The notes beneath the pieces are model-generated. The model was not told the DNA's origin, searched no databases, and saw nothing but the letters and a program-made list of their open reading frames with translations. 64,000 bases of DNA from an uncultured Gammaproteobacteria bacterium (lineage in GTDB: Bacteria; Patescibacteriota; Patescibacteriia; UBA1558; 2-01-FULL-52-15): contig CAYOCJ010000001.1 of assembly GCA_964402565.1 (NCBI GenBank), forward strand, positions 96,079 through 160,078. The letters run 5' to 3'. The position numbers and the translations under genes were made by a program. This document shows, piece by piece, positions 1-64,000 of the stretch. Positions within the stretch are counted from its first letter, which is position 1. Each line of letters starts with the position of its first letter.

Positions 1-881
1 CCGATCTGATAGGGAAGAAGGTCATACTCGTCGACTTCTGGACCTATAGCTGCATCAATTGTCAGCGCACAACACCATACCTGAACGCGTGGTATGACAA
101 ATATAAAGATCAGGGCCTCGAGATCATTGGCGTGCATACACCAGAGTTCGATTTTGAAAAAGTGTATGACAATGTAAAGAAAGCAGTTGAAAAAGAAGGC
201 ATTAAATTCCCCGTTGTCCTCGACAATGATTATTCAACGTGGATGTCGTATCGCAACCAGTACTGGCCGCGCAAGTATCTGATCGATATCGACGGGTACA
301 TCGTGTATGACCATATCGGCGAAGGCGGATATGATGAGACCGAGCAGAAAATTCAGGAAGCGCTCGCCGAACGAATGAGCGCTTTACATGAACAGGGTAC
401 CGTGCAATCAGGCATGGTTTCTCCTGACCATGTGGAAGTGCCGAAAGCCCAGAGTCCTGAAACGTACTTTGGCGCAGGTAGAAATCATCTGGGTTCTGGT
501 GCATCACAATCAGTAGGCACACAAACCCTGTCGAGGCCGACAACATTGAATGATGATACTGCCTACTTGGTTGGTGATTGGGACTTTACTTCCGAATATG
601 CACGCACGACTGGCAACTCTGCGAGTATTCTCTTCCGCTATTCGGCTGAAAATGTGTATTTTGTCGCAAGCGGCGAGACGCCGGTTCGTGTGAAAGTATT
701 GATCGATGGCCAGCCAGCGGGCGATCGTGCTGGCGCGGATGTCGATAGCGACGGATATGCGACCATCAGCGGCGATTCGCTCTATGAATTGATCGCTGAT
801 CCGAAAGGCGTAGGCACGCACACCATTGAATTGCAGATAGAAAAACCTGGTCTCAAAGCATTTACATTTACCTTCGGTTAG
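1..881 (+). CDS. thioredoxin-fold thiol-disulfide oxidoreductase (redoxin/TlpA-like), 5' partial, with a C-terminal extension of unknown function
   Basis: The frame of ORF 132..881 stays open to the window edge. Translating from nt 3 gives DLIGKKVILVDFWTYSCINCQRTTPYLNAWYDKYKDQGLEIIGVHTPEF, with the CxxC (CINC) redoxin motif in the standard thioredoxin-fold context. About 150 aa of unassigned sequence follows. Confidence 0.55.
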   Translation, partial: DLIGKKVILVDFWTYSCINCQRTTPYLNAWYDKYKDQGLEIIGVHTPEFDFEKVYDNVKKAVEKEGIKFPVVLDNDYSTWMSYRNQYWPRKYLIDIDGYIVYDHIGEGGYDETEQKIQEALAERMSALHEQGTVQSGMVSPDHVEVPKAQSPETYFGAGRNHLGSGASQSVGTQTLSRPTTLNDDTAYLVGDWDFTSEYARTTGNSASILFRYSAENVYFVASGETPVRVKVLIDGQPAGDRAGADVDSDGYATISGDSLYELIADPKGVGTHTIELQIEKPGLKAFTFTFG

Positions 882-1177
882 AACAGCGGTATACTTATAC
901 CAGACCTGAGAGCAACGGGGGGAAAGATTAACCCTCACGCCAACCTCCGGGGAAATACCGCGCGATGTTCGCGTAGCCCGAACAGGCAGGCACAAGAATG
1001 GTTTCTCAAGCCCCTAACACTCTCATGTCCCCCTCGGGGCTGTTCGTTTTTTGGACAGCCCCAAATTTTTTGATAGTCTTGCGATTTTTTGACCTATTGG
1101 GTATGGTGTGCTGTGAACTTGTTTCACTTTGTACTTTTCACAATGAGGAATAATCGACCATACACAGGAGGTGTACG

Positions 1178-1981
1178 ATGGCGATGCCCATCAATCTGAT
1201 CCTCGTTCGGCACGGAGAGTCCGAAGGCAACCTTGCGAATGATTTGTCACGGAAGGGCGATCACAGCGCTTTCACAGAAGAATTCAAGAAGAGATCCAGC
1301 GCTCACTGGAGACTTACGGACCGGGGACGTTCGCAGGCACGCGCTGCCGGCCAGTGGCTCAGAATGAATTTTTCAGATCCGTTCGACCGGCGCTATAGCT
1401 CGGATTTCATCCGAGCTCTTGAAACGGCCGGCAATCTGGGCATCCCGGGGCCTTGGTTCAGGGAGGTATACCTGACCGAACGCAGCTGGGGGCAGCTCGA
1501 CGTCATGTCGCAGCAGGAGCGCGAAGAGCGCTTCGCCGAAGAAATGGCGCGTAGAGAGCGCGACAACATGTACTGGAGCCCGAGCGGAGGAGAGACAGCG
1601 ATTGATGTCTGTGTTCGCCTCTACCCGATCTTTCACATGCTGCACCGCGAGTGCAGCGACATGAACGTGCTGATGGTGTGTCACGGCGATGTCATCAGAC
1701 CGGTCATGTCGCGTCTCCAGAGGATGACCCAGCAGCAGTACGAAGCGATGTCGATGTCCAGAGATCCGCTGGATCGGATCCATAACTGCCAGATCGTGCA
1801 TTATACCAGACGCAATCCTGATACCGGCGAGCTTTCCAGGCATCTGAACTGGGTCAAGAAAGTATGTCCCTGGGATGCGAAGCTTTCGCGCGGCACCTGG
1901 CAGTACTTCGATCGCCCTCGGTACACGAGCGCCGATCTGCTCAAAGAGGTCGAGGCGTATCCTCAATTGGTCAACAGTTAG
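1178..1981 (+). CDS. histidine phosphatase superfamily protein (phosphoglycerate-mutase-like)
   Basis: N-terminus LILVRHGESEGN carries the RHG catalytic motif of branch-1 histidine phosphatases. An SD-like aggagg lies 6 nt upstream of the ATG. Confidence 0.55.
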   Translation: MAMPINLILVRHGESEGNLANDLSRKGDHSAFTEEFKKRSSAHWRLTDRGRSQARAAGQWLRMNFSDPFDRRYSSDFIRALETAGNLGIPGPWFREVYLTERSWGQLDVMSQQEREERFAEEMARRERDNMYWSPSGGETAIDVCVRLYPIFHMLHRECSDMNVLMVCHGDVIRPVMSRLQRMTQQQYEAMSMSRDPLDRIHNCQIVHYTRRNPDTGELSRHLNWVKKVCPWDAKLSRGTWQYFDRPRYTSADLLKEVEAYPQLVNS

Positions 1982-2024
1982 CTCATGCTTGTTTTCGGGA
2001 GAGGACAGACACTCTCCCGTTCCT

Positions 2025-2098
2025 GGGCCCGTAGTAAAGTGGTATTACATGGCATTCGCATTGCTAAGGCGGGAGTTCGATTCTCCCCGGGTCCACCA
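2025..2098 (+). tRNA. tRNA-Ala (anticodon CGC)
   Basis: I folded a cloverleaf by hand. The acceptor stem gggcccg pairs with cgggtcc and includes G3:U70, the alanine identity pair. D-stem gtaa/ttac, anticodon stem tggca/tgcta, loop ttCGCat, T-arm gggag-ttcgatt-ctccc, discriminator A and an encoded CCA. Confidence 0.75.
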
Positions 2099-2125
2099 GA
2101 GTGAAAATGTGATAGAATAGTAGTA

Positions 2126-2395
2126 ATGGCTTTTGAATTACCACAACAGCGAGTAGATGATCCAGCTTTTTTAGAGAAATTCCTCGATACTGTTGCTGAT
2201 GAATTGGAAGAATTAGCAACAAGTCCTGATCATCAATTTTCTGACAGCGAGCTCGATATTGTAAAGAATTTTCGCGAACATAAGAAACTACCGAGAGAGC
2301 ATCTCTGGTTCCACAATTTGCTCGTTCGAGTTGGACAAGATTTTCGATTAACGCCGGATGAGATAGAGGTATTGCGTGACAAGTTTTTGGAATAA
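2126..2395 (+). CDS. hypothetical acidic small protein
   Basis: 89-aa ORF starting 28 nt after the tRNA. No recognisable motif. Confidence 0.3.
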   Translation: MAFELPQQRVDDPAFLEKFLDTVADELEELATSPDHQFSDSELDIVKNFREHKKLPREHLWFHNLLVRVGQDFRLTPDEIEVLRDKFLE

Positions 2396-2665
2396 GCCTT
2401 TACTTTTTTTCGCTTTCTGATATCTTAACTATATTGTTCTTTAACATCAGCTAGTTATCCAGAGTGAGCCGAGGGATTTGGCCCTATGACGCTCCAACAA
2501 CCTATCCTGACTTTTATAAGTATGGATAAGGTGCTTCTTCCAACCGCGAAGTCTGCGGAAAGATAATCAACTGTGTTAAAGATGTCCCATCTCAAACAGT
2601 ACCATGCTTTCGCAGGGTATTTTTTGTTTCTATGATCGAGAGAAACTCGATCAAAAGGAGACGGT

Positions 2666-2893
2666 ATGCATGATTTGGCGACCTTGGCACGATTGAATTC
2701 AGAAGCAGTTGACCGCGAGGCGCGACGTGATCTGCGCTATCGAGAAGCTTCACAGCGATTGTCCGAAAAGGGCTATCGCGCGGAGCCGATTTTTGCAGAT
2801 GGACGACTCGTCGCAGTTCGTTACTTCATGCACGGAAAAGAGAATGGCATCATCTTTTTTGGCCTGGAGTCTTTCCTTGCTTCACAAAGCTAG
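2666..2893 (+). CDS. hypothetical small protein
   Basis: 75-aa ORF with aaaggag 6 nt upstream. It is followed by a perfect 14-15 bp hairpin at 2899..2932, which is terminator-like. Confidence 0.35.
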   Translation: MHDLATLARLNSEAVDREARRDLRYREASQRLSEKGYRAEPIFADGRLVAVRYFMHGKENGIIFFGLESFLASQS

Positions 2894-2898
2894 GAAGT

Positions 2899-2932
2899 TG
2901 CAGGACGGTCTTCTCTCGAAGACCGTCCTGCA
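2899..2932 (+). terminator. stem-loop, probable intrinsic terminator
   Basis: tGCAGGACGGTCTTC-tctc-GAAGACCGTCCTGCa is a perfect 15-bp inverted repeat followed by an A/T-rich stretch. Confidence 0.45.
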
Positions 2933-2971
2933 GGAATTTTAGTTTGCCTAAATTACGTAATAATAACGCGT

Positions 2972-3919
2972 ATGATTTTTCCTATTGAGAAAACATGTGA
3001 GTTTGTAACACCGAAGCATCCGGACAAAATGTGCGACTTTATTTCTGATTCGATCCTGGACGCTTTTCTAAGCGTCGATCACAAGAGCCGTGTGGCTATA
3101 GAAACGTTGGGCGGGCATGGCAGGATAGTGATTTGCGGCGAGGTGACCAGCAATGGCGTAGTGAATATTCAGGATGTGGTTCGTGGCATCGTCGGCGATA
3201 ATTTTATCATAGAGGTATACGTTACAGAGCAAAGTCCTGAGATAGCTGCCGGTGTAGATACCGGGGGCGCAGGAGATCAAGGTATTATGGCAGGTTATGC
3301 AACAGCGGAGACAAAGAGCTTATTACCATATGAGTATGAGCTGGCCCGAACTTTATGCCAGAAAATATATGAGCATTACCCCTATGATGGTAAGGTGCAG
3401 GTAACCGCTCGGGATGGAAATGTAGCGACGGTTGTTGCGAGCTTTCAAAATACACATACATCAGAACTTACTTCACTCGTAAAACAGTATATAGAAGCCC
3501 AGGAGTATCTGATCAATCCTGCAGGTGAATGGCAGCTTGGCGGTTTTGATGCAGATGCCGGGCTTACGGGAAGAAAAATAATTATCGATAACTATGGCCC
3601 GCAGATTCCTGTCGGTGGAGGAGCGTTCTCTGGCAAAGACTACACTAAGGTGGATCGCAGCGCAGCGTATATGGCGCGCTATATAGCAACAGAGTATCTG
3701 AAAAAAACAGGCGCCCAGGAAGCGAATGTGAAAATCGCCTACGCAATCGGAAAAGCTGAACCCGTGATGGCCACCGTCATTCTCGATGGAAGAGTGGAGC
3801 GCATTAACGGGTTTGATTTACGTCCAAGGTCCATTGCCGCGTTGCTTGATTTGGCACAGCCGAGGTATGCCAAGACCAGTCAGTGGGGGCACTTTGGTTT
3901 AAGCTTTCCCTGGCGATAA
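2972..3919 (+). CDS. metK: S-adenosylmethionine synthetase (compact form, 315 aa)
   Basis: N-terminal PKHPDKMCDFISDSILDA matches the GHPDKxxDxISDAxLDA motif. GAGDQGIMAGYA, LTGRKIIIDNYG and GGGAFSGKDYTKVDRSAAYMARY are MetK signatures. It is shorter than the ~384-aa E. coli enzyme through loop deletions. Confidence 0.8.
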   Translation: MIFPIEKTCEFVTPKHPDKMCDFISDSILDAFLSVDHKSRVAIETLGGHGRIVICGEVTSNGVVNIQDVVRGIVGDNFIIEVYVTEQSPEIAAGVDTGGAGDQGIMAGYATAETKSLLPYEYELARTLCQKIYEHYPYDGKVQVTARDGNVATVVASFQNTHTSELTSLVKQYIEAQEYLINPAGEWQLGGFDADAGLTGRKIIIDNYGPQIPVGGGAFSGKDYTKVDRSAAYMARYIATEYLKKTGAQEANVKIAYAIGKAEPVMATVILDGRVERINGFDLRPRSIAALLDLAQPRYAKTSQWGHFGLSFPWR

Positions 3920-3954
3920 TAGCAGTAGGCGCTTGACGTTTTTTATGACCATGC

Positions 3955-3982
3955 TAGTATGTGTATATAATACACTAAGTTA
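3955..3982. promoter_or_regulatory. palindromic operator-like site overlapping a sigma70-like promoter (TTGACG-N16-TAGTAT) upstream of the Nudix-wHTH regulator gene
   Basis: tagtatGTGTATataATACACtaagtta has a perfect GTGTAT/ATACAC core at 3961..3975. A TTGACG at 3933..3938 sits 16 nt before TAGTAT. Confidence 0.4.
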
Positions 3983-3987
3983 TACAC

Positions 3988-4662
3988 ATGAAGAATGTGC
4001 AGAAAAAGTACGATTTTGCGGTCATAGCTGTAGATACGGTTATTTTTACTGTTCGCGATAACGCCCTTCAGATATTACTCATGAAAATGAAAAAGGACCC
4101 GTACCAGAACTGCTGGGCTATTCCAGGAGGCTTGGTACAACCTGATGAATCCGTGGATACTGCAGCAGTCAGGCATCTCAAAGAAAAGACCGGTGTTGAT
4201 TCAGTCTATCTGGAGCAGCTTTATACGTTTGGCAAAGTGGATCGCGATCCATTTGGCCGAGTAGTGTCTGTCGCATACTATGCGCTTGTACCAAGTAATT
4301 CAATACATCTGAAGAAGCAAAGACAAGGGCCTGAAGTTACTTTCTTTCCGGTTAAAAAAGTCCCGCAGTTAGCGTATGACCATGCAACGATTTTGGATAC
4401 AGCAGTCAATCGCGTTAAAGCGAAATTGGCATATACCAATATCGTCTATAGCTTATTGCAGAAGGAGTTTACATTGCGGGACCTGCAGCAAACCTATGAA
4501 ATTATCTTAGGCAAGAAACTTGATAAGAGAAATTTTAGAAAAAAAATCTTTGCTTTGGATCTGGTCAGGAAGACAGGTCGCAGCGAGCGGGGAGCGGCAA
4601 ATAGGCCGGCTGAATTGTTTTCATTCAAGAGCACAAAAGCGCAGATAGTAGCGGTCCTTTGA
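3988..4662 (+). CDS. Nudix-domain plus C-terminal winged-helix protein, NrtR-like transcriptional regulator of NAD metabolism
   Basis: GGLVQPDESVDTAAVRHLKEKTGV is a degenerate Nudix box (RHLKEKTG in place of REUXEEXGU). The C-terminal ~90 aa, LRDLQQTYEIILGKKLDKRNFRKKIFALDLV, looks like the NrtR wHTH. The gene is flanked by two related palindromes and sits beside an NAD-gene island. Confidence 0.5.
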   Translation: MKNVQKKYDFAVIAVDTVIFTVRDNALQILLMKMKKDPYQNCWAIPGGLVQPDESVDTAAVRHLKEKTGVDSVYLEQLYTFGKVDRDPFGRVVSVAYYALVPSNSIHLKKQRQGPEVTFFPVKKVPQLAYDHATILDTAVNRVKAKLAYTNIVYSLLQKEFTLRDLQQTYEIILGKKLDKRNFRKKIFALDLVRKTGRSERGAANRPAELFSFKSTKAQIVAVL

Positions 4663-4674
4663 TATTTTTTTGTT

Positions 4675-4704
4675 CTTAGTTAGTGTGTAATTTACACTAA
4701 TTAA
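4675..4704. promoter_or_regulatory. second copy of the palindromic operator-like motif
   Basis: ttagttagtGTGTAAtTTACACtaattaa, core 4685..4697. It shares the half-site TACACTAA(G/T)TTA and a left arm TAGT(A)TGTGTA(T/A) with the site at 3955..3982. Confidence 0.4.
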
Positions 4705-4773
4705 CAATTAAGCTGAGTTTATTGGAAAAAATGAAATTAGATGGGTTCGTGTAACCTATACATTCTTTTCATA

Positions 4774-4799
4774 AAATTCAGCTTAAATTAGCTGAATTT
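4774..4799. repeat. perfect 10-bp inverted repeat AAATTCAGCT-taaatt-AGCTGAATTT
   Basis: Read directly in the AT-rich 290-nt intergenic region. Confidence 0.5.
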
Positions 4800-4951
4800 A
4801 ACTATAGTTCTTTGTTACGACAGTTGAACTTACAAAGAGTTGACTTTTTAGCCAATTTTTAGTAAGGTTTCGGGTCTTCAAAACGGCACATGCCATGTTT
4901 TTGAGGACCCACCGGTTCCTTGAAAACTTGGTTTCTTACTGAATTGAAAAA

Positions 4952-5911
4952 ATGAGGTGCACTGTGTTTTTCAGACGCGATAAAACCGAGGACGCAGTAC
5001 CGCCGCAAGCACGTAGTATCGAACAAGTACAGACAGAAGAAGTCTCGGCAGATCTCACCGGTCAATTCCAATGCGCAGGCGGCACCGTCATCGGACGGGA
5101 GCATCGTCTGGCCGGAAAGAACGGACATGATGCATTTTGCATCGCTGTGACACCAACAGCAGTCATCGCAGTCGTAACAGACGGATGCGGCAGCGGCAGC
5201 CACAGCGAAGTCGGAGCAAAATTGGGCGCGCAGCTACTTCTCAGAAGCGCGCAAGGTTTTCTGCATGTCCTGGACGATCAGAAGCTATCACATGATCCCT
5301 CGCTGCTCGGCGAAGCATTTTGGCTTTGCGTGCAGAAGGATGTTGCATCGCGGTTGTATCTCCTGGCGGATTCTCTGCCAGGAAATCAAGTCGCGGCCAT
5401 CAACGACTACTTCTTGTTCTCGACGATGGCAGCCCTGATCACACCACAACATTCGTATGTTGTTTCATTTGGAGACGGTGTCTATGCCGTTAACGGTGTA
5501 GTGAGCGTGGTGGGTCCGTATCCGGGAAACGCGCCTCCGTATCTGATGTACTCGATGCTTCGTTCCTCGCTCATGCAACAAGATCCTTCGCAATTGAAGT
5601 TCCAGATCCGACAGTATCTGCCTACTTATGAGTTGGAGTCATTACTCCTGGGCTCGGACGGTGTTGTTGATCTGATCAACGAACAGGACGCGACGCTTCC
5701 TGGGAAGGAAGAGCTGGTCGGCCCGCTGTCTCAATTTTGGTCGAGTGACCGCTACTTCAAGAATCCTGACATCGTACGCCGAAGGCTTACGCTCATTAAT
5801 CGTGATGCAAGCCAGAGCGGAACAGAGGGAAGGATCCATACGGTAGGGCGCTTGCCAGATGACACGACGTTGGCCGTTGTGCGGAGGACTTGTCTTCGCG
5901 AGGAGAGCTGA
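4952..5911 (+). CDS. PP2C-family serine/threonine phosphatase
   Basis: GTVIGREHRLAGKNGHDAFCI ... AVVTDGCGSGSHSEVGAKLG follows the PP2C pattern G..G..R..N.D then DGxGG...G. It overlaps the next gene by TGATG. Confidence 0.5.
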   Translation: MRCTVFFRRDKTEDAVPPQARSIEQVQTEEVSADLTGQFQCAGGTVIGREHRLAGKNGHDAFCIAVTPTAVIAVVTDGCGSGSHSEVGAKLGAQLLLRSAQGFLHVLDDQKLSHDPSLLGEAFWLCVQKDVASRLYLLADSLPGNQVAAINDYFLFSTMAALITPQHSYVVSFGDGVYAVNGVVSVVGPYPGNAPPYLMYSMLRSSLMQQDPSQLKFQIRQYLPTYELESLLLGSDGVVDLINEQDATLPGKEELVGPLSQFWSSDRYFKNPDIVRRRLTLINRDASQSGTEGRIHTVGRLPDDTTLAVVRRTCLREES

Positions 5912-7782
5912 TGGAAATTTACATCGGAGGAAAAAGGTTTCGCCTTGACCCGACCGATGCCATCGGCAAAGGCGGAGAGGCTGACGTGTTCAGGACTGTT
6001 CCTGGCCGCGTGGTGAAGGTCTTCAAGCAACCTGACCATCCCGATTATGCGGGGTCGCCCGTCGAACAAGCTGGCGCTCGTCGAAGGATCGACGTGCACC
6101 AGAAGAAACTTCCCGCATTTCCCGCTGGTCTGCCCGCTCAGGTGATAAGCCCTCTGCAGCTGGCCACTGACCGCTTGGGGACACGCATTCTCGGTTACGA
6201 GATGCAGTTCCTGGATGGAGCAGAGGTGCTGCTCAAATACGGCACTCGCAGTTTTAGAGATGCCGGAGTCGATAACGAGACCGTGCTGAAGGTTTTTCGC
6301 AGCTTGCATCAGACAACGGCCGGTGTGCATGGGAAACAGGTCGTGATCGGCGACAATAACGATCTCAATATCCTGGTTCACGGCACCGACGCATACCTGA
6401 TCGATGCAGATAGTTTCCAGTTCGGCCCGTTCACGTGCGACGTTTTTACTGTCGATTTCGTGGATCCGCTGTGCTGTGATCCGTCGCTCACGAACCTCAT
6501 GCTGAAAAAGCCGCATTCGGTCAATTCTGACTGGTATGCGTATTCTGTGATGCTCATGCGAAGCCTTCTCTTCGTCGGACCCTACGGTGGCATCTATCGC
6601 CCGAATGATCCGAAGAAGCGTCTGACCCAGCCTGAGCGTCCCCTGCATCGGGTAACTGTTTTCCATCCCGATGTTCGGTATCCGAAGCCGGCAGTTCCCT
6701 ATGGGGTTTTGCCGGATGAGCTTCTGCAACACTTTCACCTGACCTTCGAGAAAGACAAGCGCGGTGTATTCCCGCTTGCGATTCTCGAATCCATGCGTTG
6801 GACGCGTTGTATGAATTGCGGAATCGAACATGCGCGCGTTCGCTGCCCTGAATGTGCGGCAGCAGCGCCTGCAGCGGTGAAAGAAGCAGTACGAGTCCGC
6901 GGCACAGTCTCATCGGCCAGGATCTTCGCTACCACGGGTTCCATCGTGTACTCGACGGTGCAAGACGGGAAGATGCGATGGCTGTATCACGAGAACAACG
7001 CTTTTAAGCGAGAAGATGGATCGATCGCAATCGCGAGTTCCTTGGATCCCCAAATGCGTTTCCGCATCAGCGGAGACCGTACGGCGATCGGAAAAGGAAA
7101 TCAGGTTGCTGTCGTGAAAGGCAATTCGCTGCTAGAACGGAAAGCGGTCGATAGTTTCGGCAACATTCCCATGTTCGACGCGAATAGCTCTCACTTCTAC
7201 TGGAGCGCTGAGGGCGAATTACGACGCGACGATACCATAGCCGATCTCACGATCGGCGCGGTCTTGGCCAAACAGACCTTGTTCTGGGTCGGCCAGGAAT
7301 TCGGTTTCGGTCTATACCGAGCCGGGAATTACAGCGTTGCGTTCGTCTTCAATGCGGAAAGCCGAGGCATCAACGATTCGGTGAAGCTGCCGCCGTTGCG
7401 CGGACAGCTGGTGGATGCAATTTGTGCGTTCACGTCTCAACTTTGCTGGTTTTTCACTGCGACGCAGAATGCCGGCGTTACGACCCACGCGGTTACCGTG
7501 GTGGGACGCGACGGCAAGGTGCTTGCCACAGCGGAAAGCCCAGCAGATGACGAGGCGCATTGGTTGCATACGATCCGTGGTCATGCAGCGACAGGTAATT
7601 TTCTGTTCATTGCAACTGACGAAGGTATTGTCCGTTTGAAACTCGATAACGGACAGCTCGTCAGAGATAAGGAATATCCAGATACCGAACCGTTCGTGAA
7701 TGCGGGCTGCAGTTTGCATGTCAGTCCGAAAGGTTTGTATGTTGTTGATCGTAAGGAGGTTCGACTGCTGACAATATCGTAA
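5890..7782 (+). CDS. protein-kinase-fold protein (atypical Ser/Thr kinase) with a ~400-aa C-terminal extension
   Basis: AIGKGGEADVF is a Gly-rich loop. VVKVFK may hold the Lys. VVIGDNNDLNILV looks like a catalytic loop with D..N. LIDADSFQF is DFG-like. An alternative start at 5911 (MEIYIGG) overlaps the PP2C stop. Confidence 0.5.
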   Translation: MSSRGELMEIYIGGKRFRLDPTDAIGKGGEADVFRTVPGRVVKVFKQPDHPDYAGSPVEQAGARRRIDVHQKKLPAFPAGLPAQVISPLQLATDRLGTRILGYEMQFLDGAEVLLKYGTRSFRDAGVDNETVLKVFRSLHQTTAGVHGKQVVIGDNNDLNILVHGTDAYLIDADSFQFGPFTCDVFTVDFVDPLCCDPSLTNLMLKKPHSVNSDWYAYSVMLMRSLLFVGPYGGIYRPNDPKKRLTQPERPLHRVTVFHPDVRYPKPAVPYGVLPDELLQHFHLTFEKDKRGVFPLAILESMRWTRCMNCGIEHARVRCPECAAAAPAAVKEAVRVRGTVSSARIFATTGSIVYSTVQDGKMRWLYHENNAFKREDGSIAIASSLDPQMRFRISGDRTAIGKGNQVAVVKGNSLLERKAVDSFGNIPMFDANSSHFYWSAEGELRRDDTIADLTIGAVLAKQTLFWVGQEFGFGLYRAGNYSVAFVFNAESRGINDSVKLPPLRGQLVDAICAFTSQLCWFFTATQNAGVTTHAVTVVGRDGKVLATAESPADDEAHWLHTIRGHAATGNFLFIATDEGIVRLKLDNGQLVRDKEYPDTEPFVNAGCSLHVSPKGLYVVDRKEVRLLTIS

Positions 7783-7828
7783 GCTTCGAAAACGTCCGCA
7801 TGACGATTTCCGTCACAAGGAGTGCAGG

Positions 7829-9643
7829 ATGAACGTGCATGAGTTTGCCCGGTTGATCAGAAGCGGCCAGAGAACGACAAGCCAGATCAGCGGCCTATGC
7901 GGCAGGCTGATTCGCGGCAAAAAGCCCGAAGATTTCCTCACGCTGACCGATGATGCCGATCGCAAGATCGTGATGCTCATCGGCCCCGACGGGCTCCAGA
8001 AGATGCCCGGAAAAAACGGCTGGGATATGCTGATGGAAATCGGCTACGAACCCGATTACGCGAAGCACAAGATCGAAGAGGGCTGCCAGTTCAAGCTCGT
8101 GGTGTTCCCGGAAGGTGGACCCGCGAAGCTCGCGACCTGGGACAATGTCCTCGATGAGGTTGTCAGAATTTACCCTGACACTTTCGCTGCGGCGAGCGGC
8201 TACACTTCGGTACTGAAAGAAGAGTCGTTCGCAGTAATCGAGTCTCATGCCGGCTACAGCTTCCTCGAAGTGGAGAAGGCCGGTAAGAACGACCCGCGCT
8301 TCATGACCTACGAACGTTTCCAGCGGTCGAAGATGACATTGGTTGACTTCAGAGCATTCCTGTACTTCAGCGTGCATCTCCGTGAGCTCTTTCGCGGCGA
8401 CGGATACACCGACGCCCAAGGCAAGCGGGGGCCGATGGAATACATCGTCCCCAATCGCCCCCTCGCCGAACTTGGCGAGCTCGAGCTCATCGACATTCCA
8501 GTTTCCATCCCTTCCGCAACCGTCCCCACAGGAGGTTCGAAGATGAAGACGAAACAACTGCCGGTCCCGAGCTTCTATAACCCCGCGAACTCACGCAAGT
8601 GGAGTTACCAGCCTGATCAGGCTGCGCTCTTCCTCGCTGCCGACGCGTATCGCAAGCAGCATGACGTGAAGCCCAAGTCGACGTCCGGTTTCAAGACGCA
8701 CTTGCTGATCATCGACGCGCAACGCGACTTCTGTTTTCCGGAAGGATCGCTGTATGTCGGAGGCCGCAGCGGTACCGGCGCCATGGACGACAGCGATCGC
8801 CTCGCGCAGTTCATCTACCGCGAGGCAGGAACCATCACGGACATCACGACGACGCTGGACACGCACTTCGCGTATCAGATCTTCCAGCCCTGGTTCTGGG
8901 TCAACTCGAACGGGGCGCCGCTCTCCGCGCACACCTTGGTGGTGCTGTCATCGGACGAGCGGAAGCTCAACAATATCGGACTCGATGGCTCGCTCCTGAA
9001 CGAAGACGTGCGTCCGAATCCGGCGATCGCCGAGTGGCTCTGCAACGGCAACTACGGATGGCTCCTGAAGCAGTGCATGTTCTACTGCAAGAAGCTCGCG
9101 GAAGGCGGCAAGTACGTCCTGTACCTCTGGCCTCCGCATTGCATTCTCGGTTCGGAAGGCCATGCGCTCGCCGGTGTCATTCACGAAGCGCGCATGTTCT
9201 TCTCCTTCATCCGCGGCTCCCAGTCCTACTGCGAGGTCAAGGGTACCAATGCCTTGACCGAGAACTATTCGGTCCTGAGCCCCGAGGTGACGGAGCGGTT
9301 CGACGGCAACTCGCTGGATTCCCGCAATACCGATTTCATCAGAACGCTTCTCGAAGCTGATCGCGTCATCATCGCGGGTCAGGCATCGAGCCACTGCGTG
9401 AAGAGCTCGATCGGCGACTTGCTTTTGGACATCCTGAAGCAGGACCCGACGCTCGCGAAGAAGGTGTATATCCTGAAGGATTGCACCTCCGCGGTCGTCG
9501 TCCCGGACGGCAAGGGCGGTTTCGCTGTCGATTTCACAGCCGATGCGGACAAGGCCATGGCCGAGTTCGCCGCTGCTGGTATGAATCTCGTCGACAGTAC
9601 CGCTCCGATCGAGTCCTGGCCCACCGCGGCTGTCACGGCTTAG
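7829..9643 (+). CDS. two-domain protein: unknown N-terminal ~270 aa plus a C-terminal isochorismatase-family cysteine hydrolase (nicotinamidase-like)
   Basis: The C-terminal half has HLLIIDAQRDF (Asp), LDTHF and RVIIAGQASSHCVKSS (nucleophilic Cys), the Asp/Lys/Cys isochorismatase/PncA pattern. A hairpin follows at 9649..9686. Confidence 0.5.
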   Translation: MNVHEFARLIRSGQRTTSQISGLCGRLIRGKKPEDFLTLTDDADRKIVMLIGPDGLQKMPGKNGWDMLMEIGYEPDYAKHKIEEGCQFKLVVFPEGGPAKLATWDNVLDEVVRIYPDTFAAASGYTSVLKEESFAVIESHAGYSFLEVEKAGKNDPRFMTYERFQRSKMTLVDFRAFLYFSVHLRELFRGDGYTDAQGKRGPMEYIVPNRPLAELGELELIDIPVSIPSATVPTGGSKMKTKQLPVPSFYNPANSRKWSYQPDQAALFLAADAYRKQHDVKPKSTSGFKTHLLIIDAQRDFCFPEGSLYVGGRSGTGAMDDSDRLAQFIYREAGTITDITTTLDTHFAYQIFQPWFWVNSNGAPLSAHTLVVLSSDERKLNNIGLDGSLLNEDVRPNPAIAEWLCNGNYGWLLKQCMFYCKKLAEGGKYVLYLWPPHCILGSEGHALAGVIHEARMFFSFIRGSQSYCEVKGTNALTENYSVLSPEVTERFDGNSLDSRNTDFIRTLLEADRVIIAGQASSHCVKSSIGDLLLDILKQDPTLAKKVYILKDCTSAVVVPDGKGGFAVDFTADADKAMAEFAAAGMNLVDSTAPIESWPTAAVTA

Positions 9644-9648
9644 TCCGC

Positions 9649-9686
9649 GTGGCGCGGTGCAGTGCTTACGCGCAGCACCGCGCCAC
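9649..9686 (+). terminator. 12-bp perfect hairpin GTGGCGCGGTGC/GCACCGCGCCAC
   Basis: The inverted repeat was read directly. It is followed by ttaaccgactcatttctttt. Confidence 0.4.
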
Positions 9687-9736
9687 TTAACCGACTCATT
9701 TCTTTTAACGATCGCAACAGATAGAGGGAAAAGACG

Positions 9737-10531
9737 ATGAGCCAAAGTACCGCGAATCCGAAAGATCTCTTCGCTCAGGCAGCAGCCGACGGCATTCTGT
9801 CGCCGGCAGCGTCCCAGGTGATCACGGTCGCGAATGCCGGGACCCGCATCAAGGCGGCCCTCGGCATCAGCGTCGATGACGTGAAGGCAAGCGAGGTCTT
9901 GCTCGTCACGATCATGGTCGACGATTCCGGATCGATCCGCATGGCTGCGGGGAATACCGAAGCTGTTCGCGAAGGACACAATGGGGTCCTGGACGCACTC
10001 GGCGCTTCCAAACAGACGGATTCGATCCTGGTCTGCACCCGGCTTCTGAACGGTGAAGTGATCTGTCCGTACGCGCCGCTTTCAAGCGCCGTGCGTCTGG
10101 ACACTCACAACTACAACCCCGACAAAGGCACGCCTCTCTACGATGAGACGGTCGTGCTTCTGGGAACCGTCCTCGCCAAGGCTCAGGAATTCGTCAACAA
10201 CGGCGTCACAGTCCGTACAGCGACCCTGAACATCACCGACGGTTCCGATCAGCACAGCCGCAAACACGAAGCCGCCGACGTCGCCAAGATAGTCGCTGAC
10301 ATGCTTCGCGAAGAGACCCACATCATTGCCGGCATGGGTATCGACGACGGCTACACGGACTTCAGGAGCATCTTCTCCCAGATGGGCATCCGCGACGAGT
10401 GGATCCTCACGCCGAAGAAGACGCCTTCCGAGATCCGCAAGGCCTTCGCGGTCTTCTCGCAGAGTGCCGTGCGCGCCAGCCAGAGTGCTGCGCAGTTCAG
10501 CACGGTGAGCGTCGGAGGCTTCGGCGGTTAA
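9737..10531 (+). CDS. von Willebrand factor A (vWA) domain protein, TerY-like
   Basis: LLVTIMVDDSGSI carries the MIDAS DxSxS motif. A downstream T and NITDGSD fit the rest of the vWA pattern. Confidence 0.55.
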   Translation: MSQSTANPKDLFAQAAADGILSPAASQVITVANAGTRIKAALGISVDDVKASEVLLVTIMVDDSGSIRMAAGNTEAVREGHNGVLDALGASKQTDSILVCTRLLNGEVICPYAPLSSAVRLDTHNYNPDKGTPLYDETVVLLGTVLAKAQEFVNNGVTVRTATLNITDGSDQHSRKHEAADVAKIVADMLREETHIIAGMGIDDGYTDFRSIFSQMGIRDEWILTPKKTPSEIRKAFAVFSQSAVRASQSAAQFSTVSVGGFGG

Positions 10532-10560
10532 GCAGTTCTTTCAGTAAGTAACCACACTTG

Positions 10561-10606
10561 GGGAGAGGAGTATCCAAAAAACGGATGCTTCTCTCCCTCC
10601 TTTCTC
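10561..10606 (+). terminator. intrinsic terminator
   Basis: GGGAGAGGAG-17 nt-CTTCTCTCCC forms a 10-bp stem with one G:U pair, followed by tcctttctc. Confidence 0.5.
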
Positions 10607-10723
10607 AATAGAGATTTGCATCGAATATATTCGTTGCAGTTCTTTCTTCCCGAGAGACGAACGTTTTTCGGGAAGTGAACATTGAAAATGTTAGTGGAAA
10701 AACTTCGAAAAAAGGAGACCATC

Positions 10724-12109
10724 ATGAAAGAGATCATCAGGGTATTTGGAGGCGGCTTTAACCCTCCAGGTATTCATCATGTGGAAATCGCCCGTGCAGT
10801 ATCAGCGTTGACTCCGCGTGGCACGACCTATGTCATTCCATGCGGACCTCGTCCTGACAAGCAGACGGTGAACGACGTCGATCCTCTTTTCAGAGCAACC
10901 ATGAACGACATGGCCTTTCGAGGCATGCCGAACGTGGTCGTGGACCTTTTTGACCTCGAGCGAAACGTGTTTACGAGAACGCATGAGATCGAACGGCGCT
11001 ATGCTTCGCTGGGCGAAGTATGGCATGTCATCGGTTCCGACTGGTTTGTCGGCGGTGCAAGCAAGTCTTCGCGGATCCAGAAAGATTGGCGACATGGCGC
11101 AGAACTCTGGGATCGGCTGAATTTTCTGGTCGTTTCCCGAAGGGGATACGAGATAGCTCCTGCCGACCTTCCGCCGCACCATAAGCTGGTGACGATCGAT
11201 ACCGGGGTTGCATCGAGCTCGGACATCAGGCTGAAGGCTTTTCAGCGCGAGTCCATTCAGAGCTTGGTGCCTGACGGCGTGTTTCAGTACGTCGAGCGCT
11301 ACGGCCTGTATCGAGGCCGCGCACCGTCACATGCGACCACGCTCGTACTTCCTGAGATGCGGCCTCTGCTGGTATCCGACGCGGATAATCCCCGAGCGCA
11401 GATACTGGCTTCTCAATTCGCCTCTTTCAGCGAACATGAAGCAAACTGCATCGTCGTTGTCGGCGGCGACGGCATGATGCTGCGCGCAGTGAAGGAACAC
11501 TGGCGCAAGCGTTTGCCGTTCGTTGGCGTGAATGCCGGACACCGCGGTTTTCTTCTGAATGAACCATTCGCCAGCGCAAGCGTTTCCGAGTTCAAGATCT
11601 ACCATCTTCCGCTGCTGTCGGTGACCGTAACGTCAGTCGATGGAAGCGTACACAAGCACCTAGCGTTCAATGACGCATGGGTCGAGCGCTCGTCACCGCA
11701 AACAGCCTGGCTGTCCGTAACGGTGGATGGTGTTACTCGAATCGGAAAACTCATGGCAGATGGCGCACTCGTCGCGACCGCATCCGGCTCCACAGCCTAT
11801 GCTCGTGCGATGGGAGCAACGCCTCTTTCGATCGAATCGCCGAACATCGTTCTCGTCGGCAACAACGTGCTCGAGCCCTATGGCTGGAAGGCGGTTCAGC
11901 ATTCGCTGAACTCCGTCATCACGCTGACCTCGCTTGATCCGGTGAAGCGCCCGATCAGGGCCTGTGTCGACGGCTTTTCGATCGAACATGCGGTCGAAAT
12001 GACGATCGCGAAAAGCCACGTGGCTTCGGCGGAACTCGCATTCACCAACAATCGAGACATGGCCTCCAAGATCGCCGAACTTCAGTATCCCGGAGGGAAC
12101 TCGATATGA
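10724..12109 (+). CDS. bifunctional nicotinate/nicotinamide-nucleotide adenylyltransferase (NadD/NMNAT) fused to NAD kinase
   Basis: The N-terminal domain has FGGGFNPPGIHHVEIA (HxGH) and SSSDIRLK (the ISSTxIR motif). The C-terminal domain has IVVVGGDGMMLRA (GGDG), NDAWVER and DGALVATASGSTAYARAMGATP (NAD kinase signatures). aaggag sits 6 nt upstream of the ATG at 10724. The ORF track starts the frame at TTG 10682. Confidence 0.65.
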   Translation: MKEIIRVFGGGFNPPGIHHVEIARAVSALTPRGTTYVIPCGPRPDKQTVNDVDPLFRATMNDMAFRGMPNVVVDLFDLERNVFTRTHEIERRYASLGEVWHVIGSDWFVGGASKSSRIQKDWRHGAELWDRLNFLVVSRRGYEIAPADLPPHHKLVTIDTGVASSSDIRLKAFQRESIQSLVPDGVFQYVERYGLYRGRAPSHATTLVLPEMRPLLVSDADNPRAQILASQFASFSEHEANCIVVVGGDGMMLRAVKEHWRKRLPFVGVNAGHRGFLLNEPFASASVSEFKIYHLPLLSVTVTSVDGSVHKHLAFNDAWVERSSPQTAWLSVTVDGVTRIGKLMADGALVATASGSTAYARAMGATPLSIESPNIVLVGNNVLEPYGWKAVQHSLNSVITLTSLDPVKRPIRACVDGFSIEHAVEMTIAKSHVASAELAFTNNRDMASKIAELQYPGGNSI

Positions 12110-13179
12110 ATTCTCCAGAGCTTTTGTCTCGGATCAAAGGATGTCTCATGGGTGTTGCCATTGGCGACGCCATGGGGATGCCCTGGGAACTCATGACTCC
12201 TGAAGAGATCTCCGCGGCCACGAAGGGTAATGGGGTCAATGGTTTCGCTAACCCAGTTCAGCGCAAGATCAAAGGTACTGCTGCTCATCGGGCAGGCGAA
12301 ACAACCGATGATTGGCAGCTCACCGCTGCGATAACCCGTTCCCTCGTCATGTGCGGCAGCTTCGACACAATCTACGTTGCTCGCGAGCATGTGGTCGAAT
12401 TTGATCGCTGCCAGTTCGGCTGGGGCGGTACCACGAAAACGTCGCTCAGGAACATCAAGAAGTGGTTCGACAGCCGCGGACATGAAGGTCAAAATCCATG
12501 CCAGCCTGCTCCGGACCGAGGTCCGGGCAAAGGCTCTGGTAATGGGGTCGCGATGAAGGTCGCACCGCTTGGCCTCTTCTTCCAGCACGAGGAAGACGAT
12601 GCCATGGCTGAAGCCATTGCTGACCTGGGTCTCATGACGCATTCAGATCCCCGAGCCTGGATTACCGCGTATCTCGTCGCCCGCGTTATCGCAGATGCAT
12701 TGTACACCGGTTATGAGATCGGCCATCAGAAACAATGGGGCCTCGATGCACGGCAGCTTGTCGTCACTTTGATGACACGAGCTGCAGAATTCGAGGAGGT
12801 GACGCCATTTGGAGAAAATGGCGAAGTCGAGGGCAAGGTGACAGGCCGCTGTCTGCAGCTTGCAAGCCTCATTGATTCAAGCGAATTGTACGGCGACGCG
12901 GCGATCGCTCGCCGAACGTTCGGTACTGGCTGCTTCTGCATGGAGTCGGTTCCTTTCGCTCTCGCGACCTTCCTGAGGCATCCGACTGATTTCAAGACGG
13001 GCGTCCTGGAAGCAGTGAATGCCGGCGGTGACACTGATTCGACAGCCAGCATGGTCGGTGCCATGATTGGCGCTAATGTCGGCATCGAGGGCATACCGCC
13101 TGCATGGTGCAATTTCAATCCCAAGTTCCAGGAAGCGATCGACCTGAGCCAGCAGCTTTTCGAAGTAGTTACCCGCTAA
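12106..13179 (+). CDS. ADP-ribosylglycohydrolase family protein
   Basis: The N-terminus CLMGVAIGDAMGMPWE matches the ARH/DraG GxAxGDAxGxPxE motif. The start overlaps the upstream stop as ATGA. Confidence 0.6.
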   Translation: MNSPELLSRIKGCLMGVAIGDAMGMPWELMTPEEISAATKGNGVNGFANPVQRKIKGTAAHRAGETTDDWQLTAAITRSLVMCGSFDTIYVAREHVVEFDRCQFGWGGTTKTSLRNIKKWFDSRGHEGQNPCQPAPDRGPGKGSGNGVAMKVAPLGLFFQHEEDDAMAEAIADLGLMTHSDPRAWITAYLVARVIADALYTGYEIGHQKQWGLDARQLVVTLMTRAAEFEEVTPFGENGEVEGKVTGRCLQLASLIDSSELYGDAAIARRTFGTGCFCMESVPFALATFLRHPTDFKTGVLEAVNAGGDTDSTASMVGAMIGANVGIEGIPPAWCNFNPKFQEAIDLSQQLFEVVTR

Positions 13180-13194
13180 CACAACCCTAACCGG

Positions 13195-13228
13195 AGGAGC
13201 ATTCTAGAAAACTAGAGTGCTCCTCCCG
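13195..13228. terminator. 15-bp hairpin GGAGGAGCATTCTAG-aaaa-CTAGAGTGCTCCTCC
   Basis: Inverted repeat with one G:U pair and no clear T-tract. It may act as a terminator or an RNA-stability element. Confidence 0.35.
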
Positions 13229-13318
13229 AAAGAATATTTGCTGAATACTTTGGCACATGTTCTTTCGCCTATGAATGACGAAAACGTTCATCACAATTAA
13301 CAATAGAGAAAAAGGAGA

Positions 13319-13879
13319 ATGCAGATGAAGCGCGAAACGCTCCATAAGGGTTTTTTGACCGTCGAAAAGATCACCTACGACGGCGGAATCACCAGGGAGA
13401 TCATTCGGGCAAGCAATTCTGTGAACCTTTTGATCTTCGACCGGTCCAATGACGAAGTGATCCTGGTGCAGCAGCGTCGGGAGCCTATGCTCAGTGTACA
13501 CAATCCGACCGGCATGATCATCGAAACCGTCGCAGGACGGTTCGATGTGAATCTCGGCGCGCAGCAGCTCGCGGCAAAAGAGGCTTTCGAAGAGGCCGGC
13601 ATCGAGATCGACCCTTGGGACATCGAGCTCCTGAATAATGGTAAGCCGATGGCTCTTTCTGCGGGCGTTCTCACCGAGTGTGCGTACCTGTGTTTCGTGG
13701 AAATTGACGAGAGCAATAAGCGTCAGTCGGGAAATTTTTTCGGAACGGACCCGGGCGAGCACACCGAACCTGTGCGTATCCCGGTCGTGGCACTCGACAG
13801 AATCGATTTCCAGGATGTTCGCGTCTTCGCACTGGTGCAGTACCTGTTGCGGAAGCTCGAGCAAGAGCAGCGGGGGTAA
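13319..13879 (+). CDS. Nudix hydrolase, probable ADP-ribose pyrophosphatase
   Basis: ETVAGRFDVNLGAQQLAAKEAFEEAGIE fits the Nudix box GX5EX7REUXEEXGU. Confidence 0.6.
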   Translation: MQMKRETLHKGFLTVEKITYDGGITREIIRASNSVNLLIFDRSNDEVILVQQRREPMLSVHNPTGMIIETVAGRFDVNLGAQQLAAKEAFEEAGIEIDPWDIELLNNGKPMALSAGVLTECAYLCFVEIDESNKRQSGNFFGTDPGEHTEPVRIPVVALDRIDFQDVRVFALVQYLLRKLEQEQRG

Positions 13880-13880
13880 A

Positions 13881-15125
13881 ATGCCAACACCGATCATCGA
13901 ATCCCTCATGGACGTGGACTTCTACAAGTTCACTATGGGTTTGGTTGCCTTCAAGAAATATCGGGACGTGCCGGTCCGGTATCGCTTCAAGAATCGGACA
14001 ACGATTGCCGATGCTTCGATGGCAGAAGTCGTTCCTGAGGCACGGCTTCGCGAAGAGCTTGACCACGTCCGAACGCTGCGCTTCACGAATACGGACCTTC
14101 ACTACCTTCGCGGCACCAACGAATACGGCGACCGCATGTTCCCTGAAGACTACCTGCTGTTCCTGAAAGACTTTCAGCTGCCTCCCTATGAGCTCGTGTG
14201 GACTGAAGAACGAAAGGAGCTTGAGTTTTTCGGAGCATGGCCTGAAGCCATGCACTGGGAGACTATTGCCCTTTCGATCATCAACGAGCTGTACTTTAGC
14301 TATGTTTGTTCGGAAGGCAGTCAATTCCGTCGAGATCTGTATCGTGCTGAAGCGATAGGCAGACTCGCTGACAAGATCATGGTCTTGCGCGATCGTCCGG
14401 ATATCACGATAAGCGACTTCGGTACTCGCCGCCGGCTCAGCCGAAGCTGGCAGGAATACGCAGTCGCGTCGTTGGTGGCGGAACTTCCGCCTGGGCAGTT
14501 GCTTGGCACTTCGAATGTGAAGCTTGCCATGGACCTGGGGCTGCTGCCCATGGGTACTTCAGCCCATGAGATGCCCATGGTGCTGTACAGCATCCATCAC
14601 GATACGGATGAAGGAATCCTGAGTGTCCAGCAGCGGGTGCTTCACGATTGGTGGGATACGTACGGTGCAGGTCTTTCGATCGCGCTTCCGGACACATTCG
14701 GAAGCGAGTACTTCTTCCGGACTATGACTGCAGAGCAGGCAGCAGCATGGAAAGGTTTGCGCCAGGACTCCGGTGACCCGATCGTTTTCGGCGAACGCGC
14801 GATTCGGTTCTACGAGTCGCATGGGGTTGATCCGACCGAGAAGCTCATCGTCTTCAGCGATGGTTTGGATGTCCACACCATGCTGAAGATTGCTGACCAT
14901 TTCAAAGGCCGCATCAAGTGCACCTTCGGCTGGGGCACGAACCTGACCAACGACACAAGTATTCCGGCACTTTCGATGGTCATCAAGGTCGTCGAAGCCA
15001 ACGGTCGGCCTTCGATCAAGCTTTCGGATAACCTGGCGAAGGCAAGCGGCGACCCGGCTGAGGTCGAACGAGCCAAACGCGTGTTCGGCTATACCAACAC
15101 GCTGTCACAGGAATGCATCTACTGA
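13881..15125 (+). CDS. pncB: nicotinate phosphoribosyltransferase family protein
   Basis: The N-terminus MPTPIIESLMDVDFYKFTMGL carries the DxYKxTM motif. Length is ~415 aa. The ATG at 13881 falls 1 nt after the upstream stop. The longer track ORF from 13638 is a false 5' extension. Confidence 0.7.
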   Translation: MPTPIIESLMDVDFYKFTMGLVAFKKYRDVPVRYRFKNRTTIADASMAEVVPEARLREELDHVRTLRFTNTDLHYLRGTNEYGDRMFPEDYLLFLKDFQLPPYELVWTEERKELEFFGAWPEAMHWETIALSIINELYFSYVCSEGSQFRRDLYRAEAIGRLADKIMVLRDRPDITISDFGTRRRLSRSWQEYAVASLVAELPPGQLLGTSNVKLAMDLGLLPMGTSAHEMPMVLYSIHHDTDEGILSVQQRVLHDWWDTYGAGLSIALPDTFGSEYFFRTMTAEQAAAWKGLRQDSGDPIVFGERAIRFYESHGVDPTEKLIVFSDGLDVHTMLKIADHFKGRIKCTFGWGTNLTNDTSIPALSMVIKVVEANGRPSIKLSDNLAKASGDPAEVERAKRVFGYTNTLSQECIY

Positions 15126-15136
15126 TTTTTTCTCTC

Positions 15137-15214
15137 GCGGTGGAGGTTTGGACCACAAGTCCCCTCCACCGCTCCTTCTTCGAAAAACTGACTCCGTTGG
15201 TTCTTCGAAGAAGG
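15137..15214 (+). terminator. tandem hairpins after pncB
   Basis: GCGGTGGAGG-16 nt-CCTCCACCGC at 15137..15172 and CCTTCTTCGAA-19 nt-TTCGAAGAAGG at 15174..15214 are both perfect inverted repeats. Confidence 0.45.
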
Positions 15215-15277
15215 AATTGTTCTTTCACATTTCAACAGGAATATAAAACCATCGCAGTATTGCGACGGGGGTGATCT

Positions 15278-16246
15278 ATGCGTCGACATCCGGTTGTGTT
15301 CGCCTGTCCGCAAATGCATCCGATATGGACCGGCATGGCTGTTTCATCAGTCGGAGGTCCGTGCAGCGGAGGTAAGATCCGCTGGGATTCGTTCAACGAC
15401 GGTTGGCCGAACATCAAGATCGATGACACGAGCGTGGTCGAAGGACATGACATCGTTTTTCTCGCGTCATTCGCCAAGCCAGGGGACATTTTCGAGCAAT
15501 GCGGCATTCTGTATGCATTGCCCAGCTATGGCGCTCGGTCGCTTACGGTCATTCTTCCTTTCTTTTCGACCGGCACCATGGATCGTGTCGATCAGGACGG
15601 TGAAATTGCCACAGCAAAAACTCTGGCGCGGATGCTTTCTCAGATTCCGCATTGCCACGGTTCAGGGCCGGCGCAAATCATCATTCTCGATATCCATGCC
15701 CTGCAGGAGCAGTTCTACTTCAGCGACAATGTGCGCGTGAAGCTCATCAGCGCCATGCCGGCGATCCGCGATGCCATCGTTCACAAGCTCGGGCGCGACG
15801 TCAGGATCGCCTTTCCCGACGAAGGAGCGCGGAAGCGTTTCAAGAAATTCTTCGAAGGATTCGAACTCATCACGTGCGACAAGCGGCGCGAAGGCGACAA
15901 GCGCATCGTCACTATCAAAGACGGCGACCCTTCTGGTAAGAACGTTGTCATCGTTGACGATCTGATCATGAGCGGCGGAACAGCTATAGAGTGCGCTGCT
16001 GTTCTGCGTGCCGCAGGAGCATCTACGGTTAGTCTGGCTGCCACACATGCGGTTATGCCAGGGGATGCCCTGTACCGTATGAAGCAGTCGCCTCTCGATC
16101 ACATCTGGGTGACAGATTCATGTCCGCGGATTGCAGAGAATATTACTGTACTCACCGATCAAAAGATCGCACACCCGTTCACGATGATTCCTTTGAGCCA
16201 TCAGTTCAAGCGAGTCGTCTACGACGTCAGTGTGCGCAATCTCTAA
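15278..16246 (+). CDS. ribose-phosphate pyrophosphokinase family protein (PRPP synthetase-like)
   Basis: NVVIVDDLIMSGGTAIECAAVLRAAG is the PRPP-binding loop. The N-terminus is atypical for canonical Prs. Confidence 0.6.
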   Translation: MRRHPVVFACPQMHPIWTGMAVSSVGGPCSGGKIRWDSFNDGWPNIKIDDTSVVEGHDIVFLASFAKPGDIFEQCGILYALPSYGARSLTVILPFFSTGTMDRVDQDGEIATAKTLARMLSQIPHCHGSGPAQIIILDIHALQEQFYFSDNVRVKLISAMPAIRDAIVHKLGRDVRIAFPDEGARKRFKKFFEGFELITCDKRREGDKRIVTIKDGDPSGKNVVIVDDLIMSGGTAIECAAVLRAAGASTVSLAATHAVMPGDALYRMKQSPLDHIWVTDSCPRIAENITVLTDQKIAHPFTMIPLSHQFKRVVYDVSVRNL

Positions 16247-16259
16247 GGAAGGAGGAACT

Positions 16260-18287
16260 ATGACGAAAGCAGAACAGCGAAAGAAATTCCTCGACATTCG
16301 CGAACACAACTTCGCGCGCGTCGCAGTCGTGATTCCACGCGTGTACCTGTCTGATCCTGTACGCAATGCACAGGAGCACATCAGGCTGCTCGAAGCAGCA
16401 TACAATGCGGGCTGCGTGTACGCGGTGTGCCCTGAGCTGGGACTTACCGGCTATTCGAACGGCGACTTGTTCTTCAGCGATGCGCTGCTCGATGAGTCGA
16501 TGCAAAGTCTTCGGACCATCATGGAATGGACGAAGGGCAAGAACCTGCTTGTGTCTGTCGGGATGCCTTTGCGAGTCGGTGACGCACTCGCGAATGTAGC
16601 CGTAACCATTCGTTACGGTGTTCCGGCTGCGATCGCACCGAAATCCTACTTGCCGAATTACCGCGAATTTTACGAGGGGAGGCATTTCGCTCCGGCTCGT
16701 GATCTGCAGCTGATAAGCATGAAGTTCCTCGGCCACGATGTTCCGATCGGAAACAACATTCTGATCGATCTTGGCCGCGACCTGACCATCTTCACTGAAG
16801 TATGCGAGGATGGATGGGTACCGATTCCACCGAGCTCTCTGGCTGCGCTTGCAGGCGCGACGATCATCGCGAATTTGTCTGCGTCGAACATCACGATCGG
16901 CAAGGCTGCATATAGGCGAGATCTTTTCGTCGGAGCTTCCGGAAGGAATGTAGCTGCGCAGCTTTACTGTGCTGCCGGCTATGGCGAATCGTCGACCGAT
17001 CTCGCGTGGGATGGCGACGGATTCATCGCAGAACGCGGCGAACTCATGGCCGAAGTGAAGCGTTTCGAACGCGAGGGATCGTATATCATCCATGATGTCG
17101 ACCTGACGATGCTGCGGAATGACCGCATGCGCCAGACCTCGTTCTGGCAAAATGCGACCGACAACCGTCGCAATTTCATTCGAGTCATGGTCGATGAGGA
17201 AAGCGCGCTCAGCAGTTTCGGCAAGCCAATCGCTGACTACAGCACGCTCAAACGCTCGATAGCGCCGTTTCCGTTCGTACCTCAGAACGCTGCTTCGCGC
17301 GACGAGCGATGCCGTGAAACCTTCATGATCCAGGCTACGGCTCTTGCCCGCCGGCTCGAACAGATGCCGGATGCACAGCGGAAGGTCGTGATCGGGATCT
17401 CCGGAGGTCAGGACTCGACGCATGCTCTGCTCGTCGCAGTCCACGCGATGGATCTGCTGGGTCTGCCCAGAACCAAAGTCACGGGCATCACCATGCCGGG
17501 GTTCGGGACGACGAAGCGGACCAGAAACAATGCGGTTCAGCTGATGAAGGCGCTCGGCATCGTCCAAAAGCGCAAGTCGATCAACCGCATTGCCAACAGC
17601 TTCTTTTTTTCCGCCGAATACAACCCGAACGTTCATGGTACCGATCTTCTCGAGTTCGAGAACGCCCAGGCGTGGGCACGCATGCAGGTGCTCCTGAATT
17701 ACAGCTGCCGTCACGGCGGCATCGTGGTCGGCACCGGCGATCTCTCGGAGCTTGCACTCGGCTGGTGTACGTTCGGCGGCGACCATTTCAGCCACTACGG
17801 AGTGAATGGCGGAGTGCCGAAGACCTTGATCTCCTTTTTGATCGGTTGGGCTGCCGATAAGATCTTTTCGGACGAACCGGAAGCCCAGAAGGTCCTGAAG
17901 GACATTCTGGCGACGCCGATTTCGCCAGAGCTCAAGAAAGCTGCGGCAGACGGGACGATCGCTCAGCAGACCGAGTCGGTGATCGGACCGTATGCCTTGC
18001 ATGACTTCACGATTTACTACCTGATCCGCTTTGGTTTCCTGCCATCGCGCATAGCGAGGCTGCAGTATCACGCGTTTCGCGGTACGTACACGATGGCAGA
18101 GATCAAGAAGTGGATGCGTCTTTTCCTGAAGCGATTCTTCCAGACGCAGTTCAAGCGCTCGTGCCTCCCGGACGGACCGAAGGTCGGCCTGGTATGTATC
18201 TCGCCTCGGGGCGATTGGCGCATGCCGTCCGATGCGAATCCCGAAGCTTGGCTTCGGGATCTGGACACTGTTCCTGATGAGATCTGA
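16260..18287 (+). CDS. nadE: glutamine-dependent NAD+ synthetase (N-terminal CN-hydrolase domain plus C-terminal NAD synthetase)
   Basis: [11 protein letters not shown] is the PP-loop SGGxDS motif in the C-terminal domain. The N-terminal ~270 aa is nitrilase-like with [10 protein letters not shown]. aaggagga sits upstream of the ATG at 16260. Confidence 0.75.
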
Positions 18288-18313
18288 CGAGGAGTGACAC
18301 CTCGCAAAACCCA

Positions 18314-18356
18314 GGGTCCCCTGATAAGCGAAAGCTTTGACGGGGACCTTTTTTCT
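18314..18356 (+). terminator. intrinsic terminator after nadE
   Basis: GGGTCCCC-20 nt-GGGGACC followed by TTTTTTCTTC. Confidence 0.55.
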
Positions 18357-18439
18357 TCATTTGCATTTTTCTACGTCACACGTTAGGGTTGGAACGTAGA
18401 AGTTTTTTTTCAAACGTTCATTCAAAAGGGGTGGAGACA

Positions 18440-19579
18440 ATGTACGCAGCGCATGGCTTGATGAAACATGTATCGGATATCCCAACAATCGTGCTCACAG
18501 GGGGACCCTGTAGCGGCAAAACAACGGTTCTCGCCCACCTTATCAGCTGGCTTCGTGATCGCGGGTATCGGGTGTATGTCGTGCCTGAAACAGCCACACT
18601 CTTGATCAACGGGGGTTTCCCTGATCTGCCAAAGATCGCCGCAGAGAACTATCCGCGCTTTCTCGCCATTCAACGGCAGATCCTTTTCTTGCAGATGGCT
18701 TTTTTGAAAACCTTTCGCGAACTGTCGGACTCAGCGAACGGTGAATCGCAAGTCATCATCTGCGATCGCGGTCCCATGGATGGGCTTGCTTACGTCAAGG
18801 ATCGAAAAGATTTCAACTCTGTTCTAAAGTCGGTGCATCTCTCGAAGAAATCCGCGCTTGATTTCAAAGGGGTGATACACCTCGTTACAGCTGCGAATGG
18901 AGCCGAGGAGAGCTATACGCTCGAAAATAACACCGCACGTAGCGAGTCGGCTGAACAGGCGCGCATCCTGGACGACAAGACCCAGAAAGCATGGTGGGGG
19001 ACCGATCATCTCATAGTGATCGACGCATACCCGGATTTTGATCAGAAACTGCATCGCACGACTCAGGCGCTTGCGCGCATTCTGGGGATCCCGGTTCCGA
19101 TCGAGATCGAACGCAAGTACCTCGTTCAGTTGCCGATCGATTGGAGTCATCCGGTCCTGAAGGCGGCGGTTGCCTCAACGATCGAACAGCAATACGTATA
19201 TTTGTACGGCTCAGATGCCGTGGTGCGCATTCGTCGCCGCAAGCAGCAAGGTGGCTGGGTCTATACGCGGACGCGCAAGGAACGCCAGAGCGATCTTGTG
19301 AGAACGGAGATCGAAGCACGGATTACCCGTGAGGAGTACGACGCCTTGTCGGCATTTCGTGTACCGAACACGCGTATCATCCGTAAGCAGCGTCACTGCT
19401 TTGTTTGGGAGTCTCAGTATTTCGAGCTCGATGTTTTCGAGCAACCCTCAGGCAAAGCATTGCTCGAGAATGAGGCTACCGAAGAGAACGATCAAGTTAC
19501 CTTGCCGCCTTTTCTGAAGGTCTTAATGGAAGTTACCTCCGACCCCGCATACGAAAACCGAAACATGGCGAACTTGTAA
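18440..19579 (+). CDS. P-loop nucleoside kinase (NadR/ribosylnicotinamide-kinase-like) fused to a CYTH (triphosphate tunnel metalloenzyme) domain
   Basis: N-terminus VLTGGPCSGKTT is a Walker A, followed by YVVPETAT as in NadR-type RNK domains. The C-terminal ~180 aa starts IPVPIEIERKYLV, the ExExK signature of CYTH, with later YFELDVFE. Confidence 0.5.
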   Translation: MYAAHGLMKHVSDIPTIVLTGGPCSGKTTVLAHLISWLRDRGYRVYVVPETATLLINGGFPDLPKIAAENYPRFLAIQRQILFLQMAFLKTFRELSDSANGESQVIICDRGPMDGLAYVKDRKDFNSVLKSVHLSKKSALDFKGVIHLVTAANGAEESYTLENNTARSESAEQARILDDKTQKAWWGTDHLIVIDAYPDFDQKLHRTTQALARILGIPVPIEIERKYLVQLPIDWSHPVLKAAVASTIEQQYVYLYGSDAVVRIRRRKQQGGWVYTRTRKERQSDLVRTEIEARITREEYDALSAFRVPNTRIIRKQRHCFVWESQYFELDVFEQPSGKALLENEATEENDQVTLPPFLKVLMEVTSDPAYENRNMANL

Positions 19580-19597
19580 TACCGCCATAACCTAGCC

Positions 19598-19623
19598 GGG
19601 GCGAAGCGCTTGCGCTTCGCCCC
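19598..19623 (+). terminator. GC-rich hairpin GGGGCGAAGCGC/GCGCTTCGCCCC at the distal edge of the high-GC block
   Basis: Perfect 12-nt inverted repeat, followed by gcttcattt. Confidence 0.4.
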
Positions 19624-19668
19624 GCTTCATTTACCCTAGTCATAGAACTTCCTATCTGATATTCTGAT

Positions 19669-20166
19669 ATGCATATGGATTGGCATTTACTTTTCGGACA
19701 TAAGACAGTTGCCTTTTTCGACATCTGGACCATCGAACATATCGTGAGCGGCATTTCTTTCGGCTCGCTCGCTTTTTTGCATACGAGAAAGAAATTTTCG
19801 AATGTAGTCGCTCAGTTCGGCGCAAAGCTGGAGGAGCTTGCAGAAACGCATAAAGCAGTTCTCACTCGCTTCGATATCATTACTGTTCTGTTCATCGCTT
19901 ATTTTTGGGAGACGCTTGAGCATTATTTGGAGACTGGCTTGCTCGGCCCGAAAGTAATGTATTGGTTCCAGGGAGTTGAAGCATGGGACAATCGCTTCAT
20001 TTCAGATCCGCTCATGCTGCTGCTCGGTTATTGGATCGTGAAGCGCTGGCCAAAGCTGGTATGGCCGGCCCGCATTTTTTCATTTGTCTGGCTTTTTTTC
20101 CATATTTTCATCTTTCCGCATAGCATGTATCTCCAGGACAGTATCGCCCGCGCCTTCATGCATTGA
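19669..20166 (+). CDS. hypothetical integral membrane protein
   Basis: 165-aa ORF with several hydrophobic segments. No recognised motif. Confidence 0.35.
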   Translation: MHMDWHLLFGHKTVAFFDIWTIEHIVSGISFGSLAFLHTRKKFSNVVAQFGAKLEELAETHKAVLTRFDIITVLFIAYFWETLEHYLETGLLGPKVMYWFQGVEAWDNRFISDPLMLLLGYWIVKRWPKLVWPARIFSFVWLFFHIFIFPHSMYLQDSIARAFMH

Positions 20167-20240
20167 CACGAAGCTGATTTCCTGATAGATTGTTCCGTTC
20201 TAACGTGCATGTCGCATGTTAGTTTGTTCATGAAAGGAGC

Positions 20241-20561
20241 GTGCGGATGACGCCTGCGCTGGCGGTTGCCAATGTCGTGAATGTGAGCTTCGAGCCCGGT
20301 TACTTCGCAAAAGTGATTGCGGCTCTCTGCAACCTCGTTCCCGCTGACCGCTGGATGCGCCACGAACCGGTCACACCGGAAGAGATCCAGTTCATGCTGA
20401 GCTGCGGACAGACCAACTTCGCCGAAGTTCGCGGCAGGTTCATCAGCGTCAGAGTGAACGACGGTGTCCTCGACGTGTCCGATTTCGCGCGCATCCACGG
20501 CATGAAAAATCTCGACGACGCCCTGGCGGACGTCGCGGGTTGTCCGAACATCCGGGTCTGA
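20241..20561 (+). CDS. hypothetical protein (high-GC ORF)
   Basis: 106-aa ORF. The overlapping 188-aa antisense ORF has junk-like composition rich in R, H and C. Confidence 0.3.
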   Translation: MRMTPALAVANVVNVSFEPGYFAKVIAALCNLVPADRWMRHEPVTPEEIQFMLSCGQTNFAEVRGRFISVRVNDGVLDVSDFARIHGMKNLDDALADVAGCPNIRV

Positions 20562-20663
20562 CGACCGAGGTGCCACTTGCCCTGCTGTCTCCATTGAAGC
20601 GCATTGCTTCTGATGGAGCGGCAGGGCACTTTCTTTTTACTGAGGTCATGTTAGTATGCCAGT

Positions 20664-22016
20664 ATGAAAAAAATATTCGCAACTATTCTCCTGCAGTACT
20701 TTCGTTTTTTTGCCCGATTTGCCCTAGCAGCACACAGACCCGTGGTCATAGGCATTGCGGGTTCAGTCGGGAAATCATCGACGAAGGAGATTCTTCGCGC
20801 GGCTTTGCAGCCATTCGGGAAGACGCTGGCGACCGAAGGAAATTCTGAAACAGGGTTGCCGCTTTCTATGCTTGGCGTGCATGTAGAAGGGTATCGATTG
20901 CTCGATTGGATCCGATATGCAGCGCAAGCTCCATTCGGAATTTTTAATTTAGTCGGAGTGGATTTTCTTATCGCTGAGATGGGCATTGATAGTCCGCTGC
21001 CGCCGAAGAATATGGCTTACCTGCTCACGATCGTGGAACCAGATATTGCCGTCATCGTTCAGGAGTCAGCTGCGCATACCGAAAATTTTGAACCGTTGTT
21101 AACTGCGGAGGAGCGCGCAAACCTTTCTGATGAAAAACGCCTACAAAGGCTGATCGACCTGATCATCCAGGAGGACCTGAAAATGGCTATGACTGATCGA
21201 TGCACGACGCTCATCTATAATGCAGACAATGAGCAGCTTGCAAAATCTGTGAAAGCTCTGCAGGGCCAGGGTAAAAAGCTTTTTGCTTTCGGCTCATCGA
21301 ATCATCTGGATGTGTACTATCTAAAGTCGGCTATTTCTCTTGATGAAACGCGCTTTGATCTTATGGTTCTTGGCGCTCCGGTTACCGTGAAATATAATCA
21401 TGCGGTGTTGCCTGCGGAGTATCGTGAATTAACTGCTGCAGCGCTCCTGGCATGCTCAGCCGTCGGCGTCAATGTAAACCAAGCAGGCTCAGCAATCGAA
21501 AAAAACGTTGTATTGCCTAAGGGCAGGGCTACGATTCTGAAAGGAATCAATCATTCCGTCATTCTTGATTCATCATATAATGCATCGAAAGCCTCAATGA
21601 TCGCTTTTCTCGATCTGGTAGATCGTTTAAAGAAACAAACGAACAGAGTAGCGCTTGTTGTGCTTGGCGATATGCGCGAACTCGGCACTGAATCAAAAAT
21701 TGAACATGAGTCTGTCGCAAAAAAGATTCTTGAGGTTGCTGATCTTGCATACTGCGTCGGTGATCAAACGAAAGAATACGTCATGCCGCTCCTGAAAGAT
21801 AAAGTGCCGTCGAAGTGGTTTCAAAATTCAAAAGATCTGGGGAGCCATCTGAAAGAGCATATACCAGAACAAGCGATCGTGCTGTTCAAAGGATCGCAAA
21901 ATACCATTTTTTTGGAGGAAGCTATCAAATCGATCCTCGCAGATAAGCGAGATGCATCAGCATTGTGCAGACAAGAGGAGTATTGGCTGCGTACAAAAAG
22001 CAAGTCAGGATTTTAG
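20664..22016 (+). CDS. murF: UDP-N-acetylmuramoyl-tripeptide--D-alanyl-D-alanine ligase
   Basis: VVIGIAGSVGKSSTKE is the Mur ligase P-loop in its MurF-type context. Length 450 aa. Confidence 0.65.
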   Translation: MKKIFATILLQYFRFFARFALAAHRPVVIGIAGSVGKSSTKEILRAALQPFGKTLATEGNSETGLPLSMLGVHVEGYRLLDWIRYAAQAPFGIFNLVGVDFLIAEMGIDSPLPPKNMAYLLTIVEPDIAVIVQESAAHTENFEPLLTAEERANLSDEKRLQRLIDLIIQEDLKMAMTDRCTTLIYNADNEQLAKSVKALQGQGKKLFAFGSSNHLDVYYLKSAISLDETRFDLMVLGAPVTVKYNHAVLPAEYRELTAAALLACSAVGVNVNQAGSAIEKNVVLPKGRATILKGINHSVILDSSYNASKASMIAFLDLVDRLKKQTNRVALVVLGDMRELGTESKIEHESVAKKILEVADLAYCVGDQTKEYVMPLLKDKVPSKWFQNSKDLGSHLKEHIPEQAIVLFKGSQNTIFLEEAIKSILADKRDASALCRQEEYWLRTKSKSGF

Positions 22017-22030
22017 TCGTATCCTGAGGG

Positions 22031-23242
22031 TTAGAGCGTAAGCAATGCTTTTTCGACTGCTTTTTTTTCGTCCCATTGTATTTCACCGTCTGCCATTGCC
22101 AGAGATTGCTCATGTCCTTTACCGGCAAGCACCAGTGTGTCGCCTGGCTTCGCTATGCTCACTGCAAAGTTAATGGCCTCTTGCCGGTCGGGGATGTCGT
22201 AGAGTAATTTTGAATTCTGCGGCGCTATGACGGTTGGATTGAGCTTTGTAAAACCTGAAATGCCTTCCGCTATCATTGCATTGATATCAGTTACATTCTC
22301 ATCGCGCGGGTCATCGGCGGTCAATATGATGACATTGGCATGATGAGAAGCGGCACGACCCATATCAGGCCTTTTTTGCGAATCGCGCTTACCCGCAGAT
22401 CCGAAAAGTACGATAAGCCTATGCTTCGTCGTTTCTTTAGTCGCTTTCAGGATATTTTCCAAAGCATTCGGCGTATGAGCGAAATCAACGATGACCCGAA
22501 AGTCTTTGTCATAGACGATCTCTTGCCTGCCTTTCGGCGCAGTGAATGATTCCAAAGAATCTGCTATCGATTGTTTTGAAATACCGAGCGTGTCCGCAGC
22601 AGCATATGCAGCCAATGCATTCATCATATTGAACGATCCAAGCAGCCGAAGGTTGAAAGGATATTTTGCAGGCGTATAGCGGGCTTTCTGATTCACTGCT
22701 GAATAGCTGATTACATTTTTTGTGCGCAGGGTCCGTGCGAGCAACTCGTATGACTTGTCGTCATAGTTGATGATCGCCGTTTCCGCAGCTTTCAAAAGTA
22801 TCAATTTTGCCTGAGAGTACCGTTCAAATGTTTTGTGATAATCCAGATGCTCATTGCTGATATTGGTCAGAATGCCGATTTTGAAATGAATACCCGCAAC
22901 ACGATGCTGGTCAAGAGCATGAGATGTTGTTTCAATCACCGCATGCGTACAACCCGCCCTGGCCGCCATGTTTAACAGTTTTTGTATCGTGAATGACGAT
23001 GGCGTTGTAACATGCAATCCGAGCTCATAGGGCATATCATCGATGAGGGCCCCAACGGTTGTAATGACTATCGCTTTTTTCCCAGCGCCGCGGAGAATGC
23101 GATACAGCATATGCGCGGTAGTTGTTTTTCCGTCAGTTCCGGTGATACCTATCACCGTTAACTTCCGTCCCGGAAAACCAAAAAAAATGTTCGCGAGAGC
23201 CGCCTGGAGCAGGTGATAAAAATTTTTAATTTCTTGCAGCAT
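22031..23242 (-). CDS. murE: UDP-N-acetylmuramoyl-L-alanyl-D-glutamate--diamino-acid ligase (MurE-type, N-terminally short)
   Basis: TVIGITGTDGKTTTAHML is the P-loop. LFGSAGKRDSQKRP and ILTADDPRDE match the MurE GxGGxRDxxKR and DNPR motifs. Confidence 0.6.
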   Translation of the reverse strand: MLQEIKNFYHLLQAALANIFFGFPGRKLTVIGITGTDGKTTTAHMLYRILRGAGKKAIVITTVGALIDDMPYELGLHVTTPSSFTIQKLLNMAARAGCTHAVIETTSHALDQHRVAGIHFKIGILTNISNEHLDYHKTFERYSQAKLILLKAAETAIINYDDKSYELLARTLRTKNVISYSAVNQKARYTPAKYPFNLRLLGSFNMMNALAAYAAADTLGISKQSIADSLESFTAPKGRQEIVYDKDFRVIVDFAHTPNALENILKATKETTKHRLIVLFGSAGKRDSQKRPDMGRAASHHANVIILTADDPRDENVTDINAMIAEGISGFTKLNPTVIAPQNSKLLYDIPDRQEAINFAVSIAKPGDTLVLAGKGHEQSLAMADGEIQWDEKKAVEKALLTL

Positions 23243-23244
23243 TG

Positions 23245-25692
23245 TTATCGGGATCCTAGTGAGCGAGCGAATTTTTTGAATTCATTTCCTTTTGCGATAA
23301 AATTTTTCCAGAGTGAGTAGCTCGGCGATGCGGTAGACAGGAGGCAGATGCTGCCGGCCCGCGTGTGTTTAAAAGCGAACGTGACCGCTTCTTCCATGCT
23401 TTTTGTTTGGAGTAGCGTAAATCCTTTCCGGGATTTGAGCATCCGTTTGCCGGTGTCCGGGAACAGGACGATATTCCGTATCTTATACGAGCGCAGTGTT
23501 TTTTCAAGCGCTTTGAAATCATAGCCGCGGTCTTCGCCGCCCAGCAAAATGGTATCGACTTTTTTCAGTGTCCTGATGGCCATGATGGTGGAATCCGGCG
23601 TCGTTGATATGGCATCGTCATAGAAGGTGATCTTTTTGAACGTACCGATATTCTCTAAGCGATGGGGGAGCGGTTTGAATTTTTTTATGGCCGAACGGAT
23701 TGCTGAGTCTGAAACGCCCAGGTGTCGTACCACATGAATTGCCGCACGAATATTGTATATATTGTGTTGTCCGAGCAGAGGGATCTCTGAAATTTTGAGA
23801 GGAATGCGCTCTGTGAATGGAGCTCTCAATGCGATATCTTTTGGCCCCTGATATTTAAAAATGTTTTGCTTCGCTGCATAGTATTTTTCCAAGCTGCCGT
23901 GGTAGGTCATGTGATCAGGAAAGAGGTTGAGGAGTAGCGCAATATTCGGCGAGTATTCGATATCATCGAGCATATAACTTGATAGCTCAATGACAAAGAT
24001 GTTCTTCGGATCATTTTTTTGTGCAAGCGAAACGAGCATGGGATTGCCGATATTGCCGATCAGCTTGGTTTTCTTGCCGGCTGCTTCCAGCATCGCATAG
24101 ATCAAGGAGACAGTCGTGCTTTTGCCTTTGGTTCCCGTCACGCCGATCGTGAAGTTTTTATTTTGTGAAAAAAAGATATTCGTCGCAGTAGTATAGGCGC
24201 CAGTCACTCTTTCTTTTGGAATCCCAGGCGTTTTGATGATGAGATCATAGTCAGCTTGCTTTTCCAAATATCGGCGGTCCAGTTTTTCATCGCCTATGCC
24301 AATGCGAATGCCGGGATATTTTTTTTTCAGGTAGCGTTTTGTTTCTTTTCCCTCAGTGCCATAGCCGAGCACATATATATTCTTAATGCCCAAGAAACGG
24401 AACGGTGTCGGTAAAGTCGGAGCATGTGTGGTTCTGAATACGGTCTCGATGAGTTTTTCTCTATGTTTGATTTTCGGGAGGAATGTTTTGACTATCAAGG
24501 TATCTTTGAATTTTTTTGACGCCATGGCAAGAGCAACCTGAGCTTCTTCGAAGGTACCGACGCAATCAAAGGGTTTGAACGTGCCGAAACCCAAAGTATT
24601 TTTATACAGCGGCAGCAGCTTTGGATCATCAAGCAGATTTTTCTTGAAGATTCCTATCACTTTTTCTTTAGGCAAAAATGGAGCAAGTATCAAAAATACG
24701 AAAGCGCATTTCGGGCATTCGCCGCACCAGCGCTTTCCGTTTTTTTCACGCGCGATCTTAAAGCCGATATTGCAGCTGGAAAAAAGGTAATGGTATTTCC
24801 CGTGCTTTGCGAACATCTCGGCAATGCGGATCTCGTAGAATTGCCGCAAGAGCGAGAAATAGGAAATATCCGCCGTGATGTATTTCCGCGTATATTCCTG
24901 AAGCATGGATTCAAATTCAGAGGACTTGCTCCATTGATGATTAATTTCCATTCCGCGATAGCGCATATTACCGAAGTTTGCACTTTGCTCATTGCCGACA
25001 ACGATATAGCGATACCCATAGAGCGCCGCAGAGAACAGGCCCAGGAAAGCGTAAATAGCTGAAATAGGAATATGACCGTTATATGAGCCGGGGTGAGCTG
25101 CGAAAATTTGCGGATCCAGTTTCCGCTGAATGTGAAGTGAAGGGTTTCCGATTTTTCTAATGACATCTGATACAACAGCATCCTTTCGCTGCGTTTCGAC
25201 CGCGAATGACGTTACATCAAAAGATCTGAGGAGCTCGGCGGCAACTATGGAGTCTTTCCCCCCGCCGATGCCCAGAAGCATTTTTTCAGATCTTGGGAAT
25301 GATGCTGGAGTCTCGCGTCTGACCTTCGCATGCGGAAATTTCGCGATCTGGTCCGGACGGAGCTTATTGCGGTAGAGGAATTCGCCTAAGCCTTTGCGAT
25401 ACACCGTATTCCAGAATTCAGCCTGGTCAGGCGACAATGCAAATGGCAAGCTCATTTTCGGAGGACAGTACAGTTTATAGTAGCTGATCCCCAACATCAG
25501 ATGCAGCGGCTCGAGGAATTTTTTGACCGTTGACTCAGGAAGTTTTTTTGGTGCGCGCGGCAAGATGATCTTCTCGGTAAACGTGAGAGGTTCGCGATTT
25601 GCAAAACTGATGGCATACGAAAAAGAAACGGTGCGTTTTTTCTCATCGTACCAATAGCCCCGGAAGTGGAATGCTCTTGATTTCGGCTGCAT
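23245..25692 (-). CDS. murD: fusion protein: N-terminal PP-loop ATP-pyrophosphatase-like domain with a Cys cluster, plus C-terminal UDP-N-acetylmuramoylalanine--glutamate ligase (MurD)
   Basis: The C-terminal ~400 aa has IGVTGTKGKSTT and LGGEDRGYDF, MurD signatures. The N-terminal ~400 aa has LLGIGGGKDSIVAAELL (PP-loop SGGxDS-like) and WCGECPKCAFVF (a QueC-like Cys cluster). Confidence 0.6.
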   Translation of the reverse strand: MQPKSRAFHFRGYWYDEKKRTVSFSYAISFANREPLTFTEKIILPRAPKKLPESTVKKFLEPLHLMLGISYYKLYCPPKMSLPFALSPDQAEFWNTVYRKGLGEFLYRNKLRPDQIAKFPHAKVRRETPASFPRSEKMLLGIGGGKDSIVAAELLRSFDVTSFAVETQRKDAVVSDVIRKIGNPSLHIQRKLDPQIFAAHPGSYNGHIPISAIYAFLGLFSAALYGYRYIVVGNEQSANFGNMRYRGMEINHQWSKSSEFESMLQEYTRKYITADISYFSLLRQFYEIRIAEMFAKHGKYHYLFSSCNIGFKIAREKNGKRWCGECPKCAFVFLILAPFLPKEKVIGIFKKNLLDDPKLLPLYKNTLGFGTFKPFDCVGTFEEAQVALAMASKKFKDTLIVKTFLPKIKHREKLIETVFRTTHAPTLPTPFRFLGIKNIYVLGYGTEGKETKRYLKKKYPGIRIGIGDEKLDRRYLEKQADYDLIIKTPGIPKERVTGAYTTATNIFFSQNKNFTIGVTGTKGKSTTVSLIYAMLEAAGKKTKLIGNIGNPMLVSLAQKNDPKNIFVIELSSYMLDDIEYSPNIALLLNLFPDHMTYHGSLEKYYAAKQNIFKYQGPKDIALRAPFTERIPLKISEIPLLGQHNIYNIRAAIHVVRHLGVSDSAIRSAIKKFKPLPHRLENIGTFKKITFYDDAISTTPDSTIMAIRTLKKVDTILLGGEDRGYDFKALEKTLRSYKIRNIVLFPDTGKRMLKSRKGFTLLQTKSMEEAVTFAFKHTRAGSICLLSTASPSYSLWKNFIAKGNEFKKFARSLGSR

Positions 25693-25753
25693 AGTACTGT
25701 ATTGCTATATAGTGACGTACTTATCCTACTGTAGTTACTGGAATTTTCCAAGT

Positions 25754-26215
25754 ATGAAGAAAAAGTGCATTGTTGTGTGCGATAATATCCGCAGTACCCA
25801 TAATGTGGGCTCCATTTTTCGCACGGCGGATGGAGCTGGTATTGATCATGTGCACCTGTGCGGCATCACGCCACGGCCACCGCGCAAGGATATAGACAAG
25901 GTTTCGCTGGGCGCTGAAAAAACAGTTCCGTTCACGTATCGTAGAAGTACGCTGGAAGTGGTGAAAAAATTGAGGACGCAGGGTTATCATATTGTCGCAC
26001 TTGAGAACAATATCAAAGGAGCGCTTGATTACCGCGAGTTTAGGCCACAGTACCCGCTTGCGCTCATCGTCGGCAGTGAAGTAGGCGGTATTGATCAGAG
26101 AGTGTTACAGAAAGCCGCACAAAAAGTTTTTATCCCAATGGCCGGAAAGAAAGAGTCGCTGAATGTTTCCGTGGCATTCGGCATTATCGCCTATGCGATA
26201 AGCCCGAAGGTGTGA
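25754..26215 (+). CDS. SpoU/TrmH-family RNA 2'-O-methyltransferase
   Basis: IVVCDNIRSTHNVGSIFRTADGAG, LIVGSEVGGI and SLNVSVAFGIIAY are the SPOUT motifs. Confidence 0.6.
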   Translation: MKKKCIVVCDNIRSTHNVGSIFRTADGAGIDHVHLCGITPRPPRKDIDKVSLGAEKTVPFTYRRSTLEVVKKLRTQGYHIVALENNIKGALDYREFRPQYPLALIVGSEVGGIDQRVLQKAAQKVFIPMAGKKESLNVSVAFGIIAYAISPKV

Positions 26216-26242
26216 ACCCTCGGGCTTAGGATGATGGCCGCA

Positions 26243-26692
26243 TTATCGGTAGAGGCTGACATAAATGACCATGTGGTTTGATGTGTCGTTGATCGTGAAT
26301 TCCTCGAGCTCGACTTCCATTGCGTGAACGCTCTTGATGATGCTTTTGAGCGACGGTGCTTCCGGATGGATAGGGTGAATGAATTGGGCAAAGATCTCGG
26401 CGACCGTTGGCTCGGGCGATTTGCAGTAGATGAGGAGCGTGGTGATGATCGGCACGCTGATCAGGAGCTCGAGCGATTCTGCACGCGACGTGAGCTTTGG
26501 GTTGCGGGTGAATGGGGTTTCCCGCAAGTTGATCTGTGACTCATCGATGAACCACAGGCATCCGTCAGGTCCTCTGACCACGGGGCGAATCCTTCTCCAC
26601 AGAGCGTCGAGCGAGCTTGATTGGATCTCAGGGATTTTCGACACGAATGATCCCTCCTTATATAGAAAGGGCGCTATTGTATACGTTTCCAT
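26243..26692 (-). CDS. hypothetical protein
   Basis: 149-aa ORF on the opposite strand between plus-strand genes. No motif. Confidence 0.3.
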   Translation of the reverse strand: METYTIAPFLYKEGSFVSKIPEIQSSSLDALWRRIRPVVRGPDGCLWFIDESQINLRETPFTRNPKLTSRAESLELLISVPIITTLLIYCKSPEPTVAEIFAQFIHPIHPEAPSLKSIIKSVHAMEVELEEFTINDTSNHMVIYVSLYR

Positions 26693-26779
26693 TCAAGCAC
26701 AGGGCCAATATTAGCGCAATATGGATTTCGTATACGGTCAGTGCTATACTAGAGTCGTCTTATTTTTAAGAAAAAAAGT

Positions 26780-27004
26780 ATGGAAAACCTAGGTCCTATG
26801 GAGTTGTGGGCGATTTTAATCGCCATTTGGAGTCTCCCGTGGAAAGGAGTAGCGCTCTGGAAATCAGCCCGGGCTGAAGACAAGTATTGGTTCATCGCGT
26901 TGCTATTGATAAACTCGATCGGCATTTTGGATATTGTCTATATCTTCTTTTTTGCACCAAACCCTCAGCTGAAGAAAGGTTTTCACTGGCCTTGGAAGAA
27001 GTAA
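26780..27004 (+). CDS. small two-TM membrane protein (PLD-nuclease N-terminal-domain-like)
   Basis: 74 aa with a WxxxW...K pattern and two hydrophobic helices. Confidence 0.35.
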   Translation: MENLGPMELWAILIAIWSLPWKGVALWKSARAEDKYWFIALLLINSIGILDIVYIFFFAPNPQLKKGFHWPWKK

Positions 27005-27022
27005 TAGGGCCGCAGTCTCATC

Positions 27023-27748
27023 ATGAATAACGCTGTTACATTTCCTGCCATTGTCGCGCACCGTGGTTTCTGGATGCAATACCCGGAAAACACGGTGCCT
27101 GCATTTATCGAAGCCAAGCGCATCGGCGCTGACATGGTCGAATTGGATGTGCATGAGACCAAGGACGGTGAGTTTATAGTTTTTCATGACGCGGCGTATT
27201 CGCTTACCACTCCGCGATGGAGCCGGCTTACCTATGCTGAGATCCGGGATATGGTCGGCGACATTATGGCGCCGAGGCTTACCGACTGTGTCGCAGCAAT
27301 ACCAGGCCTCCCGATCAATATTAGTTTGAAGCGCATCAAACATCCTTCGAGTCTTGCGAAACTGCTGCAGACAATGCGTTTCGCAGAGGGAACCTTTATT
27401 TCCAGCCCGCAGTATTTTGACCTTCGCTCGCTGAATCGACTGAAGGTTGGTTTTCCTCTGTTCCTCATTCTGTCATGGCCGCCGCAGGCAAGTGCGAAGC
27501 TGTATGTTCAAATTACTTCAGCGTTGCGCGTTTTGCGATTTTTACCGACATTTTTATCCGGCGTTTCAATACAGCATCGTTTAATTTCAAAACGGCTGAT
27601 CGAACTATTGCATGAGAGAAAACTTAAGGTGCATGCATGGACTGTCAATAATCCAAAAAAAATGCAAAAATTGGTGGAGTACGGCATCGACGGCATCATC
27701 ACCAACCGGCCAGACATTTTGATGGATCTGAAACACACTATCGGATAA
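27023..27748 (+). CDS. glycerophosphodiester phosphodiesterase
   Basis: VAHRGFWMQYPENTVPAFIEAKRIGADMVELDVHETKDGEFIVFHD is the GDPD signature (HRG...ENT...E.D...DG..V.HD). Confidence 0.65.
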   Translation: MNNAVTFPAIVAHRGFWMQYPENTVPAFIEAKRIGADMVELDVHETKDGEFIVFHDAAYSLTTPRWSRLTYAEIRDMVGDIMAPRLTDCVAAIPGLPINISLKRIKHPSSLAKLLQTMRFAEGTFISSPQYFDLRSLNRLKVGFPLFLILSWPPQASAKLYVQITSALRVLRFLPTFLSGVSIQHRLISKRLIELLHERKLKVHAWTVNNPKKMQKLVEYGIDGIITNRPDILMDLKHTIG

Positions 27749-27752
27749 CGCT

Positions 27753-29411
27753 ATGAAGAGATTCGGAACTTTTGTGCTTGCAGGCATTTTTGTTTTTATT
27801 GTATTTTTAGTTTTTCCTGTATCGCATCACGGCGGCTTTGTTTCGGATGATTGGGATTGGCTCATGACTGCTTCCCAGAATACGGGCTTGTCGTCAATAT
27901 TTTTTTTGAATACGGTCGGCCAAATGTCAGGCGGGTCATATAATCCGATCAGCTCGCTCTGGATATATGTATTGTACAAAAATTTCGGCCTGAATCCGAT
28001 TCCGTATCATTATGCCAGCCTGTTGCTCCATGCATTCAATGCGTTGCTCCTTGCTCGGCTTACTGGTCTTATTCTTGATACCTTCTTCGCCCGAAAATCC
28101 AGATCGATACCGGTCGCGATCGGAACCCTCTTTCTGTTATGGCCAACGCATGTAGAAGCGGTGCAATGGATAGCCGCAGTGCCGCATTTGCTCTCGACAT
28201 GCTTCATGCTCCTGGCACTGATGACCTATATTTCGAGACGTTCGCGAGTAGTACGGCGCGGTACCTGGCTGGTAGTGCTATACAGCCTCTGCGCCTTTCT
28301 GAGCAAAGAAACCGCGCTTTCGCTTCCCATAATCCTATGTGTATTTGAATCCTGGTATCAGCGCGTGCATCTTAAAAAAATGTCGTTGAGCGGGTTTCTG
28401 ACCAGCATCGTTGTCGCATTGACTGCTGTCGGATGTTTAGCATTGCGTTTTTTCGTGACCGGACTTGTTTTCAGTACCTATGCTGCGCCCCTGGCACTGC
28501 GCCCCTGGCAATGGGCCAACACTTTTTTTACCTGTTTTGAAGAGTTTTTTACGATGGGCACGCTCAGAACTGAGTGGATGTGGTGGTTCTGGGCAAACCC
28601 CGTTGTTCTTACTGTAGCAGGCGCTGCCTTGATGCTTTTTATTATATGGCTCGTGTATCGGTCGCATAATATAACCTTGCAAAGCGCCAGCCTCATTCTT
28701 TTTGCCTCGCTTGCACCTTTTTTGGCTCTGGGTTTTAACCGTTTGTCGTCAGAGGGCGAGCGGTATACGTACCTGCCTTCAGTATTTTTTCTGATGCTGA
28801 TGGGCATTGCAGCGAGCGAGTTTATGAAACGCTTCGGTCGGCTGATTTTTATACTGCTGCTCATCGCAGCATTACCGATCCTAAGCCAAAAAAATGAAGC
28901 TTGGCTTCATGCATTTCAGGCAGCCGATATGATCGTCGCGCAAGCTGCGCAGTTGCCGCACATGCGGGACGCAAATCATCTTTTTGTATTTGTGGGTCTT
29001 CCGGATACGCTGAGCGGAGCGCAGGTGTTCCGCAATAATTTCAATCAGGCGCTCTCAATGACCGCGCCCGGACTTGCCGCCAAAGTAGCAGCGCTTCCGG
29101 TATACACGCAATATGAAATCTCTGACGAGCAAACTGCTTTGCTCGCATGGACCTATGATGAGAGAGGATTATATGCGAGGAATCGCGACCATAGGCTTGT
29201 GGTAACCGGCGCTGACCGGAAGGTGACGGAGCTTTTGACCTATGAACTCTGGGGCTATGACTATAATTTTTTTAGCAGCGATATGATCCGGTTATTGTAC
29301 GGTCACGAATTGAAAAATGCCGTTGCACAAGGCTCCGCGTCGATCATTTCCTGGCAGGACGGGGTATTGCAAGACGTGACGCATACAATGCCAGAGCCAA
29401 CTGCATTGTGA
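27753..29411 (+). CDS. polytopic membrane protein, possible GT-C-type glycosyltransferase
   Basis: 552 aa with at least 10 predicted TM helices and an Asp-rich first loop (VSDDWDW). Confidence 0.4.
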   Translation: MKRFGTFVLAGIFVFIVFLVFPVSHHGGFVSDDWDWLMTASQNTGLSSIFFLNTVGQMSGGSYNPISSLWIYVLYKNFGLNPIPYHYASLLLHAFNALLLARLTGLILDTFFARKSRSIPVAIGTLFLLWPTHVEAVQWIAAVPHLLSTCFMLLALMTYISRRSRVVRRGTWLVVLYSLCAFLSKETALSLPIILCVFESWYQRVHLKKMSLSGFLTSIVVALTAVGCLALRFFVTGLVFSTYAAPLALRPWQWANTFFTCFEEFFTMGTLRTEWMWWFWANPVVLTVAGAALMLFIIWLVYRSHNITLQSASLILFASLAPFLALGFNRLSSEGERYTYLPSVFFLMLMGIAASEFMKRFGRLIFILLLIAALPILSQKNEAWLHAFQAADMIVAQAAQLPHMRDANHLFVFVGLPDTLSGAQVFRNNFNQALSMTAPGLAAKVAALPVYTQYEISDEQTALLAWTYDERGLYARNRDHRLVVTGADRKVTELLTYELWGYDYNFFSSDMIRLLYGHELKNAVAQGSASIISWQDGVLQDVTHTMPEPTAL

Positions 29412-29441
29412 GTCGCCTATCAATCGGTTATACTGCATAGT

Positions 29442-30821
29442 ATGGATGAAGAAGAGCAGCCTATAAACCCAAATGCATCCCAAGGGCCGGCAAATCCTGA
29501 CCGCATGGCGCAAGAAGCTCGTATACGGATGGCGCTCCAGCGCAGGCTATCTCTCGGCGATGAGGCAACCTTGCTTTCCGAAAAAACGGCCCATCCCCGG
29601 CGGCGCCATCGAATTAGAAATCTCCTTGTTTTCATTTTGATTATTTTCGGAGGCGGCGCATTGATCATGCTCGGCCTGAATAAGATCGTGATACCGAAAT
29701 TGCTGGACAAGCTACCCGGGCTTCTGCATTCGCCATACCAGGAACTACCCAGCTATAAGCGGACCGTAAAAGGAATTGTTGATTATTATCCGCCGATCGA
29801 TGCGAATCAGAAGCATGTAGGCATTTCTGAATTTGATCATGGAGCTTCATTTACTCTGGTCTCAAGCGCTACGGTGATCCCGCATTCAGGGCTCGAAGGC
29901 GTCTTCAGGCTTGATTTTGAAAAAACAAAAACGGCTACTGCCGAAAGCGATATCGATGTGGGCTATAAGGTCCTCTTTCCGAAGACGAAGGATTCGAAAG
30001 ATGTCGGCATCTATTTCTTTTTTAATCATTGGCCCGCGTTCCTGCAGGCTATCGGTCTGAACGGCGAAAGCCGCGGCCAATGGTTCGGATATGATTCGAG
30101 CGATCCTGCGGTATCGAAGGAAGGGTTCAATGAGTTGATCAGCTTCCTGAACCCGGAGACCAACCGCGCAGAGACACAGAGCTTCATCGATGCGCTATGG
30201 CAATATGCCTCCCGGCATGACGCGGTACAATGGAAAGTCGAACACCTGGTGCGCAGTCTGACGGACGGCACGCAGGTTACTGATATTCGCGTTGCGATCA
30301 AACCTGAACAGTTCGTTTCTATGTTGGGTTCATTTGTGACTGATCCCATCTATACCGGTGACGTAAAAAAGATCGGCGAAGCAAAGATAGCAGGAACGAA
30401 CGTCATGGGACTCCTGGGTTCATTGCGGTCTTTAAATGGTTTAATAACGATCGGCATTCGGGACCGTTTCATGCATGAAGCCAGCTGGAACTTCGATTTG
30501 AATGATAAGTCAGCCGGAACTTATCGCGGTACTATTTCCTCGACATTAGATCTGATCGAGTCGAAAAAAGAGATCGCGAAACCTGAAGAATCGAAAAGCG
30601 CTGTCGACATATTAAATTTATTTGCGGTGGACGATGGTACGACAGTATCGACGACCACGCCTGCAGCCATTGATTCAGACGGTGACGGGCTGAGCGACGC
30701 GGACGAGGCAAAATATCATACAGATCCGCTTGTGACAGATACTGATAAAGACGGTTTTACTGACGGGGATGAAGTCCGCCGGGGGTTTAATCCGCTGGGA
30801 CCCGGAAAGTTGAAAAAATAA
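29442..30821 (+). CDS. membrane-anchored protein with C-terminal Asp-rich calcium-binding-type repeats
   Basis: One TM helix, LLVFILIIFGGGALIML. C-terminus DSDGDGLSDADEAKYHTDPLVTDTDKDGFTDGDEV carries Dx[DN]xDG repeats. Confidence 0.45.
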   Translation: MDEEEQPINPNASQGPANPDRMAQEARIRMALQRRLSLGDEATLLSEKTAHPRRRHRIRNLLVFILIIFGGGALIMLGLNKIVIPKLLDKLPGLLHSPYQELPSYKRTVKGIVDYYPPIDANQKHVGISEFDHGASFTLVSSATVIPHSGLEGVFRLDFEKTKTATAESDIDVGYKVLFPKTKDSKDVGIYFFFNHWPAFLQAIGLNGESRGQWFGYDSSDPAVSKEGFNELISFLNPETNRAETQSFIDALWQYASRHDAVQWKVEHLVRSLTDGTQVTDIRVAIKPEQFVSMLGSFVTDPIYTGDVKKIGEAKIAGTNVMGLLGSLRSLNGLITIGIRDRFMHEASWNFDLNDKSAGTYRGTISSTLDLIESKKEIAKPEESKSAVDILNLFAVDDGTTVSTTTPAAIDSDGDGLSDADEAKYHTDPLVTDTDKDGFTDGDEVRRGFNPLGPGKLKK

Positions 30822-30826
30822 ACCAG

Positions 30827-31360
30827 TTACGTTCGATAGACGTAGAGATTACGCCACTGTTCATGGAATTCGATGAGCGGTTTTTTGTTCGCGAATGAAA
30901 AATTATATGACACGACGTAACTTCCCGGACGCGCCTCGCGCTCGATCTTCGGGGCGAGTGTATCCTGAAAAGGCCCGGTCGATAGACCATAGACAAAAAT
31001 AATATCGAAATCCTTCAATGACTGTGTATAGAGATCCTTGAATGCAATATGAACAGGCTTTTTAAAATATTTGAGCTGCCGGATCTTTGCAATGATATAC
31101 GGCAGGATCGAGTATTCATATCCGGTCGCATCGAGCCCATATCGGCGATGCGCAAAGAAAACGATGCGTCCGTCGCCGCAACCCAAGTCCACGAAGCGCA
31201 TGCCTTCTTTCGGCTGGATTTCATCCAGTGCTTTTGCGACCATCGCAGTCTTACTGGGAATCCATGGCGCAAGCGACCGGCCTGCGAAGATCAGCGAATA
31301 GATAATGACACTCGCGATGATGAGAAACATAATACTGATCGCGAGTGTCAGCACATTCAT
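30827..31360 (-). CDS. membrane-anchored class I SAM-dependent methyltransferase
   Basis: N-terminal TM helix, then VDLGCGDGRIVF, which is methyltransferase motif I. Confidence 0.5.
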   Translation of the reverse strand: MNVLTLAISIMFLIIASVIIYSLIFAGRSLAPWIPSKTAMVAKALDEIQPKEGMRFVDLGCGDGRIVFFAHRRYGLDATGYEYSILPYIIAKIRQLKYFKKPVHIAFKDLYTQSLKDFDIIFVYGLSTGPFQDTLAPKIEREARPGSYVVSYNFSFANKKPLIEFHEQWRNLYVYRT

Positions 31361-31364
31361 AATG

Positions 31365-32756
31365 CTATCGGATATAATTCAGAGGATTGGTGACGCGGCC
31401 ATTGATACGTACTTCGAAGTGCAGGTGCGGGCCTGTCGATCTGCCGGTTGATCCTATCATGCCGATCTGCTGGCCGCGTGCAACTGTGTCGCCGGCCTTG
31501 ACCAAAATTTTCGATTGATGGCCATAGAGCGTTTGTATGCCATTGCCGTGATTGATAATGACATAGTTTCCATAGCCGCCATTATTCCATCCGGCGCGCT
31601 CTACTCTGCCATTTTCAGCTGCATAGATCGGATTGCCGATCTTGTCGCCGATATCGACGCCCGTGTGGCGCAATTTGAAGTATTGCGTGATGCGTCTGCT
31701 TAAAACCGGCCATAAGAATTTGCCGCCAAGCTCCTGTGAAATGCCGGCCTGTCCCGGTACCAGGATGTCCTGGATGATGCTGCCTAGACTTTGCTGCTGC
31801 CGGGGACGAGGTATGACGGTGGTCGGGTTAATGCCATTGGGAATGATCAGCACTTCGCCCACTTGAATATCAGCTGCGCTGGCCAACTTATTTCCCTCGA
31901 TGATTGTTGCCGGGTCAACTTGGTATTTCTTTGCAATTTGAGTCACCGTTTCTCCATTTTTCACTGTATGCGAAACGCCGCTGGTGGGCAGGATCGTTAT
32001 GCTTTGGCCTGGTTTGATGGTGCTTGATCCGGTCAGGCCATTTGCCCAAAGGATCGTGTTGATGCTCAGGTCAAACTTCTGTGCAATGGTGCCGATAGTG
32101 TCGCCCGCTTGTACGACATAGGTTTCAATCTTGGACCTGTTGGTGCCTGAAGTACCATGCGTATCAGTGATGACCGGCGCTATGATGGGCTGGTCATCCT
32201 CAGGGCTGTACATGATGTCATCATCAGTATCAGGCGCCGGCGCCTCGAGAGGATTGTCACTCATGACCGTATCAGTATCCAGATAGCTGACCTTGGTTGC
32301 TTGGTTCGCTTCATTGAGCGGCCCTTCCTGGATGAGCTGTACGGCTGTTTCATCGTTCTCGCTGGAGATGGTATTCAGCGGTATTTGCGAAGAAAGCTCT
32401 TCTGCATTCAAGGAAGTGGCCCATAGATTATGCGCCAGTGTGAGGAGCACGATGATGACCAAAGTTGCTTTATAGAGATAGCGATTGAGCCATGACAAGA
32501 TAGTGTGATTGCTTGATTGTGCGAGCGATTTTATTTTGCGCTGCAATTTGAGAACCAGGAAATATGAATTGAGTATCGTACCGAGAAAAATTTTTTTTAT
32601 GGTCTTGCGGGCCAGGCGATAAAGCGGCCATATGCCGCGCCTGAACAATTTTCCTATCGATACGAAAGCGTCGATCACGAGTATGATCGACTTCAATGCG
32701 ATGCGTCGAATTGTGAGATTCAGCTTGCGAATACAACTGTGGTTAGGACCAGTCAT
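31365..32756 (-). CDS. M23-family metallopeptidase with two LysM domains (cell-wall hydrolase)
   Basis: The C-terminus has HTGVDIG, NGGYGNYVIINHGNGIQTLYGH and GSTGRSTGPHLHFEV, the M23 motifs HxxxD and HxH. LysM motifs are YVVQAGDTIGTIAQKF and HTVKNGETVTQIAKKY. Start set at the Met at 32756 to avoid overlap with leuS. The track ORF extends to 32909. Confidence 0.6.
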   Translation of the reverse strand: MTGPNHSCIRKLNLTIRRIALKSIILVIDAFVSIGKLFRRGIWPLYRLARKTIKKIFLGTILNSYFLVLKLQRKIKSLAQSSNHTILSWLNRYLYKATLVIIVLLTLAHNLWATSLNAEELSSQIPLNTISSENDETAVQLIQEGPLNEANQATKVSYLDTDTVMSDNPLEAPAPDTDDDIMYSPEDDQPIIAPVITDTHGTSGTNRSKIETYVVQAGDTIGTIAQKFDLSINTILWANGLTGSSTIKPGQSITILPTSGVSHTVKNGETVTQIAKKYQVDPATIIEGNKLASAADIQVGEVLIIPNGINPTTVIPRPRQQQSLGSIIQDILVPGQAGISQELGGKFLWPVLSRRITQYFKLRHTGVDIGDKIGNPIYAAENGRVERAGWNNGGYGNYVIINHGNGIQTLYGHQSKILVKAGDTVARGQQIGMIGSTGRSTGPHLHFEVRINGRVTNPLNYIR

Positions 32757-32831
32757 ATATACCACAGAAAGTGCATTATGTAAATATCTAATGCGTTGAT
32801 TTTTATCATATGCTTTGTTAGAGTAAGGCCT

Positions 32832-35800
32832 ATGCCTGATACGCACTATCAACCAGAACGCTTCGAGAAACATTGGCAGGATGCTTGGGAGAAAGAAGGC
32901 ATTTATCATGCCAAAGATTTTGATGCTCGAGAAAAAAGATATATTTTGGTCGAATATCCCTATCCGTCAGGCGAGGGTCTGCATGTCGGGCACTGTTTGT
33001 CGTATATAGCACAGGACATCGTATCGCGGTACTTGCGCATGAAAGGATATAATGTGCTGTACCCGATCGGCTGGGATGCATTCGGCTTGCCTGCAGAGAA
33101 TTTTGCGATCAAACATAAGATCAAACCGCAAGAAGCGACAAAACGGAACACTGAAAATTATAAGCGGCAGATACAATCGCTCGGGATTTCTTTTGACTGG
33201 TCCCGCGAGCTGAATACGACGGATCCGGCCTACTATAAATGGACTCAATGGATTTTTTTGCAATTATTTAAAGCTGGCCTTGCGGAAAAGAAAGAAGTGC
33301 CGATCAACTGGTGCCCGAAAGACAAGATTGGTTTGGCTTTTGAGGAAGTCGTTAATGGCTGCTGTGAACGTTGTGGTACTCCGGTTGAACGAAGAAATAT
33401 CAAGCAATGGATTTTGAAAATCACGAAATACGCAGACCGGCTGATCGATGACCTGAAGACCGTCAATTTTTTGCCTGCGATAGCGCAGCAGCAGATCAAC
33501 TGGATTGGCAGAAGCGAAGGTGCTGAAATTGATTTTCCTATCTCCTCGCCAGCCGTGACCGAAGTAGTGTTTGCCTCAAATAATAAAGGGAAGGTAGAGC
33601 GCATGAAAAGGCTCTTCAAGGTCGCCGGCCTTGCGGTGAAACTGAGAACGCCAGAGGACATAGGCGTCAAAGATTTCGACGTGGTCGAAGATGCAGGAAC
33701 TCTTGCGGATAATGCTTTAAAGAAAGCTACCGCCTTAGCAAAGCACACCAAGCTGCCGGTACTCGCCGACGATACTGGTTTTTTTGTACAGGGAGCGAAG
33801 ATCGATCCAGTCATGGTCAAACGCAATGCGCTTGACGGAGAAGATGAAAAAAAATTGACGATCGAACAGATCGCCGCGAAGATGCAGGCATATTATCAGG
33901 ATATCGCTGATCACGCAGGTGGTAGAGTCGATGCTGAATGGCGCAATGCGCTGTGCCTGGTAGTCCATGGGGAGAAGCCTCGCATCATCGAAGCGCTGCG
34001 TCCTGTGATCCTCACAAATGAATCGCATGGCACAGTAGACCCGCATCTTCCGCTACGAGGTTTATATATTTCTAAAGCAACGAATAAATACGCCCTGGAA
34101 CAAACAGACGATGAAGAATTACAGGAGCTCGCGCCTATAACGGAAGGGCTCAGACAGATCATCGCTCCTTCGCTCAAGGTGTTCACGACAAGACCAGACA
34201 CCTTATTCGGCGCTACCTATATGGTGCTTTCGCCGGAACATGAGTTTATCGAAAGAAATAAGGATTCGATTAAGAACTTCAAAGAAGTTTTCAAGTATAT
34301 TTCTGTTGCTAAAAATAAATCAGAACGCGAGCGTCAGGAACATAGAGAGAAAACAGGTGTTGAGTTGAAAGGCATCAAGGCAATCAATCCAGCAAATAAA
34401 GAAGAAATTCCAATTTGGGTCGCTGATTATGTACTTTCTGGTTATGGAACCGGTGCTATTATGGCTGTTCCTGCGCATGATGAAAGAGATTTTGAATTTG
34501 CGAAGAAATTTGATTTGCCGATTGTTGATGTGATAAAAGGTGACAATGAATTACATGGAATGATACTCGATGGAGTTTTAATTAATTCTGAACAATTTAA
34601 TGGACTTGAAATCGATGAAGCAAGAAAAAAAATCACTGCATTCGTCGGCGGAGAAATGAAAGTACAATATAAACTCCGCGATTGGATTTTTTCACGCCAG
34701 CATTATTGGGGGGAGCCGATCCCGATCATTCATTGTGATCGATGCGGCGCTGTGCCGGTTCCGGAAAAGAATCTTCCGGTAACACTGCCAGATGTTGAAT
34801 TCTATGAGCCCACTGACACGGGCGAATCGCCATTAGCAAAGATAACTGACTGGGTGAATGTGCAATGCCCATCGTGTCATGGCCCTGCGAAGCGTGAAAC
34901 CGATACCATGCCAACCTGGGCCGGCAGCTCATGGTATTTTTTACGCTATACTGATCCGCATAATGACAAAGCATTTGCAGATAAGAAAAAAATAGGTTAT
35001 TGGCTGCCTATAGATCTCTATAATGGAGGAGCTGAGCATACCACCTTGCACCTACTGTATTCCCGGTTTTGGTACAAGTTTCTCTATGATCAAGGGTATG
35101 TGCCTACTCCCGAACCATATCAGGTTCGCGTTCAGCATGGCATGATATTGGCGCCAGATGGGCAGAAAATGTCCAAGTCGCGGGGGAATGTGATCAATCC
35201 TGATGAGATCGTCTCGGAGTATGGTGCGGATATTTTCAGGCTCTATATGATGTTCATGGGCGAATATGACCAGTATAAAAGCTGGAACGATAAAAATCTG
35301 CAAGGTGTTGCGCGCTTCATGCGGCGTTTCTGGGATTTTGTATCATCCGCGAACATAGGCGCATCAAGTGCAGCAGCTCGCACCGCTGTCCATCGGGCAA
35401 TTCGCGACGTTTCTGCAGATCTTGAACGCCGGTCATTCAATACTGCGGTTAGCAAATTGATGATCTGCCTGAATTCGCTTGAACAAGAAAAAGCACTGAG
35501 CACAGAGGACATGCAAGCACTGCTGAAAATTATTGCGCCATTTGCACCCCATATTTCAGAAGAGCTCTGGCATTCGAAGCTCTCCGAACAAGGAACCATG
35601 CATACTGCGTCCTGGCCTGTATACGACCCGAGCGTTATCAACGAAGAAGGGGTTACGCTTGGCATTCAGATCAATGGCAAGGTGCGAGCAGATATTCTCG
35701 TCACGCCTGACATGAGCGAGGCTGATGTGCGAACTGCGGTTTTAGCGCTGGAGTCGGTGCAAAAATACGTACCAAACCTCGGATCCATAAAAAAATTCAT

Positions 35801-35837
35801 CTATATTGAAAAAAAGATCATCAGTATTGTCGTATAG
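32832..35837 (+). CDS. leuS: leucyl-tRNA synthetase with a ~210-aa Ham1/RdgB-like insertion
   Basis: YPYPSGEGLHVGH is HIGH. QKMSKSRGN is KMSKS. WIGRSEG, VFTTRPDT and GTGAIMAVPAHDERDFEFA match the bacterial CP1 editing domain. The insertion lies between GRSEGAEIDF and VFTTRPDT. Confidence 0.85.
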   Translation: MPDTHYQPERFEKHWQDAWEKEGIYHAKDFDAREKRYILVEYPYPSGEGLHVGHCLSYIAQDIVSRYLRMKGYNVLYPIGWDAFGLPAENFAIKHKIKPQEATKRNTENYKRQIQSLGISFDWSRELNTTDPAYYKWTQWIFLQLFKAGLAEKKEVPINWCPKDKIGLAFEEVVNGCCERCGTPVERRNIKQWILKITKYADRLIDDLKTVNFLPAIAQQQINWIGRSEGAEIDFPISSPAVTEVVFASNNKGKVERMKRLFKVAGLAVKLRTPEDIGVKDFDVVEDAGTLADNALKKATALAKHTKLPVLADDTGFFVQGAKIDPVMVKRNALDGEDEKKLTIEQIAAKMQAYYQDIADHAGGRVDAEWRNALCLVVHGEKPRIIEALRPVILTNESHGTVDPHLPLRGLYISKATNKYALEQTDDEELQELAPITEGLRQIIAPSLKVFTTRPDTLFGATYMVLSPEHEFIERNKDSIKNFKEVFKYISVAKNKSERERQEHREKTGVELKGIKAINPANKEEIPIWVADYVLSGYGTGAIMAVPAHDERDFEFAKKFDLPIVDVIKGDNELHGMILDGVLINSEQFNGLEIDEARKKITAFVGGEMKVQYKLRDWIFSRQHYWGEPIPIIHCDRCGAVPVPEKNLPVTLPDVEFYEPTDTGESPLAKITDWVNVQCPSCHGPAKRETDTMPTWAGSSWYFLRYTDPHNDKAFADKKKIGYWLPIDLYNGGAEHTTLHLLYSRFWYKFLYDQGYVPTPEPYQVRVQHGMILAPDGQKMSKSRGNVINPDEIVSEYGADIFRLYMMFMGEYDQYKSWNDKNLQGVARFMRRFWDFVSSANIGASSAAARTAVHRAIRDVSADLERRSFNTAVSKLMICLNSLEQEKALSTEDMQALLKIIAPFAPHISEELWHSKLSEQGTMHTASWPVYDPSVINEEGVTLGIQINGKVRADILVTPDMSEADVRTAVLALESVQKYVPNLGSIKKFIYIEKKIISIVV

Positions 35838-35870
35838 AATGCTGCACGACTATCGTGTATACTGTAAAGC

Positions 35871-36485
35871 ATGAAGATCTTGCCGTATACACAAGAAAAT
35901 AAAGCCTCGATTCTTGCCGAAGCGCTGGTCGTATTATTGTCGGGCGGCACGATCGTCTATCCTACAGAAACGGCGTATGGTCTCGGCGCTGATTTTTTTT
36001 CGCCGAAAGCATACCGTTCGATCTTTTCGATTAAGAATCGCCACGCCGGAAAAGCATTACCGGTCATCGTGCCTGATATGCGCTATGCGACGACGCTTGT
36101 GGAGTTCGAGCCGCCGGCTTCGAAGCTCGCAGCACAGTATTGGCCGGGGCCTCTTACCTTGGTGCTACCTTTCCGCTATAGCAGACAATATGAATATCAT
36201 GCAGACCCGTATCTGGCGCTTCGCGTCAGCTCGAACCATTTTGCCGCGAGCCTGTCCCAGGCATTTGGCAAACCGTTGATAGCAACGTCGGCGAATACGA
36301 GTGGCAAGGCGGCTACCTATAGCGTGGATGAAATCATTCGGCAATTCGAAAAAAGCCGCATGCAGCCTGACCTCATTATTGATGCAGGTGAGTTGCCGAA
36401 AGTAATGCCGTCGACTATCGTGAAAGTAGACCGCAACGGCGTCGAAGTCATCCGTGAAGGAGCTATTCAACTCAAGACATTTTAG
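35871..36485 (+). CDS. tsaC: L-threonylcarbamoyladenylate synthase (YrdC/Sua5 family)
   Basis: IVYPTETAYGLGAD is the YrdC motif. Length 204 aa. Confidence 0.7.
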   Translation: MKILPYTQENKASILAEALVVLLSGGTIVYPTETAYGLGADFFSPKAYRSIFSIKNRHAGKALPVIVPDMRYATTLVEFEPPASKLAAQYWPGPLTLVLPFRYSRQYEYHADPYLALRVSSNHFAASLSQAFGKPLIATSANTSGKAATYSVDEIIRQFEKSRMQPDLIIDAGELPKVMPSTIVKVDRNGVEVIREGAIQLKTF

Positions 36486-37664
36486 ATGATCGACAAAACA
36501 GCAAATAGAATATTGAATTTTTTTCCGCATAATATGCGGCGCGAGATCCGCGAGCTCTATGTCTCGACAACGATATTGGATTTTGCTCTCGCGATGATCC
36601 TGATTTTTGAGCCCATCTACCTGTATACGATCGGTTATTCATTACAGCAGATCATTTTCTTTTTCCTATTGGTCTATCTGATATATTTTTTCATCATGCC
36701 GCTTGGTGCGTCGTTTGCAAAGCAAGTCGGGTATGAGCATAGCATCGCTTATAGCACTATCGTTTTTATCCTGTATTACCTGACTTTCTATAATATTGCG
36801 ACCATACCCTGGTTTTTTTACCTTGCGGCCGTTCTGTATGCAGTGCAAAAAACGCTCTACTGGCCGGCCTATCATGCTGATTTTGCGAGATTCGCTGACA
36901 GCGGGCAAGACGGAAGAGAAATAAGCATTTTGACGATCCTGGTATCTATAGTGAGTGTGGCTGCTCCGCTCATTTCAGGCATTGTATTGGAAAATTGGGG
37001 TTTTGCAGCACTGTTCATGTTCGTATCGATCATTTTTTTAATGTCGAATATACCGCTGCTGGTCACCAAGGAAGTTTTCAAGCCAGAAAAATTCGCCTAC
37101 CTCGATGCCTACAAGAATGTGTTCGCTCTCCAGAATAGAAAATCATTGATTGCCTATCTTGGATTCGGTGAAGAACTCATCGTTCTGGTCGTATGGCCCG
37201 TATTCATTGTTACCGTGATCTCCGATCTTCTCAATATTGGCATATTAACAGCACTGGCAACCTTCGTGAGTCTGTTGGTCACACTCTATATTGGCAGATC
37301 GTCAGATGCAGGTAATAAGCGCGGCATTTTGCGATTCGGAACGGTCGTCTATGCCTTTGCATGGTTTTTGCGCCTGATAGTACATGCCGCACCGGGAATT
37401 TTTCTTACTGACAGCTTGTCACGCGTTTCAAAGAATATCGTGAGCGTACCCCTGACCGCGATCACCTATGAGCGGGCAAAGCAGAGGAGTGTCATGCATT
37501 CCGTGGTTTCATTTGAGATGAGTCTGGTGCTTGGCAAGCTTATGGCTTTGATCATCGTGTATGTCGGCTTAGCGCTGCTTGCCGGCATTGTTTCGTCGAC
37601 CGTGCTCTATCAGGGTATCTTTATTTTGGCTGGCTGCATGACATTTTTCTATATGCTGCTCTAA
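36486..37664 (+). CDS. polytopic membrane transporter (MFS-like)
   Basis: 392 aa with 10-12 hydrophobic helices. The start abuts the tsaC stop and the stop overlaps the next start (TAATG). Confidence 0.4.
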   Translation: MIDKTANRILNFFPHNMRREIRELYVSTTILDFALAMILIFEPIYLYTIGYSLQQIIFFFLLVYLIYFFIMPLGASFAKQVGYEHSIAYSTIVFILYYLTFYNIATIPWFFYLAAVLYAVQKTLYWPAYHADFARFADSGQDGREISILTILVSIVSVAAPLISGIVLENWGFAALFMFVSIIFLMSNIPLLVTKEVFKPEKFAYLDAYKNVFALQNRKSLIAYLGFGEELIVLVVWPVFIVTVISDLLNIGILTALATFVSLLVTLYIGRSSDAGNKRGILRFGTVVYAFAWFLRLIVHAAPGIFLTDSLSRVSKNIVSVPLTAITYERAKQRSVMHSVVSFEMSLVLGKLMALIIVYVGLALLAGIVSSTVLYQGIFILAGCMTFFYMLL

Positions 37665-38515
37665 TGTCGAAAGCGACTGTCCAACATCTGCTCCAGCAAT
37701 GGCATATCAGGCCCGACGATGAACAGGGCCAGCATTTTTTGGTAGACGATACGGTGCTTGAACGGATAGCAACGAGCGCGAAGGTTTCAGCAAACGATCA
37801 TGTGCTGGAAGTAGGCCCTGGGATCGGGAATTTAACTGCATATCTTTCAAAAGCTGCAGGCCATGTAGCTATTGTGGAGATCGACCCGCAATTTAAAGCG
37901 TTACTTGAAGCTTTTATATCGGTAAATACGAATACGCGCCTGCTCTACGGAGATATTTTAAAAATGCCATTCGCTGAGATAGCAATCGCTCTTGGTCTGA
38001 AGCATGGTGATGCATATAAAATTGTGGCAAATATTCCGTATTACCTGACGTCGCGCTTTTTTGCTACAGTGCTGAAGTACACTACCTTGCCTGAGCGAAT
38101 CGTTGTCTTGATCCAGAAAGAAGTTGCCGAGCGGATCACTGCTGGAGCAGGAGACCAGACGAAACTTTCTCTCAGTATACAGATGTATGGCCGGCCGAAA
38201 ATTCTTTTTGGCGTTCCCCGCACCGCGTTCAATCCGACGCCTGCGGTCGACTCTGCGGTCTTGTCTATCGAAGATATCCACTCATGGAATTATTCGGTGC
38301 CTGAAAAGAAAATGTGGCAGCTCATCACGTTTGGCTTCAGCTCGAAACGCAAGAAGCTCATCAATAACCTCATGGCAGGCCTTCGCATCGAGCGGACTCA
38401 GGCATCAGAATTACTTGAAAAAGCTGGCATTTTTCTAGATATTCGGGCAGAAGATATGAAAATTGAAGAATGGATAGCCCTCACCGAGGCGGTCATATCA
38501 GGTTTGGGCAATTGA
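37664..38515 (+). CDS. rsmA: 16S rRNA (adenine1518/1519-N6)-dimethyltransferase
   Basis: GQHFLVDDTVLERI and VLEVGPGIGNLT are the KsgA motifs. Confidence 0.75.
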   Translation: MSKATVQHLLQQWHIRPDDEQGQHFLVDDTVLERIATSAKVSANDHVLEVGPGIGNLTAYLSKAAGHVAIVEIDPQFKALLEAFISVNTNTRLLYGDILKMPFAEIAIALGLKHGDAYKIVANIPYYLTSRFFATVLKYTTLPERIVVLIQKEVAERITAGAGDQTKLSLSIQMYGRPKILFGVPRTAFNPTPAVDSAVLSIEDIHSWNYSVPEKKMWQLITFGFSSKRKKLINNLMAGLRIERTQASELLEKAGIFLDIRAEDMKIEEWIALTEAVISGLGN

Positions 38516-38527
38516 AGACAAAATCAC

Positions 38528-38557
38528 TTGGTGATTGTCTATAAAATATGCTATAAT
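38528..38557 (+). promoter_or_regulatory. putative sigma70-type promoter for the giant-protein operon
   Basis: TTGGTG-N18-TATAAT. A 6-bp inverted repeat AATCAC-ttg-GTGATT overlaps the -35 element. Confidence 0.3.
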
Positions 38558-38629
38558 AATCCCGTTATTTAGCTACCGGAATTGGCTAATTTAGAATAAA
38601 TCAACTTCACATTTCGAATCAGGTTTGTT

Positions 38630-39382
38630 ATGCCGCAACGAGTCGGTGGTGAAACGAAAATCAGACATACATTTCGACGTCAGACGCTCGGGATCAAGGC
38701 GCTGCTCATCGTACTTTTTGTTTTTGGCGGCGGATCGCTCGTCTACGGCGCATACGTCGTACAAAATCAGGTAGTAAGTCCATTTAAGCTCGGGGGATTA
38801 AGCGCAGATACGATCGTCAATCAAATTCTCCCGAAACCGGACCAAAGCGATGCGCTCGCGTCAAAGACTAAGGACACTGACGGAGATGGTTTGACGGATT
38901 ATGACGAAGTTGCCTTGTATGGGACAAGCCCCTATTTGCCCGATACCGATGGGGATGGCATTTCAGACGGCCAGGAGATCAAGAATGGCACTGATCCTAA
39001 TTGCAAACCTGGCGAGACATGCGGCGGCTTGCGACTGGTGACACCGGATACAAAGATTTCTGATTTGTTCCCTCAATTTTCTACTTCGAATGTGACACTG
39101 AAAGACAAAACCGTACAAGAGTTCAGGCAGATCTTGGTCGAACAAGGATTCGATAAGTCCAAATTGGACAAGATCAGCGATAATACCCTGCTGATCATGC
39201 TCGAAGAGAGCCTCAAAGTACAAGATGAAGAAAATACAACCACACCGACGACCACTGATGCCATTACTGAGAAAGATTATGATGATCTCAGGCAATTATT
39301 GATTGATATGGGAGTGCCGAAGGATGAGGTCTATAGCATGAGCAATAAGGATGTAGAAGATTTGCTTAAAACTTTCAAATAA
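38630..39382 (+). CDS. membrane-anchored protein with Asp-rich Dx[DN]xDG repeats (paralogue of 29442..30821)
   Basis: TM helix LLIVLFVFGGGSLVYGA. Repeats DTDGDGLTDYDEV...DTDGDGISDGQEI. Its stop abuts the giant-gene ATG. Confidence 0.45.
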   Translation: MPQRVGGETKIRHTFRRQTLGIKALLIVLFVFGGGSLVYGAYVVQNQVVSPFKLGGLSADTIVNQILPKPDQSDALASKTKDTDGDGLTDYDEVALYGTSPYLPDTDGDGISDGQEIKNGTDPNCKPGETCGGLRLVTPDTKISDLFPQFSTSNVTLKDKTVQEFRQILVEQGFDKSKLDKISDNTLLIMLEESLKVQDEENTTTPTTTDAITEKDYDDLRQLLIDMGVPKDEVYSMSNKDVEDLLKTFK

Positions 39383-42300
39383 ATGGACCGAAGGCCGAAA
39401 ATTATCTTAACCTTCTTACTCAGCATTGTGCTGGCGAGTACTCTATTCTTTGCCGGCTCTGCGCGTCCGGTTCAAGCAGCCGGCGTCATCACATTCAGCC
39501 CGACAGAGTTCATGCAGACCATTAAAGAATGGATCACGAAGTTGAAAGAGATCGGCTGGAAAAAAGCAGCGATCACGGCTCTCGATAAAGTATCATCCAA
39601 TTTTATAAATAAGATCGCACAGGACGCAGGGAACTATCTGGCAACCGGAGGCAAGGGCCAGAGCGGTCTGCAGCGAAGAGAATCTTTCGGTGCGATTTTG
39701 CGCAAAGACGGCGAAGCCGCGCTCGGTGATTTCGTGCAGGATCTATCATCGGAAACTGCTCTTGATAAACTGGGATTGAATTTGTGCAACCCGACGGCTC
39801 AATTGAAAGCAAATGTAAGTTTACAGCTTCTGGATGCAGGAAATCCGGTGCCATTGGGCAAATCAGGCTGTAATATCCGCGATATTCAGCAGAATTGGCG
39901 TAATTTCGCGGAAGCGAATACCAACGGAAGTGGCTTAACTGCGAATGTCAGCTACGGAAATACGCTCGGTATCAATGGATCGTCGATCACCGGCCCTGGC
40001 TTAGTTGCTGGAAGCTGCCAGGGCACGACGCAAGGAAGCTGTGGATTTGAAAATCCAATAGCCTCGTCATTACCTGATACCGGTGTGTGTGATGTTACGA
40101 CATCAAGCTCGCAGAACCAGTTCGTTTCTTGTAAACAAACAGCAGACTGTATCGCCGCTGGCCTTCTCGGGGCTACCTGTCGCCAGATCGCTCAATTGTG
40201 TTCGTCGGATGCCGAGTGTACTGATGGCAGCAAATGTCTGAAAGCTGGCGGTTCGAGCGGTTCATGCTATAGCGATGCTGATTGCCCGGGCGATACCAAG
40301 TGCGTCGGTGCATCTGGCGCAAACTCAGGCGTACCGTATCTGCAGGTCACGTCGAATTTTTCCGCTGAAGAGAAATTAAAGTTTTTGACCGATCTTGAAA
40401 CGTCGCAATCTGACCTTACTTTTGCGTCGGCTATTCAGGCTAAAGCCGATGAGTTGAAGGCTGCGAAAGAAAAAGTAGCGACCATGGATGCAACGGCCTG
40501 TGGCAACTATAAAGACGTAGGTTCCAAGATCACAGATGATTATATTCACAAGAATTGTGCCGAGATCGAAGGTTTGAAAGCAAAAACAGATGCGCCGTCG
40601 TCACAAGACGAAGTAGCTCAGCTGAAAAGCGAAGGCGAGAATGCTTTCTGGTTGAATGCTGCAAAGATCTTCGGCCGATCGCTGATTTCCGGTTTGCTGA
40701 AGAAATATATCCGGGCAGGGTCATTCTCACTTGCTGAAGTCGGCCAGCGCACGGACGTGAATGCGGTCCGTGAAAATATCATCCAGCAGCTGCGCGGAGG
40801 AGTGACGTCTCCATTGAATGCGCTCAATGTGGTGAACAATGTCGCTGAGGCAAAAAAACCGTCTCTCGATAAGGTCGATAATTATGATTATTTATCGCTC
40901 TTCACCCAATGTCCTGATGATCGCAATCTCGTTGAGCTCGACAACTGCACCTTGGATGACAATTTCGCTTCAGCGATCCGCGACAAAAAAACACTTGCTG
41001 AAGCTTTGGCTGACGGAGTTATCCGCGGGGATTTGCCGCTCATCTCAAATCTGAATACCAGCTTGAATAGCGATCCATTCTGCGTGCGGAACGGGTATTG
41101 CCACAGCAATATTGTCCGCCTGAGGAAATATCGCATCATACCGATCGGCTGGGAAATCGCAGCTTCATTAAGCCCGATCGATGCTCCGGTGACATTGCAG
41201 CAGGTCGTTGATTGTTTCGAAAATGGCGGCGCTTGTAAATTTGATGCTGCATCCAACGTGTACTATCACCTCATAGACCCGAACTGGGTTTTGAAAGCGC
41301 CGGAAACAATTTGTAAAGCTGAAGGGTTTGGTCCGAAGCTTATCAGCACCGAAACGGCTGAACGCCAGCAATACTGTGCAGACGGCATCTCCTGCCTCGC
41401 AGAAGATGATGCGGGCAATTGCGTCGGCGGATATGGGTATTGCACCAAGGAAAATAATATTTGGCGCTTCAACGGCGAGCAATGCCCGGCACAATTTGCA
41501 AGCTGCACGGTCTTTACCTCGACTGAGGATCATAAATCTGTCTCCTATCTGGGCAATTCTGTCGATACCTGCGATGCATCTCAGAACGGCTGTAAATGGT
41601 ATTCGAAGAGCCAGGACAATGTCGGCACCGAATCGAATCCGAACTTAGTCTGGAACCCGAATGATCGTATCTATTTCAATAAGACAGTTGCAAAATGCGA
41701 TGCCGATCAGGTCGGTTGCACTGAATTCGTTTCATTGCTGACGCCGGGAGTCAACTTGATCACCAACGGCGATTTCGACTACTTCACGCCGAGCTCTACG
41801 ACGAATCTCGCAGATCCGAATTGGATGAATGATAATCTTGTCGATAAGTTCGATGGCTGGCAAGGTTCCGCAGACACCTATACGACCAGAGACAATGCGT
41901 ATTTCGGATCGGATGGATTGTCTGCAAAGAATGGAGGCCGCGTATCGACGAATGCTATCACTGGAATTCTCGCGGACAAGACATTTACGCTTTCGTGGTT
42001 TGCAAAATCCGGAACGGCGAACAACTGTGTCACGGATGTCGCTATCTCTTCTGCGACCACCGCTGCACAGAGCACGCCGGTGACCTATACGAAAGACTGG
42101 AAGCGCTTCGAGCTGACCAAGACATTCGATGTGAATACGCTGGATACATCGGTGAATATTTCGTTCTCAACCGCCTGTGATGATGTGCCTGTTGCGACCG
42201 CAGATGAAATATATATTGATGGAGTGAAGTTTGAATTGAACAGCCGTTCTTCGGGATTCACGCAATATGCTGAGAATGGCAAGGTGTATCTGAAATCGGG

Positions 42301-45300
42301 CAGCCGCTGCACGAAGGATGACGTCGGATGCGATCTCTACACTGCAACCGAGAGCGGCTTTAAAGTGCCAGGCAAGATCGACTCCGATGACCGCTGTCCG
42401 GCAGAGTGCGTTGGCTATCAGAGCTATCTTGAGTTGCCGAGCCAATTCGATGTGCTGGAGAAAATTCCGCTGCCTGCACCTGCGCCGCGCCCGGTCGATT
42501 TCATCGCGAAGACCGCAGCCGCATGTCCCGCGACCGAGGTGAATTGCGAAGAATTTACCAATGAAGAAGAAGTTGCTCAGGGCGGCGAAGGCAAGCATTA
42601 TTTCAGCTTCGTCAGGCAATGCGTGGAAGATGCGCTCGGCAGCACCTACTATACCCTGGAAGGGAGCGATACCGCAGGCTATCAGGTACGAACGTGGAGG
42701 CTCCTTGCTTCTGACCTGCCATCCGGCCAGCCATGCACCAATGTCGATATTGGCGCGAAGAATTGTATTGATGCAAGCAGTACGCCTGCAACCTGTACGG
42801 CAGCGGATATGGCGACCGATCTGAATTGCAGAGAATTTTTCGATATCAGCGGTATCCCGCATTATATCCAGCAAGATCATGTCATCGCCTCAAGCGCTGA
42901 TTGCCAGGCATTCAGGAGAACGTCCACTGGCACCACGTTCTATGCGCTTGGCAAAGACAGCCGTGCCTGCAGTGCTCAGAATAATAATTGCAGGGAGTAT
43001 CGGGGCAACCAGTCGAATAATCTGCGGACGTTATTCACGGATTATTTCGAACAGGGCAATACCGGCGAATGGAATACCACGAATGCGTCTCTCTCTACGG
43101 AGGCAGTCAGCACCGGCGGGCATTCGATCGTGAACAAAAATGCTTCTGATGTACTGACGACGACGCTGACTCGCAACGCTACCAATAAGACCTATAAGAT
43201 CGAAGCCGGACGTGAGATGTATATGGAATTCTGGATGAAGAATATCAATCCCGTACAGGTTGTCTTCCATGCTGACAGCACCTATTCATTCCCGACAACA
43301 ACCATGGCAGTACCGAATGACTGGCAGCAGTACCGCGTCGGCCCGGTCTATATCGGAAATGCAATTGATGCAGCTCCGTCGCTGACGATCATCCCGTTCG
43401 GAGGAAATCCGCTTGCCCCGGTGTACTTCGACAATATTATTTTGAGAGAATCGCTGTCGAATGTCTTCATTATAAAGGACAGCTGGAAGACTCCGGCAAG
43501 CTGCGATCAGCCGATACCAGGCGCTATGCTCGGCTGCCAAGAATATACCAATAAAGCAGGCACTGCCTATGACCTCCGTTCGTTCTCAAAATTATGTTCG
43601 AATGAAGTTATCGGCTGCCAGGCATTTATCAATACGCAAAATTCAACGAATCCGTTCCAAAAGATCTATAATGCGAATGATAAATCTGAAGTGATCGTGC
43701 CCGAAGATAATATTAGTTATCTCGTGTATAGCGAGCAGAACCGATGCTATAGCCAGAGCAAGGGCTGCAGCGCCTTAGGAGCTCCGCAGCTGAATTTGGA
43801 TCTGCCCGAAGATCATCCGAAGTATATCGACGGGTATAAAGTACTGACGCTCATTAATAATCCTGACACCTATGATACGACGCTTTGTACGGATGCAGGT
43901 CTTTTCTGCGAAGAATACACTGACAGCAAGGCTCAGACCGTCTATTTCAAGAATCCGCATGACCGAATCTGCGAGTATAAAGATAATATTAATATAAGCG
44001 GCCGTATCCAGTCGGGCTGGTTCCAGAAGAAGAGCCTCGAGCCTGGCCAGACGCCGGTCGGCTGCTCTGATGATGGTGTTCTGCCAATAGAAGATAAGGA
44101 TTTCAGGATTTATAAGAATGTTGACTATGATTATACCGGTTGGGCCGGAGAGTGCTCCGCGCAGTATGACCTCTGTACCGAATTCAAAGATCCGCTGGAT
44201 ACCCAAGGCGACAATGCGGTGACGAATGCTGACTTCGGCTTGGTCGATGCTTCGGGACAGCCATTGAACTGGAAAGACCATATCTGGAGCTGGCCATACT
44301 CAAGTACGCCGCCTGCGAGCTGGCTGCAAGCAAGCCCAGGCCAGCAGATAGCTATTTCCCGTCTGCAGCCATATGGATCAATATCATTCGGACAAGACTT
44401 CTCCAATGTCGACGGCACCGATGTATTTGCCTATAGCGTCGATGTGAATGTCCAGCGCATGACGCATGGCCTCAATCCTCAGATTGGCGTGAATTTGTCA
44501 TGCCACTTTGACTCACCACGCGATATAGATTTTTGCAGCACTTCTATACGAACTACGACGGAAAGTTGTACCAGTACGACAGATTGTAAGGCGGGCGGCG
44601 CCTGCTCAGCAGGCTTCTGCCAATACCCGAATGGAAATTATAATTATACCAAGCCATGCGGACCGAATAATTCCTGTGCCGCCGGCACTATGTGTTATAC
44701 CTTTTCATGGAGCGCATGCGAGGGACCTGGCCCTGACGGCAATTTCAACAACAGAAATGACGATGACTATACCAATATGCAGTGTGCAGGCGCAACAGGA
44801 ACAGATGACACGGCATGTGTGAACCGATTTGGCGCAGGATACCGATGTCTGAGCTGGCCGTATAAGAAGGACCTTGATCGGGACTATGTATTGGATTATA
44901 CGACCTATCTTTCGAATCCGTATCTGTATGACAAATGGCAGAATGTTCGCCGTGTCGTAGATCTGGGAGCTGACAGCGGACAGAGGAAGGTCTACGAATG
45001 CACACTCTGGTTGAATCTTTCAAACTGGTATGGATATAATCAACAAAGCAGGAATGATTACAATAATCCGGGAACAGGTGCTCCGCCAGGCCCGCGAGCG
45101 TGCGCGCCTGTCTCTACCTATGACTATGAAATGTCATGCGGCGACACCTACTGCACCATACCAGGACCAGACGGCATACCAGGAAATGCAGATGATACTG
45201 CTACGACAGTTCGTTGTACAACCAGTACCTCTACAGTTGCCCCGACAGTGGCAAATGGTGATGCAGGCTGTCGCTTGCCCGTGGGATCCGGTGGAACGGG

Positions 45301-48300
45301 GAATGCTACCGCGATATGCGGAAGCAATGTCGCATACCCGGCTGAGGTGTGGTGGAAGAACCCGCTCTTCAAGAAAGCAAAGAGTTATTTCTATCTGAAC
45401 AATGAAGAAGTAGATACCCAGAGCTGCAATGGCCAGGTGGGCAAGAAAGACGGCTGCCTGCTCTTCCTCGATATGAGCAAGCGCGATGTGAAGAGCTATG
45501 ATGCATTCTCGACCTATGACAAGAGCGCCGGCAATGGAGGAGGACTGGTGCAGCCGGTTACCTGCGTCGCAGGATCTACGACATGCAGTAATGACAGCAA
45601 TACGATCGTGAAGGTTCGCAGGGATCGCCAATGCGCAGAGTGGCTTGCCTGCAGATCTGCGACTGAGGTCTTCGATTCAGCGAACAATTCTTTCAGGCAG
45701 ATCTGCGATCAGGTCGGCACGTGCAATGAGTATAAGCCTGGCAGCGACATCATGAATTGTGCGAACTGGGTTGCGCCTTCGAAACAGAGATTGGAATATG
45801 GCTACTATGTGAATAGGTCGATCGATTTCGATGCGGCTGATTATTCCGGCTATTCTATCTATAATGACTATCAAGTGGGCACCTTGTCCTTGGTTGACGT
45901 CAGTACTCTTGGATCTCCGCCGACCGGACCTGATGGCAGAAACCCGGATTACCGCTTGGTACGCGTCATTGATACCTGTGATAGTTCGCAGCCGCCATAT
46001 GAATCGCCATGCGGCCCTGTCGATCCGTTGAATCCGGGAGAAAAACTTGGACGATGTTTTGCTACGAATAAGTGCGTTGTGGGCATTGACGGCAGCCGAT
46101 TCAGCAGAGATTCGGATTTCGTGATCAAGCGCTCGACCCGGGCATGGGCTGAGAAAGATTCTCCATTCCCGTATTCGGTCGTCGATAAAGACCAGGGCGA
46201 TACGCGCAAAGTGAAATTTGGATTCCAGGATGCGACCATTTGCGATACGAAGAATGCATCGTGCGAAGACCGGTACTATAAGTTCCAGTACGGATCCACC
46301 AACAGCGTTACTAAATACTTTTCAGCCGACGTGCAGCTGTCAGGGGGCGCCATCCCTGCATGCGTTTGCCAGGGCGGCGAATATGATAACCGCGAGTGCG
46401 GTACCAAGGATACTGGCGGCGCTTTGGTCTGTTCGAATAATATAACAAGGCATTGTACGGTAGACACTGATTGTCCGAGCGTTGTCGTCGCAGGTGTGCC
46501 GACCACTGGCGCATGTAAGGACGGTCCGGACGGCAAAATGTCTCCTGAAGAGCGCTGTCCAGACAATGGCTCGCCGCTGTATCTGCGAAAGTCAGACAGC
46601 TTCCTGAACTGGCCTGGTTTCTGCCTTGAACCTGATAATCGCGCCAACATCAACGGATCACAGACTGAACGCGCCTGTCTCAACTGGCTGCCAGTCGATA
46701 ATGCACCGGTCGGTTATGACTTTTTCAACCAAAATAGAGAAGCAGGGTATTCATATAAAGCACCCGCCTACTACTGTCTGGATGTAGGATTGTATGAGTT
46801 GCGCGTCAACCACTATTTCGGATGCAAGTGCGATTACCAGTGTAATAATAGCCTGAACCCCGATCCGACCGCGTATGCTATCAGACAAGGCGCGCAATGT
46901 GGATGCAAGTTCAATCCATTAGATCCAAATCCTCACACAAACTGTATTCTTGGATTTAATTTCGGTTTGCTGGGCTGCGGTTGGAGGCATCCTTTCGATA
47001 AAAAGAAAGATTGTTATGCAGTGCCGATACCGAATGGACCAGGATTGTATAGCTACAATAACAACACGATTGCCGGCTGGGAAAATCCGCCTGATCCGTC
47101 ATGCAGAGTATTAGCTCAGACGGTTGATGAGCGCGGTGAGAACGCTGCCATGACGAACCTATTCTGGTCAAACTATAACGGCGGCTCTGGATACGCCATC
47201 GGCGATATACCGATTGGAACGAGTACTGCGAAACTTGGGTATAAACTTGATAAGGATGATAAGCCTTTCGGCTCAGCTGTGCCGAATGGCCTTGGCTTCG
47301 TAACTGATAAGCTGCAGATACAAAAGCCGGGTACTATCCCGAGAGCAGGCAGTCCCTATGCTTGCTCCAGCAGCGTGCAGTCATGCAGTTATTTCGATCC
47401 GGCGAACTTGTCTTCGTTCGCGGTACAAGGCTGGACAACGCCGTATGTGGGCTGGGGCAATGAACCATATACGATCGGCGTCAGGCGCCTGAAAGAGATC
47501 TATAGAAAGATATTCAATCTCTATACCTGGCAGGAAGGAAATCTATGCGAGGATATGGTCTGCGGCCGCCCGAATGACCCGGATAGCCCGAACGTAAGCG
47601 AGAACGGAGGCTATTATGGCGGCCAGCCATGCAGCGCAGGAGACACTAATTCCTGCAATGAAAGCGCCGGAGCCACCTCCTGCGTTCATATTCAGGATAA
47701 ATGCGTAAACTCAGTATTCAATGACACTGATCCCGCTTCTGAACTGTATCAGGGCTGCGGCGTCTGTACGCGCGTCGGGTTTATCAGTGAATCAGCGCCA
47801 CAGAAGAGATGCATGAGCAATTGGGGCGACACGAATGGTGATAATGTGAACGATACAAGCGGACTCTTTGCAACTGCCGCTGCCTGCAATGCTGCTGATC
47901 TTGATCCTGGCGCTGCGACCGTGACCTGTTCTATCGCCTATCCGGCAGGCGGTTGCGCCCCTGACCCGAATGATCCGAGCGGCAGATTCCGCTGTTTCAG
48001 CGAGCCATTCGCAGGAAATGATTGCAAGATCCCGTTGAACCCGAATTATCTAAGTTGCGAAGGCACTCCGGCAACCTGCCATTATGGCTCAGGCGCTACC
48101 AAGGAAGACACCGGCGTCCCTTGCAATGGGGTAAGCGATTGTACCGGCACCATCACCTCAGATCCAGATTCACTGCAAGGCCTGCTCGATAATATTAATT
48201 CACAATCCTATTGCGCAGACATTAACCATAAAGAAGGAAGTTACGACTACGAAGCTGGCGATTTCTGCGTCGGCGAGCCATTCTCAGTTCGCATACAATC

Positions 48301-49408
48301 GACGAATCCGGAGCCATATATTTTCAGCGGGACGCCGGTTCATTGCGAGGTCGGCACGACGTATACGAATGCGCTTGGATACACCTTGCAAGGATATGGG
48401 CCGACCGCCGGGAACGAAGCTGACAATATTTGTACGAGCCATGGCCGGTGTATACCATCCTATCAGGTAAAGTATGCGCCGCCACCGGTAAGCACCGGCA
48501 AGGTCATGTGTGAACGGCAGCCGGATAAGGGTTATTTACCGCTCTGCAACCCGGATGTGGAGGATTGTACTGGTAAGAAGCCAGACCAGATCGTCGAGGC
48601 CCCTGCCTTGCCATTGGATCTGACGCCGTCATCGAGTTTGAATGGACTGACCTCGGTGCCAGGCTATGCGCCGTATATTATTCCGGCAAAATGTGATGAC
48701 ACCGGCACGAAGTGCAAGCAGTCCACCCCGATCTATCAATTCCATGTACCGAATGGCCCGCTTGGAGCCCCGAATGACAATGGCTTTAGCGTCAATAATG
48801 TTCTTGGCAGTGAACCGTCGCCGCTCAATGTGGTGACTGGTTTCCAGAATATGCTCGCGTCATTGAAGTTTTACATGGCAGCAGATAAGAACCATATTCC
48901 GATCAGATATGTTGATCTTGACTGGGGCGATGGGCTGTCCCAGACGCGCGTCGGCTACTATAAGAATCATCTCGAACAATGTGATCCGGCAACATTCGGA
49001 CCGCTCACGCCGCCTGCGCCTCAGACATCGCTTGATTATGCAGGTTCAGACCAGGCATGCCGCATCGCATTCAGGAATTATTTGCACGTCTATGCCTATG
49101 ATATCGCCTATACGTGCGGCCGATGTGATAATAATGCAGCTCGCTCATGCGGACGCGATGATGACTGTGCTACCGGCGGCAAATGTACGACGCGAGGCAT
49201 CGATGGAGCTGTGTCATGCTACAGGCCGCGCGTTATGGTCCAGGATAACTGGGGCTGGTGTACCAATGGCGTGTATGGAACGACCGGGGTAGGCTGTAAA
49301 GACACGCAGGTGGTCAATAGTGGCCAGCCGCCATCACCTCAAAGCGATGCGGACGGGTATGTCCAGTTCAAAGGATTGATCATGGTCTACAAGGATCCCA
49401 AGCCATAA
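39383..49408 (+). CDS. giant secreted cysteine-rich protein (3341 aa)
   Basis: Uninterrupted 10,026-nt ORF. The N-terminal signal peptide is LTFLLSIVLASTLFFAGSARPVQAAG. Hundreds of Cys residues occur in CxxxxC and GSC contexts, with no TM helix beyond the signal peptide. It is translationally coupled to both neighbours. Confidence 0.6.
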   Translation: MDRRPKIILTFLLSIVLASTLFFAGSARPVQAAGVITFSPTEFMQTIKEWITKLKEIGWKKAAITALDKVSSNFINKIAQDAGNYLATGGKGQSGLQRRESFGAILRKDGEAALGDFVQDLSSETALDKLGLNLCNPTAQLKANVSLQLLDAGNPVPLGKSGCNIRDIQQNWRNFAEANTNGSGLTANVSYGNTLGINGSSITGPGLVAGSCQGTTQGSCGFENPIASSLPDTGVCDVTTSSSQNQFVSCKQTADCIAAGLLGATCRQIAQLCSSDAECTDGSKCLKAGGSSGSCYSDADCPGDTKCVGASGANSGVPYLQVTSNFSAEEKLKFLTDLETSQSDLTFASAIQAKADELKAAKEKVATMDATACGNYKDVGSKITDDYIHKNCAEIEGLKAKTDAPSSQDEVAQLKSEGENAFWLNAAKIFGRSLISGLLKKYIRAGSFSLAEVGQRTDVNAVRENIIQQLRGGVTSPLNALNVVNNVAEAKKPSLDKVDNYDYLSLFTQCPDDRNLVELDNCTLDDNFASAIRDKKTLAEALADGVIRGDLPLISNLNTSLNSDPFCVRNGYCHSNIVRLRKYRIIPIGWEIAASLSPIDAPVTLQQVVDCFENGGACKFDAASNVYYHLIDPNWVLKAPETICKAEGFGPKLISTETAERQQYCADGISCLAEDDAGNCVGGYGYCTKENNIWRFNGEQCPAQFASCTVFTSTEDHKSVSYLGNSVDTCDASQNGCKWYSKSQDNVGTESNPNLVWNPNDRIYFNKTVAKCDADQVGCTEFVSLLTPGVNLITNGDFDYFTPSSTTNLADPNWMNDNLVDKFDGWQGSADTYTTRDNAYFGSDGLSAKNGGRVSTNAITGILADKTFTLSWFAKSGTANNCVTDVAISSATTAAQSTPVTYTKDWKRFELTKTFDVNTLDTSVNISFSTACDDVPVATADEIYIDGVKFELNSRSSGFTQYAENGKVYLKSGSRCTKDDVGCDLYTATESGFKVPGKIDSDDRCPAECVGYQSYLELPSQFDVLEKIPLPAPAPRPVDFIAKTAAACPATEVNCEEFTNEEEVAQGGEGKHYFSFVRQCVEDALGSTYYTLEGSDTAGYQVRTWRLLASDLPSGQPCTNVDIGAKNCIDASSTPATCTAADMATDLNCREFFDISGIPHYIQQDHVIASSADCQAFRRTSTGTTFYALGKDSRACSAQNNNCREYRGNQSNNLRTLFTDYFEQGNTGEWNTTNASLSTEAVSTGGHSIVNKNASDVLTTTLTRNATNKTYKIEAGREMYMEFWMKNINPVQVVFHADSTYSFPTTTMAVPNDWQQYRVGPVYIGNAIDAAPSLTIIPFGGNPLAPVYFDNIILRESLSNVFIIKDSWKTPASCDQPIPGAMLGCQEYTNKAGTAYDLRSFSKLCSNEVIGCQAFINTQNSTNPFQKIYNANDKSEVIVPEDNISYLVYSEQNRCYSQSKGCSALGAPQLNLDLPEDHPKYIDGYKVLTLINNPDTYDTTLCTDAGLFCEEYTDSKAQTVYFKNPHDRICEYKDNINISGRIQSGWFQKKSLEPGQTPVGCSDDGVLPIEDKDFRIYKNVDYDYTGWAGECSAQYDLCTEFKDPLDTQGDNAVTNADFGLVDASGQPLNWKDHIWSWPYSSTPPASWLQASPGQQIAISRLQPYGSISFGQDFSNVDGTDVFAYSVDVNVQRMTHGLNPQIGVNLSCHFDSPRDIDFCSTSIRTTTESCTSTTDCKAGGACSAGFCQYPNGNYNYTKPCGPNNSCAAGTMCYTFSWSACEGPGPDGNFNNRNDDDYTNMQCAGATGTDDTACVNRFGAGYRCLSWPYKKDLDRDYVLDYTTYLSNPYLYDKWQNVRRVVDLGADSGQRKVYECTLWLNLSNWYGYNQQSRNDYNNPGTGAPPGPRACAPVSTYDYEMSCGDTYCTIPGPDGIPGNADDTATTVRCTTSTSTVAPTVANGDAGCRLPVGSGGTGNATAICGSNVAYPAEVWWKNPLFKKAKSYFYLNNEEVDTQSCNGQVGKKDGCLLFLDMSKRDVKSYDAFSTYDKSAGNGGGLVQPVTCVAGSTTCSNDSNTIVKVRRDRQCAEWLACRSATEVFDSANNSFRQICDQVGTCNEYKPGSDIMNCANWVAPSKQRLEYGYYVNRSIDFDAADYSGYSIYNDYQVGTLSLVDVSTLGSPPTGPDGRNPDYRLVRVIDTCDSSQPPYESPCGPVDPLNPGEKLGRCFATNKCVVGIDGSRFSRDSDFVIKRSTRAWAEKDSPFPYSVVDKDQGDTRKVKFGFQDATICDTKNASCEDRYYKFQYGSTNSVTKYFSADVQLSGGAIPACVCQGGEYDNRECGTKDTGGALVCSNNITRHCTVDTDCPSVVVAGVPTTGACKDGPDGKMSPEERCPDNGSPLYLRKSDSFLNWPGFCLEPDNRANINGSQTERACLNWLPVDNAPVGYDFFNQNREAGYSYKAPAYYCLDVGLYELRVNHYFGCKCDYQCNNSLNPDPTAYAIRQGAQCGCKFNPLDPNPHTNCILGFNFGLLGCGWRHPFDKKKDCYAVPIPNGPGLYSYNNNTIAGWENPPDPSCRVLAQTVDERGENAAMTNLFWSNYNGGSGYAIGDIPIGTSTAKLGYKLDKDDKPFGSAVPNGLGFVTDKLQIQKPGTIPRAGSPYACSSSVQSCSYFDPANLSSFAVQGWTTPYVGWGNEPYTIGVRRLKEIYRKIFNLYTWQEGNLCEDMVCGRPNDPDSPNVSENGGYYGGQPCSAGDTNSCNESAGATSCVHIQDKCVNSVFNDTDPASELYQGCGVCTRVGFISESAPQKRCMSNWGDTNGDNVNDTSGLFATAAACNAADLDPGAATVTCSIAYPAGGCAPDPNDPSGRFRCFSEPFAGNDCKIPLNPNYLSCEGTPATCHYGSGATKEDTGVPCNGVSDCTGTITSDPDSLQGLLDNINSQSYCADINHKEGSYDYEAGDFCVGEPFSVRIQSTNPEPYIFSGTPVHCEVGTTYTNALGYTLQGYGPTAGNEADNICTSHGRCIPSYQVKYAPPPVSTGKVMCERQPDKGYLPLCNPDVEDCTGKKPDQIVEAPALPLDLTPSSSLNGLTSVPGYAPYIIPAKCDDTGTKCKQSTPIYQFHVPNGPLGAPNDNGFSVNNVLGSEPSPLNVVTGFQNMLASLKFYMAADKNHIPIRYVDLDWGDGLSQTRVGYYKNHLEQCDPATFGPLTPPAPQTSLDYAGSDQACRIAFRNYLHVYAYDIAYTCGRCDNNAARSCGRDDDCATGGKCTTRGIDGAVSCYRPRVMVQDNWGWCTNGVYGTTGVGCKDTQVVNSGQPPSPQSDADGYVQFKGLIMVYKDPKP

Positions 49409-49411
49409 ACT

Positions 49412-51940
49412 ATGATGCGGCTAAAAAACACAAAAAAAGTATTGCTTGCTCTGAGCGCTGTCGCGATCGTTTCGATCGGGATCTCGTTCGCACATCCGGT
49501 ATATGCACAAGAATGGGTGGCAAAAACATTCGGCCCTATTTTGCTGAATGTGGTCTTCTTTCCGTTCATTACGCTCCTCAACAAACTGACCTTCGCCTTG
49601 GTAGAGGTTGCAAAGTATAATACATTTGCCGATGCGCCCATCGTCGATAAAGGGTGGCCGATCATACGGAATATCAGCAATATGTTTTTCGTGCTGATAC
49701 TCCTGATCATTGCGATCGGTACGATCGTGAAATGGGAAAAGGTGAATTATCGGCAGAATTTGCGTCGGCTCATTATCATGGCCTTGCTCATAAACTTCAG
49801 CAAGACCATTGTCGTATTTTTCATTGATGTTTCACAGATTTTCACCCTGACCTTCATCACGGAGGTGAACAAGGTGCTGCAAGTAGGCATCATCACCGCA
49901 CTTGGACTTGATAAAATTGCAAATCCGGTCACACAGGGCGCACTTCAGACAACGGAACAAGCTAGTATAAATCTATTTACCTATATTATGGCTGGGGCCA
50001 TGGTCGCAGTCGCCTGCCTTGCGGTCGCGGTCATACTGCTTATTTTCCTGGTTCGCATCTTAGCATTATGGATGCTTATTATTTTCGCGCCGCTCGCGTT
50101 CATTTCAAGCGCATTGCCTCAGACGCGGGAATGGTATGACAGATGGTGGAAGCAATTAGGATCTAATGTAACATCAGCGCCGGTTTTGGCCTTTATGCTA
50201 TGGCTTGTTTTTGCTGTGATCGCAGATAATAGCGGCAAAGTTCCCGAGATCGTAGCACAAGGCGGCACTGGCAGCGGCGTTGATGCAAGCGATATTATTG
50301 GATTTGCGGTCGGCATCGGTTTGCTGATCTACTCGATCCGGATGGCTGTATCTATGGGTGCAGCCGGCGGATCTCTCGCATCGAAGCTCCAGAGCAGAGT
50401 TACCGGAGTTGCGAAATCCGTCGGTAACCGAGTTGCCTGGGGCAAGAGCGGACAGGGAGGAGCCTTGGGCCGTGCGAAAAGCGTTGGCCTTCGCGTGGGC
50501 GGTGCTACGGCTGCTGGCGCTGCTTTTTTGAGAGTGCCGCTGGCCGGCAGGCTTGCTGAGAGCGCCACGATCGCCCACACCAAGCAAATGAATGCACGCG
50601 ACGCGGCTGAGGAGGAGCGTCGCAAGTATATGACCCGGCCGCAGCGCGAAGCTCAACTTGAAAGATCCATCGGCCCTCGTTTCATCGCAGATGCGCTTGA
50701 GAAACGAGGCGGCATCCTAGGCAGAGTTGGCGGCGCATTGAAGACTGCATCTGCACCGCAACGTCGGGCTGCGATTATGGAAAGGGCCAAGCGAGGGCAC
50801 TATACTGAGAAAGATGAAACTGATCAGTTCATTGTTTCTGAAAAAGAGGCCAGCCTTGATAGACAGCATTTAGTTGCATCTGGCGCAAGCGAGAAGCAGC
50901 TCGAAGAGTATGATAAGAGCGTCGGCTTGCGCGGCTTAAATGCACAACGAAATGCGCAAGGTGACTTTGTAGACAAGTTCGAGGGTGAGCGCCATCAGCG
51001 CTTGATGAAAGAGATGTTCGATGAAGGTAAACTTAATAACGATATTAAAGCGCGAGACACAGACTATGCCTCTAAGCTGATCGGCAAACAAACAGAGAAT
51101 AAGATCGTTGAGTTTACTGAAAATGTACAAGGAGCTGCGAAAGATAGGATCGTTGATAACCTCGTAGCGCAATTACGAACAGTGAACGCTAATATTGCCG
51201 CCGCAGGCCCAGGCCGCGCATCAGCTGATGATCTGAAAAATAAAAAGAAACTCGATAATGCAATTTCACGGATCGACTATAAGAGAGCTATGGCCTCGGG
51301 TTTCATTGATATGAACACCATAGCGAATAAGATCGAAGATGATAAGCTCAACGATTTCTATGACGAAGTGAGTCGCGTTGATGCATCAACGGGCAAGGCA
51401 GATCAGACGCATGAGCTGAGCACGTCCAATATGAGCAGGATCTTAACCTCATCGAAGGTGCTTGATAATCAGAAAGAGACCCTCATGGATAATATGATGA
51501 AACTCGCGAATGATCCATCCGACGCGATCCGCCAGGCAGCTGCTCAGAAGAAGTTCAATGAATTACGCAAGGGAACTTCGACAGCTAAGATCGTGACCGA
51601 GCATGTAGATACCCGTTTAGCAGTGCCTACGCCGAACCCTGATGTTGTTGCATGGCAAACGTGGGAAGATAGCCATGATCAAGCGCAGGCGAAGAAATTA
51701 TCGACCAAGCAATTGACCGAAGCAAAAGGCCGCATGGATAAGTTTAAACCTGATCAAAATGTCAGGCACTTTGATAAGAACGGCAAGCTTCAGGAGAACT
51801 GGTCATACGAGAGTTTTGATCCTATATCTGGTATGATAAAAATCCGCATGGACAAAAAAGATAAAAGCGGCAAGATCATTGCCAAAGGCACGCCGATCGA
51901 AGTGCCGCTGGCAGAATTTACACAGAGGAATTACGTTTAA
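49412..51940 (+). CDS. VirB6/TrbL-like polytopic membrane protein with a Gly-rich linker and a charged coiled C-terminal half
   Basis: Signal-like N-terminus, at least 6 TM helices in the first ~300 aa, a Gly/Ala-rich segment GAAGGSLASKLQ...VGGATAAGAAF, then a ~500-aa hydrophilic K/E/D-rich region. It starts 3 nt after the giant-gene stop. Confidence 0.4.
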   Translation: MMRLKNTKKVLLALSAVAIVSIGISFAHPVYAQEWVAKTFGPILLNVVFFPFITLLNKLTFALVEVAKYNTFADAPIVDKGWPIIRNISNMFFVLILLIIAIGTIVKWEKVNYRQNLRRLIIMALLINFSKTIVVFFIDVSQIFTLTFITEVNKVLQVGIITALGLDKIANPVTQGALQTTEQASINLFTYIMAGAMVAVACLAVAVILLIFLVRILALWMLIIFAPLAFISSALPQTREWYDRWWKQLGSNVTSAPVLAFMLWLVFAVIADNSGKVPEIVAQGGTGSGVDASDIIGFAVGIGLLIYSIRMAVSMGAAGGSLASKLQSRVTGVAKSVGNRVAWGKSGQGGALGRAKSVGLRVGGATAAGAAFLRVPLAGRLAESATIAHTKQMNARDAAEEERRKYMTRPQREAQLERSIGPRFIADALEKRGGILGRVGGALKTASAPQRRAAIMERAKRGHYTEKDETDQFIVSEKEASLDRQHLVASGASEKQLEEYDKSVGLRGLNAQRNAQGDFVDKFEGERHQRLMKEMFDEGKLNNDIKARDTDYASKLIGKQTENKIVEFTENVQGAAKDRIVDNLVAQLRTVNANIAAAGPGRASADDLKNKKKLDNAISRIDYKRAMASGFIDMNTIANKIEDDKLNDFYDEVSRVDASTGKADQTHELSTSNMSRILTSSKVLDNQKETLMDNMMKLANDPSDAIRQAAAQKKFNELRKGTSTAKIVTEHVDTRLAVPTPNPDVVAWQTWEDSHDQAQAKKLSTKQLTEAKGRMDKFKPDQNVRHFDKNGKLQENWSYESFDPISGMIKIRMDKKDKSGKIIAKGTPIEVPLAEFTQRNYV

Positions 51941-51963
51941 TAAGACCATTTTGTATTCACTAG

Positions 51964-53241
51964 ATGCTCTATTCGTCGATCTCAGATTTACCGCTTGAAG
52001 TGCAGGAAGTGCTCATGAGCGAAGATGATGCTCAGAAGAACGAGCAGTTGAATGCTGATTTTCGATTATACAGGGGACAGTTCGTATTTCTCCTGGATTT
52101 GATAGTCGGTACGATCCTGGGAAAGTTCGAAGTGCTTGATCTGCCGACTCGGATTGCAAAAATGCCGGATGCAGACCGTGTTGATGTCCGTGCATTATCA
52201 TTGCGCATTGCACTCGATAAACTCTGGCCATTGCAGGATTTTCTGAAAAAAGTAGATGTGCTTATCAACCGGCTCGGCGGGCGAGTGCCCGCGAGGATCC
52301 CCTTGCCGTCTCCGGAGGCAGTATCCGAGGCAGAAGAGGCTGCTGAATCTGAATCACCAGAGATCGTCCAAGGTGCTGCGAAAGATATTCTCGTTCACTA
52401 TAAAGCGTTTTCAGATCTGTATCTGACGCAAAAACCTATCCGCGACAGTGAAGACAGACTGAAGGCACCGACTCTGAACAACTGGCTTCAGGATTATTTG
52501 CATACGGTCGGCGCAGAAGGGACCGGCAGCTTGAAACGGAGCAAGTACCTGAGCAAGAGCGCGAACGCATTGGCATTGAATGGCCCTGAGAAGCAAAATG
52601 TACTGAATTTTCTGATGTCCTATGAAGAGCAAATGCCGATGTATTGGCAGGTTGCGGAAACGCAATTCCTATTGATCGACAGCGAGATGCCCCAGGAACA
52701 GAAAACAGCGGTCCAGCAGAAGAAATCAACAGAGCAAATGTCAGAATTGGTGGCGCGATATCGAGCAGTGCAAGAAAAGTACTCTGCTATTTTTGCGGAT
52801 AAGAAGAATGGGCTGGAGCTCGAGATCAACGGCAATACGGGAAAAATTGCTGACATCGTTTGGGACGCTTTAGGCCTCGGCGATACGGACAGATGTTTAG
52901 CGGCGATCGATCTGCTCATCGATCATCATTGGCTCCTGGAGACATTAAAAACAGATCATCGGTTCCAGGGGATTGTCGGCCGCAGCATCGGTGTGCGGTA
53001 CGGCGTGGAAGCAAAAAACACCTGGAATGGGGATTTGACTTCGTCAGTAATGCTTGCAACATTCTGGAAATTAGTATTGGTCGAGAAATTAGGCATCGAT
53101 GAAACAACCGCTGCCATTCTCGCTGATCTGTATAGAAAAAAAATGGATCAAAAAATAAGCCCCATGTATCTGGATCTGAAGTCAGGCGCATTTCAGTTCA
53201 GAGAGATCGCCTATAAAGACAGAGTTTTGAATTTTGCATAA
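51964..53241 (+). CDS. hypothetical cytoplasmic protein, last gene of the giant-protein operon
   Basis: 425-aa ORF 23 nt downstream. No motif recognised. Confidence 0.4.
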   Translation: MLYSSISDLPLEVQEVLMSEDDAQKNEQLNADFRLYRGQFVFLLDLIVGTILGKFEVLDLPTRIAKMPDADRVDVRALSLRIALDKLWPLQDFLKKVDVLINRLGGRVPARIPLPSPEAVSEAEEAAESESPEIVQGAAKDILVHYKAFSDLYLTQKPIRDSEDRLKAPTLNNWLQDYLHTVGAEGTGSLKRSKYLSKSANALALNGPEKQNVLNFLMSYEEQMPMYWQVAETQFLLIDSEMPQEQKTAVQQKKSTEQMSELVARYRAVQEKYSAIFADKKNGLELEINGNTGKIADIVWDALGLGDTDRCLAAIDLLIDHHWLLETLKTDHRFQGIVGRSIGVRYGVEAKNTWNGDLTSSVMLATFWKLVLVEKLGIDETTAAILADLYRKKMDQKISPMYLDLKSGAFQFREIAYKDRVLNFA

Positions 53242-53257
53242 ATAAAAAAACAAAGAC

Positions 53258-53300
53258 GAACCGCGCCCGGAAGCCTACTGGCTTCCGGGCGCGGTTCTTT
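53258..53300. terminator. bidirectional intrinsic terminator
   Basis: GAACCGCGCCCGGAAGCC-tact-GGCTTCCGGGCGCGGTTC is a perfect 18-bp stem flanked by an A-run on one side and TTT on the other, between convergent genes. Confidence 0.6.
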
Positions 53301-53324
53301 GAATATTCAACTGTAGTAGCGCTA

Positions 53325-53885
53325 TTAGTTCGCGCGTTCAACGTACTCGCCTGTTTCTGTATTGAGGCGAATCGATTCTCCTGAGTCTATGAATAACGGC
53401 ACCCTGATCTCGATGCCGGTCTCGAGTGTTGCGGTTTTCGTAGCAGATCCCGATGTGTCGCCGCGAACTCCTGGAGGAGCGCTGGTGACCAACAAGGTGA
53501 TCTTCTTGGGCAATTCTATGATAAGCGCCTTGCCATTATAGAGCATCACGTCGACGTTCTGGCCCTCTTTCAGGTAGCCGGCGCGTTCAGCGATGATGTC
53601 TGAGCCGAATTCGTATTGCTCGAAATTCTCAGAATCCATGAAGTAGAATTTACCGCCTTCGGTATACAGGAAACTTGCCTTTCTGCGTGTCAGGTCGGCT
53701 TCCTCAGCCTTATCACTTCCTGAGAAGCTTTTTTCAAGCATCGCGCCGGTCAGAAGATTCTTCAATTTTGTACGCAATGTGGCGGCGCTTCTGGCAACCT
53801 TAATATGCTGCGTAAAAACAACTACGTACGGCTGCTCATTCAGCGTTAAAACGGTTCCTAATTTGATCTCACTCATTGAAAGCAT
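53325..53885 (-). CDS. efp: elongation factor P
   Basis: LNEQPYVVVFTQHIKVARSAATLRTKLKNLLTG aligns to the EF-P region GEPYxVxExxHVKPGKGxAFxRxKLxNLxTG. The C-terminal GDTSGSATKTATLETG and RVPLFI are conserved. The tip loop is atypical, KVARSAA in place of KPGKGQA. Confidence 0.7.
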   Translation of the reverse strand: MLSMSEIKLGTVLTLNEQPYVVVFTQHIKVARSAATLRTKLKNLLTGAMLEKSFSGSDKAEEADLTRRKASFLYTEGGKFYFMDSENFEQYEFGSDIIAERAGYLKEGQNVDVMLYNGKALIIELPKKITLLVTSAPPGVRGDTSGSATKTATLETGIEIRVPLFIDSGESIRLNTETGEYVERAN

Positions 53886-53905
53886 AGGATGGCGTTACGA
53901 ATTGG

Positions 53906-54136
53906 TTAGCGGGGAGTATACGGTATCAACGCCATGTAGCGGGCGCGTTTGATCGCGGTCGCCAATTTTCGCTGATGCTTCGAACAGACGCCCGATTTGC
54001 GCCGCGGGACGATCTTCGAGTACGAGGAAGTGAATCTGAGCAACCCCTGGCCATTCTTGTAGTCGATGGTCTTCATAGAGTTTACGCAGAAATCACATGC
54101 CTTTGTCCTGGGTTTCGTGGTATTGGTTGTTTGCAT
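53906..54136 (-). CDS. rpsR: 30S ribosomal protein S18
   Basis: IDYKNGQGLLRFTSSYSKIVPRRKSGVCSKHQRKLATAIKRARYMAL matches the S18 core. Confidence 0.75.
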   Translation of the reverse strand: MQTTNTTKPRTKACDFCVNSMKTIDYKNGQGLLRFTSSYSKIVPRRKSGVCSKHQRKLATAIKRARYMALIPYTPR

Positions 54137-54144
54137 ACTGTTGC

Positions 54145-54594
54145 TTAAAATGGAATGTCTTCGATATTAATTTCTTCTTCAGGTGCCGGACTTGCTTGCG
54201 GTGCCGGTTCATCAAATGATGGCTCATTCGATTTCGATGCATAGTTCTGAGAACCGCCGGACATGCCTGCTTTATCGAGAAGGATCATATTATCAGCGAT
54301 AATCTCAGTGCGATAGCGCTTGATGCCGTTTTGGTCATCCCAGCTGCGATTTTGCAATCTGCCTTCGAGGTAAATCTTGCTGCCTTTTTTGACATATTGT
54401 CCGACGATCTCGCCAAGTCTGCGCCAGGCTACAATATTGTGGAATTCAGCTTTCTTTTGCTGTTGGCCGCTTTTATCTTTCCAGACCAAGTTCGTGGCTA
54501 TCGAAAACGATGCGACTGATTGGCCGGACGGCGTTGTCCTCACTTCAGGGTCCCTGACAACGTTGCCGATGAGCATAACCTTATTCAGGTCCAT
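54145..54594 (-). CDS. ssb: single-stranded DNA-binding protein
   Basis: N-terminal OB-fold motif MLIGNVVRDPEVR and the acidic tail ending EDIPF. Confidence 0.8.
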   Translation of the reverse strand: MDLNKVMLIGNVVRDPEVRTTPSGQSVASFSIATNLVWKDKSGQQQKKAEFHNIVAWRRLGEIVGQYVKKGSKIYLEGRLQNRSWDDQNGIKRYRTEIIADNMILLDKAGMSGGSQNYASKSNEPSFDEPAPQASPAPEEEINIEDIPF

Positions 54595-54604
54595 AGGATT
54601 GATA

Positions 54605-55093
54605 TTAATTGATCATCTCAGTATCAAGGAGCTCATCGAGCTTCTTGTCGAGATCATCAAGGCTGATCTTTGCATCCTTCTTTGATTCGGTCGTCGAATC
54701 ATCCTGCGGAGGAGTATCTGATCGCTTGCCGCGTGCATCAGTGCCCTGCATGCGCGTGAGCGCCCGGCGCTTTGCATTCTCCTGCATGAGCAGTTCCTTT
54801 GCGGACATCGGCTTTTTATCCAAAAGCAAATACCGCAAAACGAGCTTATGCAGCCGGAGGTTTTTTTGCAGTTCAGCGATCGCTTCTGTCTCGATGTCAA
54901 ATTCGTTCAGCAGGTAAAAGCCGAACTTTTCTTTATTAACGGGGTAGGCAAGTTTTTTCCTTCCCCAGGATTCCTGCTTGGTGACAGTGCCGCCAAGCTT
55001 TTTCACCCAGCCAGAGATCTCGTCTTGGATAGGCTCTAACTGGTTCTCAGGCACATGGGCCGAAACCAGATAGAAGAGTTCATAATGCTTCAT
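54605..55093 (-). CDS. rpsF: 30S ribosomal protein S6
   Basis: MKHYELFYLVSAHVPE...GGTVTKQESWGRKKLAYPVNK matches S6 (MRHYEIVFMVHPD... in E. coli), with an acidic C-terminal tail. Confidence 0.7.
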   Translation of the reverse strand: MKHYELFYLVSAHVPENQLEPIQDEISGWVKKLGGTVTKQESWGRKKLAYPVNKEKFGFYLLNEFDIETEAIAELQKNLRLHKLVLRYLLLDKKPMSAKELLMQENAKRRALTRMQGTDARGKRSDTPPQDDSTTESKKDAKISLDDLDKKLDELLDTEMIN

Positions 55094-55375
55094 GAACACC
55101 TTACATTATTAATAATTAAGTAAGGACCCGTAGGACAAGGCCTATGGGTATGGTTGATTACGATGCCCGCAGTGTCGCGCCTGCTCGCAGGCTGGCACGG
55201 AGGGTCATTTAGGATAATCCCGCAAAGCAGGACTATCCTCGTAACGAGCCGGCTGTAAGGCCAGGCTCATACATGATCTGTTAACTATGTAAAAGAAAAC
55301 GTATCGGCGATTACCGTATCATAGAAGCCTCTCTTTGTCAATGATTCTGTGCTATACTATAGGCTATACATTCGT

Positions 55376-56581
55376 ATGCATACGTATCTCTGTATTTTAG
55401 GCCGCACACCAGAATTATCCATTGAAGAGCTATTGATCGTTGCGCGGAAGATAGGACATGTTGTTGAGGCAACTCCGCAGGCCGTGGTGCTGCAGGGATC
55501 TTTTGATCCTGTCGCATTGCTCTCACGGCTGGGCGGCACTATCAAGATTGCGCGAGTAGAGGAGACTATCGACCTCTGGAATAGGCTGACCAAGGATATA
55601 TGGCTTCGCATACTGCGAAGCGAATTGCACGATGTGCATGGAAAATTTTTGTTCGGCTATAGCGTGTATGGTGCCCCTGAACAGGCCAAAAAGCAATTCT
55701 ATGCACTCGGGCTTTCGCTCAAGAAACATCTGAAAGCCGCGAGGATCTCAGCCAGATTGGTCAGCTCGAAAGAGGATGCATTGTCATCGGTCGTCGTCAG
55801 AAAAAATAATCTCATCGGCCGCGAGCTGATCGTAGTACAGGGCCAGAAATGTTATCTCGGAAGAACGCTTGCGGTGCAGGATTTTGATTCATATGGCCTG
55901 CGTGATTACGGGCGTCCGTCGAGAAATATGGAACGCGGTTTGCTGCCGCCGAAACTGGCGCAAATTTTATTGAACCTTGCAGAGATTACCCATGAGTCAA
56001 GGCTTCTGGATCCTTTTTGCGGAGGCGGCACGGTAGTTCAGGAAGCGTTGCTCATGGGATTGACCAAGGTCTATGGCAGCGACATCGACCCGAAGGCGAT
56101 CGATGAGACCAAAAAAAATATTTCCTGGCTCTCTGAACAGTTCAAATTGCCTTCTCCGCACCTGTCAGCAGCGGATGCATTGGAGCTCTCCAAAGCATAT
56201 ACTGGACAAACATTCGATGCGATAGTAACTGAACCTTTTTTGGGCCCTGCTCGCATCTTACGCCAAAAAAGTTTTACCCGATCAGATCTGCAGCGTATTG
56301 TTTCTGATATTGGCCGCTTATACCATGATTTTTTCAGTTCAATGGCCGCAGTTTCTCATCCAGGCACCATAGCAGTCGTAGTTTTTCCGGTCATAGATCT
56401 CTTTGGTTCTCGTTATGAGGTTGGAGATTTTGCACAATTGGAGCATTTTGGGTGGAAATTACAGGATCCTGAGGTTACGCATAGGATTTCTCGGCCAAAA
56501 CTCTCTTCTCGCGGCCAATTGTTATATGCACGCGAGGACCAGATCGTATTGCGGGAAATAACCGTTTGGAAGAAGGTCTAA
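55376..56581 (+). CDS. THUMP-like N-terminal domain plus class I RNA methyltransferase (Trm11/RlmL-like)
   Basis: LLDPFCGGGTVVQEA is the xDPFCGSGT-type SAM motif I of RNA N2-G/N6-A methyltransferases. VTEPFLG is motif-IV-like. Confidence 0.45.
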   Translation: MHTYLCILGRTPELSIEELLIVARKIGHVVEATPQAVVLQGSFDPVALLSRLGGTIKIARVEETIDLWNRLTKDIWLRILRSELHDVHGKFLFGYSVYGAPEQAKKQFYALGLSLKKHLKAARISARLVSSKEDALSSVVVRKNNLIGRELIVVQGQKCYLGRTLAVQDFDSYGLRDYGRPSRNMERGLLPPKLAQILLNLAEITHESRLLDPFCGGGTVVQEALLMGLTKVYGSDIDPKAIDETKKNISWLSEQFKLPSPHLSAADALELSKAYTGQTFDAIVTEPFLGPARILRQKSFTRSDLQRIVSDIGRLYHDFFSSMAAVSHPGTIAVVVFPVIDLFGSRYEVGDFAQLEHFGWKLQDPEVTHRISRPKLSSRGQLLYAREDQIVLREITVWKKV

Positions 56582-56678
56582 TTGTTTGTCGATCAGGCCT
56601 TACTATGGTATACTATTTATCGTATATACTTATAGTATCATCGTAGGTTAGCTAAATTCGTGAACATAGTTTGCAAGG

Positions 56679-58058
56679 ATGGAAGAAAATAAAAATCAAA
56701 CGATATCTGCTGCACCGGATGACATTGTCGTCAAAGATCTTGACGGCAATTTTAAGGTTTTGAGTGACGGGGAGCTGAAAGATCTGGATGATCTCCTGTC
56801 ATCGACTCAAAGTGCCGCTACCATACCTCAGATCTCGAGCGTAAATCCGCCGCATGGAGGCGCCTTGGATTTTCCGAAATTCACCGACCTGGCGGCCGTC
56901 CCCGTAAATGAGCATTTTGAGGACCCTGCTGTTGCAAAAAAAGGCACTACGATCGCTGAGCACCAATTTCATCCAGACGACCAGGATGAAGTAGAGCGGG
57001 AGCTTGAGAAACTGAACACCGTTTTCGGATTGTCTCAGCAAAAGCAGTACAGCATCGTTAAGATCGCCCAAAAACTTGTCGATAAGCACGGATTGAAATT
57101 ATCTGAGAAGGATTTCATGACCTTCCAGAAGATCGTTTTGTCATATTTCAGGCAAGCGCGCAGTTCGGTAGAAACCAGGGCAATGTTTACCATGACCGTT
57201 GAAAGCGGCGGCGTAGGGATCAATTCCGATACGGCAGATCATATGATCGCGGTATTGAAACATCTTAAGTTAAAGATCGAAGAAACAGACGGCATTGTAG
57301 TAGAAGTAGATGACGCAATGCCGAGCATGGCGCAACCAGCTCCTGCTCCGCAGAACATGCCTGAGCCGAAACCAAGGCCAATGCCTCAGCCAGAGATGAA
57401 GCCGGCAATGGCCCCGATCCAGACCGCTACCCCTCCTGCACAGCCACTGAAGACTGTTGCTCCTATTGCAGCTGCGCCGATCCAGGAGAAAAAACCTGAG
57501 CCTATCATGCCGCCTGCGACCCCGATGAGCCCGCCGCAACCTACACCAGCAGGAATGCCTGAAGTTAAACCCGCACAGAATCCAGCCCCGGCAATACAGC
57601 CGATACCGGAAGCGCCGCAACCAGCCGTCGTCGCAGAAGAAATGCCAAAGATGAATCGACCGCAGATCCCTTCGTTCAAGCCTCCGATCGTCGAAATAAA
57701 GCGCCCGCAGTCCAATGCGGTCCGTTCAGGCAAACCAACCGGACGCGTCGAAGAATTGGCGCTCATGGACCTGGCGACATGGCGCATGCTTGACCCAGAT
57801 CCGCGCATTCGCGCAGGCAAGATCCTTGGCAAAATCCAGAACCTTGAGCAAGAATCGCTGACCAGGAAAAGCCAGGGCATCCAGGCATGGCGTTCGAATG
57901 AGGTCTATCAATATTACCTGATGATCGGGCAGATGAGCCTGGAGCATAAAAAAGAAGTGGCCGAGATCATTCAATCAATGATGCAGGAGGGACAGCAGAC
58001 GCTGACCTTGGATGAATTTGAAGCGGTCTCTGATCTGAACAGAATGTTACGCTACTAG
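56679..58058 (+). CDS. hypothetical protein with a central Pro-rich linker, first gene of the T4SS-like operon
   Basis: 459 aa. A ~110-aa P/A/Q-rich low-complexity region separates two globular parts. It ends 1 nt before the next gene. Confidence 0.4.
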   Translation: MEENKNQTISAAPDDIVVKDLDGNFKVLSDGELKDLDDLLSSTQSAATIPQISSVNPPHGGALDFPKFTDLAAVPVNEHFEDPAVAKKGTTIAEHQFHPDDQDEVERELEKLNTVFGLSQQKQYSIVKIAQKLVDKHGLKLSEKDFMTFQKIVLSYFRQARSSVETRAMFTMTVESGGVGINSDTADHMIAVLKHLKLKIEETDGIVVEVDDAMPSMAQPAPAPQNMPEPKPRPMPQPEMKPAMAPIQTATPPAQPLKTVAPIAAAPIQEKKPEPIMPPATPMSPPQPTPAGMPEVKPAQNPAPAIQPIPEAPQPAVVAEEMPKMNRPQIPSFKPPIVEIKRPQSNAVRSGKPTGRVEELALMDLATWRMLDPDPRIRAGKILGKIQNLEQESLTRKSQGIQAWRSNEVYQYYLMIGQMSLEHKKEVAEIIQSMMQEGQQTLTLDEFEAVSDLNRMLRY

Positions 58059-58059
58059 T

Positions 58060-58524
58060 ATGCAGAAATTTATCGTTCCGCAATTCATCGATGTAGAAAG
58101 CAAGATCTTAGGACCGATCACGGTCCGGCAGTTCGCGACGGTGGCCGTTGGCATGATCTTCATGTTCGCAGCGTATAAGCTTGCAGATTTTTCGCTGTTC
58201 CTGGTCTGGACCGTGGTCATTCTCGGAGCAACATTGCTGTTCGCTTTTTTTAAATTCAACGGCTTGCCGTTCCACATTTTCATGCTGAACATGATCTCTA
58301 CCTATAAGCGGCCCATGCTCCGCGTATGGCTGAAAGAGGAGTATAGAGGCTCGAGAGATGCAAAGAGCAAGGCAGCGAAAGGGAAAGAAGAAAAGTATCT
58401 GGTCCCGAAGAAGGAATTTTCATCTGAGAAATTGTCTGAATTAGCCTTGATCATCGATACCGGCGGCATCTATAAGGGTGAAGCTGAAGCAAACCGCATC
58501 AATAGATCAATGTACGTAAAATAG
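58060..58524 (+). CDS. PrgI/VirB3-like small membrane protein
   Basis: MQKFIVPQFIDVESKILGPITVRQFATVAVG followed by two TM helices. Its position is immediately upstream of VirB4. Confidence 0.45.
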   Translation: MQKFIVPQFIDVESKILGPITVRQFATVAVGMIFMFAAYKLADFSLFLVWTVVILGATLLFAFFKFNGLPFHIFMLNMISTYKRPMLRVWLKEEYRGSRDAKSKAAKGKEEKYLVPKKEFSSEKLSELALIIDTGGIYKGEAEANRINRSMYVK

Positions 58525-58531
58525 AACTCCG

Positions 58532-59212
58532 ATGAAGAGCAAGAAATTACAAGGCAATAAACCGAAGATCTCAACACAGCGTTTTTTGGATATTGCTGAG
58601 ATCCGTGACGATATGGTGGTCATGAAGGACGGCACGGTGCGCGCGGTGCTCATGGTGTCTTCGGTGAACTTCGATCTGAAGTCTGAAGAGGAGCAGAATG
58701 CTATGGTCGGATCCTATGTTCAGTTCTTAAATTCATTGCAGTTCCCGCTGCAGATCGTCGTACAGTCCAGGCCGCTCAATATTGACGAGTATATCCAGCG
58801 TCTGATCGTGACAGAGCGTGAGCATTCGAATGAGCTGCTGCGCATGCAGACGGCAGATTATCGCAATTTCGTCGACGATCTCGTGCATCTCGAGAAGATC
58901 ATGAGCAAGAAGTTCTTTATCGTCGTGCCCTATGCTCCCGGACAGGACAATAAATTGAAATTCACTGACCGCTTTATGGGTTTGTTCTCGACTGCTAAAG
59001 CAGTGACCCTGAGCCGCAAGAAATTCGAGAACTATGCGCGCGAATTGAATAAACGGTCCCTTTTCATATATTCAGGTACGACCAGTATGGGCCTGACCTC
59101 ACGCCGTTTGAATACGCAGGCGCTGATCGAGCTGTACTACAATAGTTATAATCCGGCATTGTCCCAGAACGAGCAGCTCGCAGATATTAATCAATTATCG
59201 ATCGACGAATAA
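58532..59212 (+). CDS. VirB4/TrbE-family ATPase, N-terminal domain (separate ORF)
   Basis: FLDIAEIRDDMVVMKDGTVRAVLMVSSVNFDLKSEEEQNAMVGSYVQFLNSL matches the CagE/TrbE/VirB4 N-terminal region. It ends in TAA overlapping the next ATG (TAATG) in a different frame. Confidence 0.55.
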   Translation: MKSKKLQGNKPKISTQRFLDIAEIRDDMVVMKDGTVRAVLMVSSVNFDLKSEEEQNAMVGSYVQFLNSLQFPLQIVVQSRPLNIDEYIQRLIVTEREHSNELLRMQTADYRNFVDDLVHLEKIMSKKFFIVVPYAPGQDNKLKFTDRFMGLFSTAKAVTLSRKKFENYARELNKRSLFIYSGTTSMGLTSRRLNTQALIELYYNSYNPALSQNEQLADINQLSIDE

Positions 59213-61131
59213 TGTTCAAGCCAAACGAAGCTATAGCAACCAAAAAGCAGGACGACCAGCCGATTCTGTCGTTTGAAGAGCAGAAGGCGATCGGGCAAGA
59301 CAGGGCAGAGACAGAAGCGGAATTGTTGCTCGCTGAAAAGGCCTTTCGAGAAGGCGTTGTTTCGATTACGGATATCATAGCGCCGGCCGCTTTCAAGGTG
59401 GACTCGAGTTTTATACGCTTAGGCGATCAATTTGTCCGTACGCTATTCGTTGTGGCATACCCCCGCTACATTACGATCGGCTGGTTCGCGCCGATCATCA
59501 ACTTTAGTTTGGCACTCGATATTGCCATGTTCTTCTATCCGGTCGACAGCGCCATCATTTTGAAAAAATTGCGCAACAAGGTCGGTGCCATCGAAGCACA
59601 GATCTCATCCGATCTTGAGAAAGGCGCTCCGCGCGATCCGGTCCAGGAAACAGCCTTGCGTGACATTGAATCCTTGCGCGACTCTTTGAGTCAGGGCACT
59701 GAACGCTTCTTCAAATTTGCTCTCTATATAACGCTCTATTGCAAGTCGAAAGAAGAGCTGGATACAAATACGGATAAGATCGAAAGCACGTTGGGAGCAT
59801 ACCTGGTTCTCTCACGGCGCGCTCTGTGGCAGGCTGAGCAGGGATTTAATTCTACGCTGCCTTTGGGTAATGATGAGATCGCGATCGCGAATAATATGTC
59901 GTCATCGCCTGCGGCGGCTTCATTTCCATTCATATCATCCGAACTCACGTCGGATAATGGCATCATGTACGGCATCAATCGCCATAATAATAGCCTGATC
60001 ATTTTTGATCGTTTTAGTTTGCAGAACGCGAACTCGGTTGTGTTCGCGACATCCGGCGCAGGCAAAAGTTATACCATCAAATTGGAAGTGCTTCGCAGCA
60101 TGATGTTGAATACTGATGTTATTTGCATAGATCCTGAGAAAGAGTATCTGCATTTATCCGATGCGGTAGGCGGAACCTACGTGAACCTGTCGCTCAACTC
60201 AGAAAGTAAATTGAATCCATTCGATTTGCCTACAAATTTAGGCGACAGCAAACCTGAGGATGTTCTCAGAAGCGCTGTCATTACTTTGAAGGGTTTGATC
60301 CGGCTCATGGTCGGGGAGTTGACCCATGATGAAGACTCGATCGTCGACCGCGCATTGCTCGAAACGTATGCAAAGAAAGACATCAGCTCGACGAGCGACT
60401 GGTCGAAAGCGGAAATGCCTCTGATGGCTGACTTTGAGCAGATTCTTGCCGGCATGATCGGCGGAGAAGATCTGGCATTGCGTGTCAAAAAATTCACTCA
60501 AGGAACGTTTTCTGGATTGTTCAACAGCAGGACGAATGTCGACATCAATAACCAGCTTGTCGTCTTCAGTGTTCGAGACCTGGAAGACGAATTGAGGCCT
60601 ATAGCCATCTATACCATCGTCAACTATATCTGGAATGTAGTCCGCTCGCATGTGAAGAAACGCATTCTCGTTATCGACGAAGCGTGGTGGCTGATGCAGC
60701 ATGAAGATTCAGCGAAATTTATTTATGCGTTGGTGAAGCGCTGCAGAAAATACTATCTCGGGGTGACGACTATCACCCAGGATGTGAACGACTTCCTGCG
60801 CTCGCCCTATGGCCAGGCCATCGTTACCAATTCGAGCATGCAGATCCTACTGAAGCAATCGCCGGCATCAGTGGCGCTCATTCAGAAAACATTCATTTTG
60901 ACCGAGGGTGAGAAATATTTGTTGCTGGAATCAGGAGTGGGCGAAGGCATTTTCTTTGCCGGCAACAAACATGCAGCTATCAAGGTGCTTGCCTCATATA
61001 CCGAAGACCAGATCATCACGTCAGATCCGAAGCAGCTCCTGCAGATCGAAGAATCAAAGAAGGAGTTTAAGCAGGCAATGCAATTGCAGCAGGCAGGCAG
61101 CGAGCCTGAGCCGGCACCAGCTAAAACATAA
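59212..61131 (+). CDS. VirB4/TrbE-family conjugative ATPase, C-terminal ATPase portion
   Basis: VVFATSGAGKSYTIKLE is Walker A. KRILVIDEAWWLM is Walker B. The N-terminal segment DIIAPAAFKVDSSFIRLGDQFVRTLFVVAYP is typical of VirB4. Confidence 0.7.
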   Translation: MFKPNEAIATKKQDDQPILSFEEQKAIGQDRAETEAELLLAEKAFREGVVSITDIIAPAAFKVDSSFIRLGDQFVRTLFVVAYPRYITIGWFAPIINFSLALDIAMFFYPVDSAIILKKLRNKVGAIEAQISSDLEKGAPRDPVQETALRDIESLRDSLSQGTERFFKFALYITLYCKSKEELDTNTDKIESTLGAYLVLSRRALWQAEQGFNSTLPLGNDEIAIANNMSSSPAAASFPFISSELTSDNGIMYGINRHNNSLIIFDRFSLQNANSVVFATSGAGKSYTIKLEVLRSMMLNTDVICIDPEKEYLHLSDAVGGTYVNLSLNSESKLNPFDLPTNLGDSKPEDVLRSAVITLKGLIRLMVGELTHDEDSIVDRALLETYAKKDISSTSDWSKAEMPLMADFEQILAGMIGGEDLALRVKKFTQGTFSGLFNSRTNVDINNQLVVFSVRDLEDELRPIAIYTIVNYIWNVVRSHVKKRILVIDEAWWLMQHEDSAKFIYALVKRCRKYYLGVTTITQDVNDFLRSPYGQAIVTNSSMQILLKQSPASVALIQKTFILTEGEKYLLLESGVGEGIFFAGNKHAAIKVLASYTEDQIITSDPKQLLQIEESKKEFKQAMQLQQAGSEPEPAPAKT

Positions 61132-61136
61132 CGACT

Positions 61137-61727
61137 ATGCAACAAGGACAAGGCAAATACAATAAAAATAGATTGCTCGCGCTCGGCGTGCTGATACTTC
61201 TGATCATCATTATTTTGTTGCTCATCTGGTGGTGGTTTATACCGCATGGCAACGGTATTCCGGGACCAAAACCGACAGCGACAGAGCCTGCTCACGATAC
61301 GGTCGTATTGCCGATACAAAAACCAGCCCCAGCGCCTGCTCCGGAGCCAACGCCTGCTGTAGTGCCAGGGGAAACTGAAGTTCGCTCGCTTGCGCGCAAT
61401 TTCACCGAACGGTACGGCAGCTGGTCTACCGACAGCAATTTCCAGAATTTGAAGGATCTATTCCCGCGTGTCACTGCGCGATTGAAAGCCTCGTTCCAGA
61501 GAACCATTGACTCATCATCAGCTCCGACTGAGTTCAAGAGCGCCGAGACGAGAGTGTTGCAGATCGATATCAAATCGCTTACCGACTCGAAAGCAGATGT
61601 CTTGGTCACTGCTCAGCAAACGACGCGCAATGACAAGCTTGAGTCGCAGGACAGCTTTGTGAAGCTCGCATTAACCATGGTGAAAGATGGACAGTTTTGG
61701 TACGTAGATAGTGCCGAGTGGAAATAA
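61137..61727 (+). CDS. membrane-anchored protein with Pro-rich linker and ~120-aa globular domain (VirB8-like by position)
   Basis: One N-terminal TM helix LLALGVLILLIIIILLLIWWWFI, a PAPAPAPEP linker, and a C-terminal domain ending FWYVDSAEWK. The VirB8 call rests on position and topology only. Confidence 0.3.
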   Translation: MQQGQGKYNKNRLLALGVLILLIIIILLLIWWWFIPHGNGIPGPKPTATEPAHDTVVLPIQKPAPAPAPEPTPAVVPGETEVRSLARNFTERYGSWSTDSNFQNLKDLFPRVTARLKASFQRTIDSSSAPTEFKSAETRVLQIDIKSLTDSKADVLVTAQQTTRNDKLESQDSFVKLALTMVKDGQFWYVDSAEWK

Positions 61728-61742
61728 CAACGATCAGCATTT

Positions 61743-62288
61743 ATGGCAGAAGCAGCACAGACTTTACCCCAATATGATGTCGTTGAGCGAGACATTGAAG
61801 AAGCTCAGCGAGCTCGTGAATTGCGGATGCAACGGCTCAGGACAGGTACATTTCGAGCAGAGCAGGGGCGGCAGAACGCATTCGGAGGTGCAGCTCAGGC
61901 TGCGCAGCATCTGCAGCAGATCAAAAAAAGCATCAGGAATATACGGAATATTACCACTGCGCTTGGTGCTGTGGCTTCGTTCACTGTGATCGGAATCTTA
62001 TGGACATTGTTACAATGGAATCTACAAATGGTTTGGCAGGTATTTCATCTTCCTGGCCATGATTACTTCGGACTCTCCTGGTGGCTGATACCGATCGTCT
62101 TGTTAGCCGATGTTCTTATTTTTATTCTTTACATCACCCTCACACTTATTGCTTATTTTTACGCGCATCCCGGGAGTGCTGCCTGTGCTGTTCCTGAACT
62201 TGCAAAAACCTTCAGCAGCAGCGGCATGTTCGGCTTCATCAAGTCATTAGGCTTATCAATCGTAGAGTGGACATGCACAGTGCTTTGA
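61743..62288 (+). CDS. hypothetical 3-4 TM membrane protein
   Basis: 181 aa with a charged N-terminal ~75 aa, then hydrophobic helices. Confidence 0.35.
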   Translation: MAEAAQTLPQYDVVERDIEEAQRARELRMQRLRTGTFRAEQGRQNAFGGAAQAAQHLQQIKKSIRNIRNITTALGAVASFTVIGILWTLLQWNLQMVWQVFHLPGHDYFGLSWWLIPIVLLADVLIFILYITLTLIAYFYAHPGSAACAVPELAKTFSSSGMFGFIKSLGLSIVEWTCTVL

Positions 62289-62292
62289 TCAT

Positions 62293-63525
62293 ATGGATAG
62301 AAAAAGAATAGCTTTGATCGTTTTATTCGTAGTCTCCATTGCTATATTTGGCTGGGGTTTGTATTCGTTTTTTTTCAAAGGCATCATTCCCGGCAATGAA
62401 ACGAATGGGAATGCCAATACCGTAGGCGTATTGCCGATACCGGGGCAAGGAGGACCCGGCCATGCGAATGAAAATCAAAACCAGCCCATACAGCTGCCTG
62501 GTTTTTCGACGACCATCGATGTTACAGCACCGACAGACATTGCCCAAGGCGGCTATACGAAGGTCGTTGATTATGGTGATACGAAAGTGGACGATTTTAC
62601 CTCGGGAGCCGAGGGGGCCTATTTCTATAATAAAGACGCCGGGCTTTTCTTTAAAGTGGACGGCGGCAAAAGCACCCCGCTCTCGGATAAGAAATTTTTT
62701 GACGTTGATAAAGTGACGTGGTCCAAGGATCAGAACAAGGCTATCATGGAATACCCTGATGGTTCGAATGTCGTGTATGATTTTAAGACCGATAAGCAAG
62801 TGACCTTGCCGAAAGAACTGACCGATTTTTCGTTCTCGCCCCAGGGCGACGCTATCGCCGGGAAATGGATGGGCAAAACGAATGACGAGAATTGGCTCAT
62901 GGTCGGCGATGCGAATGGCGGAAATTTCCAGCTTATCGAACCATTAGGCGATCGCGGGAACAATGTCCAAGTAGATTTTTCGAACAATAATCAGATCGTG
63001 GCACTGGTGAGAGACCCGGTCGATGCGAATACCCAGAGCGTCTTGCCCATCGGATTGAATGGCGAGAATTTTCCTGCGTTCAATGTCGAGGGTTTAAAGT
63101 TCGAGAGCAAATGGGCGCCGACGGATAATGCTCTTCTCTATAATGTTTCCACGCAGGACAATAACTATAATCCAAAACTATTGATCACGAGCGGCGACGC
63201 AGAGACATTAGGCACGAGTCATTTGGACCTGGAATTGAATACCTGGGCCAATAAGTGCACCTTCAACGCATCATCAACATCGATATACTGTGCAGAGCCG
63301 ACCAGTTTGCCGCGCGGTTCCGGGTTGTATCCGGAGCTCGCGAAAGGCATACCGGATGTTTTTTATCGTATCGATCTCCGCAGCGGCCAGAAGATCCCCT
63401 TAGCGGTACCGGTGGGCAACCGTTCGTCGTATAGCGCCTCGTCTGTCTTTTTATCCCAAGATGAATCATCGTTGTATTTCGTTGATGAAGTGACGAATCA
63501 GCTGCATTCGATACGTTTACGATGA
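62293..63525 (+). CDS. membrane-anchored protein with a probable beta-propeller (TolB-like) ectodomain
   Basis: N-terminal TM helix. Repeated motifs of the FSFSPQGDAIAG and VDFSNNNQIVALV kind. Confidence 0.4.
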   Translation: MDRKRIALIVLFVVSIAIFGWGLYSFFFKGIIPGNETNGNANTVGVLPIPGQGGPGHANENQNQPIQLPGFSTTIDVTAPTDIAQGGYTKVVDYGDTKVDDFTSGAEGAYFYNKDAGLFFKVDGGKSTPLSDKKFFDVDKVTWSKDQNKAIMEYPDGSNVVYDFKTDKQVTLPKELTDFSFSPQGDAIAGKWMGKTNDENWLMVGDANGGNFQLIEPLGDRGNNVQVDFSNNNQIVALVRDPVDANTQSVLPIGLNGENFPAFNVEGLKFESKWAPTDNALLYNVSTQDNNYNPKLLITSGDAETLGTSHLDLELNTWANKCTFNASSTSIYCAEPTSLPRGSGLYPELAKGIPDVFYRIDLRSGQKIPLAVPVGNRSSYSASSVFLSQDESSLYFVDEVTNQLHSIRLR

Positions 63526-64000
63526 TGAAGAGGTTCTTTGTTGCAGTCCTGATATGCAGTGTCCTGGCGATCGCAGCTATTGTCGGTATCAACATTTTGG
63601 AACAGCCATCAGCCGATAAGCAGCCGGCACAGCAACAACCAGCATTGACCGCAAATGACACTGATCCGTCGCAAGGCCCTCGCGATGCCAAAGTGACGGT
63701 GATGCAATTCGGCTCTTTCAATTGCCCGGCCTGTAAGACAGCAGCTACCCAGATGGACCAGCTCAGGGCTCTGTTTCCAGAGCAGGTAAGGATCGTGTGG
63801 AAAGACCTGCCTGAAGAAACCGGATTTCCGTATCAGGCCGCTATCGCAGCACGCTGTGCGCAGCAACAGGGGAAATTCTGGCAATACCACGACCTCTTAT
63901 ATGAAAAACAGGATCTCATAGCTTCTCGAGCGCTGTATACGGTCTGGGCGAAGGATCTTGGAATACTGACAGAGCGCTTCGATACATGTCTTGATAAAGA
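63522..64000 (+). CDS. DsbA-like thiol-disulfide oxidoreductase, 3' partial
   Basis: Translated by hand. MMKRFFVAVLICSVLAIAA is signal or anchor, then VTVMQFGSFNCPACKTAATQ carries the CPAC active site. The ORF runs off the window and overlaps the upstream stop (ATGA). Confidence 0.55.
   Translation, partial: MMKRFFVAVLICSVLAIAAIVGINILEQPSADKQPAQQQPALTANDTDPSQGPRDAKVTVMQFGSFNCPACKTAATQMDQLRALFPEQVRIVWKDLPEETGFPYQAAIAARCAQQQGKFWQYHDLLYEKQDLIASRALYTVWAKDLGILTERFDTCLDK

What the first reader, a model, noticed from the sequence alone, without database searches (positions are those of the whole stretch)
33549..34176. Ham1/RdgB-like (ITPase-fold) module inserted into leucyl-tRNA synthetase just before the CP1 editing domain
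Between the conserved WIGRSEGAEIDF and VFTTRPDT segments, E. coli-type LeuRS has about 12 residues. Here ~210 aa are inserted. They contain VVFASNNKGKVERM (the GNxGKxxE motif of Ham1/RdgB), VEDAGTLADNALKKATALAKHTKLPVLADDTGFFV (the ExxGxTFxxNAxxKA...ADDSGL motif) and later GTVDP (FGYDP-like). The C-terminal SHR motif is not evident, so the module may be catalytically degenerate. The editing-domain landmarks TTRPDT and AVPAHDERD keep their normal spacing, so the module is additional and not a replacement. I know of no described LeuRS with a house-cleaning NTP-pyrophosphatase insertion.
Basis: partly seen in the sequence, partly recalled or inferred. Interest (0 to 1): 0.7.

Follow-up and report, generated by a model that had tools for sequence, protein, structure and literature searches.

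The report
Ham1-like pyrophosphatase domain nested inside LeuRS
The leucyl-tRNA synthetase of this ultra-small (Patescibacteria/CPR) bacterium carries a complete, apparently active nucleotide-cleaning (Ham1/ITPase-fold) enzyme inside a surface loop of its editing domain, an architecture that is common in this group in the databases but that I could not find described in the literature.

Summary
The uninterrupted LeuRS gene (32832-35837, 1001 aa) has about 209 extra residues (239-447; nt 33546-34172) between WIGRSEGAEIDF and VFTTRPDT. They match Pfam Ham1p_like (59 bits, cut-off 22.5). The AlphaFold model (pLDDT 92) matches RdgB/HAM1 structures over its full length (TM 0.70-0.79).

The module does not look degenerate. 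The RdgB catalytic equivalents K13, E41, K53 and D69 are invariant in 56 LeuRS-embedded copies. The SHR/FGYDP specificity pocket is replaced by other conserved motifs. The domain therefore belongs to an SHR-less Ham1-like clade, probably with a different substrate.

The closest syntenic LeuRS orthologue (82-84% identical) lacks the insert exactly, so LeuRS does not need it. 44 of the 120 best LeuRS relatives carry it at the same site. Their LeuRS proteins also hold NUDIX, alpha/beta-hydrolase, HAD or nucleotidyltransferase domains in other loops. Related Ham1-like domains sit inside TopA, AlaRS, Cbf5 and a thioredoxin-reductase-like protein.

Free-standing archaeal (DPANN) copies nest within the LeuRS-embedded clade (97/100 bootstraps) and lie directly upstream of an archaeal-type leuS.

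Best reading: an accessory nucleotide pyrophosphatase tethered to, or co-expressed with, LeuRS. I found no literature on it. Substrate and 3D docking remain untested.

The parts
32832..35837 (+). leuS: bacterial-type leucyl-tRNA synthetase, 1001 aa plus TAG stop, with a nested Ham1-like domain
   Evidence: ORF. TIGR00396 967.6 bits against a 548.4 cut-off. 100% identical to P0166. HIGH-type motif HVGH at 51-54 and KMSKS at 779-783.
32832..33545 (+). LeuRS residues 1-238: first half of the catalytic Rossmann fold, the zinc-binding (CxxC...CxxC) module, and the first strand of the CP1 hairpin (WIGRSEGAEIDF, 224-235)
   Evidence: Pfam tRNA-synt_1 matches residues 15-223. The AF2 model has a strand at 227-237.
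33546..34172 (+). Nested Ham1/ITPase-fold domain (LeuRS residues 239-447) of the SHR-less CPR/DPANN clade, 'type A'
   Evidence: PF01725 at 59.1 bits. Exactly absent from the 82-84% identical syntenic orthologue. AF2 pLDDT 91.9. Foldseek TM 0.70-0.79 to 3tqu, 1k7k and 2q16 over about 209 columns.
33573..33593 (+). Motif ASNNKGK (residues 248-254): N251 and K254 correspond to RdgB N10 and K13 (triphosphate binding)
   Evidence: HMM alignment to E. coli RdgB. K254 is conserved in 56/56 and N251 in 55/56 embedded copies.
33681..33728 (+). Motif VVEDAGTLADNALKKA (residues 284-299): E286, N294 and K298 correspond to RdgB E41, N49 and K53
   Evidence: All three are conserved in 56/56 copies.
33762..33782 (+). 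Motif LADDTGF (residues 311-317): D313 and D314 correspond to RdgB D68 and D69
   Evidence: D314 is conserved in 56/56 copies and D313 in only 28/56. The RdgB-ITP complex sequence (2q16) carries Ala at the D69 position.
33816..34151 (+). Clade-specific C-lobe motifs that replace the canonical specificity pocket: VKRNAL (329-334), GGRVDAEWR (363-371), HGTVDPHLPLRGLYISKATNKYALE (399-423), DEELQELAPITEGL (427-440). There is no FGYDP and no SHR.
   Evidence: Alignments. R390 and P407 are conserved in 56/56, Y412 in 55/56, K419 in 54/56 and R331 in 53/56 copies.
34173..34730 (+). Remainder of the CP1 editing domain (about residues 448-633), with the T-rich VFTTRPDT (450-457) and AVPAHDERD (545-553)
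   Evidence: Pfam tRNA-synt_1_2 matches 447-603, profile positions 22-182. T452, T453, R454, D456, T457, H549, D550, R552 and D553 are nearly invariant in 52 LeuRS sequences.
34731..35834 (+). Second half of the catalytic domain (KMSKS 779-783), the anticodon-binding domain (about 851-962) and the C-terminal domain
   Evidence: Pfam Anticodon_1 matches 851-962. TIGR00396 stretch 447-1001 matches model positions 239-843.

Best explanation
Residues 239-447 of this Patescibacteria LeuRS are a complete, independently folding Ham1/ITPase-fold domain. It sits at the tip of the first beta-hairpin of the CP1 editing domain, and the rest of LeuRS is intact (HIGH, KMSKS, editing residues, anticodon-binding domain). 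The domain belongs to a clade of Ham1-like proteins that also exists as free-standing genes of about 205-215 aa, in Patescibacteria and DPANN wherever the source genome is named. This clade keeps the N-lobe machinery that binds Mg2+ and the triphosphate and cleaves the alpha-beta bond. Its base-specificity pocket has been rebuilt. I therefore infer that it is an active nucleoside-triphosphate pyrophosphohydrolase whose preferred substrate is not ITP/XTP. It would act as a nucleotide-pool 'house-cleaning' enzyme in an organism that presumably lives on salvaged nucleotides. LeuRS serves as a permissive, constitutively expressed carrier that keeps the enzyme co-expressed with, and physically tethered to, an ATP-consuming translation enzyme. 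LeuRS catalysis does not depend on the module.

Shown: the anatomy, the fold, residue conservation, dispensability for LeuRS, recurrence, and the link to leuS in archaea. Inferred: enzymatic activity, the substrate class, and the reason for tethering.
For: Identity and fold:
- Pfam Ham1p_like scores 59 bits against a 22.5 cut-off.
- The AF2 model has pLDDT 91.9.
- Foldseek matches HAM1/RdgB/ITPA structures over about 209 columns, TM 0.70-0.79.

Catalytic residues:
- Equivalents of RdgB K13, E41, N49, K53 and D69 are invariant in 56/56 LeuRS-embedded copies, and N10 in 55/56.
- Those copies are as little as 32-39% identical to the window's domain.
- New clade-specific residues are also invariant or nearly so: R390, P407, Y412, K419.
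- Among type-A pairs the insert is more conserved than the LeuRS core in 87% of comparisons.

Accessory status:
- The syntenic orthologue in L042 (M23/LysM peptidase, LeuRS, Sua5, MFS, RsmA) is 82-84% identical and lacks exactly residues 239-447.

Autonomy:
- Close relatives are free-standing 204-213 aa proteins.
- Those relatives have no conserved neighbours in CPR genomes.
- The same clade is nested at other LeuRS sites and in TopA, AlaRS, Cbf5 and a TrxR-like protein. It is also fused to NUDIX, HAD and Ser-hydrolase domains.
- LeuRS loops in relatives host other small hydrolases and a nucleotidyltransferase.

LeuRS intact:
- TIGR00396 scores 967 bits, and the HIGH, KMSKS, TTRPDT and HDERD motifs are present.
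- The full-length model has pLDDT 88.9.
Against: - No activity or substrate has been measured.
- The SHR motif is absent, and its Arg178 is reported as essential for ITPase activity (PMC5075207). By analogy the domain could be inactive on any NTP.
- D313 (RdgB D68) is conserved in only half of the copies.
- A pure 'carrier' model does not explain two observations. LeuRS site 1 is by far the commonest location (55-56 of the inserts mapped; 17 of about 22 host proteins). And archaeal free-standing descendants of the embedded clade sit directly upstream of an unrelated, archaeal-type leuS.
- Canonical ITPases are homodimers with the specificity pocket in the dimerisation lobe. How that works inside a monomeric LeuRS is unknown.
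- I could not read model coordinates, so the orientation of the domain relative to the LeuRS active sites is unknown.
Confidence: 0.6

Rival explanations
1. The domain is functionally coupled to LeuRS chemistry and is more than a passenger. It could remove a nucleotide that interferes with or arises from aminoacylation, such as non-canonical ATP analogues at the point of use, or Ap4A/Ap3A-type by-products formed from Leu-AMP plus ATP. Alternatively its nucleotide state could modulate the CP1 swing between the aminoacylation and editing conformations.
For: - LeuRS is the dominant host and the first CP1 hairpin the dominant site.
- DPANN stand-alone copies nest inside the LeuRS-embedded clade (97/100 bootstraps).
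- Those copies lie 22-25 nt upstream of an archaeal-type leuS in two archaea whose LeuRS proteins are only 44% identical.
- NUDIX domains, a family that includes Ap4A hydrolases (general knowledge), are the commonest second insert in the same LeuRS proteins.
- CP1 must swing during catalysis and its neck region matters for activity (PMC4138327).
Against: - The closest orthologue works without the insert.
- Most free-standing family members are not linked to leuS.
- Related domains sit in TopA, AlaRS, Cbf5 and a TrxR-like protein, and at three different LeuRS sites.
- The archaeal adjacency lies within a syntenic block and so counts as one evolutionary event.
- No biochemical precedent is known to me.
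Confidence: 0.25
2. The domain is a pseudo-enzyme. It would be an ITPase-fold scaffold that has lost hydrolysis and now acts as a nucleotide- or RNA-binding, dimerisation or stabilising module of LeuRS.
For: - The SHR and FGYDP signatures are absent.
- Arg178 of SHR is reported as essential for ITPase activity.
- NCBIfam RdgB/HAM1 equivalog models score far below their cut-offs (40.6 against 145; 56.3 against 234).
- D68-equivalent conservation is only 50%.
Against: - Equivalents of K13, E41, N49, K53 and D69 are invariant in 56/56 divergent copies. That pattern is what selection on catalysis would produce.
- The same motif set is kept in free-standing proteins with no partner domain.
- The C-lobe is re-patterned with new invariant residues. 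It has not decayed.
Confidence: 0.07
3. The insert is a selfish or neutral mobile module. It would spread among LeuRS genes, for example by recombination across the highly conserved flanks NWIGRSEGAEIDF and VFTTRPDTLFGATY, and persist because precise loss is rare, with no benefit to the cell.
For: - Presence and absence differ between 82-84% identical syntenic orthologues.
- Host and insert similarities are only weakly correlated (r = 0.44 overall, 0.31 within type A).
- LeuRS proteins with closer cores carry a different insert type at 35-39% identity.
- Embedded and free forms are interleaved in the domain tree.
- The domain occurs in several hosts and at several sites.
Against: - Purifying selection on catalytic residues is strong, and the domain is more conserved than the LeuRS core.
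- There are no intein, endonuclease or transposase motifs in the gene.
- No flanking direct or inverted repeats bracket the insert beyond short chance matches.
- Composition is not clearly foreign: GC3 0.51 against 0.50 and 0.44, GC 0.50 against 0.45.
- No clade members were found on viral contigs.
Confidence: 0.07
4. The insert is an artefact: a chimeric assembly, or a frame-fused neighbouring gene.
For: None beyond the unusual architecture. The exact-product look-up did not find the gene.
Against: - The ORF is uninterrupted and both junctions are in frame.
- The identical 1001-aa protein exists on a 633-kb NCBI contig.
- 56 homologous architectures come from independent assemblies, and nine GTDB species representatives have continuous ORFs through the insert.
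Confidence: 0.01

Closest known systems
RdgB / HAM1 / ITPA non-canonical purine NTP pyrophosphatases (Pfam PF01725; PDB 1k7k, 2q16, 3tqu, 2j4e)
   Same: - The same fold over the whole 209 residues (TM 0.70-0.79).
- The same N-lobe motif set: N10, K13, E41, N49, K53 and D69 equivalents.
- A Pfam match above the gathering score.
   Different: - No SHR signature and no FGYDP motif. The C-lobe carries different conserved motifs: KRNAL, GGxVDAEWR, PLRxLYxSKATxK, EExxELxPI.
- Sequence profiles align only the first 85-125 positions.
- NCBIfam equivalog cut-offs are not reached.
- It is embedded in another enzyme, whereas the canonical proteins are free homodimers.
Free-standing SHR-less Ham1-like proteins of Patescibacteria and DPANN (for example P0002, Pacearchaeota HYZ97_00295; P0004, Pacebacteria KAS07_03770)
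   Same: - 40-59% identical over the whole domain with the same motifs.
- The DPANN copies fall inside the LeuRS-embedded type-A clade (98/100 and 97/100 bootstraps).
   Different: - They are separate genes of 204-213 aa.
- The DPANN copies precede an archaeal-type leuS.
- The CPR copies have no conserved neighbours.
- None has been characterised, and sources name them 'hypothetical protein'.
Bacterial-type LeuRS with the CP1 editing domain (TIGR00396; E. coli and T. thermophilus LeuRS)
   Same: All defining domains and motifs are present with normal spacing outside the insert.
   Different: A 209-aa enzyme domain replaces the roughly 10-residue loop of the first CP1 hairpin. Relatives carry additional nested domains at up to four other sites.
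HAM1 domains in potyvirid polyproteins (cassava brown streak viruses), reported as partners of the viral RdRp (PMC8893687, listed; only title and abstract seen)
   Same: A Ham1-family pyrophosphatase is physically linked, by being made in one polypeptide, to a nucleotide-consuming enzyme.
   Different: The viral HAM1 is a canonical Maf/Ham1-like protein released from a polyprotein. It is not a domain nested in a loop of a host enzyme, and the partner is a polymerase and not an aminoacyl-tRNA synthetase.
Inteins in housekeeping genes
   Same: An extra, autonomously folding module interrupts an essential protein, and its distribution among orthologues is patchy.
   Different: There are no intein splicing or homing-endonuclease motifs in this gene. 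Junction residues are not intein-like. The insertion is in a variable surface loop and not in a conserved active-site motif. One TopA relative (P0046) carries both a true intein and a NUDIX plus Ham1-like insert at different places.

Membership tests
Ham1/ITPase superfamily (Pfam PF01725) | Significant match to the family profile above the curated gathering score | tested here: met
   59.1 bits against 22.5, E 7e-16, profile positions 1-125 of 186
Ham1/ITPase superfamily (Pfam PF01725) | ITPase alpha/beta fold over the whole domain | tested here: met
   AF2 pLDDT 91.9. Foldseek E 2e-13, TM 0.70-0.79 to 3tqu, 1k7k and 2q16 over about 209 aligned columns.
Ham1/ITPase superfamily (Pfam PF01725) | N-lobe phosphate/Mg2+/catalytic residues (RdgB N10, K13, E41, K53, D68, D69) | tested here: met
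   N251, K254, E286, K298, D313 and D314 are present. All except D313 are conserved in 55-56 of 56 embedded copies.
RdgB/HAM1/ITPA ITP-XTP pyrophosphatase (functional equivalog, TIGR00042 / NF011397) | Score above the NCBIfam equivalog cut-off | tested here: not met
   TIGR00042 scores 40.6 against 145.35. NF011397 scores 56.3 against 234.
RdgB/HAM1/ITPA ITP-XTP pyrophosphatase (functional equivalog, TIGR00042 / NF011397) | SHR signature (ITPA 176-178) forming the hypoxanthine/xanthine specificity pocket; Arg178 essential (PMC5075207) | tested here: not met
   The aligned segment reads 'EELQELAPI'. There is no S-H-R in the insert or in any type-A or type-B copy.
RdgB/HAM1/ITPA ITP-XTP pyrophosphatase (functional equivalog, TIGR00042 / NF011397) | FGYDP motif | tested here: not met
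   It aligns with 'LPLRG' (405-409). P407 and R409 are conserved in its place.
RdgB/HAM1/ITPA ITP-XTP pyrophosphatase (functional equivalog, TIGR00042 / NF011397) | Hydrolysis of (d)ITP/XTP to the monophosphate plus PPi; homodimer | not testable with these tools
   This needs enzyme assays and oligomer analysis.
Bacterial-type leucyl-tRNA synthetase (TIGR00396) | Equivalog profile score above the cut-off | tested here: met
   967.6 bits against 548.4, in two stretches around the insert
Bacterial-type leucyl-tRNA synthetase (TIGR00396) | Class I signatures HIGH and KMSKS | tested here: met
   HVGH at 51-54 and KMSKS at 779-783, nearly invariant in 52 aligned LeuRS sequences
Bacterial-type leucyl-tRNA synthetase (TIGR00396) | CP1 editing domain with the T-rich region and the conserved Asp of the HD(E/Q)RD motif | tested here: met
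   PF13603 at 194.6 bits. TTRPDT at 452-457 and AHDERD at 548-553.
Intein / homing-type mobile insertion | Hint/intein splicing blocks, a nucleophile at the junctions, an optional homing endonuclease | tested here: not met
   No intein or endonuclease Pfam hit in the LeuRS. The junctions read 'DFPISSPAV...' and '...IIAPSLKVF'. The whole insert is accounted for by the Ham1 fold.
Transposon-like DNA insertion | Target-site duplication or terminal inverted repeats at the borders | tested here: not met
   Only short (11-18 nt) scattered repeats. None brackets 33546 and 34172 as a pair of terminal repeats.
Anti-phage defence proteins (PADLOC-DB 2.0) | Match to a defence-system model | tested here: not met
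   No hit at E <= 0.01 for the insert or for P0002. The library predates the KomBC structures that Foldseek listed.

The most novel reading that the evidence does not exclude
Patescibacteria and DPANN may have a previously unrecognised pool of small nucleotide-handling enzyme domains: SHR-less Ham1-like, NUDIX, HAD, PF06821 alpha/beta-hydrolase and nucleotidyltransferase. These would be repeatedly gained, lost and exchanged as in-frame cassettes in surface loops of essential housekeeping enzymes, mainly LeuRS but also TopA, AlaRS, Cbf5 and a TrxR-like protein. The Ham1-like cassette would have a real functional partnership with LeuRS. That partnership would be strong enough that, after crossing into archaea as a free gene, it was kept as an operon partner of a non-homologous, archaeal-type leuS.
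Probability: 0.3. Interest if true: 0.8.

Novelty: new variant of a known kind. Interest (0 to 1): 0.66.

Why it matters
Appended aaRS domains are a long-standing theme, described mostly in eukaryotes. To my knowledge a complete second enzyme nested in the CP1 editing domain of a bacterial LeuRS has not been described.

If the domain is active, it defines a new specificity class within the Ham1/ITPase superfamily. That class sits in organisms presumed (general knowledge, not tested here) to depend on salvaged, possibly damaged or modified nucleotides.

The system offers a natural with/without pair of orthologues at 82-84% identity. That pair can test whether nucleotide sanitation is coupled to tRNA charging.

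The wider pattern, with several hydrolase families nested at five LeuRS sites and in other housekeeping proteins, bears on how genome-reduced symbionts package accessory functions. It also bears on which LeuRS loops tolerate large insertions, which is useful for protein engineering.

There is a practical point as well. At least one such LeuRS is named 'non-canonical purine NTP pyrophosphatase' in NCBI, so automatic annotation and essential-gene censuses of CPR genomes can miscall leuS.

Tried and rejected
1. A first word-indexed protein search with the insert alone returned no LeuRS at all. That briefly suggested a singleton or an artefact. The genome scan, the exhaustive representative search and the full-length LeuRS search overturned this.
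2. The exact-product contig look-up for the window LeuRS found nothing, although the protein is in the collection. I could not obtain the source record name.
3. Intein or transposon origin is rejected: no motifs and no bracketing repeats.
4. Foreign composition: the difference is only modest (GC 0.50 against 0.45; GC3 0.51 against 0.50 and 0.44). This is not informative.
5. Conserved neighbourhood of free-standing CPR copies: none. The SpoU methylase seen upstream in two related contigs did not generalise.
6. Phage carriage: only four weak N-terminal matches of canonical type in IMG/VR.
7. Defence-system membership: no PADLOC hit.
8. Test of vertical against lateral inheritance by identity regression: inconclusive. 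Type-A insert identity is flat at about 0.61 regardless of core identity, and the window is not an outlier.
9. The first bootstrap attempt timed out. It was redone with a faster distance routine.
10. The AFDB fold library was unavailable.
12. Eight literature searches, seven of them aimed at this architecture, found no description of it.
Full report
**1. The observation**

The window holds one uninterrupted ORF, 32796..35837 on the + strand. From the ATG at 32832 it encodes a 1001-aa protein identical to database protein P0166, which lies on a 633-kb NCBI contig.

The protein is a bacterial-type LeuRS. TIGR00396 scores 967.6 bits against a 548.4 cut-off, and the match is split into two stretches. 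Pfam finds the class I catalytic domain, the LeuRS editing domain (PF13603, residues 447-603, profile positions 22-182) and the anticodon-binding domain. It also finds PF01725 Ham1p_like at residues 245-379.

**2. Exact boundaries, from a natural control**

The closest LeuRS in the databases is P0167 (843 aa). Its locus L042 has the same gene order as the window: M23/LysM peptidase, LeuRS, Sua5/YrdC, MFS transporter, RsmA. The two LeuRS proteins are 82% identical over 797 aligned residues, and 84% over a 775-column core.

The orthologue lacks exactly window residues 239-447. In their place it has the short loop 'AVSGSKEKIT'. The insert is therefore nt 33546-34172, which is 204-209 codons. It sits between the two strands of the first hairpin of the editing domain. 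The AF2 model places those strands at 227-237 and 447-452, and the insert falls between Pfam editing-domain positions of about 21 and 22.

This orthologue also shows that LeuRS in this lineage functions without the module.

**3. Whether the feature is real and recurrent**

A degenerate-pattern scan of GTDB species representatives returned 33 loci. In nine of them the homologous domain lies in continuous bacterial-type LeuRS ORFs at the same position.

An exhaustive HMM search of 1.84 billion cluster representatives gave 32 hits below 1e-30. Many of these lie at about residues 240-460 of proteins 980-1350 aa long, and those proteins are LeuRS.

Among the 120 best relatives of the window LeuRS, 44 carry the domain at this site. 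One is UniProt A0A1F6BTG6 from Ca. Jorgensenbacteria. Another, a 1165-aa LeuRS, is named 'non-canonical purine NTP pyrophosphatase' in NCBI.

An assembly artefact is excluded. Where hits carry names, the names place the window in Patescibacteria/CPR.

**4. What the module is**

With a 17-sequence alignment, AlphaFold2 gives a confident model: pLDDT 91.9, pTM 0.85. Foldseek aligns it over about 209 columns with HAM1 of Coxiella (3tqu), E. coli RdgB (1k7k, 2pyu, 2q16), S. aureus Ham1 and human ITPA. TM-scores are 0.70-0.79 for the best matches, and Maf proteins score far lower. The whole insert is therefore one complete ITPase-fold domain.

Sequence profiles recognise only its first 85-125 positions. 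The HMM alignment to RdgB gives these equivalences:

| Window LeuRS | E. coli RdgB |
|---|---|
| N251 | N10 |
| K254 | K13 |
| E286 | E41 |
| N294 | N49 |
| K298 | K53 |
| D313 / D314 | D68 / D69 |

The 2q16 ITP complex sequence carries Ala at the D69 position.

Conservation across 56 LeuRS-embedded copies, some only 32-39% identical to the window's domain, is as follows:

| Residue | Conserved in |
|---|---|
| K254, E286, N294, K298, D314 | 56/56 |
| N251 | 55/56 |
| D313 | 28/56 |

The C-terminal lobe is different from canonical Ham1. FGYDP is replaced by 'LPLRG' and SHR by 'EELxELxPI'. New positions are invariant or nearly so: R390 and P407 56/56, Y412 55/56, K419 54/56, R331 53/56.

In human ITPA the SHR signature forms the specificity pocket in the dimerisation lobe, while the catalytic site lies in the N-terminal lobe. 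Arg178 is essential for ITPase activity (PMC5075207).

I infer that the hydrolytic half is under strong selection and the base-recognition half has been rebuilt. The domain is probably an active NTP pyrophosphatase with a substrate other than ITP/XTP. It fails the NCBIfam RdgB/HAM1 equivalog cut-offs, so I file it in the Ham1 superfamily and not as an ITPase.

**5. Relatives outside LeuRS**

The nearest stand-alone relatives are 204-213 aa proteins. They fall into two groups.

- *CPR group.* These are about 40% identical to the window's domain. They are scattered in Patescibacteria genomes and have no conserved neighbours.
- *DPANN group.* These are 55-60% identical and come from a Pacearchaeota and a Nanoarchaeota MAG plus one unnamed metagenome contig.
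  - In all three loci (L001/L018, L005, L015) the gene ends 22-25 nt upstream of an archaeal-type leuS. NF008957 scores 984 bits and TIGR00395 scores 832 bits.
  - The contigs are archaeal, carrying eIF-1A, S17e and tRNA intron endonuclease.
  - The archaeal LeuRS proteins of L001 and L015 are only 44% identical. The loci are syntenic over eight genes, so the adjacency counts as one ancestral event.

In a bootstrapped NJ tree, the window-type ('type A') embedded domains plus the DPANN genes form a clade in 98/100 replicates. The DPANN genes fall inside the embedded set in 97/100. The simplest reading is that a LeuRS-nested domain crossed into archaea as a free gene and has been kept next to a non-homologous LeuRS gene.

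**6. A wider pattern**

I mapped inserts of 60 aa or more in 133 related LeuRS sequences onto window coordinates. This gave five insertion sites (domain labels).

| Site | Window residue | Nested domains found |
|---|---|---|
| 1 | about 238 | Ham1-like (55-56), PF06821 Ser-hydrolase (5), NUDIX (+Ham1-like) (2-3) |
| 2 | about 560-580, inside CP1 | NUDIX (25, plus about 10 partial), HAD, nucleotidyltransferase, Ser-hydrolase |
| 3 | about 630-638 | Ser-hydrolase (13), HAD (2), an unknown 130-aa module (3) |
| 4 | about 700-720 | nucleotidyltransferase |
| 5 | about 920 | Ham1-like |

Some LeuRS proteins reach 1360-1610 aa with three nested enzymes.

Lower-scoring members of the same Ham1-like group are nested in other proteins:
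- topoisomerase I (two clusters, one also with NUDIX and a true intein);
- AlaRS (together with guanylate kinase and a Ser-hydrolase);
- a Cbf5-type pseudouridine synthase;
- a thioredoxin-reductase-like flavoprotein.

They also occur as two-domain fusions with NUDIX, HAD, Ser-hydrolase or a cytidylyltransferase. LeuRS is the main host, accounting for 17 of about 22 large host proteins among the listed representatives.

**7. Evolutionary dynamics**

Presence and absence differ between orthologues that are 82-84% identical. The next-closest LeuRS cores (66-70% identical) have no insert, a Ser-hydrolase, or a 'type B' Ham1-like domain only 37% identical to the window's. The window's insert is 56-65% identical to inserts in LeuRS proteins whose cores are only 46-59% identical.

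Core identity and insert identity correlate weakly: r = 0.44 overall and 0.31 within type A. In 87% of type-A pairs the insert is more conserved than the core.

This pattern fits repeated gain, loss or exchange. It also fits strong constraint combined with many losses. My identity-based test cannot separate the two.

I found no DNA-level mobility signature. There are no intein or endonuclease domains, no bracketing repeats, only a modest composition shift, and no clade members on viral contigs.

**8. Mechanism and weights**

*Shown:*
- A complete Ham1-fold domain sits in a loop of an intact LeuRS.
- The catalytic residues are invariant.
- The specificity pocket has been replaced.
- The module is dispensable for LeuRS.
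- The architecture recurs widely.
- There is an archaeal operon link to leuS.

*Inferred:* that the domain hydrolyses a nucleotide triphosphate-like substrate, and that it serves nucleotide-pool sanitation.

My preferred model (0.6) is an accessory house-cleaning enzyme that uses LeuRS as a permissive, constitutively expressed carrier. The main rival (0.25) is real coupling to LeuRS chemistry. That rival gains weight from the strong preference for LeuRS and from the archaeal leuS adjacency. The insert-free orthologue and the multiple hosts and sites count against it. The pseudo-enzyme (0.07), selfish-module (0.07) and artefact (0.01) readings are less likely.

The full-length AF2 model is good (pLDDT 88.9, pTM 0.75). 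From hairpin topology alone I infer that the module emerges at the hairpin tip. That tip is the end opposite the T-rich segment (452-457) that follows the second strand.

**9. Novelty**

Eight full-text searches, seven of them aimed at this architecture, found no paper describing Ham1, NUDIX or other enzyme domains nested in LeuRS, or an SHR-less Ham1 clade in CPR/DPANN. The sequences themselves are public and automatically annotated.

I rate it a new variant of known kinds: a Ham1-superfamily domain and LeuRS in an undescribed nested architecture, with a divergent clade of unknown specificity. The interest lies less in this single gene than in the pattern it points to.

Noticed in passing
P0027, P0028, P0037, P0038, P0040, P0042, P0044, P0072, P0127, P0128 and many of P0169-P0232 (LeuRS relatives); sites given in window LeuRS numbering: Patescibacteria LeuRS proteins often carry other nested enzymes. 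NUDIX lies inside CP1 (about residue 560-580). PF06821 Ser-hydrolase or HAD follows CP1 (about 630-638). A nucleotidyltransferase lies at about 700-720. A second Ham1-like site lies at about 920. Some proteins reach 1360-1610 aa.
   Followed up: partly
P0046, P0062 (TopA); P0085 (AlaRS); P0065 (Cbf5/TruB with PUA); P0075 (Pyr_redox_2 protein): Related SHR-less Ham1-like domains are nested in topoisomerase I, alanyl-tRNA synthetase (together with guanylate kinase and a Ser-hydrolase), a Cbf5-type pseudouridine synthase and a thioredoxin-reductase-like protein. P0046 also has NUDIX and a LAGLIDADG intein.
   Followed up: partly
L001 6001-9373; L005 964-1996; L015 5983-9316: In DPANN archaea the stand-alone Ham1-like gene ends 22-25 nt before an archaeal-type leuS. 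The surrounding block (eIF-1A, tRNA intron endonuclease, S17e and others) is syntenic between two archaea whose LeuRS proteins are 44% identical.
   Followed up: yes
L042 8001-10532 (orthologue P0167), residues about 359-422: The insert-free orthologue has about 46 extra residues inside CP1, at the site where other LeuRS proteins carry NUDIX or Ser-hydrolase domains. This could be a remnant or a small lineage-specific loop.
   Followed up: no
P0205, P0212, P0217 (LeuRS), insert after window residue about 638: A 130-aa insert of unknown family ('KEVVESTPHQLNFR(D/E)EKIWKK(L/I)ISGEKT(V/I)ETRALNPEEPERYF...') was not matched by my NUDIX, Ser-hydrolase, HAD or NTase labels.
   Followed up: no
window 2452-2569 (+) and 2972-3919 (+): A SAM riboswitch (RF00162, 64.5 bits) lies upstream of a shortened S-adenosylmethionine synthetase gene (315 aa, all three MetK domains). 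A tRNA gene lies at 2025-2095.
   Followed up: partly
window 10682-12109, 13638-15125, 16230-18287 (+): This looks like an NAD salvage cluster. One ORF has a NAD-kinase domain that starts only at residue 242 of 475, so the N-terminal 240 aa are unassigned, or the TTG start is over-called. The cluster also contains NAPRTase and a glutamine-dependent NAD synthase.
   Followed up: no
window 39383-49408 (+): A giant ORF of 3341 aa lies downstream of rsmA. The syntenic locus L042 has a 3283-aa counterpart with no Pfam hit on record.
   Followed up: no
window 59212-61131 (+): A TraG/VirB4-like P-loop ATPase (PF19044) may belong to a type IV secretion or conjugation-like system.
   Followed up: no
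fold search of model m4175475fc289: Besides ITPases, Foldseek lists chains of the 'KomBC complex' (9v0g_A, 8zsg_E; released 2025) as Ham1-fold matches (TM 0.60-0.74). PADLOC 2.0 has no matching model.
   Followed up: no
P0190 (HVM77207.1, 1165 aa): NCBI names a LeuRS with nested Ham1-like and NUDIX domains 'non-canonical purine NTP pyrophosphatase'. P0243 is named 'hypothetical protein'. Nested domains can therefore cause leuS to be misnamed in CPR genomes.
   Followed up: no
The word-indexed search with the insert alone missed every LeuRS-embedded copy, including the window's own protein. The exact-product contig look-up also failed for a protein that is in the collection. Negative results from those two tools should be read with care.
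   Followed up: yes

Follow-up and report, generated by a model that had tools for sequence, protein, structure and literature searches.

Type IV secretion (T4SS) clusters of the kind analysed here are a known system type, described across the Patescibacteria/CPR (Quinonero-Coronel et al. 2025; Wang et al. 2023). According to PMC12102498, the Patescibacteria-clade T4SS has a chromosomal virB4 of an MPF_FATA-related clade, adjoined by TrsD-like and PrgI/VirB3 genes and with VirB2-like pilin genes and a homologue of VirB6 in the vicinity; a relaxase is lacking, as is a coupling protein (T4CP) near virB4. Near the loci of class ABY1, comF, recG and radA are found. The present cluster lies at the end of a 64,000-nt window, i.e. 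the whole stretch of DNA analysed, in a genome of the Komeilibacteria, class ABY1. It shares the features of the clade, including the ABY1 context of radA and recG, and nothing essential differs. The block is the core of a chromosomal, vertically inherited, MPF_FATA-related Patescibacteria-clade T4SS, and the identity of the locus as a Patescibacteria T4SS is close to certain. In Komeilibacteria, efp, rpsR-ssb-rpsF and a gene for a methyltransferase lie between the VirB6 module and the VirB4 operon. This locus has a VirB8-like gene, whereas VirB8 homologues are rare in Patescibacteria and mostly from ABY1 (PMC12102498). The locus also encodes a DsbA-like protein, a propeller and a giant cysteine-rich protein; DsbA or thioredoxin is not mentioned in the main text of that paper, nor are the latter two in the sections consulted.

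Compared with the Gram-positive conjugative systems of the pGO1/pSK41/pIP501 type (TrsC-TrsD-TrsE; TraC-TraD-TraE), the locus is without relaxase, T4CP, topoisomerase and oriT context, and it is chromosomal and vertically inherited. With the streptococcal genomic-island system of S. suis 89K (VirB1, VirB4, VirB6, VirD4) it shares a reduced monoderm T4SS and a probable use other than conjugation, but 89K keeps VirD4 and is part of a pathogenicity island, whereas this locus is core chromosomal with no VirD4 nearby. H. pylori ComB and archaeal Ced (CedA/CedB) are VirB4 machines without T4CP or relaxase which import DNA; a VirB4-family ATPase without relaxase or coupling protein is shared with this locus, which, moreover, adjoins recombination genes. 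Membership in the ComB/Ced group is not supported, the CD1110 conjugative clade giving the best match; VirB4 matches CedB (NCBIfam, E 6.7e-18) far below the cut-off, which reflects shared VirB4 ancestry. Equivalents of ComB7, ComB9 and ComB10 as well as CedA homologues are absent here. VirB2-like pilin-domain proteins occur here, unlike in Gram-positive systems, which are without them (PMC12857230).

The features of the locus, with coordinates in the window, are:

39383-49408, + strand: giant cysteine-rich secreted protein (Cys content, signal-peptide-like N-terminus)
49412-51940, + strand: probable extended VirB6-like polytopic protein (PF04610, below gathering score)
51964-53241, + strand: conserved partner of the VirB6-like gene (by position)
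56586-56614, + strand: promoter-like site (consensus match only)
56679-58058, + strand: g1, unannotated soluble protein
58060-58524, + strand: PrgI/VirB3-like protein (PF12666 match)
58532-59212, + strand: TrsD/TraD-like protein, homologue of the N-terminal part of VirB4, which is split here (NF041427, NF045975, NF045971)
59212-61131, + strand: VirB4 ATPase core (NF045971, PF19044, PDB 4ag5)
61137-61727, + strand: VirB8-like bitopic protein (predicted structure)
61743-62288, + strand: small two-TM membrane protein (TM prediction; lineage-restricted)
62293-63525, + strand: membrane-anchored beta-propeller (AF2 and Foldseek)
63522 to beyond 64000, + strand: DsbA-like oxidoreductase (PF13462), cut by the window end

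The eight close-set or overlapping + strand genes of the original prediction exist, with spacings of 1, 7, -1, 5, 15, 4 and -4 nt from 56679 to 63522. They are not an eight-gene unit, however: the operon runs past the window end and includes at least one VirB2-like pilin gene (two in L001, a 95%-identical relative), and the system comprises more genes than these eight. The 97 intergenic nt before the first gene, g1, contain a promoter-like TTGTCG-17-TATACT with extended TG; promoter-like sites are not enriched in this region compared to shuffled sequence, and the site at 56586-56614 is called from its consensus alone.

The cluster is flanked by housekeeping genes (LeuRS, Sua5, KsgA, efp, rpsF-ssb-rpsR), its GC content of 0.48-0.50 equals that of the flanks without a shift, and all its ORFs are intact. 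Pfam scans of all large ORFs revealed no VirD4, relaxase, VirB11 or integrase in the 64 kb window, and none was found in the 10 kb downstream in L001. The predicted lack of VirD4, relaxase, VirB11 and pilin in the window thus agrees with the scans, and the search for an adjacent VirD4 or relaxase beyond its end, made in L001, found neither. That the locus is a conjugative element, ordinary or in decay (an ICE or the remnant of a plasmid), whose relaxase and VirD4 lie just past the window, is very improbable and largely refuted. VirB4 is indeed nearest to conjugative CD1110-, pGO1- and pCF10-type ATPases (NCBIfam profiles), and relaxases occur in a minority of Patescibacteria (109 in 103 genomes; PMC12102498), but the genes following dsbA in L001 are two pilin genes, radA, a DUF559 gene, recG and one unannotated ORF, and the upstream 56 kb of the window are housekeeping or metabolic throughout. 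Neither the inconspicuous GC content nor the intact genes fit such an element. Furthermore, VirB4 is 66-95% identical among the 80 species-level genomes used for comparison of VirB4 and synteny, and the order g1-PrgI-TrsD-VirB4-VirB8-like is kept across these loci, which argues for vertical inheritance under strong constraint and against a conjugative element.

Profile searches upheld the PrgI/VirB3-like protein (PF12666, E 7.7e-8, 33.2 bits at a cut-off of 27), which has TM segments at residues 20-38 and 40-67 and whose gene was found in 74 of 80 related loci. For VirB4, the predicted ATPase passes NF045971 (CD1110 family; E 4e-108, 362.7 bits, cut-off 325) and PF19044 (E 2.4e-27), matches PDB entry 4ag5 (VirB4 C-terminal domain, E 6.4e-40) and TrwK (E 8e-6), and has intact Walker A (SGAGKS) and Walker B (ILVIDEA) motifs; by these matches, it is an MPF_FATA-like ATPase core of the CD1110 family. 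The gene is split, however, which had not been predicted. The product of 58532, present in all 80 related loci, matches NF041427 TrsD (E 4.4e-9), NF045975 VirB4_plasma (profile positions 92-238, E 7.4e-11) and NF045971 (profile positions 15-104), each below the full-length cut-off, and the 3' end of its gene shares 1 nt with the start of VirB4. On these profile matches, VirB4 is encoded here in two pieces, a TrsD-like N-terminal piece and the intact ATPase core. The VirB8-like call for the 61137 product was confirmed by comparison of its predicted structure, in which an N-terminal TM helix and a Pro-rich linker precede an NTF2-like domain with VirB8 fold.

No VirB6 is found among the eight genes, contrary to the original prediction; the probable VirB6 is encoded at 49412-51940, 4.7 kb upstream of the VirB4 operon. 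Its product is a polytopic protein of 842 aa with about seven hydrophobic segments and a hydrophilic C-terminus of about 500 aa, matching TrbL/VirB6 PF04610 below gathering score (E 2.7e-4, profile positions 29-210 of 215) and the mobilome membrane protein profile NF046089 (E 1.8e-3). In 29 of 47 loci an orthologue is encoded upstream of VirB4, and outside Komeilibacteria, in most related lineages, the gene is contiguous with g1. A TrbL match was obtained for only 4 of 28 orthologues, and the protein is probably an extended VirB6 of the system. A gene of 200-460 aa follows directly 3' of it in 29 loci; here, the product of 51964 has no family match in Pfam/NCBIfam scans and similarity detectable chiefly within Komeilibacteria. 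Directly upstream of the VirB6-like gene, a 3341-aa protein with 156 Cys (4.7%) and a signal-peptide-like N-terminus is encoded, in which a Pfam scan found no domain. Its C-terminus is conserved at this position in nine loci, and it is a candidate surface or adhesin component.

For g1, searches of Pfam, NCBIfam and PDB gave no match. It lacks hydrophobic or TM segments and is, therefore, presumably cytoplasmic; a helical middle domain and a Pro-rich linker are followed by a conserved domain of about 105 aa at the C-terminus. The gene is directly upstream of PrgI in 69 of 80 related loci, and the family has 1877 cluster representatives (E ≤ 1e-3). The 61743 product has two TM segments (70-92 and 108-143), gave nothing above threshold in Pfam/NCBIfam scans, and its family is limited to 15 of 80 related loci, in most cases as the second gene downstream of VirB4. 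A relationship to pilins was rejected (hhalign probability 0.2%). The AF2 model of the 62293 product (pLDDT 88.7) shows a TM helix (3-27) joined by a disordered linker to an all-beta propeller, and Foldseek matched generic WD40, tricorn and oligogalacturonate-lyase propellers; according to this model, it is a membrane-anchored extracytoplasmic propeller. Homologues bear PD40 (PF07676), and C322 and C333 are invariant among 50 sequences. The predicted DsbA-like protein was verified as a membrane-anchored thiol:disulfide oxidoreductase (PF13462, E 1.8e-15; PF01323, E 3.3e-6; CPAC motif). On the identical Logan contig L081 the gene is complete, encodes 211 aa and extends 157 nt beyond the window; of the 41 loci with enough downstream sequence, 27 show its linkage to the cluster. 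The reading as a T4SS-like cluster with Gram-positive-type parts and no relaxase or coupling protein nearby, in an ultra-small bacterium, stands. Of the supposed minimal set, PrgI, VirB4 and the VirB8-like protein are present, but so are a cytoplasmic protein, the propeller, DsbA and the giant cysteine-rich protein.

On the identical Logan contig, a gene of the T4SS_pilin family (VirB2-like) begins 1 nt after dsbA, its first 71 residues being contained in the extension; hence, the lack of a pilin in the window is an edge effect. PF18895 is matched by 26 of 26 family members. The pilin-domain proteins have 250-690 aa and 8-54 Cys, and their C-terminal domains are cysteine-rich. As their length far exceeds that of VirB2, polymerisation into a pilus is not assured. 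In related loci, the pilin-domain gene after dsbA is fused to an SLT or M15 peptidase domain, whereas S. epibionticum (Southlakia epibionticum, Wang et al. 2023) has a six-pilin array plus peptidase and lysozyme genes, and no such fusions. These C-terminal domains are predicted peptidoglycan hydrolases in related lineages, which suggests that the system breaches the wall. The fusions, together with the giant protein and the propeller linked to the cluster, would also suit a mere surface structure, in which VirB4 anchors or assembles these proteins into an organelle for attachment or wall remodelling that no substrate traverses; moreover, the best-documented biochemical role of VirB4 lies in extracting pilins and building pili. 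We consider this quite improbable since attachment of Saccharibacteria is ascribed to type IV pili (PMC12857230), the translocon set VirB3, VirB4, VirB6 and VirB8 is retained whole under strong constraint, and wherever these products matched a solved structure, it was a subunit or domain of a secretion or conjugation machine.

VirB3 is the membrane tether of VirB4, and VirB4 acts in pilin extraction and assembly. By analogy to this established T4SS biology, VirB3/PrgI would hold VirB4 at the membrane, and ATP hydrolysis by VirB4 would pull two-helix pilin modules out of the membrane, which would be assembled on a VirB6/VirB8 platform into an envelope-crossing tube. DsbA would oxidise the cysteine-rich extracytoplasmic parts, a role suggested by the pilin C-termini, the invariant propeller Cys pair and the 156 Cys of the giant protein. 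The tube would be a contact-dependent conduit to the host cell and would need neither a relaxase nor a locally encoded coupling protein.

A translocator that delivers proteins or toxins of the epibiont to the interior or surface of the host cell, with a distant coupling protein or g1 as substrate receptor, is an unlikely though more serious alternative. Effector delivery by the saccharibacterial T4SS has been speculated (PMC11665869), and T4CP homologues are common in Patescibacteria (5,713 in 2,918 genomes), though mostly far from virB4 (PMC12102498), so that a VirD4-like gene may exist elsewhere in this genome; the conserved soluble g1 could be a recruitment factor. However, no T4CP was recognised in the 64 kb upstream or, in L001, in the 10 kb downstream, the T4CP homologue of S. 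epibionticum is non-essential while other T4SS genes are essential (PMC12102498), and the cluster has no recognisable candidate effector genes. The pilin-domain and giant proteins have Sec-type signal peptides and thus need no T4SS for their export.

A non-conjugative role in host interaction is highly probable, most likely as a pilin-based conduit to the host cell. For epibiotic growth of S. epibionticum, T4SS genes are essential and comEC is dispensable (PMC12857230, PMC11665869), and a report on a cultivated member (bioRxiv 10.64898/2026.06.21.733656) describes tube-like structures reaching the host as well as uptake of host RNA. Downstream of the cluster, radA is co-directional and recG convergent in 18-20 of 41 loci, a neighbourhood which could be plain inherited synteny. 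These neighbours, the essentiality, the RNA report and the ComB/Ced precedent, ComB being cited as such (PMC11665869), make us lean towards import; that nucleic acids are imported rather than exported is held tentatively, at somewhat below an even chance. The whole is best and, in our judgement, fairly likely explained as a Patescibacteria-clade T4SS serving as a relaxase-less host conduit, through which the epibiont would chiefly take up macromolecules of the host, most probably nucleic acids.

The block had been described as eight genes, overlapping or separated by 15 nt or less. All eight ORFs were confirmed as co-directional on the forward strand, with spacings of 1, 7, -1, 5, 15, 4 and -4 nt:

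56679-58058, + strand: g1, without a Pfam, NCBIfam or PDB match
58060-58524, + strand: PrgI/VirB3 (PF12666)
58532-59212, + strand: TrsD/TraD-like protein (NF041427)
59212-61131, + strand: VirB4 ATPase (NF045971, PF19044, PDB 4ag5)
61137-61727, + strand: VirB8-like bitopic protein with NTF2-like domain
61743-62288, + strand: small two-TM protein
62293-63525, + strand: beta-propeller protein (predicted structure)
63522 to beyond the window end, + strand: DsbA-like protein with CPAC motif

For extension past the window, a 4.9 kb Logan contig (L081) identical to the window end was used, which was found by exact-sequence look-up of the VirB8-like protein and adds about 700 nt. Full-length dsbA has 211 codons, and 1 nt 3' of it starts a gene whose encoded N-terminus is homologous to T4SS_pilin (PF18895) proteins. 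Thus, the eight genes are present, and the operon continues past the window edge to comprise at least nine genes in this genome. The relative L001 (95% identical) has two PF18895 genes after dsbA; next come radA and a DUF559 gene, then recG in convergent orientation. The 97-nt gap 5' of g1 holds a sigma-70-like site (TTGTCG-17-TATACT, extended TG), which is a consensus match only; sigma-70-like sites around the gap were not enriched compared to shuffles of the region.

Profile searches upheld the PrgI and VirB4 calls. The PrgI/VirB3 product, which has two TM segments, matched PF12666 with E 7.7e-8 and 33.2 bits (cut-off 27). VirB4 reached 362.7 bits with NF045971 (CD1110 family; cut-off 325) and matched the TraG P-loop domain PF19044 (E 2.4e-27) as well as the solved C-terminal domain of Thermoanaerobacter VirB4 (PDB 4ag5, E 6.4e-40). 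Walker A and B motifs are intact, as read from the translation, and the protein is most similar to the MPF_FATA/CD1110 type. The product of the gene at 58532, left unidentified in the original prediction, is TrsD/TraD-like (NF041427, E 4.4e-9), and its search as a single sequence against PDB gave nothing useful. On full-length VirB4 profiles, it covers the N-terminal part and the 59212 product the positions from about 176 onward; thus, VirB4 is encoded in two pieces, likewise found for pGO1 and pIP501. The product at 61137, proposed to be VirB8-like, is bitopic: a TM helix at the N-terminus is combined with a C-terminal NTF2-like domain, for which VirB8 structures are the nearest.

The closest VirB4 homologues all belong to Patescibacteria (70-100% identity), the nearest named ones being from Komeilibacteria, followed by other ABY1 and Parcubacteria lineages. 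Among the nearest relatives, many (L001, L004, L006-L008, L010-L012 and others) are deposited as 'uncultured Gammaproteobacteria bacterium' MAGs. Identity of their VirB4 operons to this Komeilibacteria locus is 71-95%, so that these titles seem to be mislabelled. For comparison, 80 species-representative loci with VirB4 were used, across which the gene order g1-PrgI-TrsD-VirB4-VirB8-like is conserved. TrsD is present, adjacent to virB4, in 80/80 loci, PrgI in 74/80, g1 in 69/80 and the VirB8-like gene in 67/80. The position of the latter directly 3' of virB4 in most sampled ABY1 loci is a modest addition of this analysis.

Another modest addition is g1, a large unannotated cytoplasmic family which is invariably located 5' of PrgI. 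The protein is soluble, with a helical middle domain and a C-terminal domain of about 105 aa, both conserved, and a proline-rich linker between them. Neither Pfam and NCBIfam nor a profile-to-PDB comparison gave a match. The family comprises 1877 cluster representatives at E<=1e-3, and no known domain is fused to g1 in the sampled members, long ones included.

A VirB6 had been assumed within the block; none of the eight genes encodes one, and the candidate lies upstream at 49412-51940. In its product of 842 aa, about seven hydrophobic segments were recognized, and the tail is long and hydrophilic. The match to TrbL/VirB6 (PF04610; E 2.7e-4, 21.2 bits) is below the cut-off of 25.9 and covers nearly the whole profile; a weak match to the CD3337/EF1877 mobilome membrane family was also obtained. 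Among the orthologues, 4/28 matched TrbL in a Pfam vote, none above threshold, and the family profile gave only coiled-coil noise against PDB. The VirB6 reading is supported by conserved linkage to the VirB4 operon, and the protein is probably an extended VirB6. In related loci from lineages other than Komeilibacteria, g1 directly follows the VirB6-like gene and its partner. In Komeilibacteria, a feature of the lineage is an intervening block, here at 53325-56581, with efp, rpsR, ssb and rpsF (all on the - strand) and an RMKL-like (UPF0020) methyltransferase-domain gene, whereas other ABY1 lineages have the two modules side by side.

The neighbours of the VirB6-like gene are a gene for a 3341-aa protein with signal peptide and 156 cysteines on the 5' side (39383-49408) and a conserved 425-aa gene on the 3' side (51964-53241). 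An iterative HMM merged the families of the 425-aa gene and g1. In a clean profile comparison, a marginal N-terminal match of about 90 aa was left (E 0.002, probability 13%), and this module is absent from the window's own g1; a paralogous origin of the two is therefore unproven. Thrombospondin type-3 repeats (TSP3_bac, calcium-binding) occur in two proteins of the window, 29442-30821 (+) and 38630-39382 (+). The second lies directly 5' of the giant cysteine-rich protein, with which it may form one surface module.

The small two-TM protein at 61743 has a restricted distribution. It was considered as a degenerate VirB2 and rejected, as profile-profile comparison with the pilin family gave a probability of 0.2%. 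For the 62293 product, structure prediction (pLDDT 88.7) gave a beta-propeller joined to a TM helix by a disordered linker; two cysteines are invariant, and propellers were matched only generically. The DsbA-like call at 63522 holds, the protein being membrane-anchored and having a CPAC motif. This DsbA is linked to the cluster, with plausible clients there, which is also a modest addition; neither DsbA nor thioredoxin is mentioned in the main text of PMC12102498.

The original prediction had also noted the lack of a pilin. No pilin is encoded inside the window; this is an effect of the window edge, since the pilin-family gene starts just past it in L081. Both genes in L001 match PF18895 above cut-off (E 3e-8), as do the pilin-family proteins of related loci (26/26), which contain 8-54 cysteines each. 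Pilin-domain genes were located in the following loci fetched with VirB4:

L001: 14985-15890 and 15904-17016, tandem T4SS_pilin-domain genes
L020: 16325-17569, pilin-domain gene
L026: 16461-17657, pilin-domain gene
L027: 15288-16298, pilin-domain gene
L067: 15144-16463, pilin-domain gene
L016: 16465-17811, pilin-domain gene
L015: 16244-17596, pilin-domain gene

In the L001 pair, the pilin module (HALTGT...FTNLK, about 120 residues) is the same in both proteins, while signal peptides and cysteine-rich C-terminal domains differ. In several lineages, an SLT lytic transglycosylase or M15/VanY peptidase domain forms the C-terminal end of the pilin-domain protein encoded after dsbA. The existence of such pilin-hydrolase fusions in related loci is a modest addition here, and they amount to a VirB2-VirB1-like fusion in other ABY1 lineages. 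In the cysteine-rich C-termini of the Komeilibacteria pilin proteins, relaxed Pfam scans found no hydrolase domain; HxH-type motifs present there are a lead only. A LysM plus Peptidase_M23 protein is encoded at 31365-32909 (-), 24 kb 5' of the operon start; M23/LysM domains are listed among the VirB1-like candidates of Patescibacteria in PMC12102498.

The locus is not a mobile element. As initially noted, VirD4, relaxase and VirB11 are missing from the window according to Pfam scans of every large ORF. None of these and no integrase was recognized among the scanned ORFs of the 10 kb downstream in L001, one of which (239 aa) has no Pfam match. Hallmarks of conjugative MPF_FATA systems are therefore absent, i.e. 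MOB relaxase and VirD4/TcpA in the window and downstream in L001, and integrase among the Pfam-scanned ORFs of the 64 kb window. Thus, despite the MPF_FATA-type VirB4, ordinary conjugation is extremely improbable. VirB4 is 66-95% identical over the 80 genomes and the other components go down to 22-50%, as is typical of a core function inherited vertically. GC content over 48-64 kb is 0.48-0.50, equal to the flanks, which are made up of housekeeping genes. ORFs assigned by Pfam in the window include LeuRS, Sua5, an MFS transporter, KsgA, Mur ligases, an NAD salvage cluster and MetK.

The LeuRS ORF (32796-35837, +, 1013 aa) carries a Ham1p_like domain (non-canonical NTP pyrophosphatase; residues 257-391, E 1.2e-14, above gathering score) inserted between catalytic core and editing domain, which is unusual for LeuRS. 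Three Mur-ligase-domain genes are close together at 20664-25692 (450 aa, +; 403 aa, -; 815 aa, -), the largest protein having an N-terminal extension of about 500 aa without Pfam match. The NAD-related cluster (~4000-20000) encodes an NrtR-type Nudix regulator, PP2C, a cytidylyltransferase/NAD-kinase-like protein, ADP-ribosylglycohydrolase, NAPRTase, PRPP synthetase, glutamine-dependent NAD synthetase, an AAA_28+CYTH protein and two ORFs of 600+ aa without Pfam match (5890-7782 and 7829-9643). GC content is 0.55-0.59 at 6-18 kb compared to 0.46-0.50 elsewhere, and this cluster may be an acquired island. A SAM riboswitch (RF00162, 2452-2569, +, 64.5 bits) precedes a short S-adenosylmethionine synthetase gene (2972-3919, +, 315 aa), and the sole tRNA in the window, tRNA-Ala(CGC), is at 2025-2098.

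The cluster is almost certainly a Patescibacteria-clade T4SS related to MPF_FATA, a system already described. Quinonero-Coronel et al. 2025 (PMC12102498) reported a VirB4 clade specific to Patescibacteria and related to MPF_FATA, with TrsD as commonest associated component and PrgI/VirB3, VirB6 and VirB2-like pilins nearby. Relaxases are almost absent there, most T4CP genes lie far away from virB4, VirB8 homologues are rare and almost restricted to class ABY1, and ABY1 loci adjoin comF, recG and radA. Shared traits found here are the MPF_FATA-type VirB4 with adjacent TrsD, PrgI/VirB3, nearby pilin genes, no relaxase or T4CP near virB4 and the chromosomal context. Compared with the Ced DNA-uptake type, only generic VirB4 similarity to CedB was obtained (E 6.7e-18, 64.6 bits vs cut-off 700), and Pfam and NCBIfam scans gave no matches to ComB7/9/10 or CedA/A1/A2 subunits. 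The first reading was real and essentially correctly interpreted, with boundaries and parts list incomplete.

Established T4SS biology suggests how the parts might work together. PrgI would anchor the TrsD-plus-VirB4 ATPase to the membrane, and VirB4 would extract two-helix pilin modules from the membrane, which would be built on a VirB6/VirB8 platform into an envelope-crossing structure. Cysteine-rich external parts would be oxidised by DsbA, and in related lineages hydrolase-tipped pilin-domain proteins would provide VirB1-like wall-cutting. A contact-dependent conduit to a host cell is favoured, which would work without relaxase and without a locally encoded coupling protein.

A non-conjugative role in host interaction is quite probable. 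Tn-seq of Southlakia epibionticum found T4SS and pilin array essential for epibiotic growth and comEC dispensable; the function is described as 'completely unknown', effector delivery and uptake from the host being speculations (PMC11665869, PMC12857230). For a cultivated member, tubular structures toward the host, possibly T4SS pili, and host RNA uptake were reported, the mechanism being left open (bioRxiv 10.64898/2026.06.21.733656). As main job, import of host macromolecules, most likely nucleic acids, is tentatively favoured on the following grounds. A T4CP gene is missing from the vicinity of virB4, the neighbourhood of radA and recG is conserved, ComB and Ced set the precedent for import machines that lack a T4CP, S. 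epibionticum can spare comEC but not the T4SS, and host RNA uptake is reported in the preprint. Effector export, with a distant VirD4 or g1 as receptor, is rather doubtful, and a role as surface structure only is less probable still.

An extended version of the import reading, unlikely as a whole, is a wall-piercing feeding tube, i.e. a T4SS in reverse serving as main nutrient and DNA intake of the cell. The ABY1 'pilins' may not be simple pilus subunits; instead, VirB4 may stack two-helix modules whose heads are disulfide-rich or peptidoglycan-cleaving (SLT, M15). A dedicated DsbA may fold the heads, and the propeller and the giant cysteine-rich protein may join the tube. Host nucleic acid may be pulled through and passed to RadA/RecG-type enzymes, and the g1 family may replace the coupling protein.

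To our knowledge, the Patescibacteria T4SS is the only T4SS essential for growth of its carrier bacterium. The present locus does not represent a new kind of system. As a clean example from class ABY1, it offers the complete set of parts: VirB4 in two pieces, a VirB8 with structural support, a probable extended VirB6, proteins with pilin domains, a dedicated DsbA, a propeller, the giant cysteine-rich protein and the large unannotated cytoplasmic g1 family. Structural and genetic studies of how ultra-small epibionts exploit their hosts can be guided by this list.
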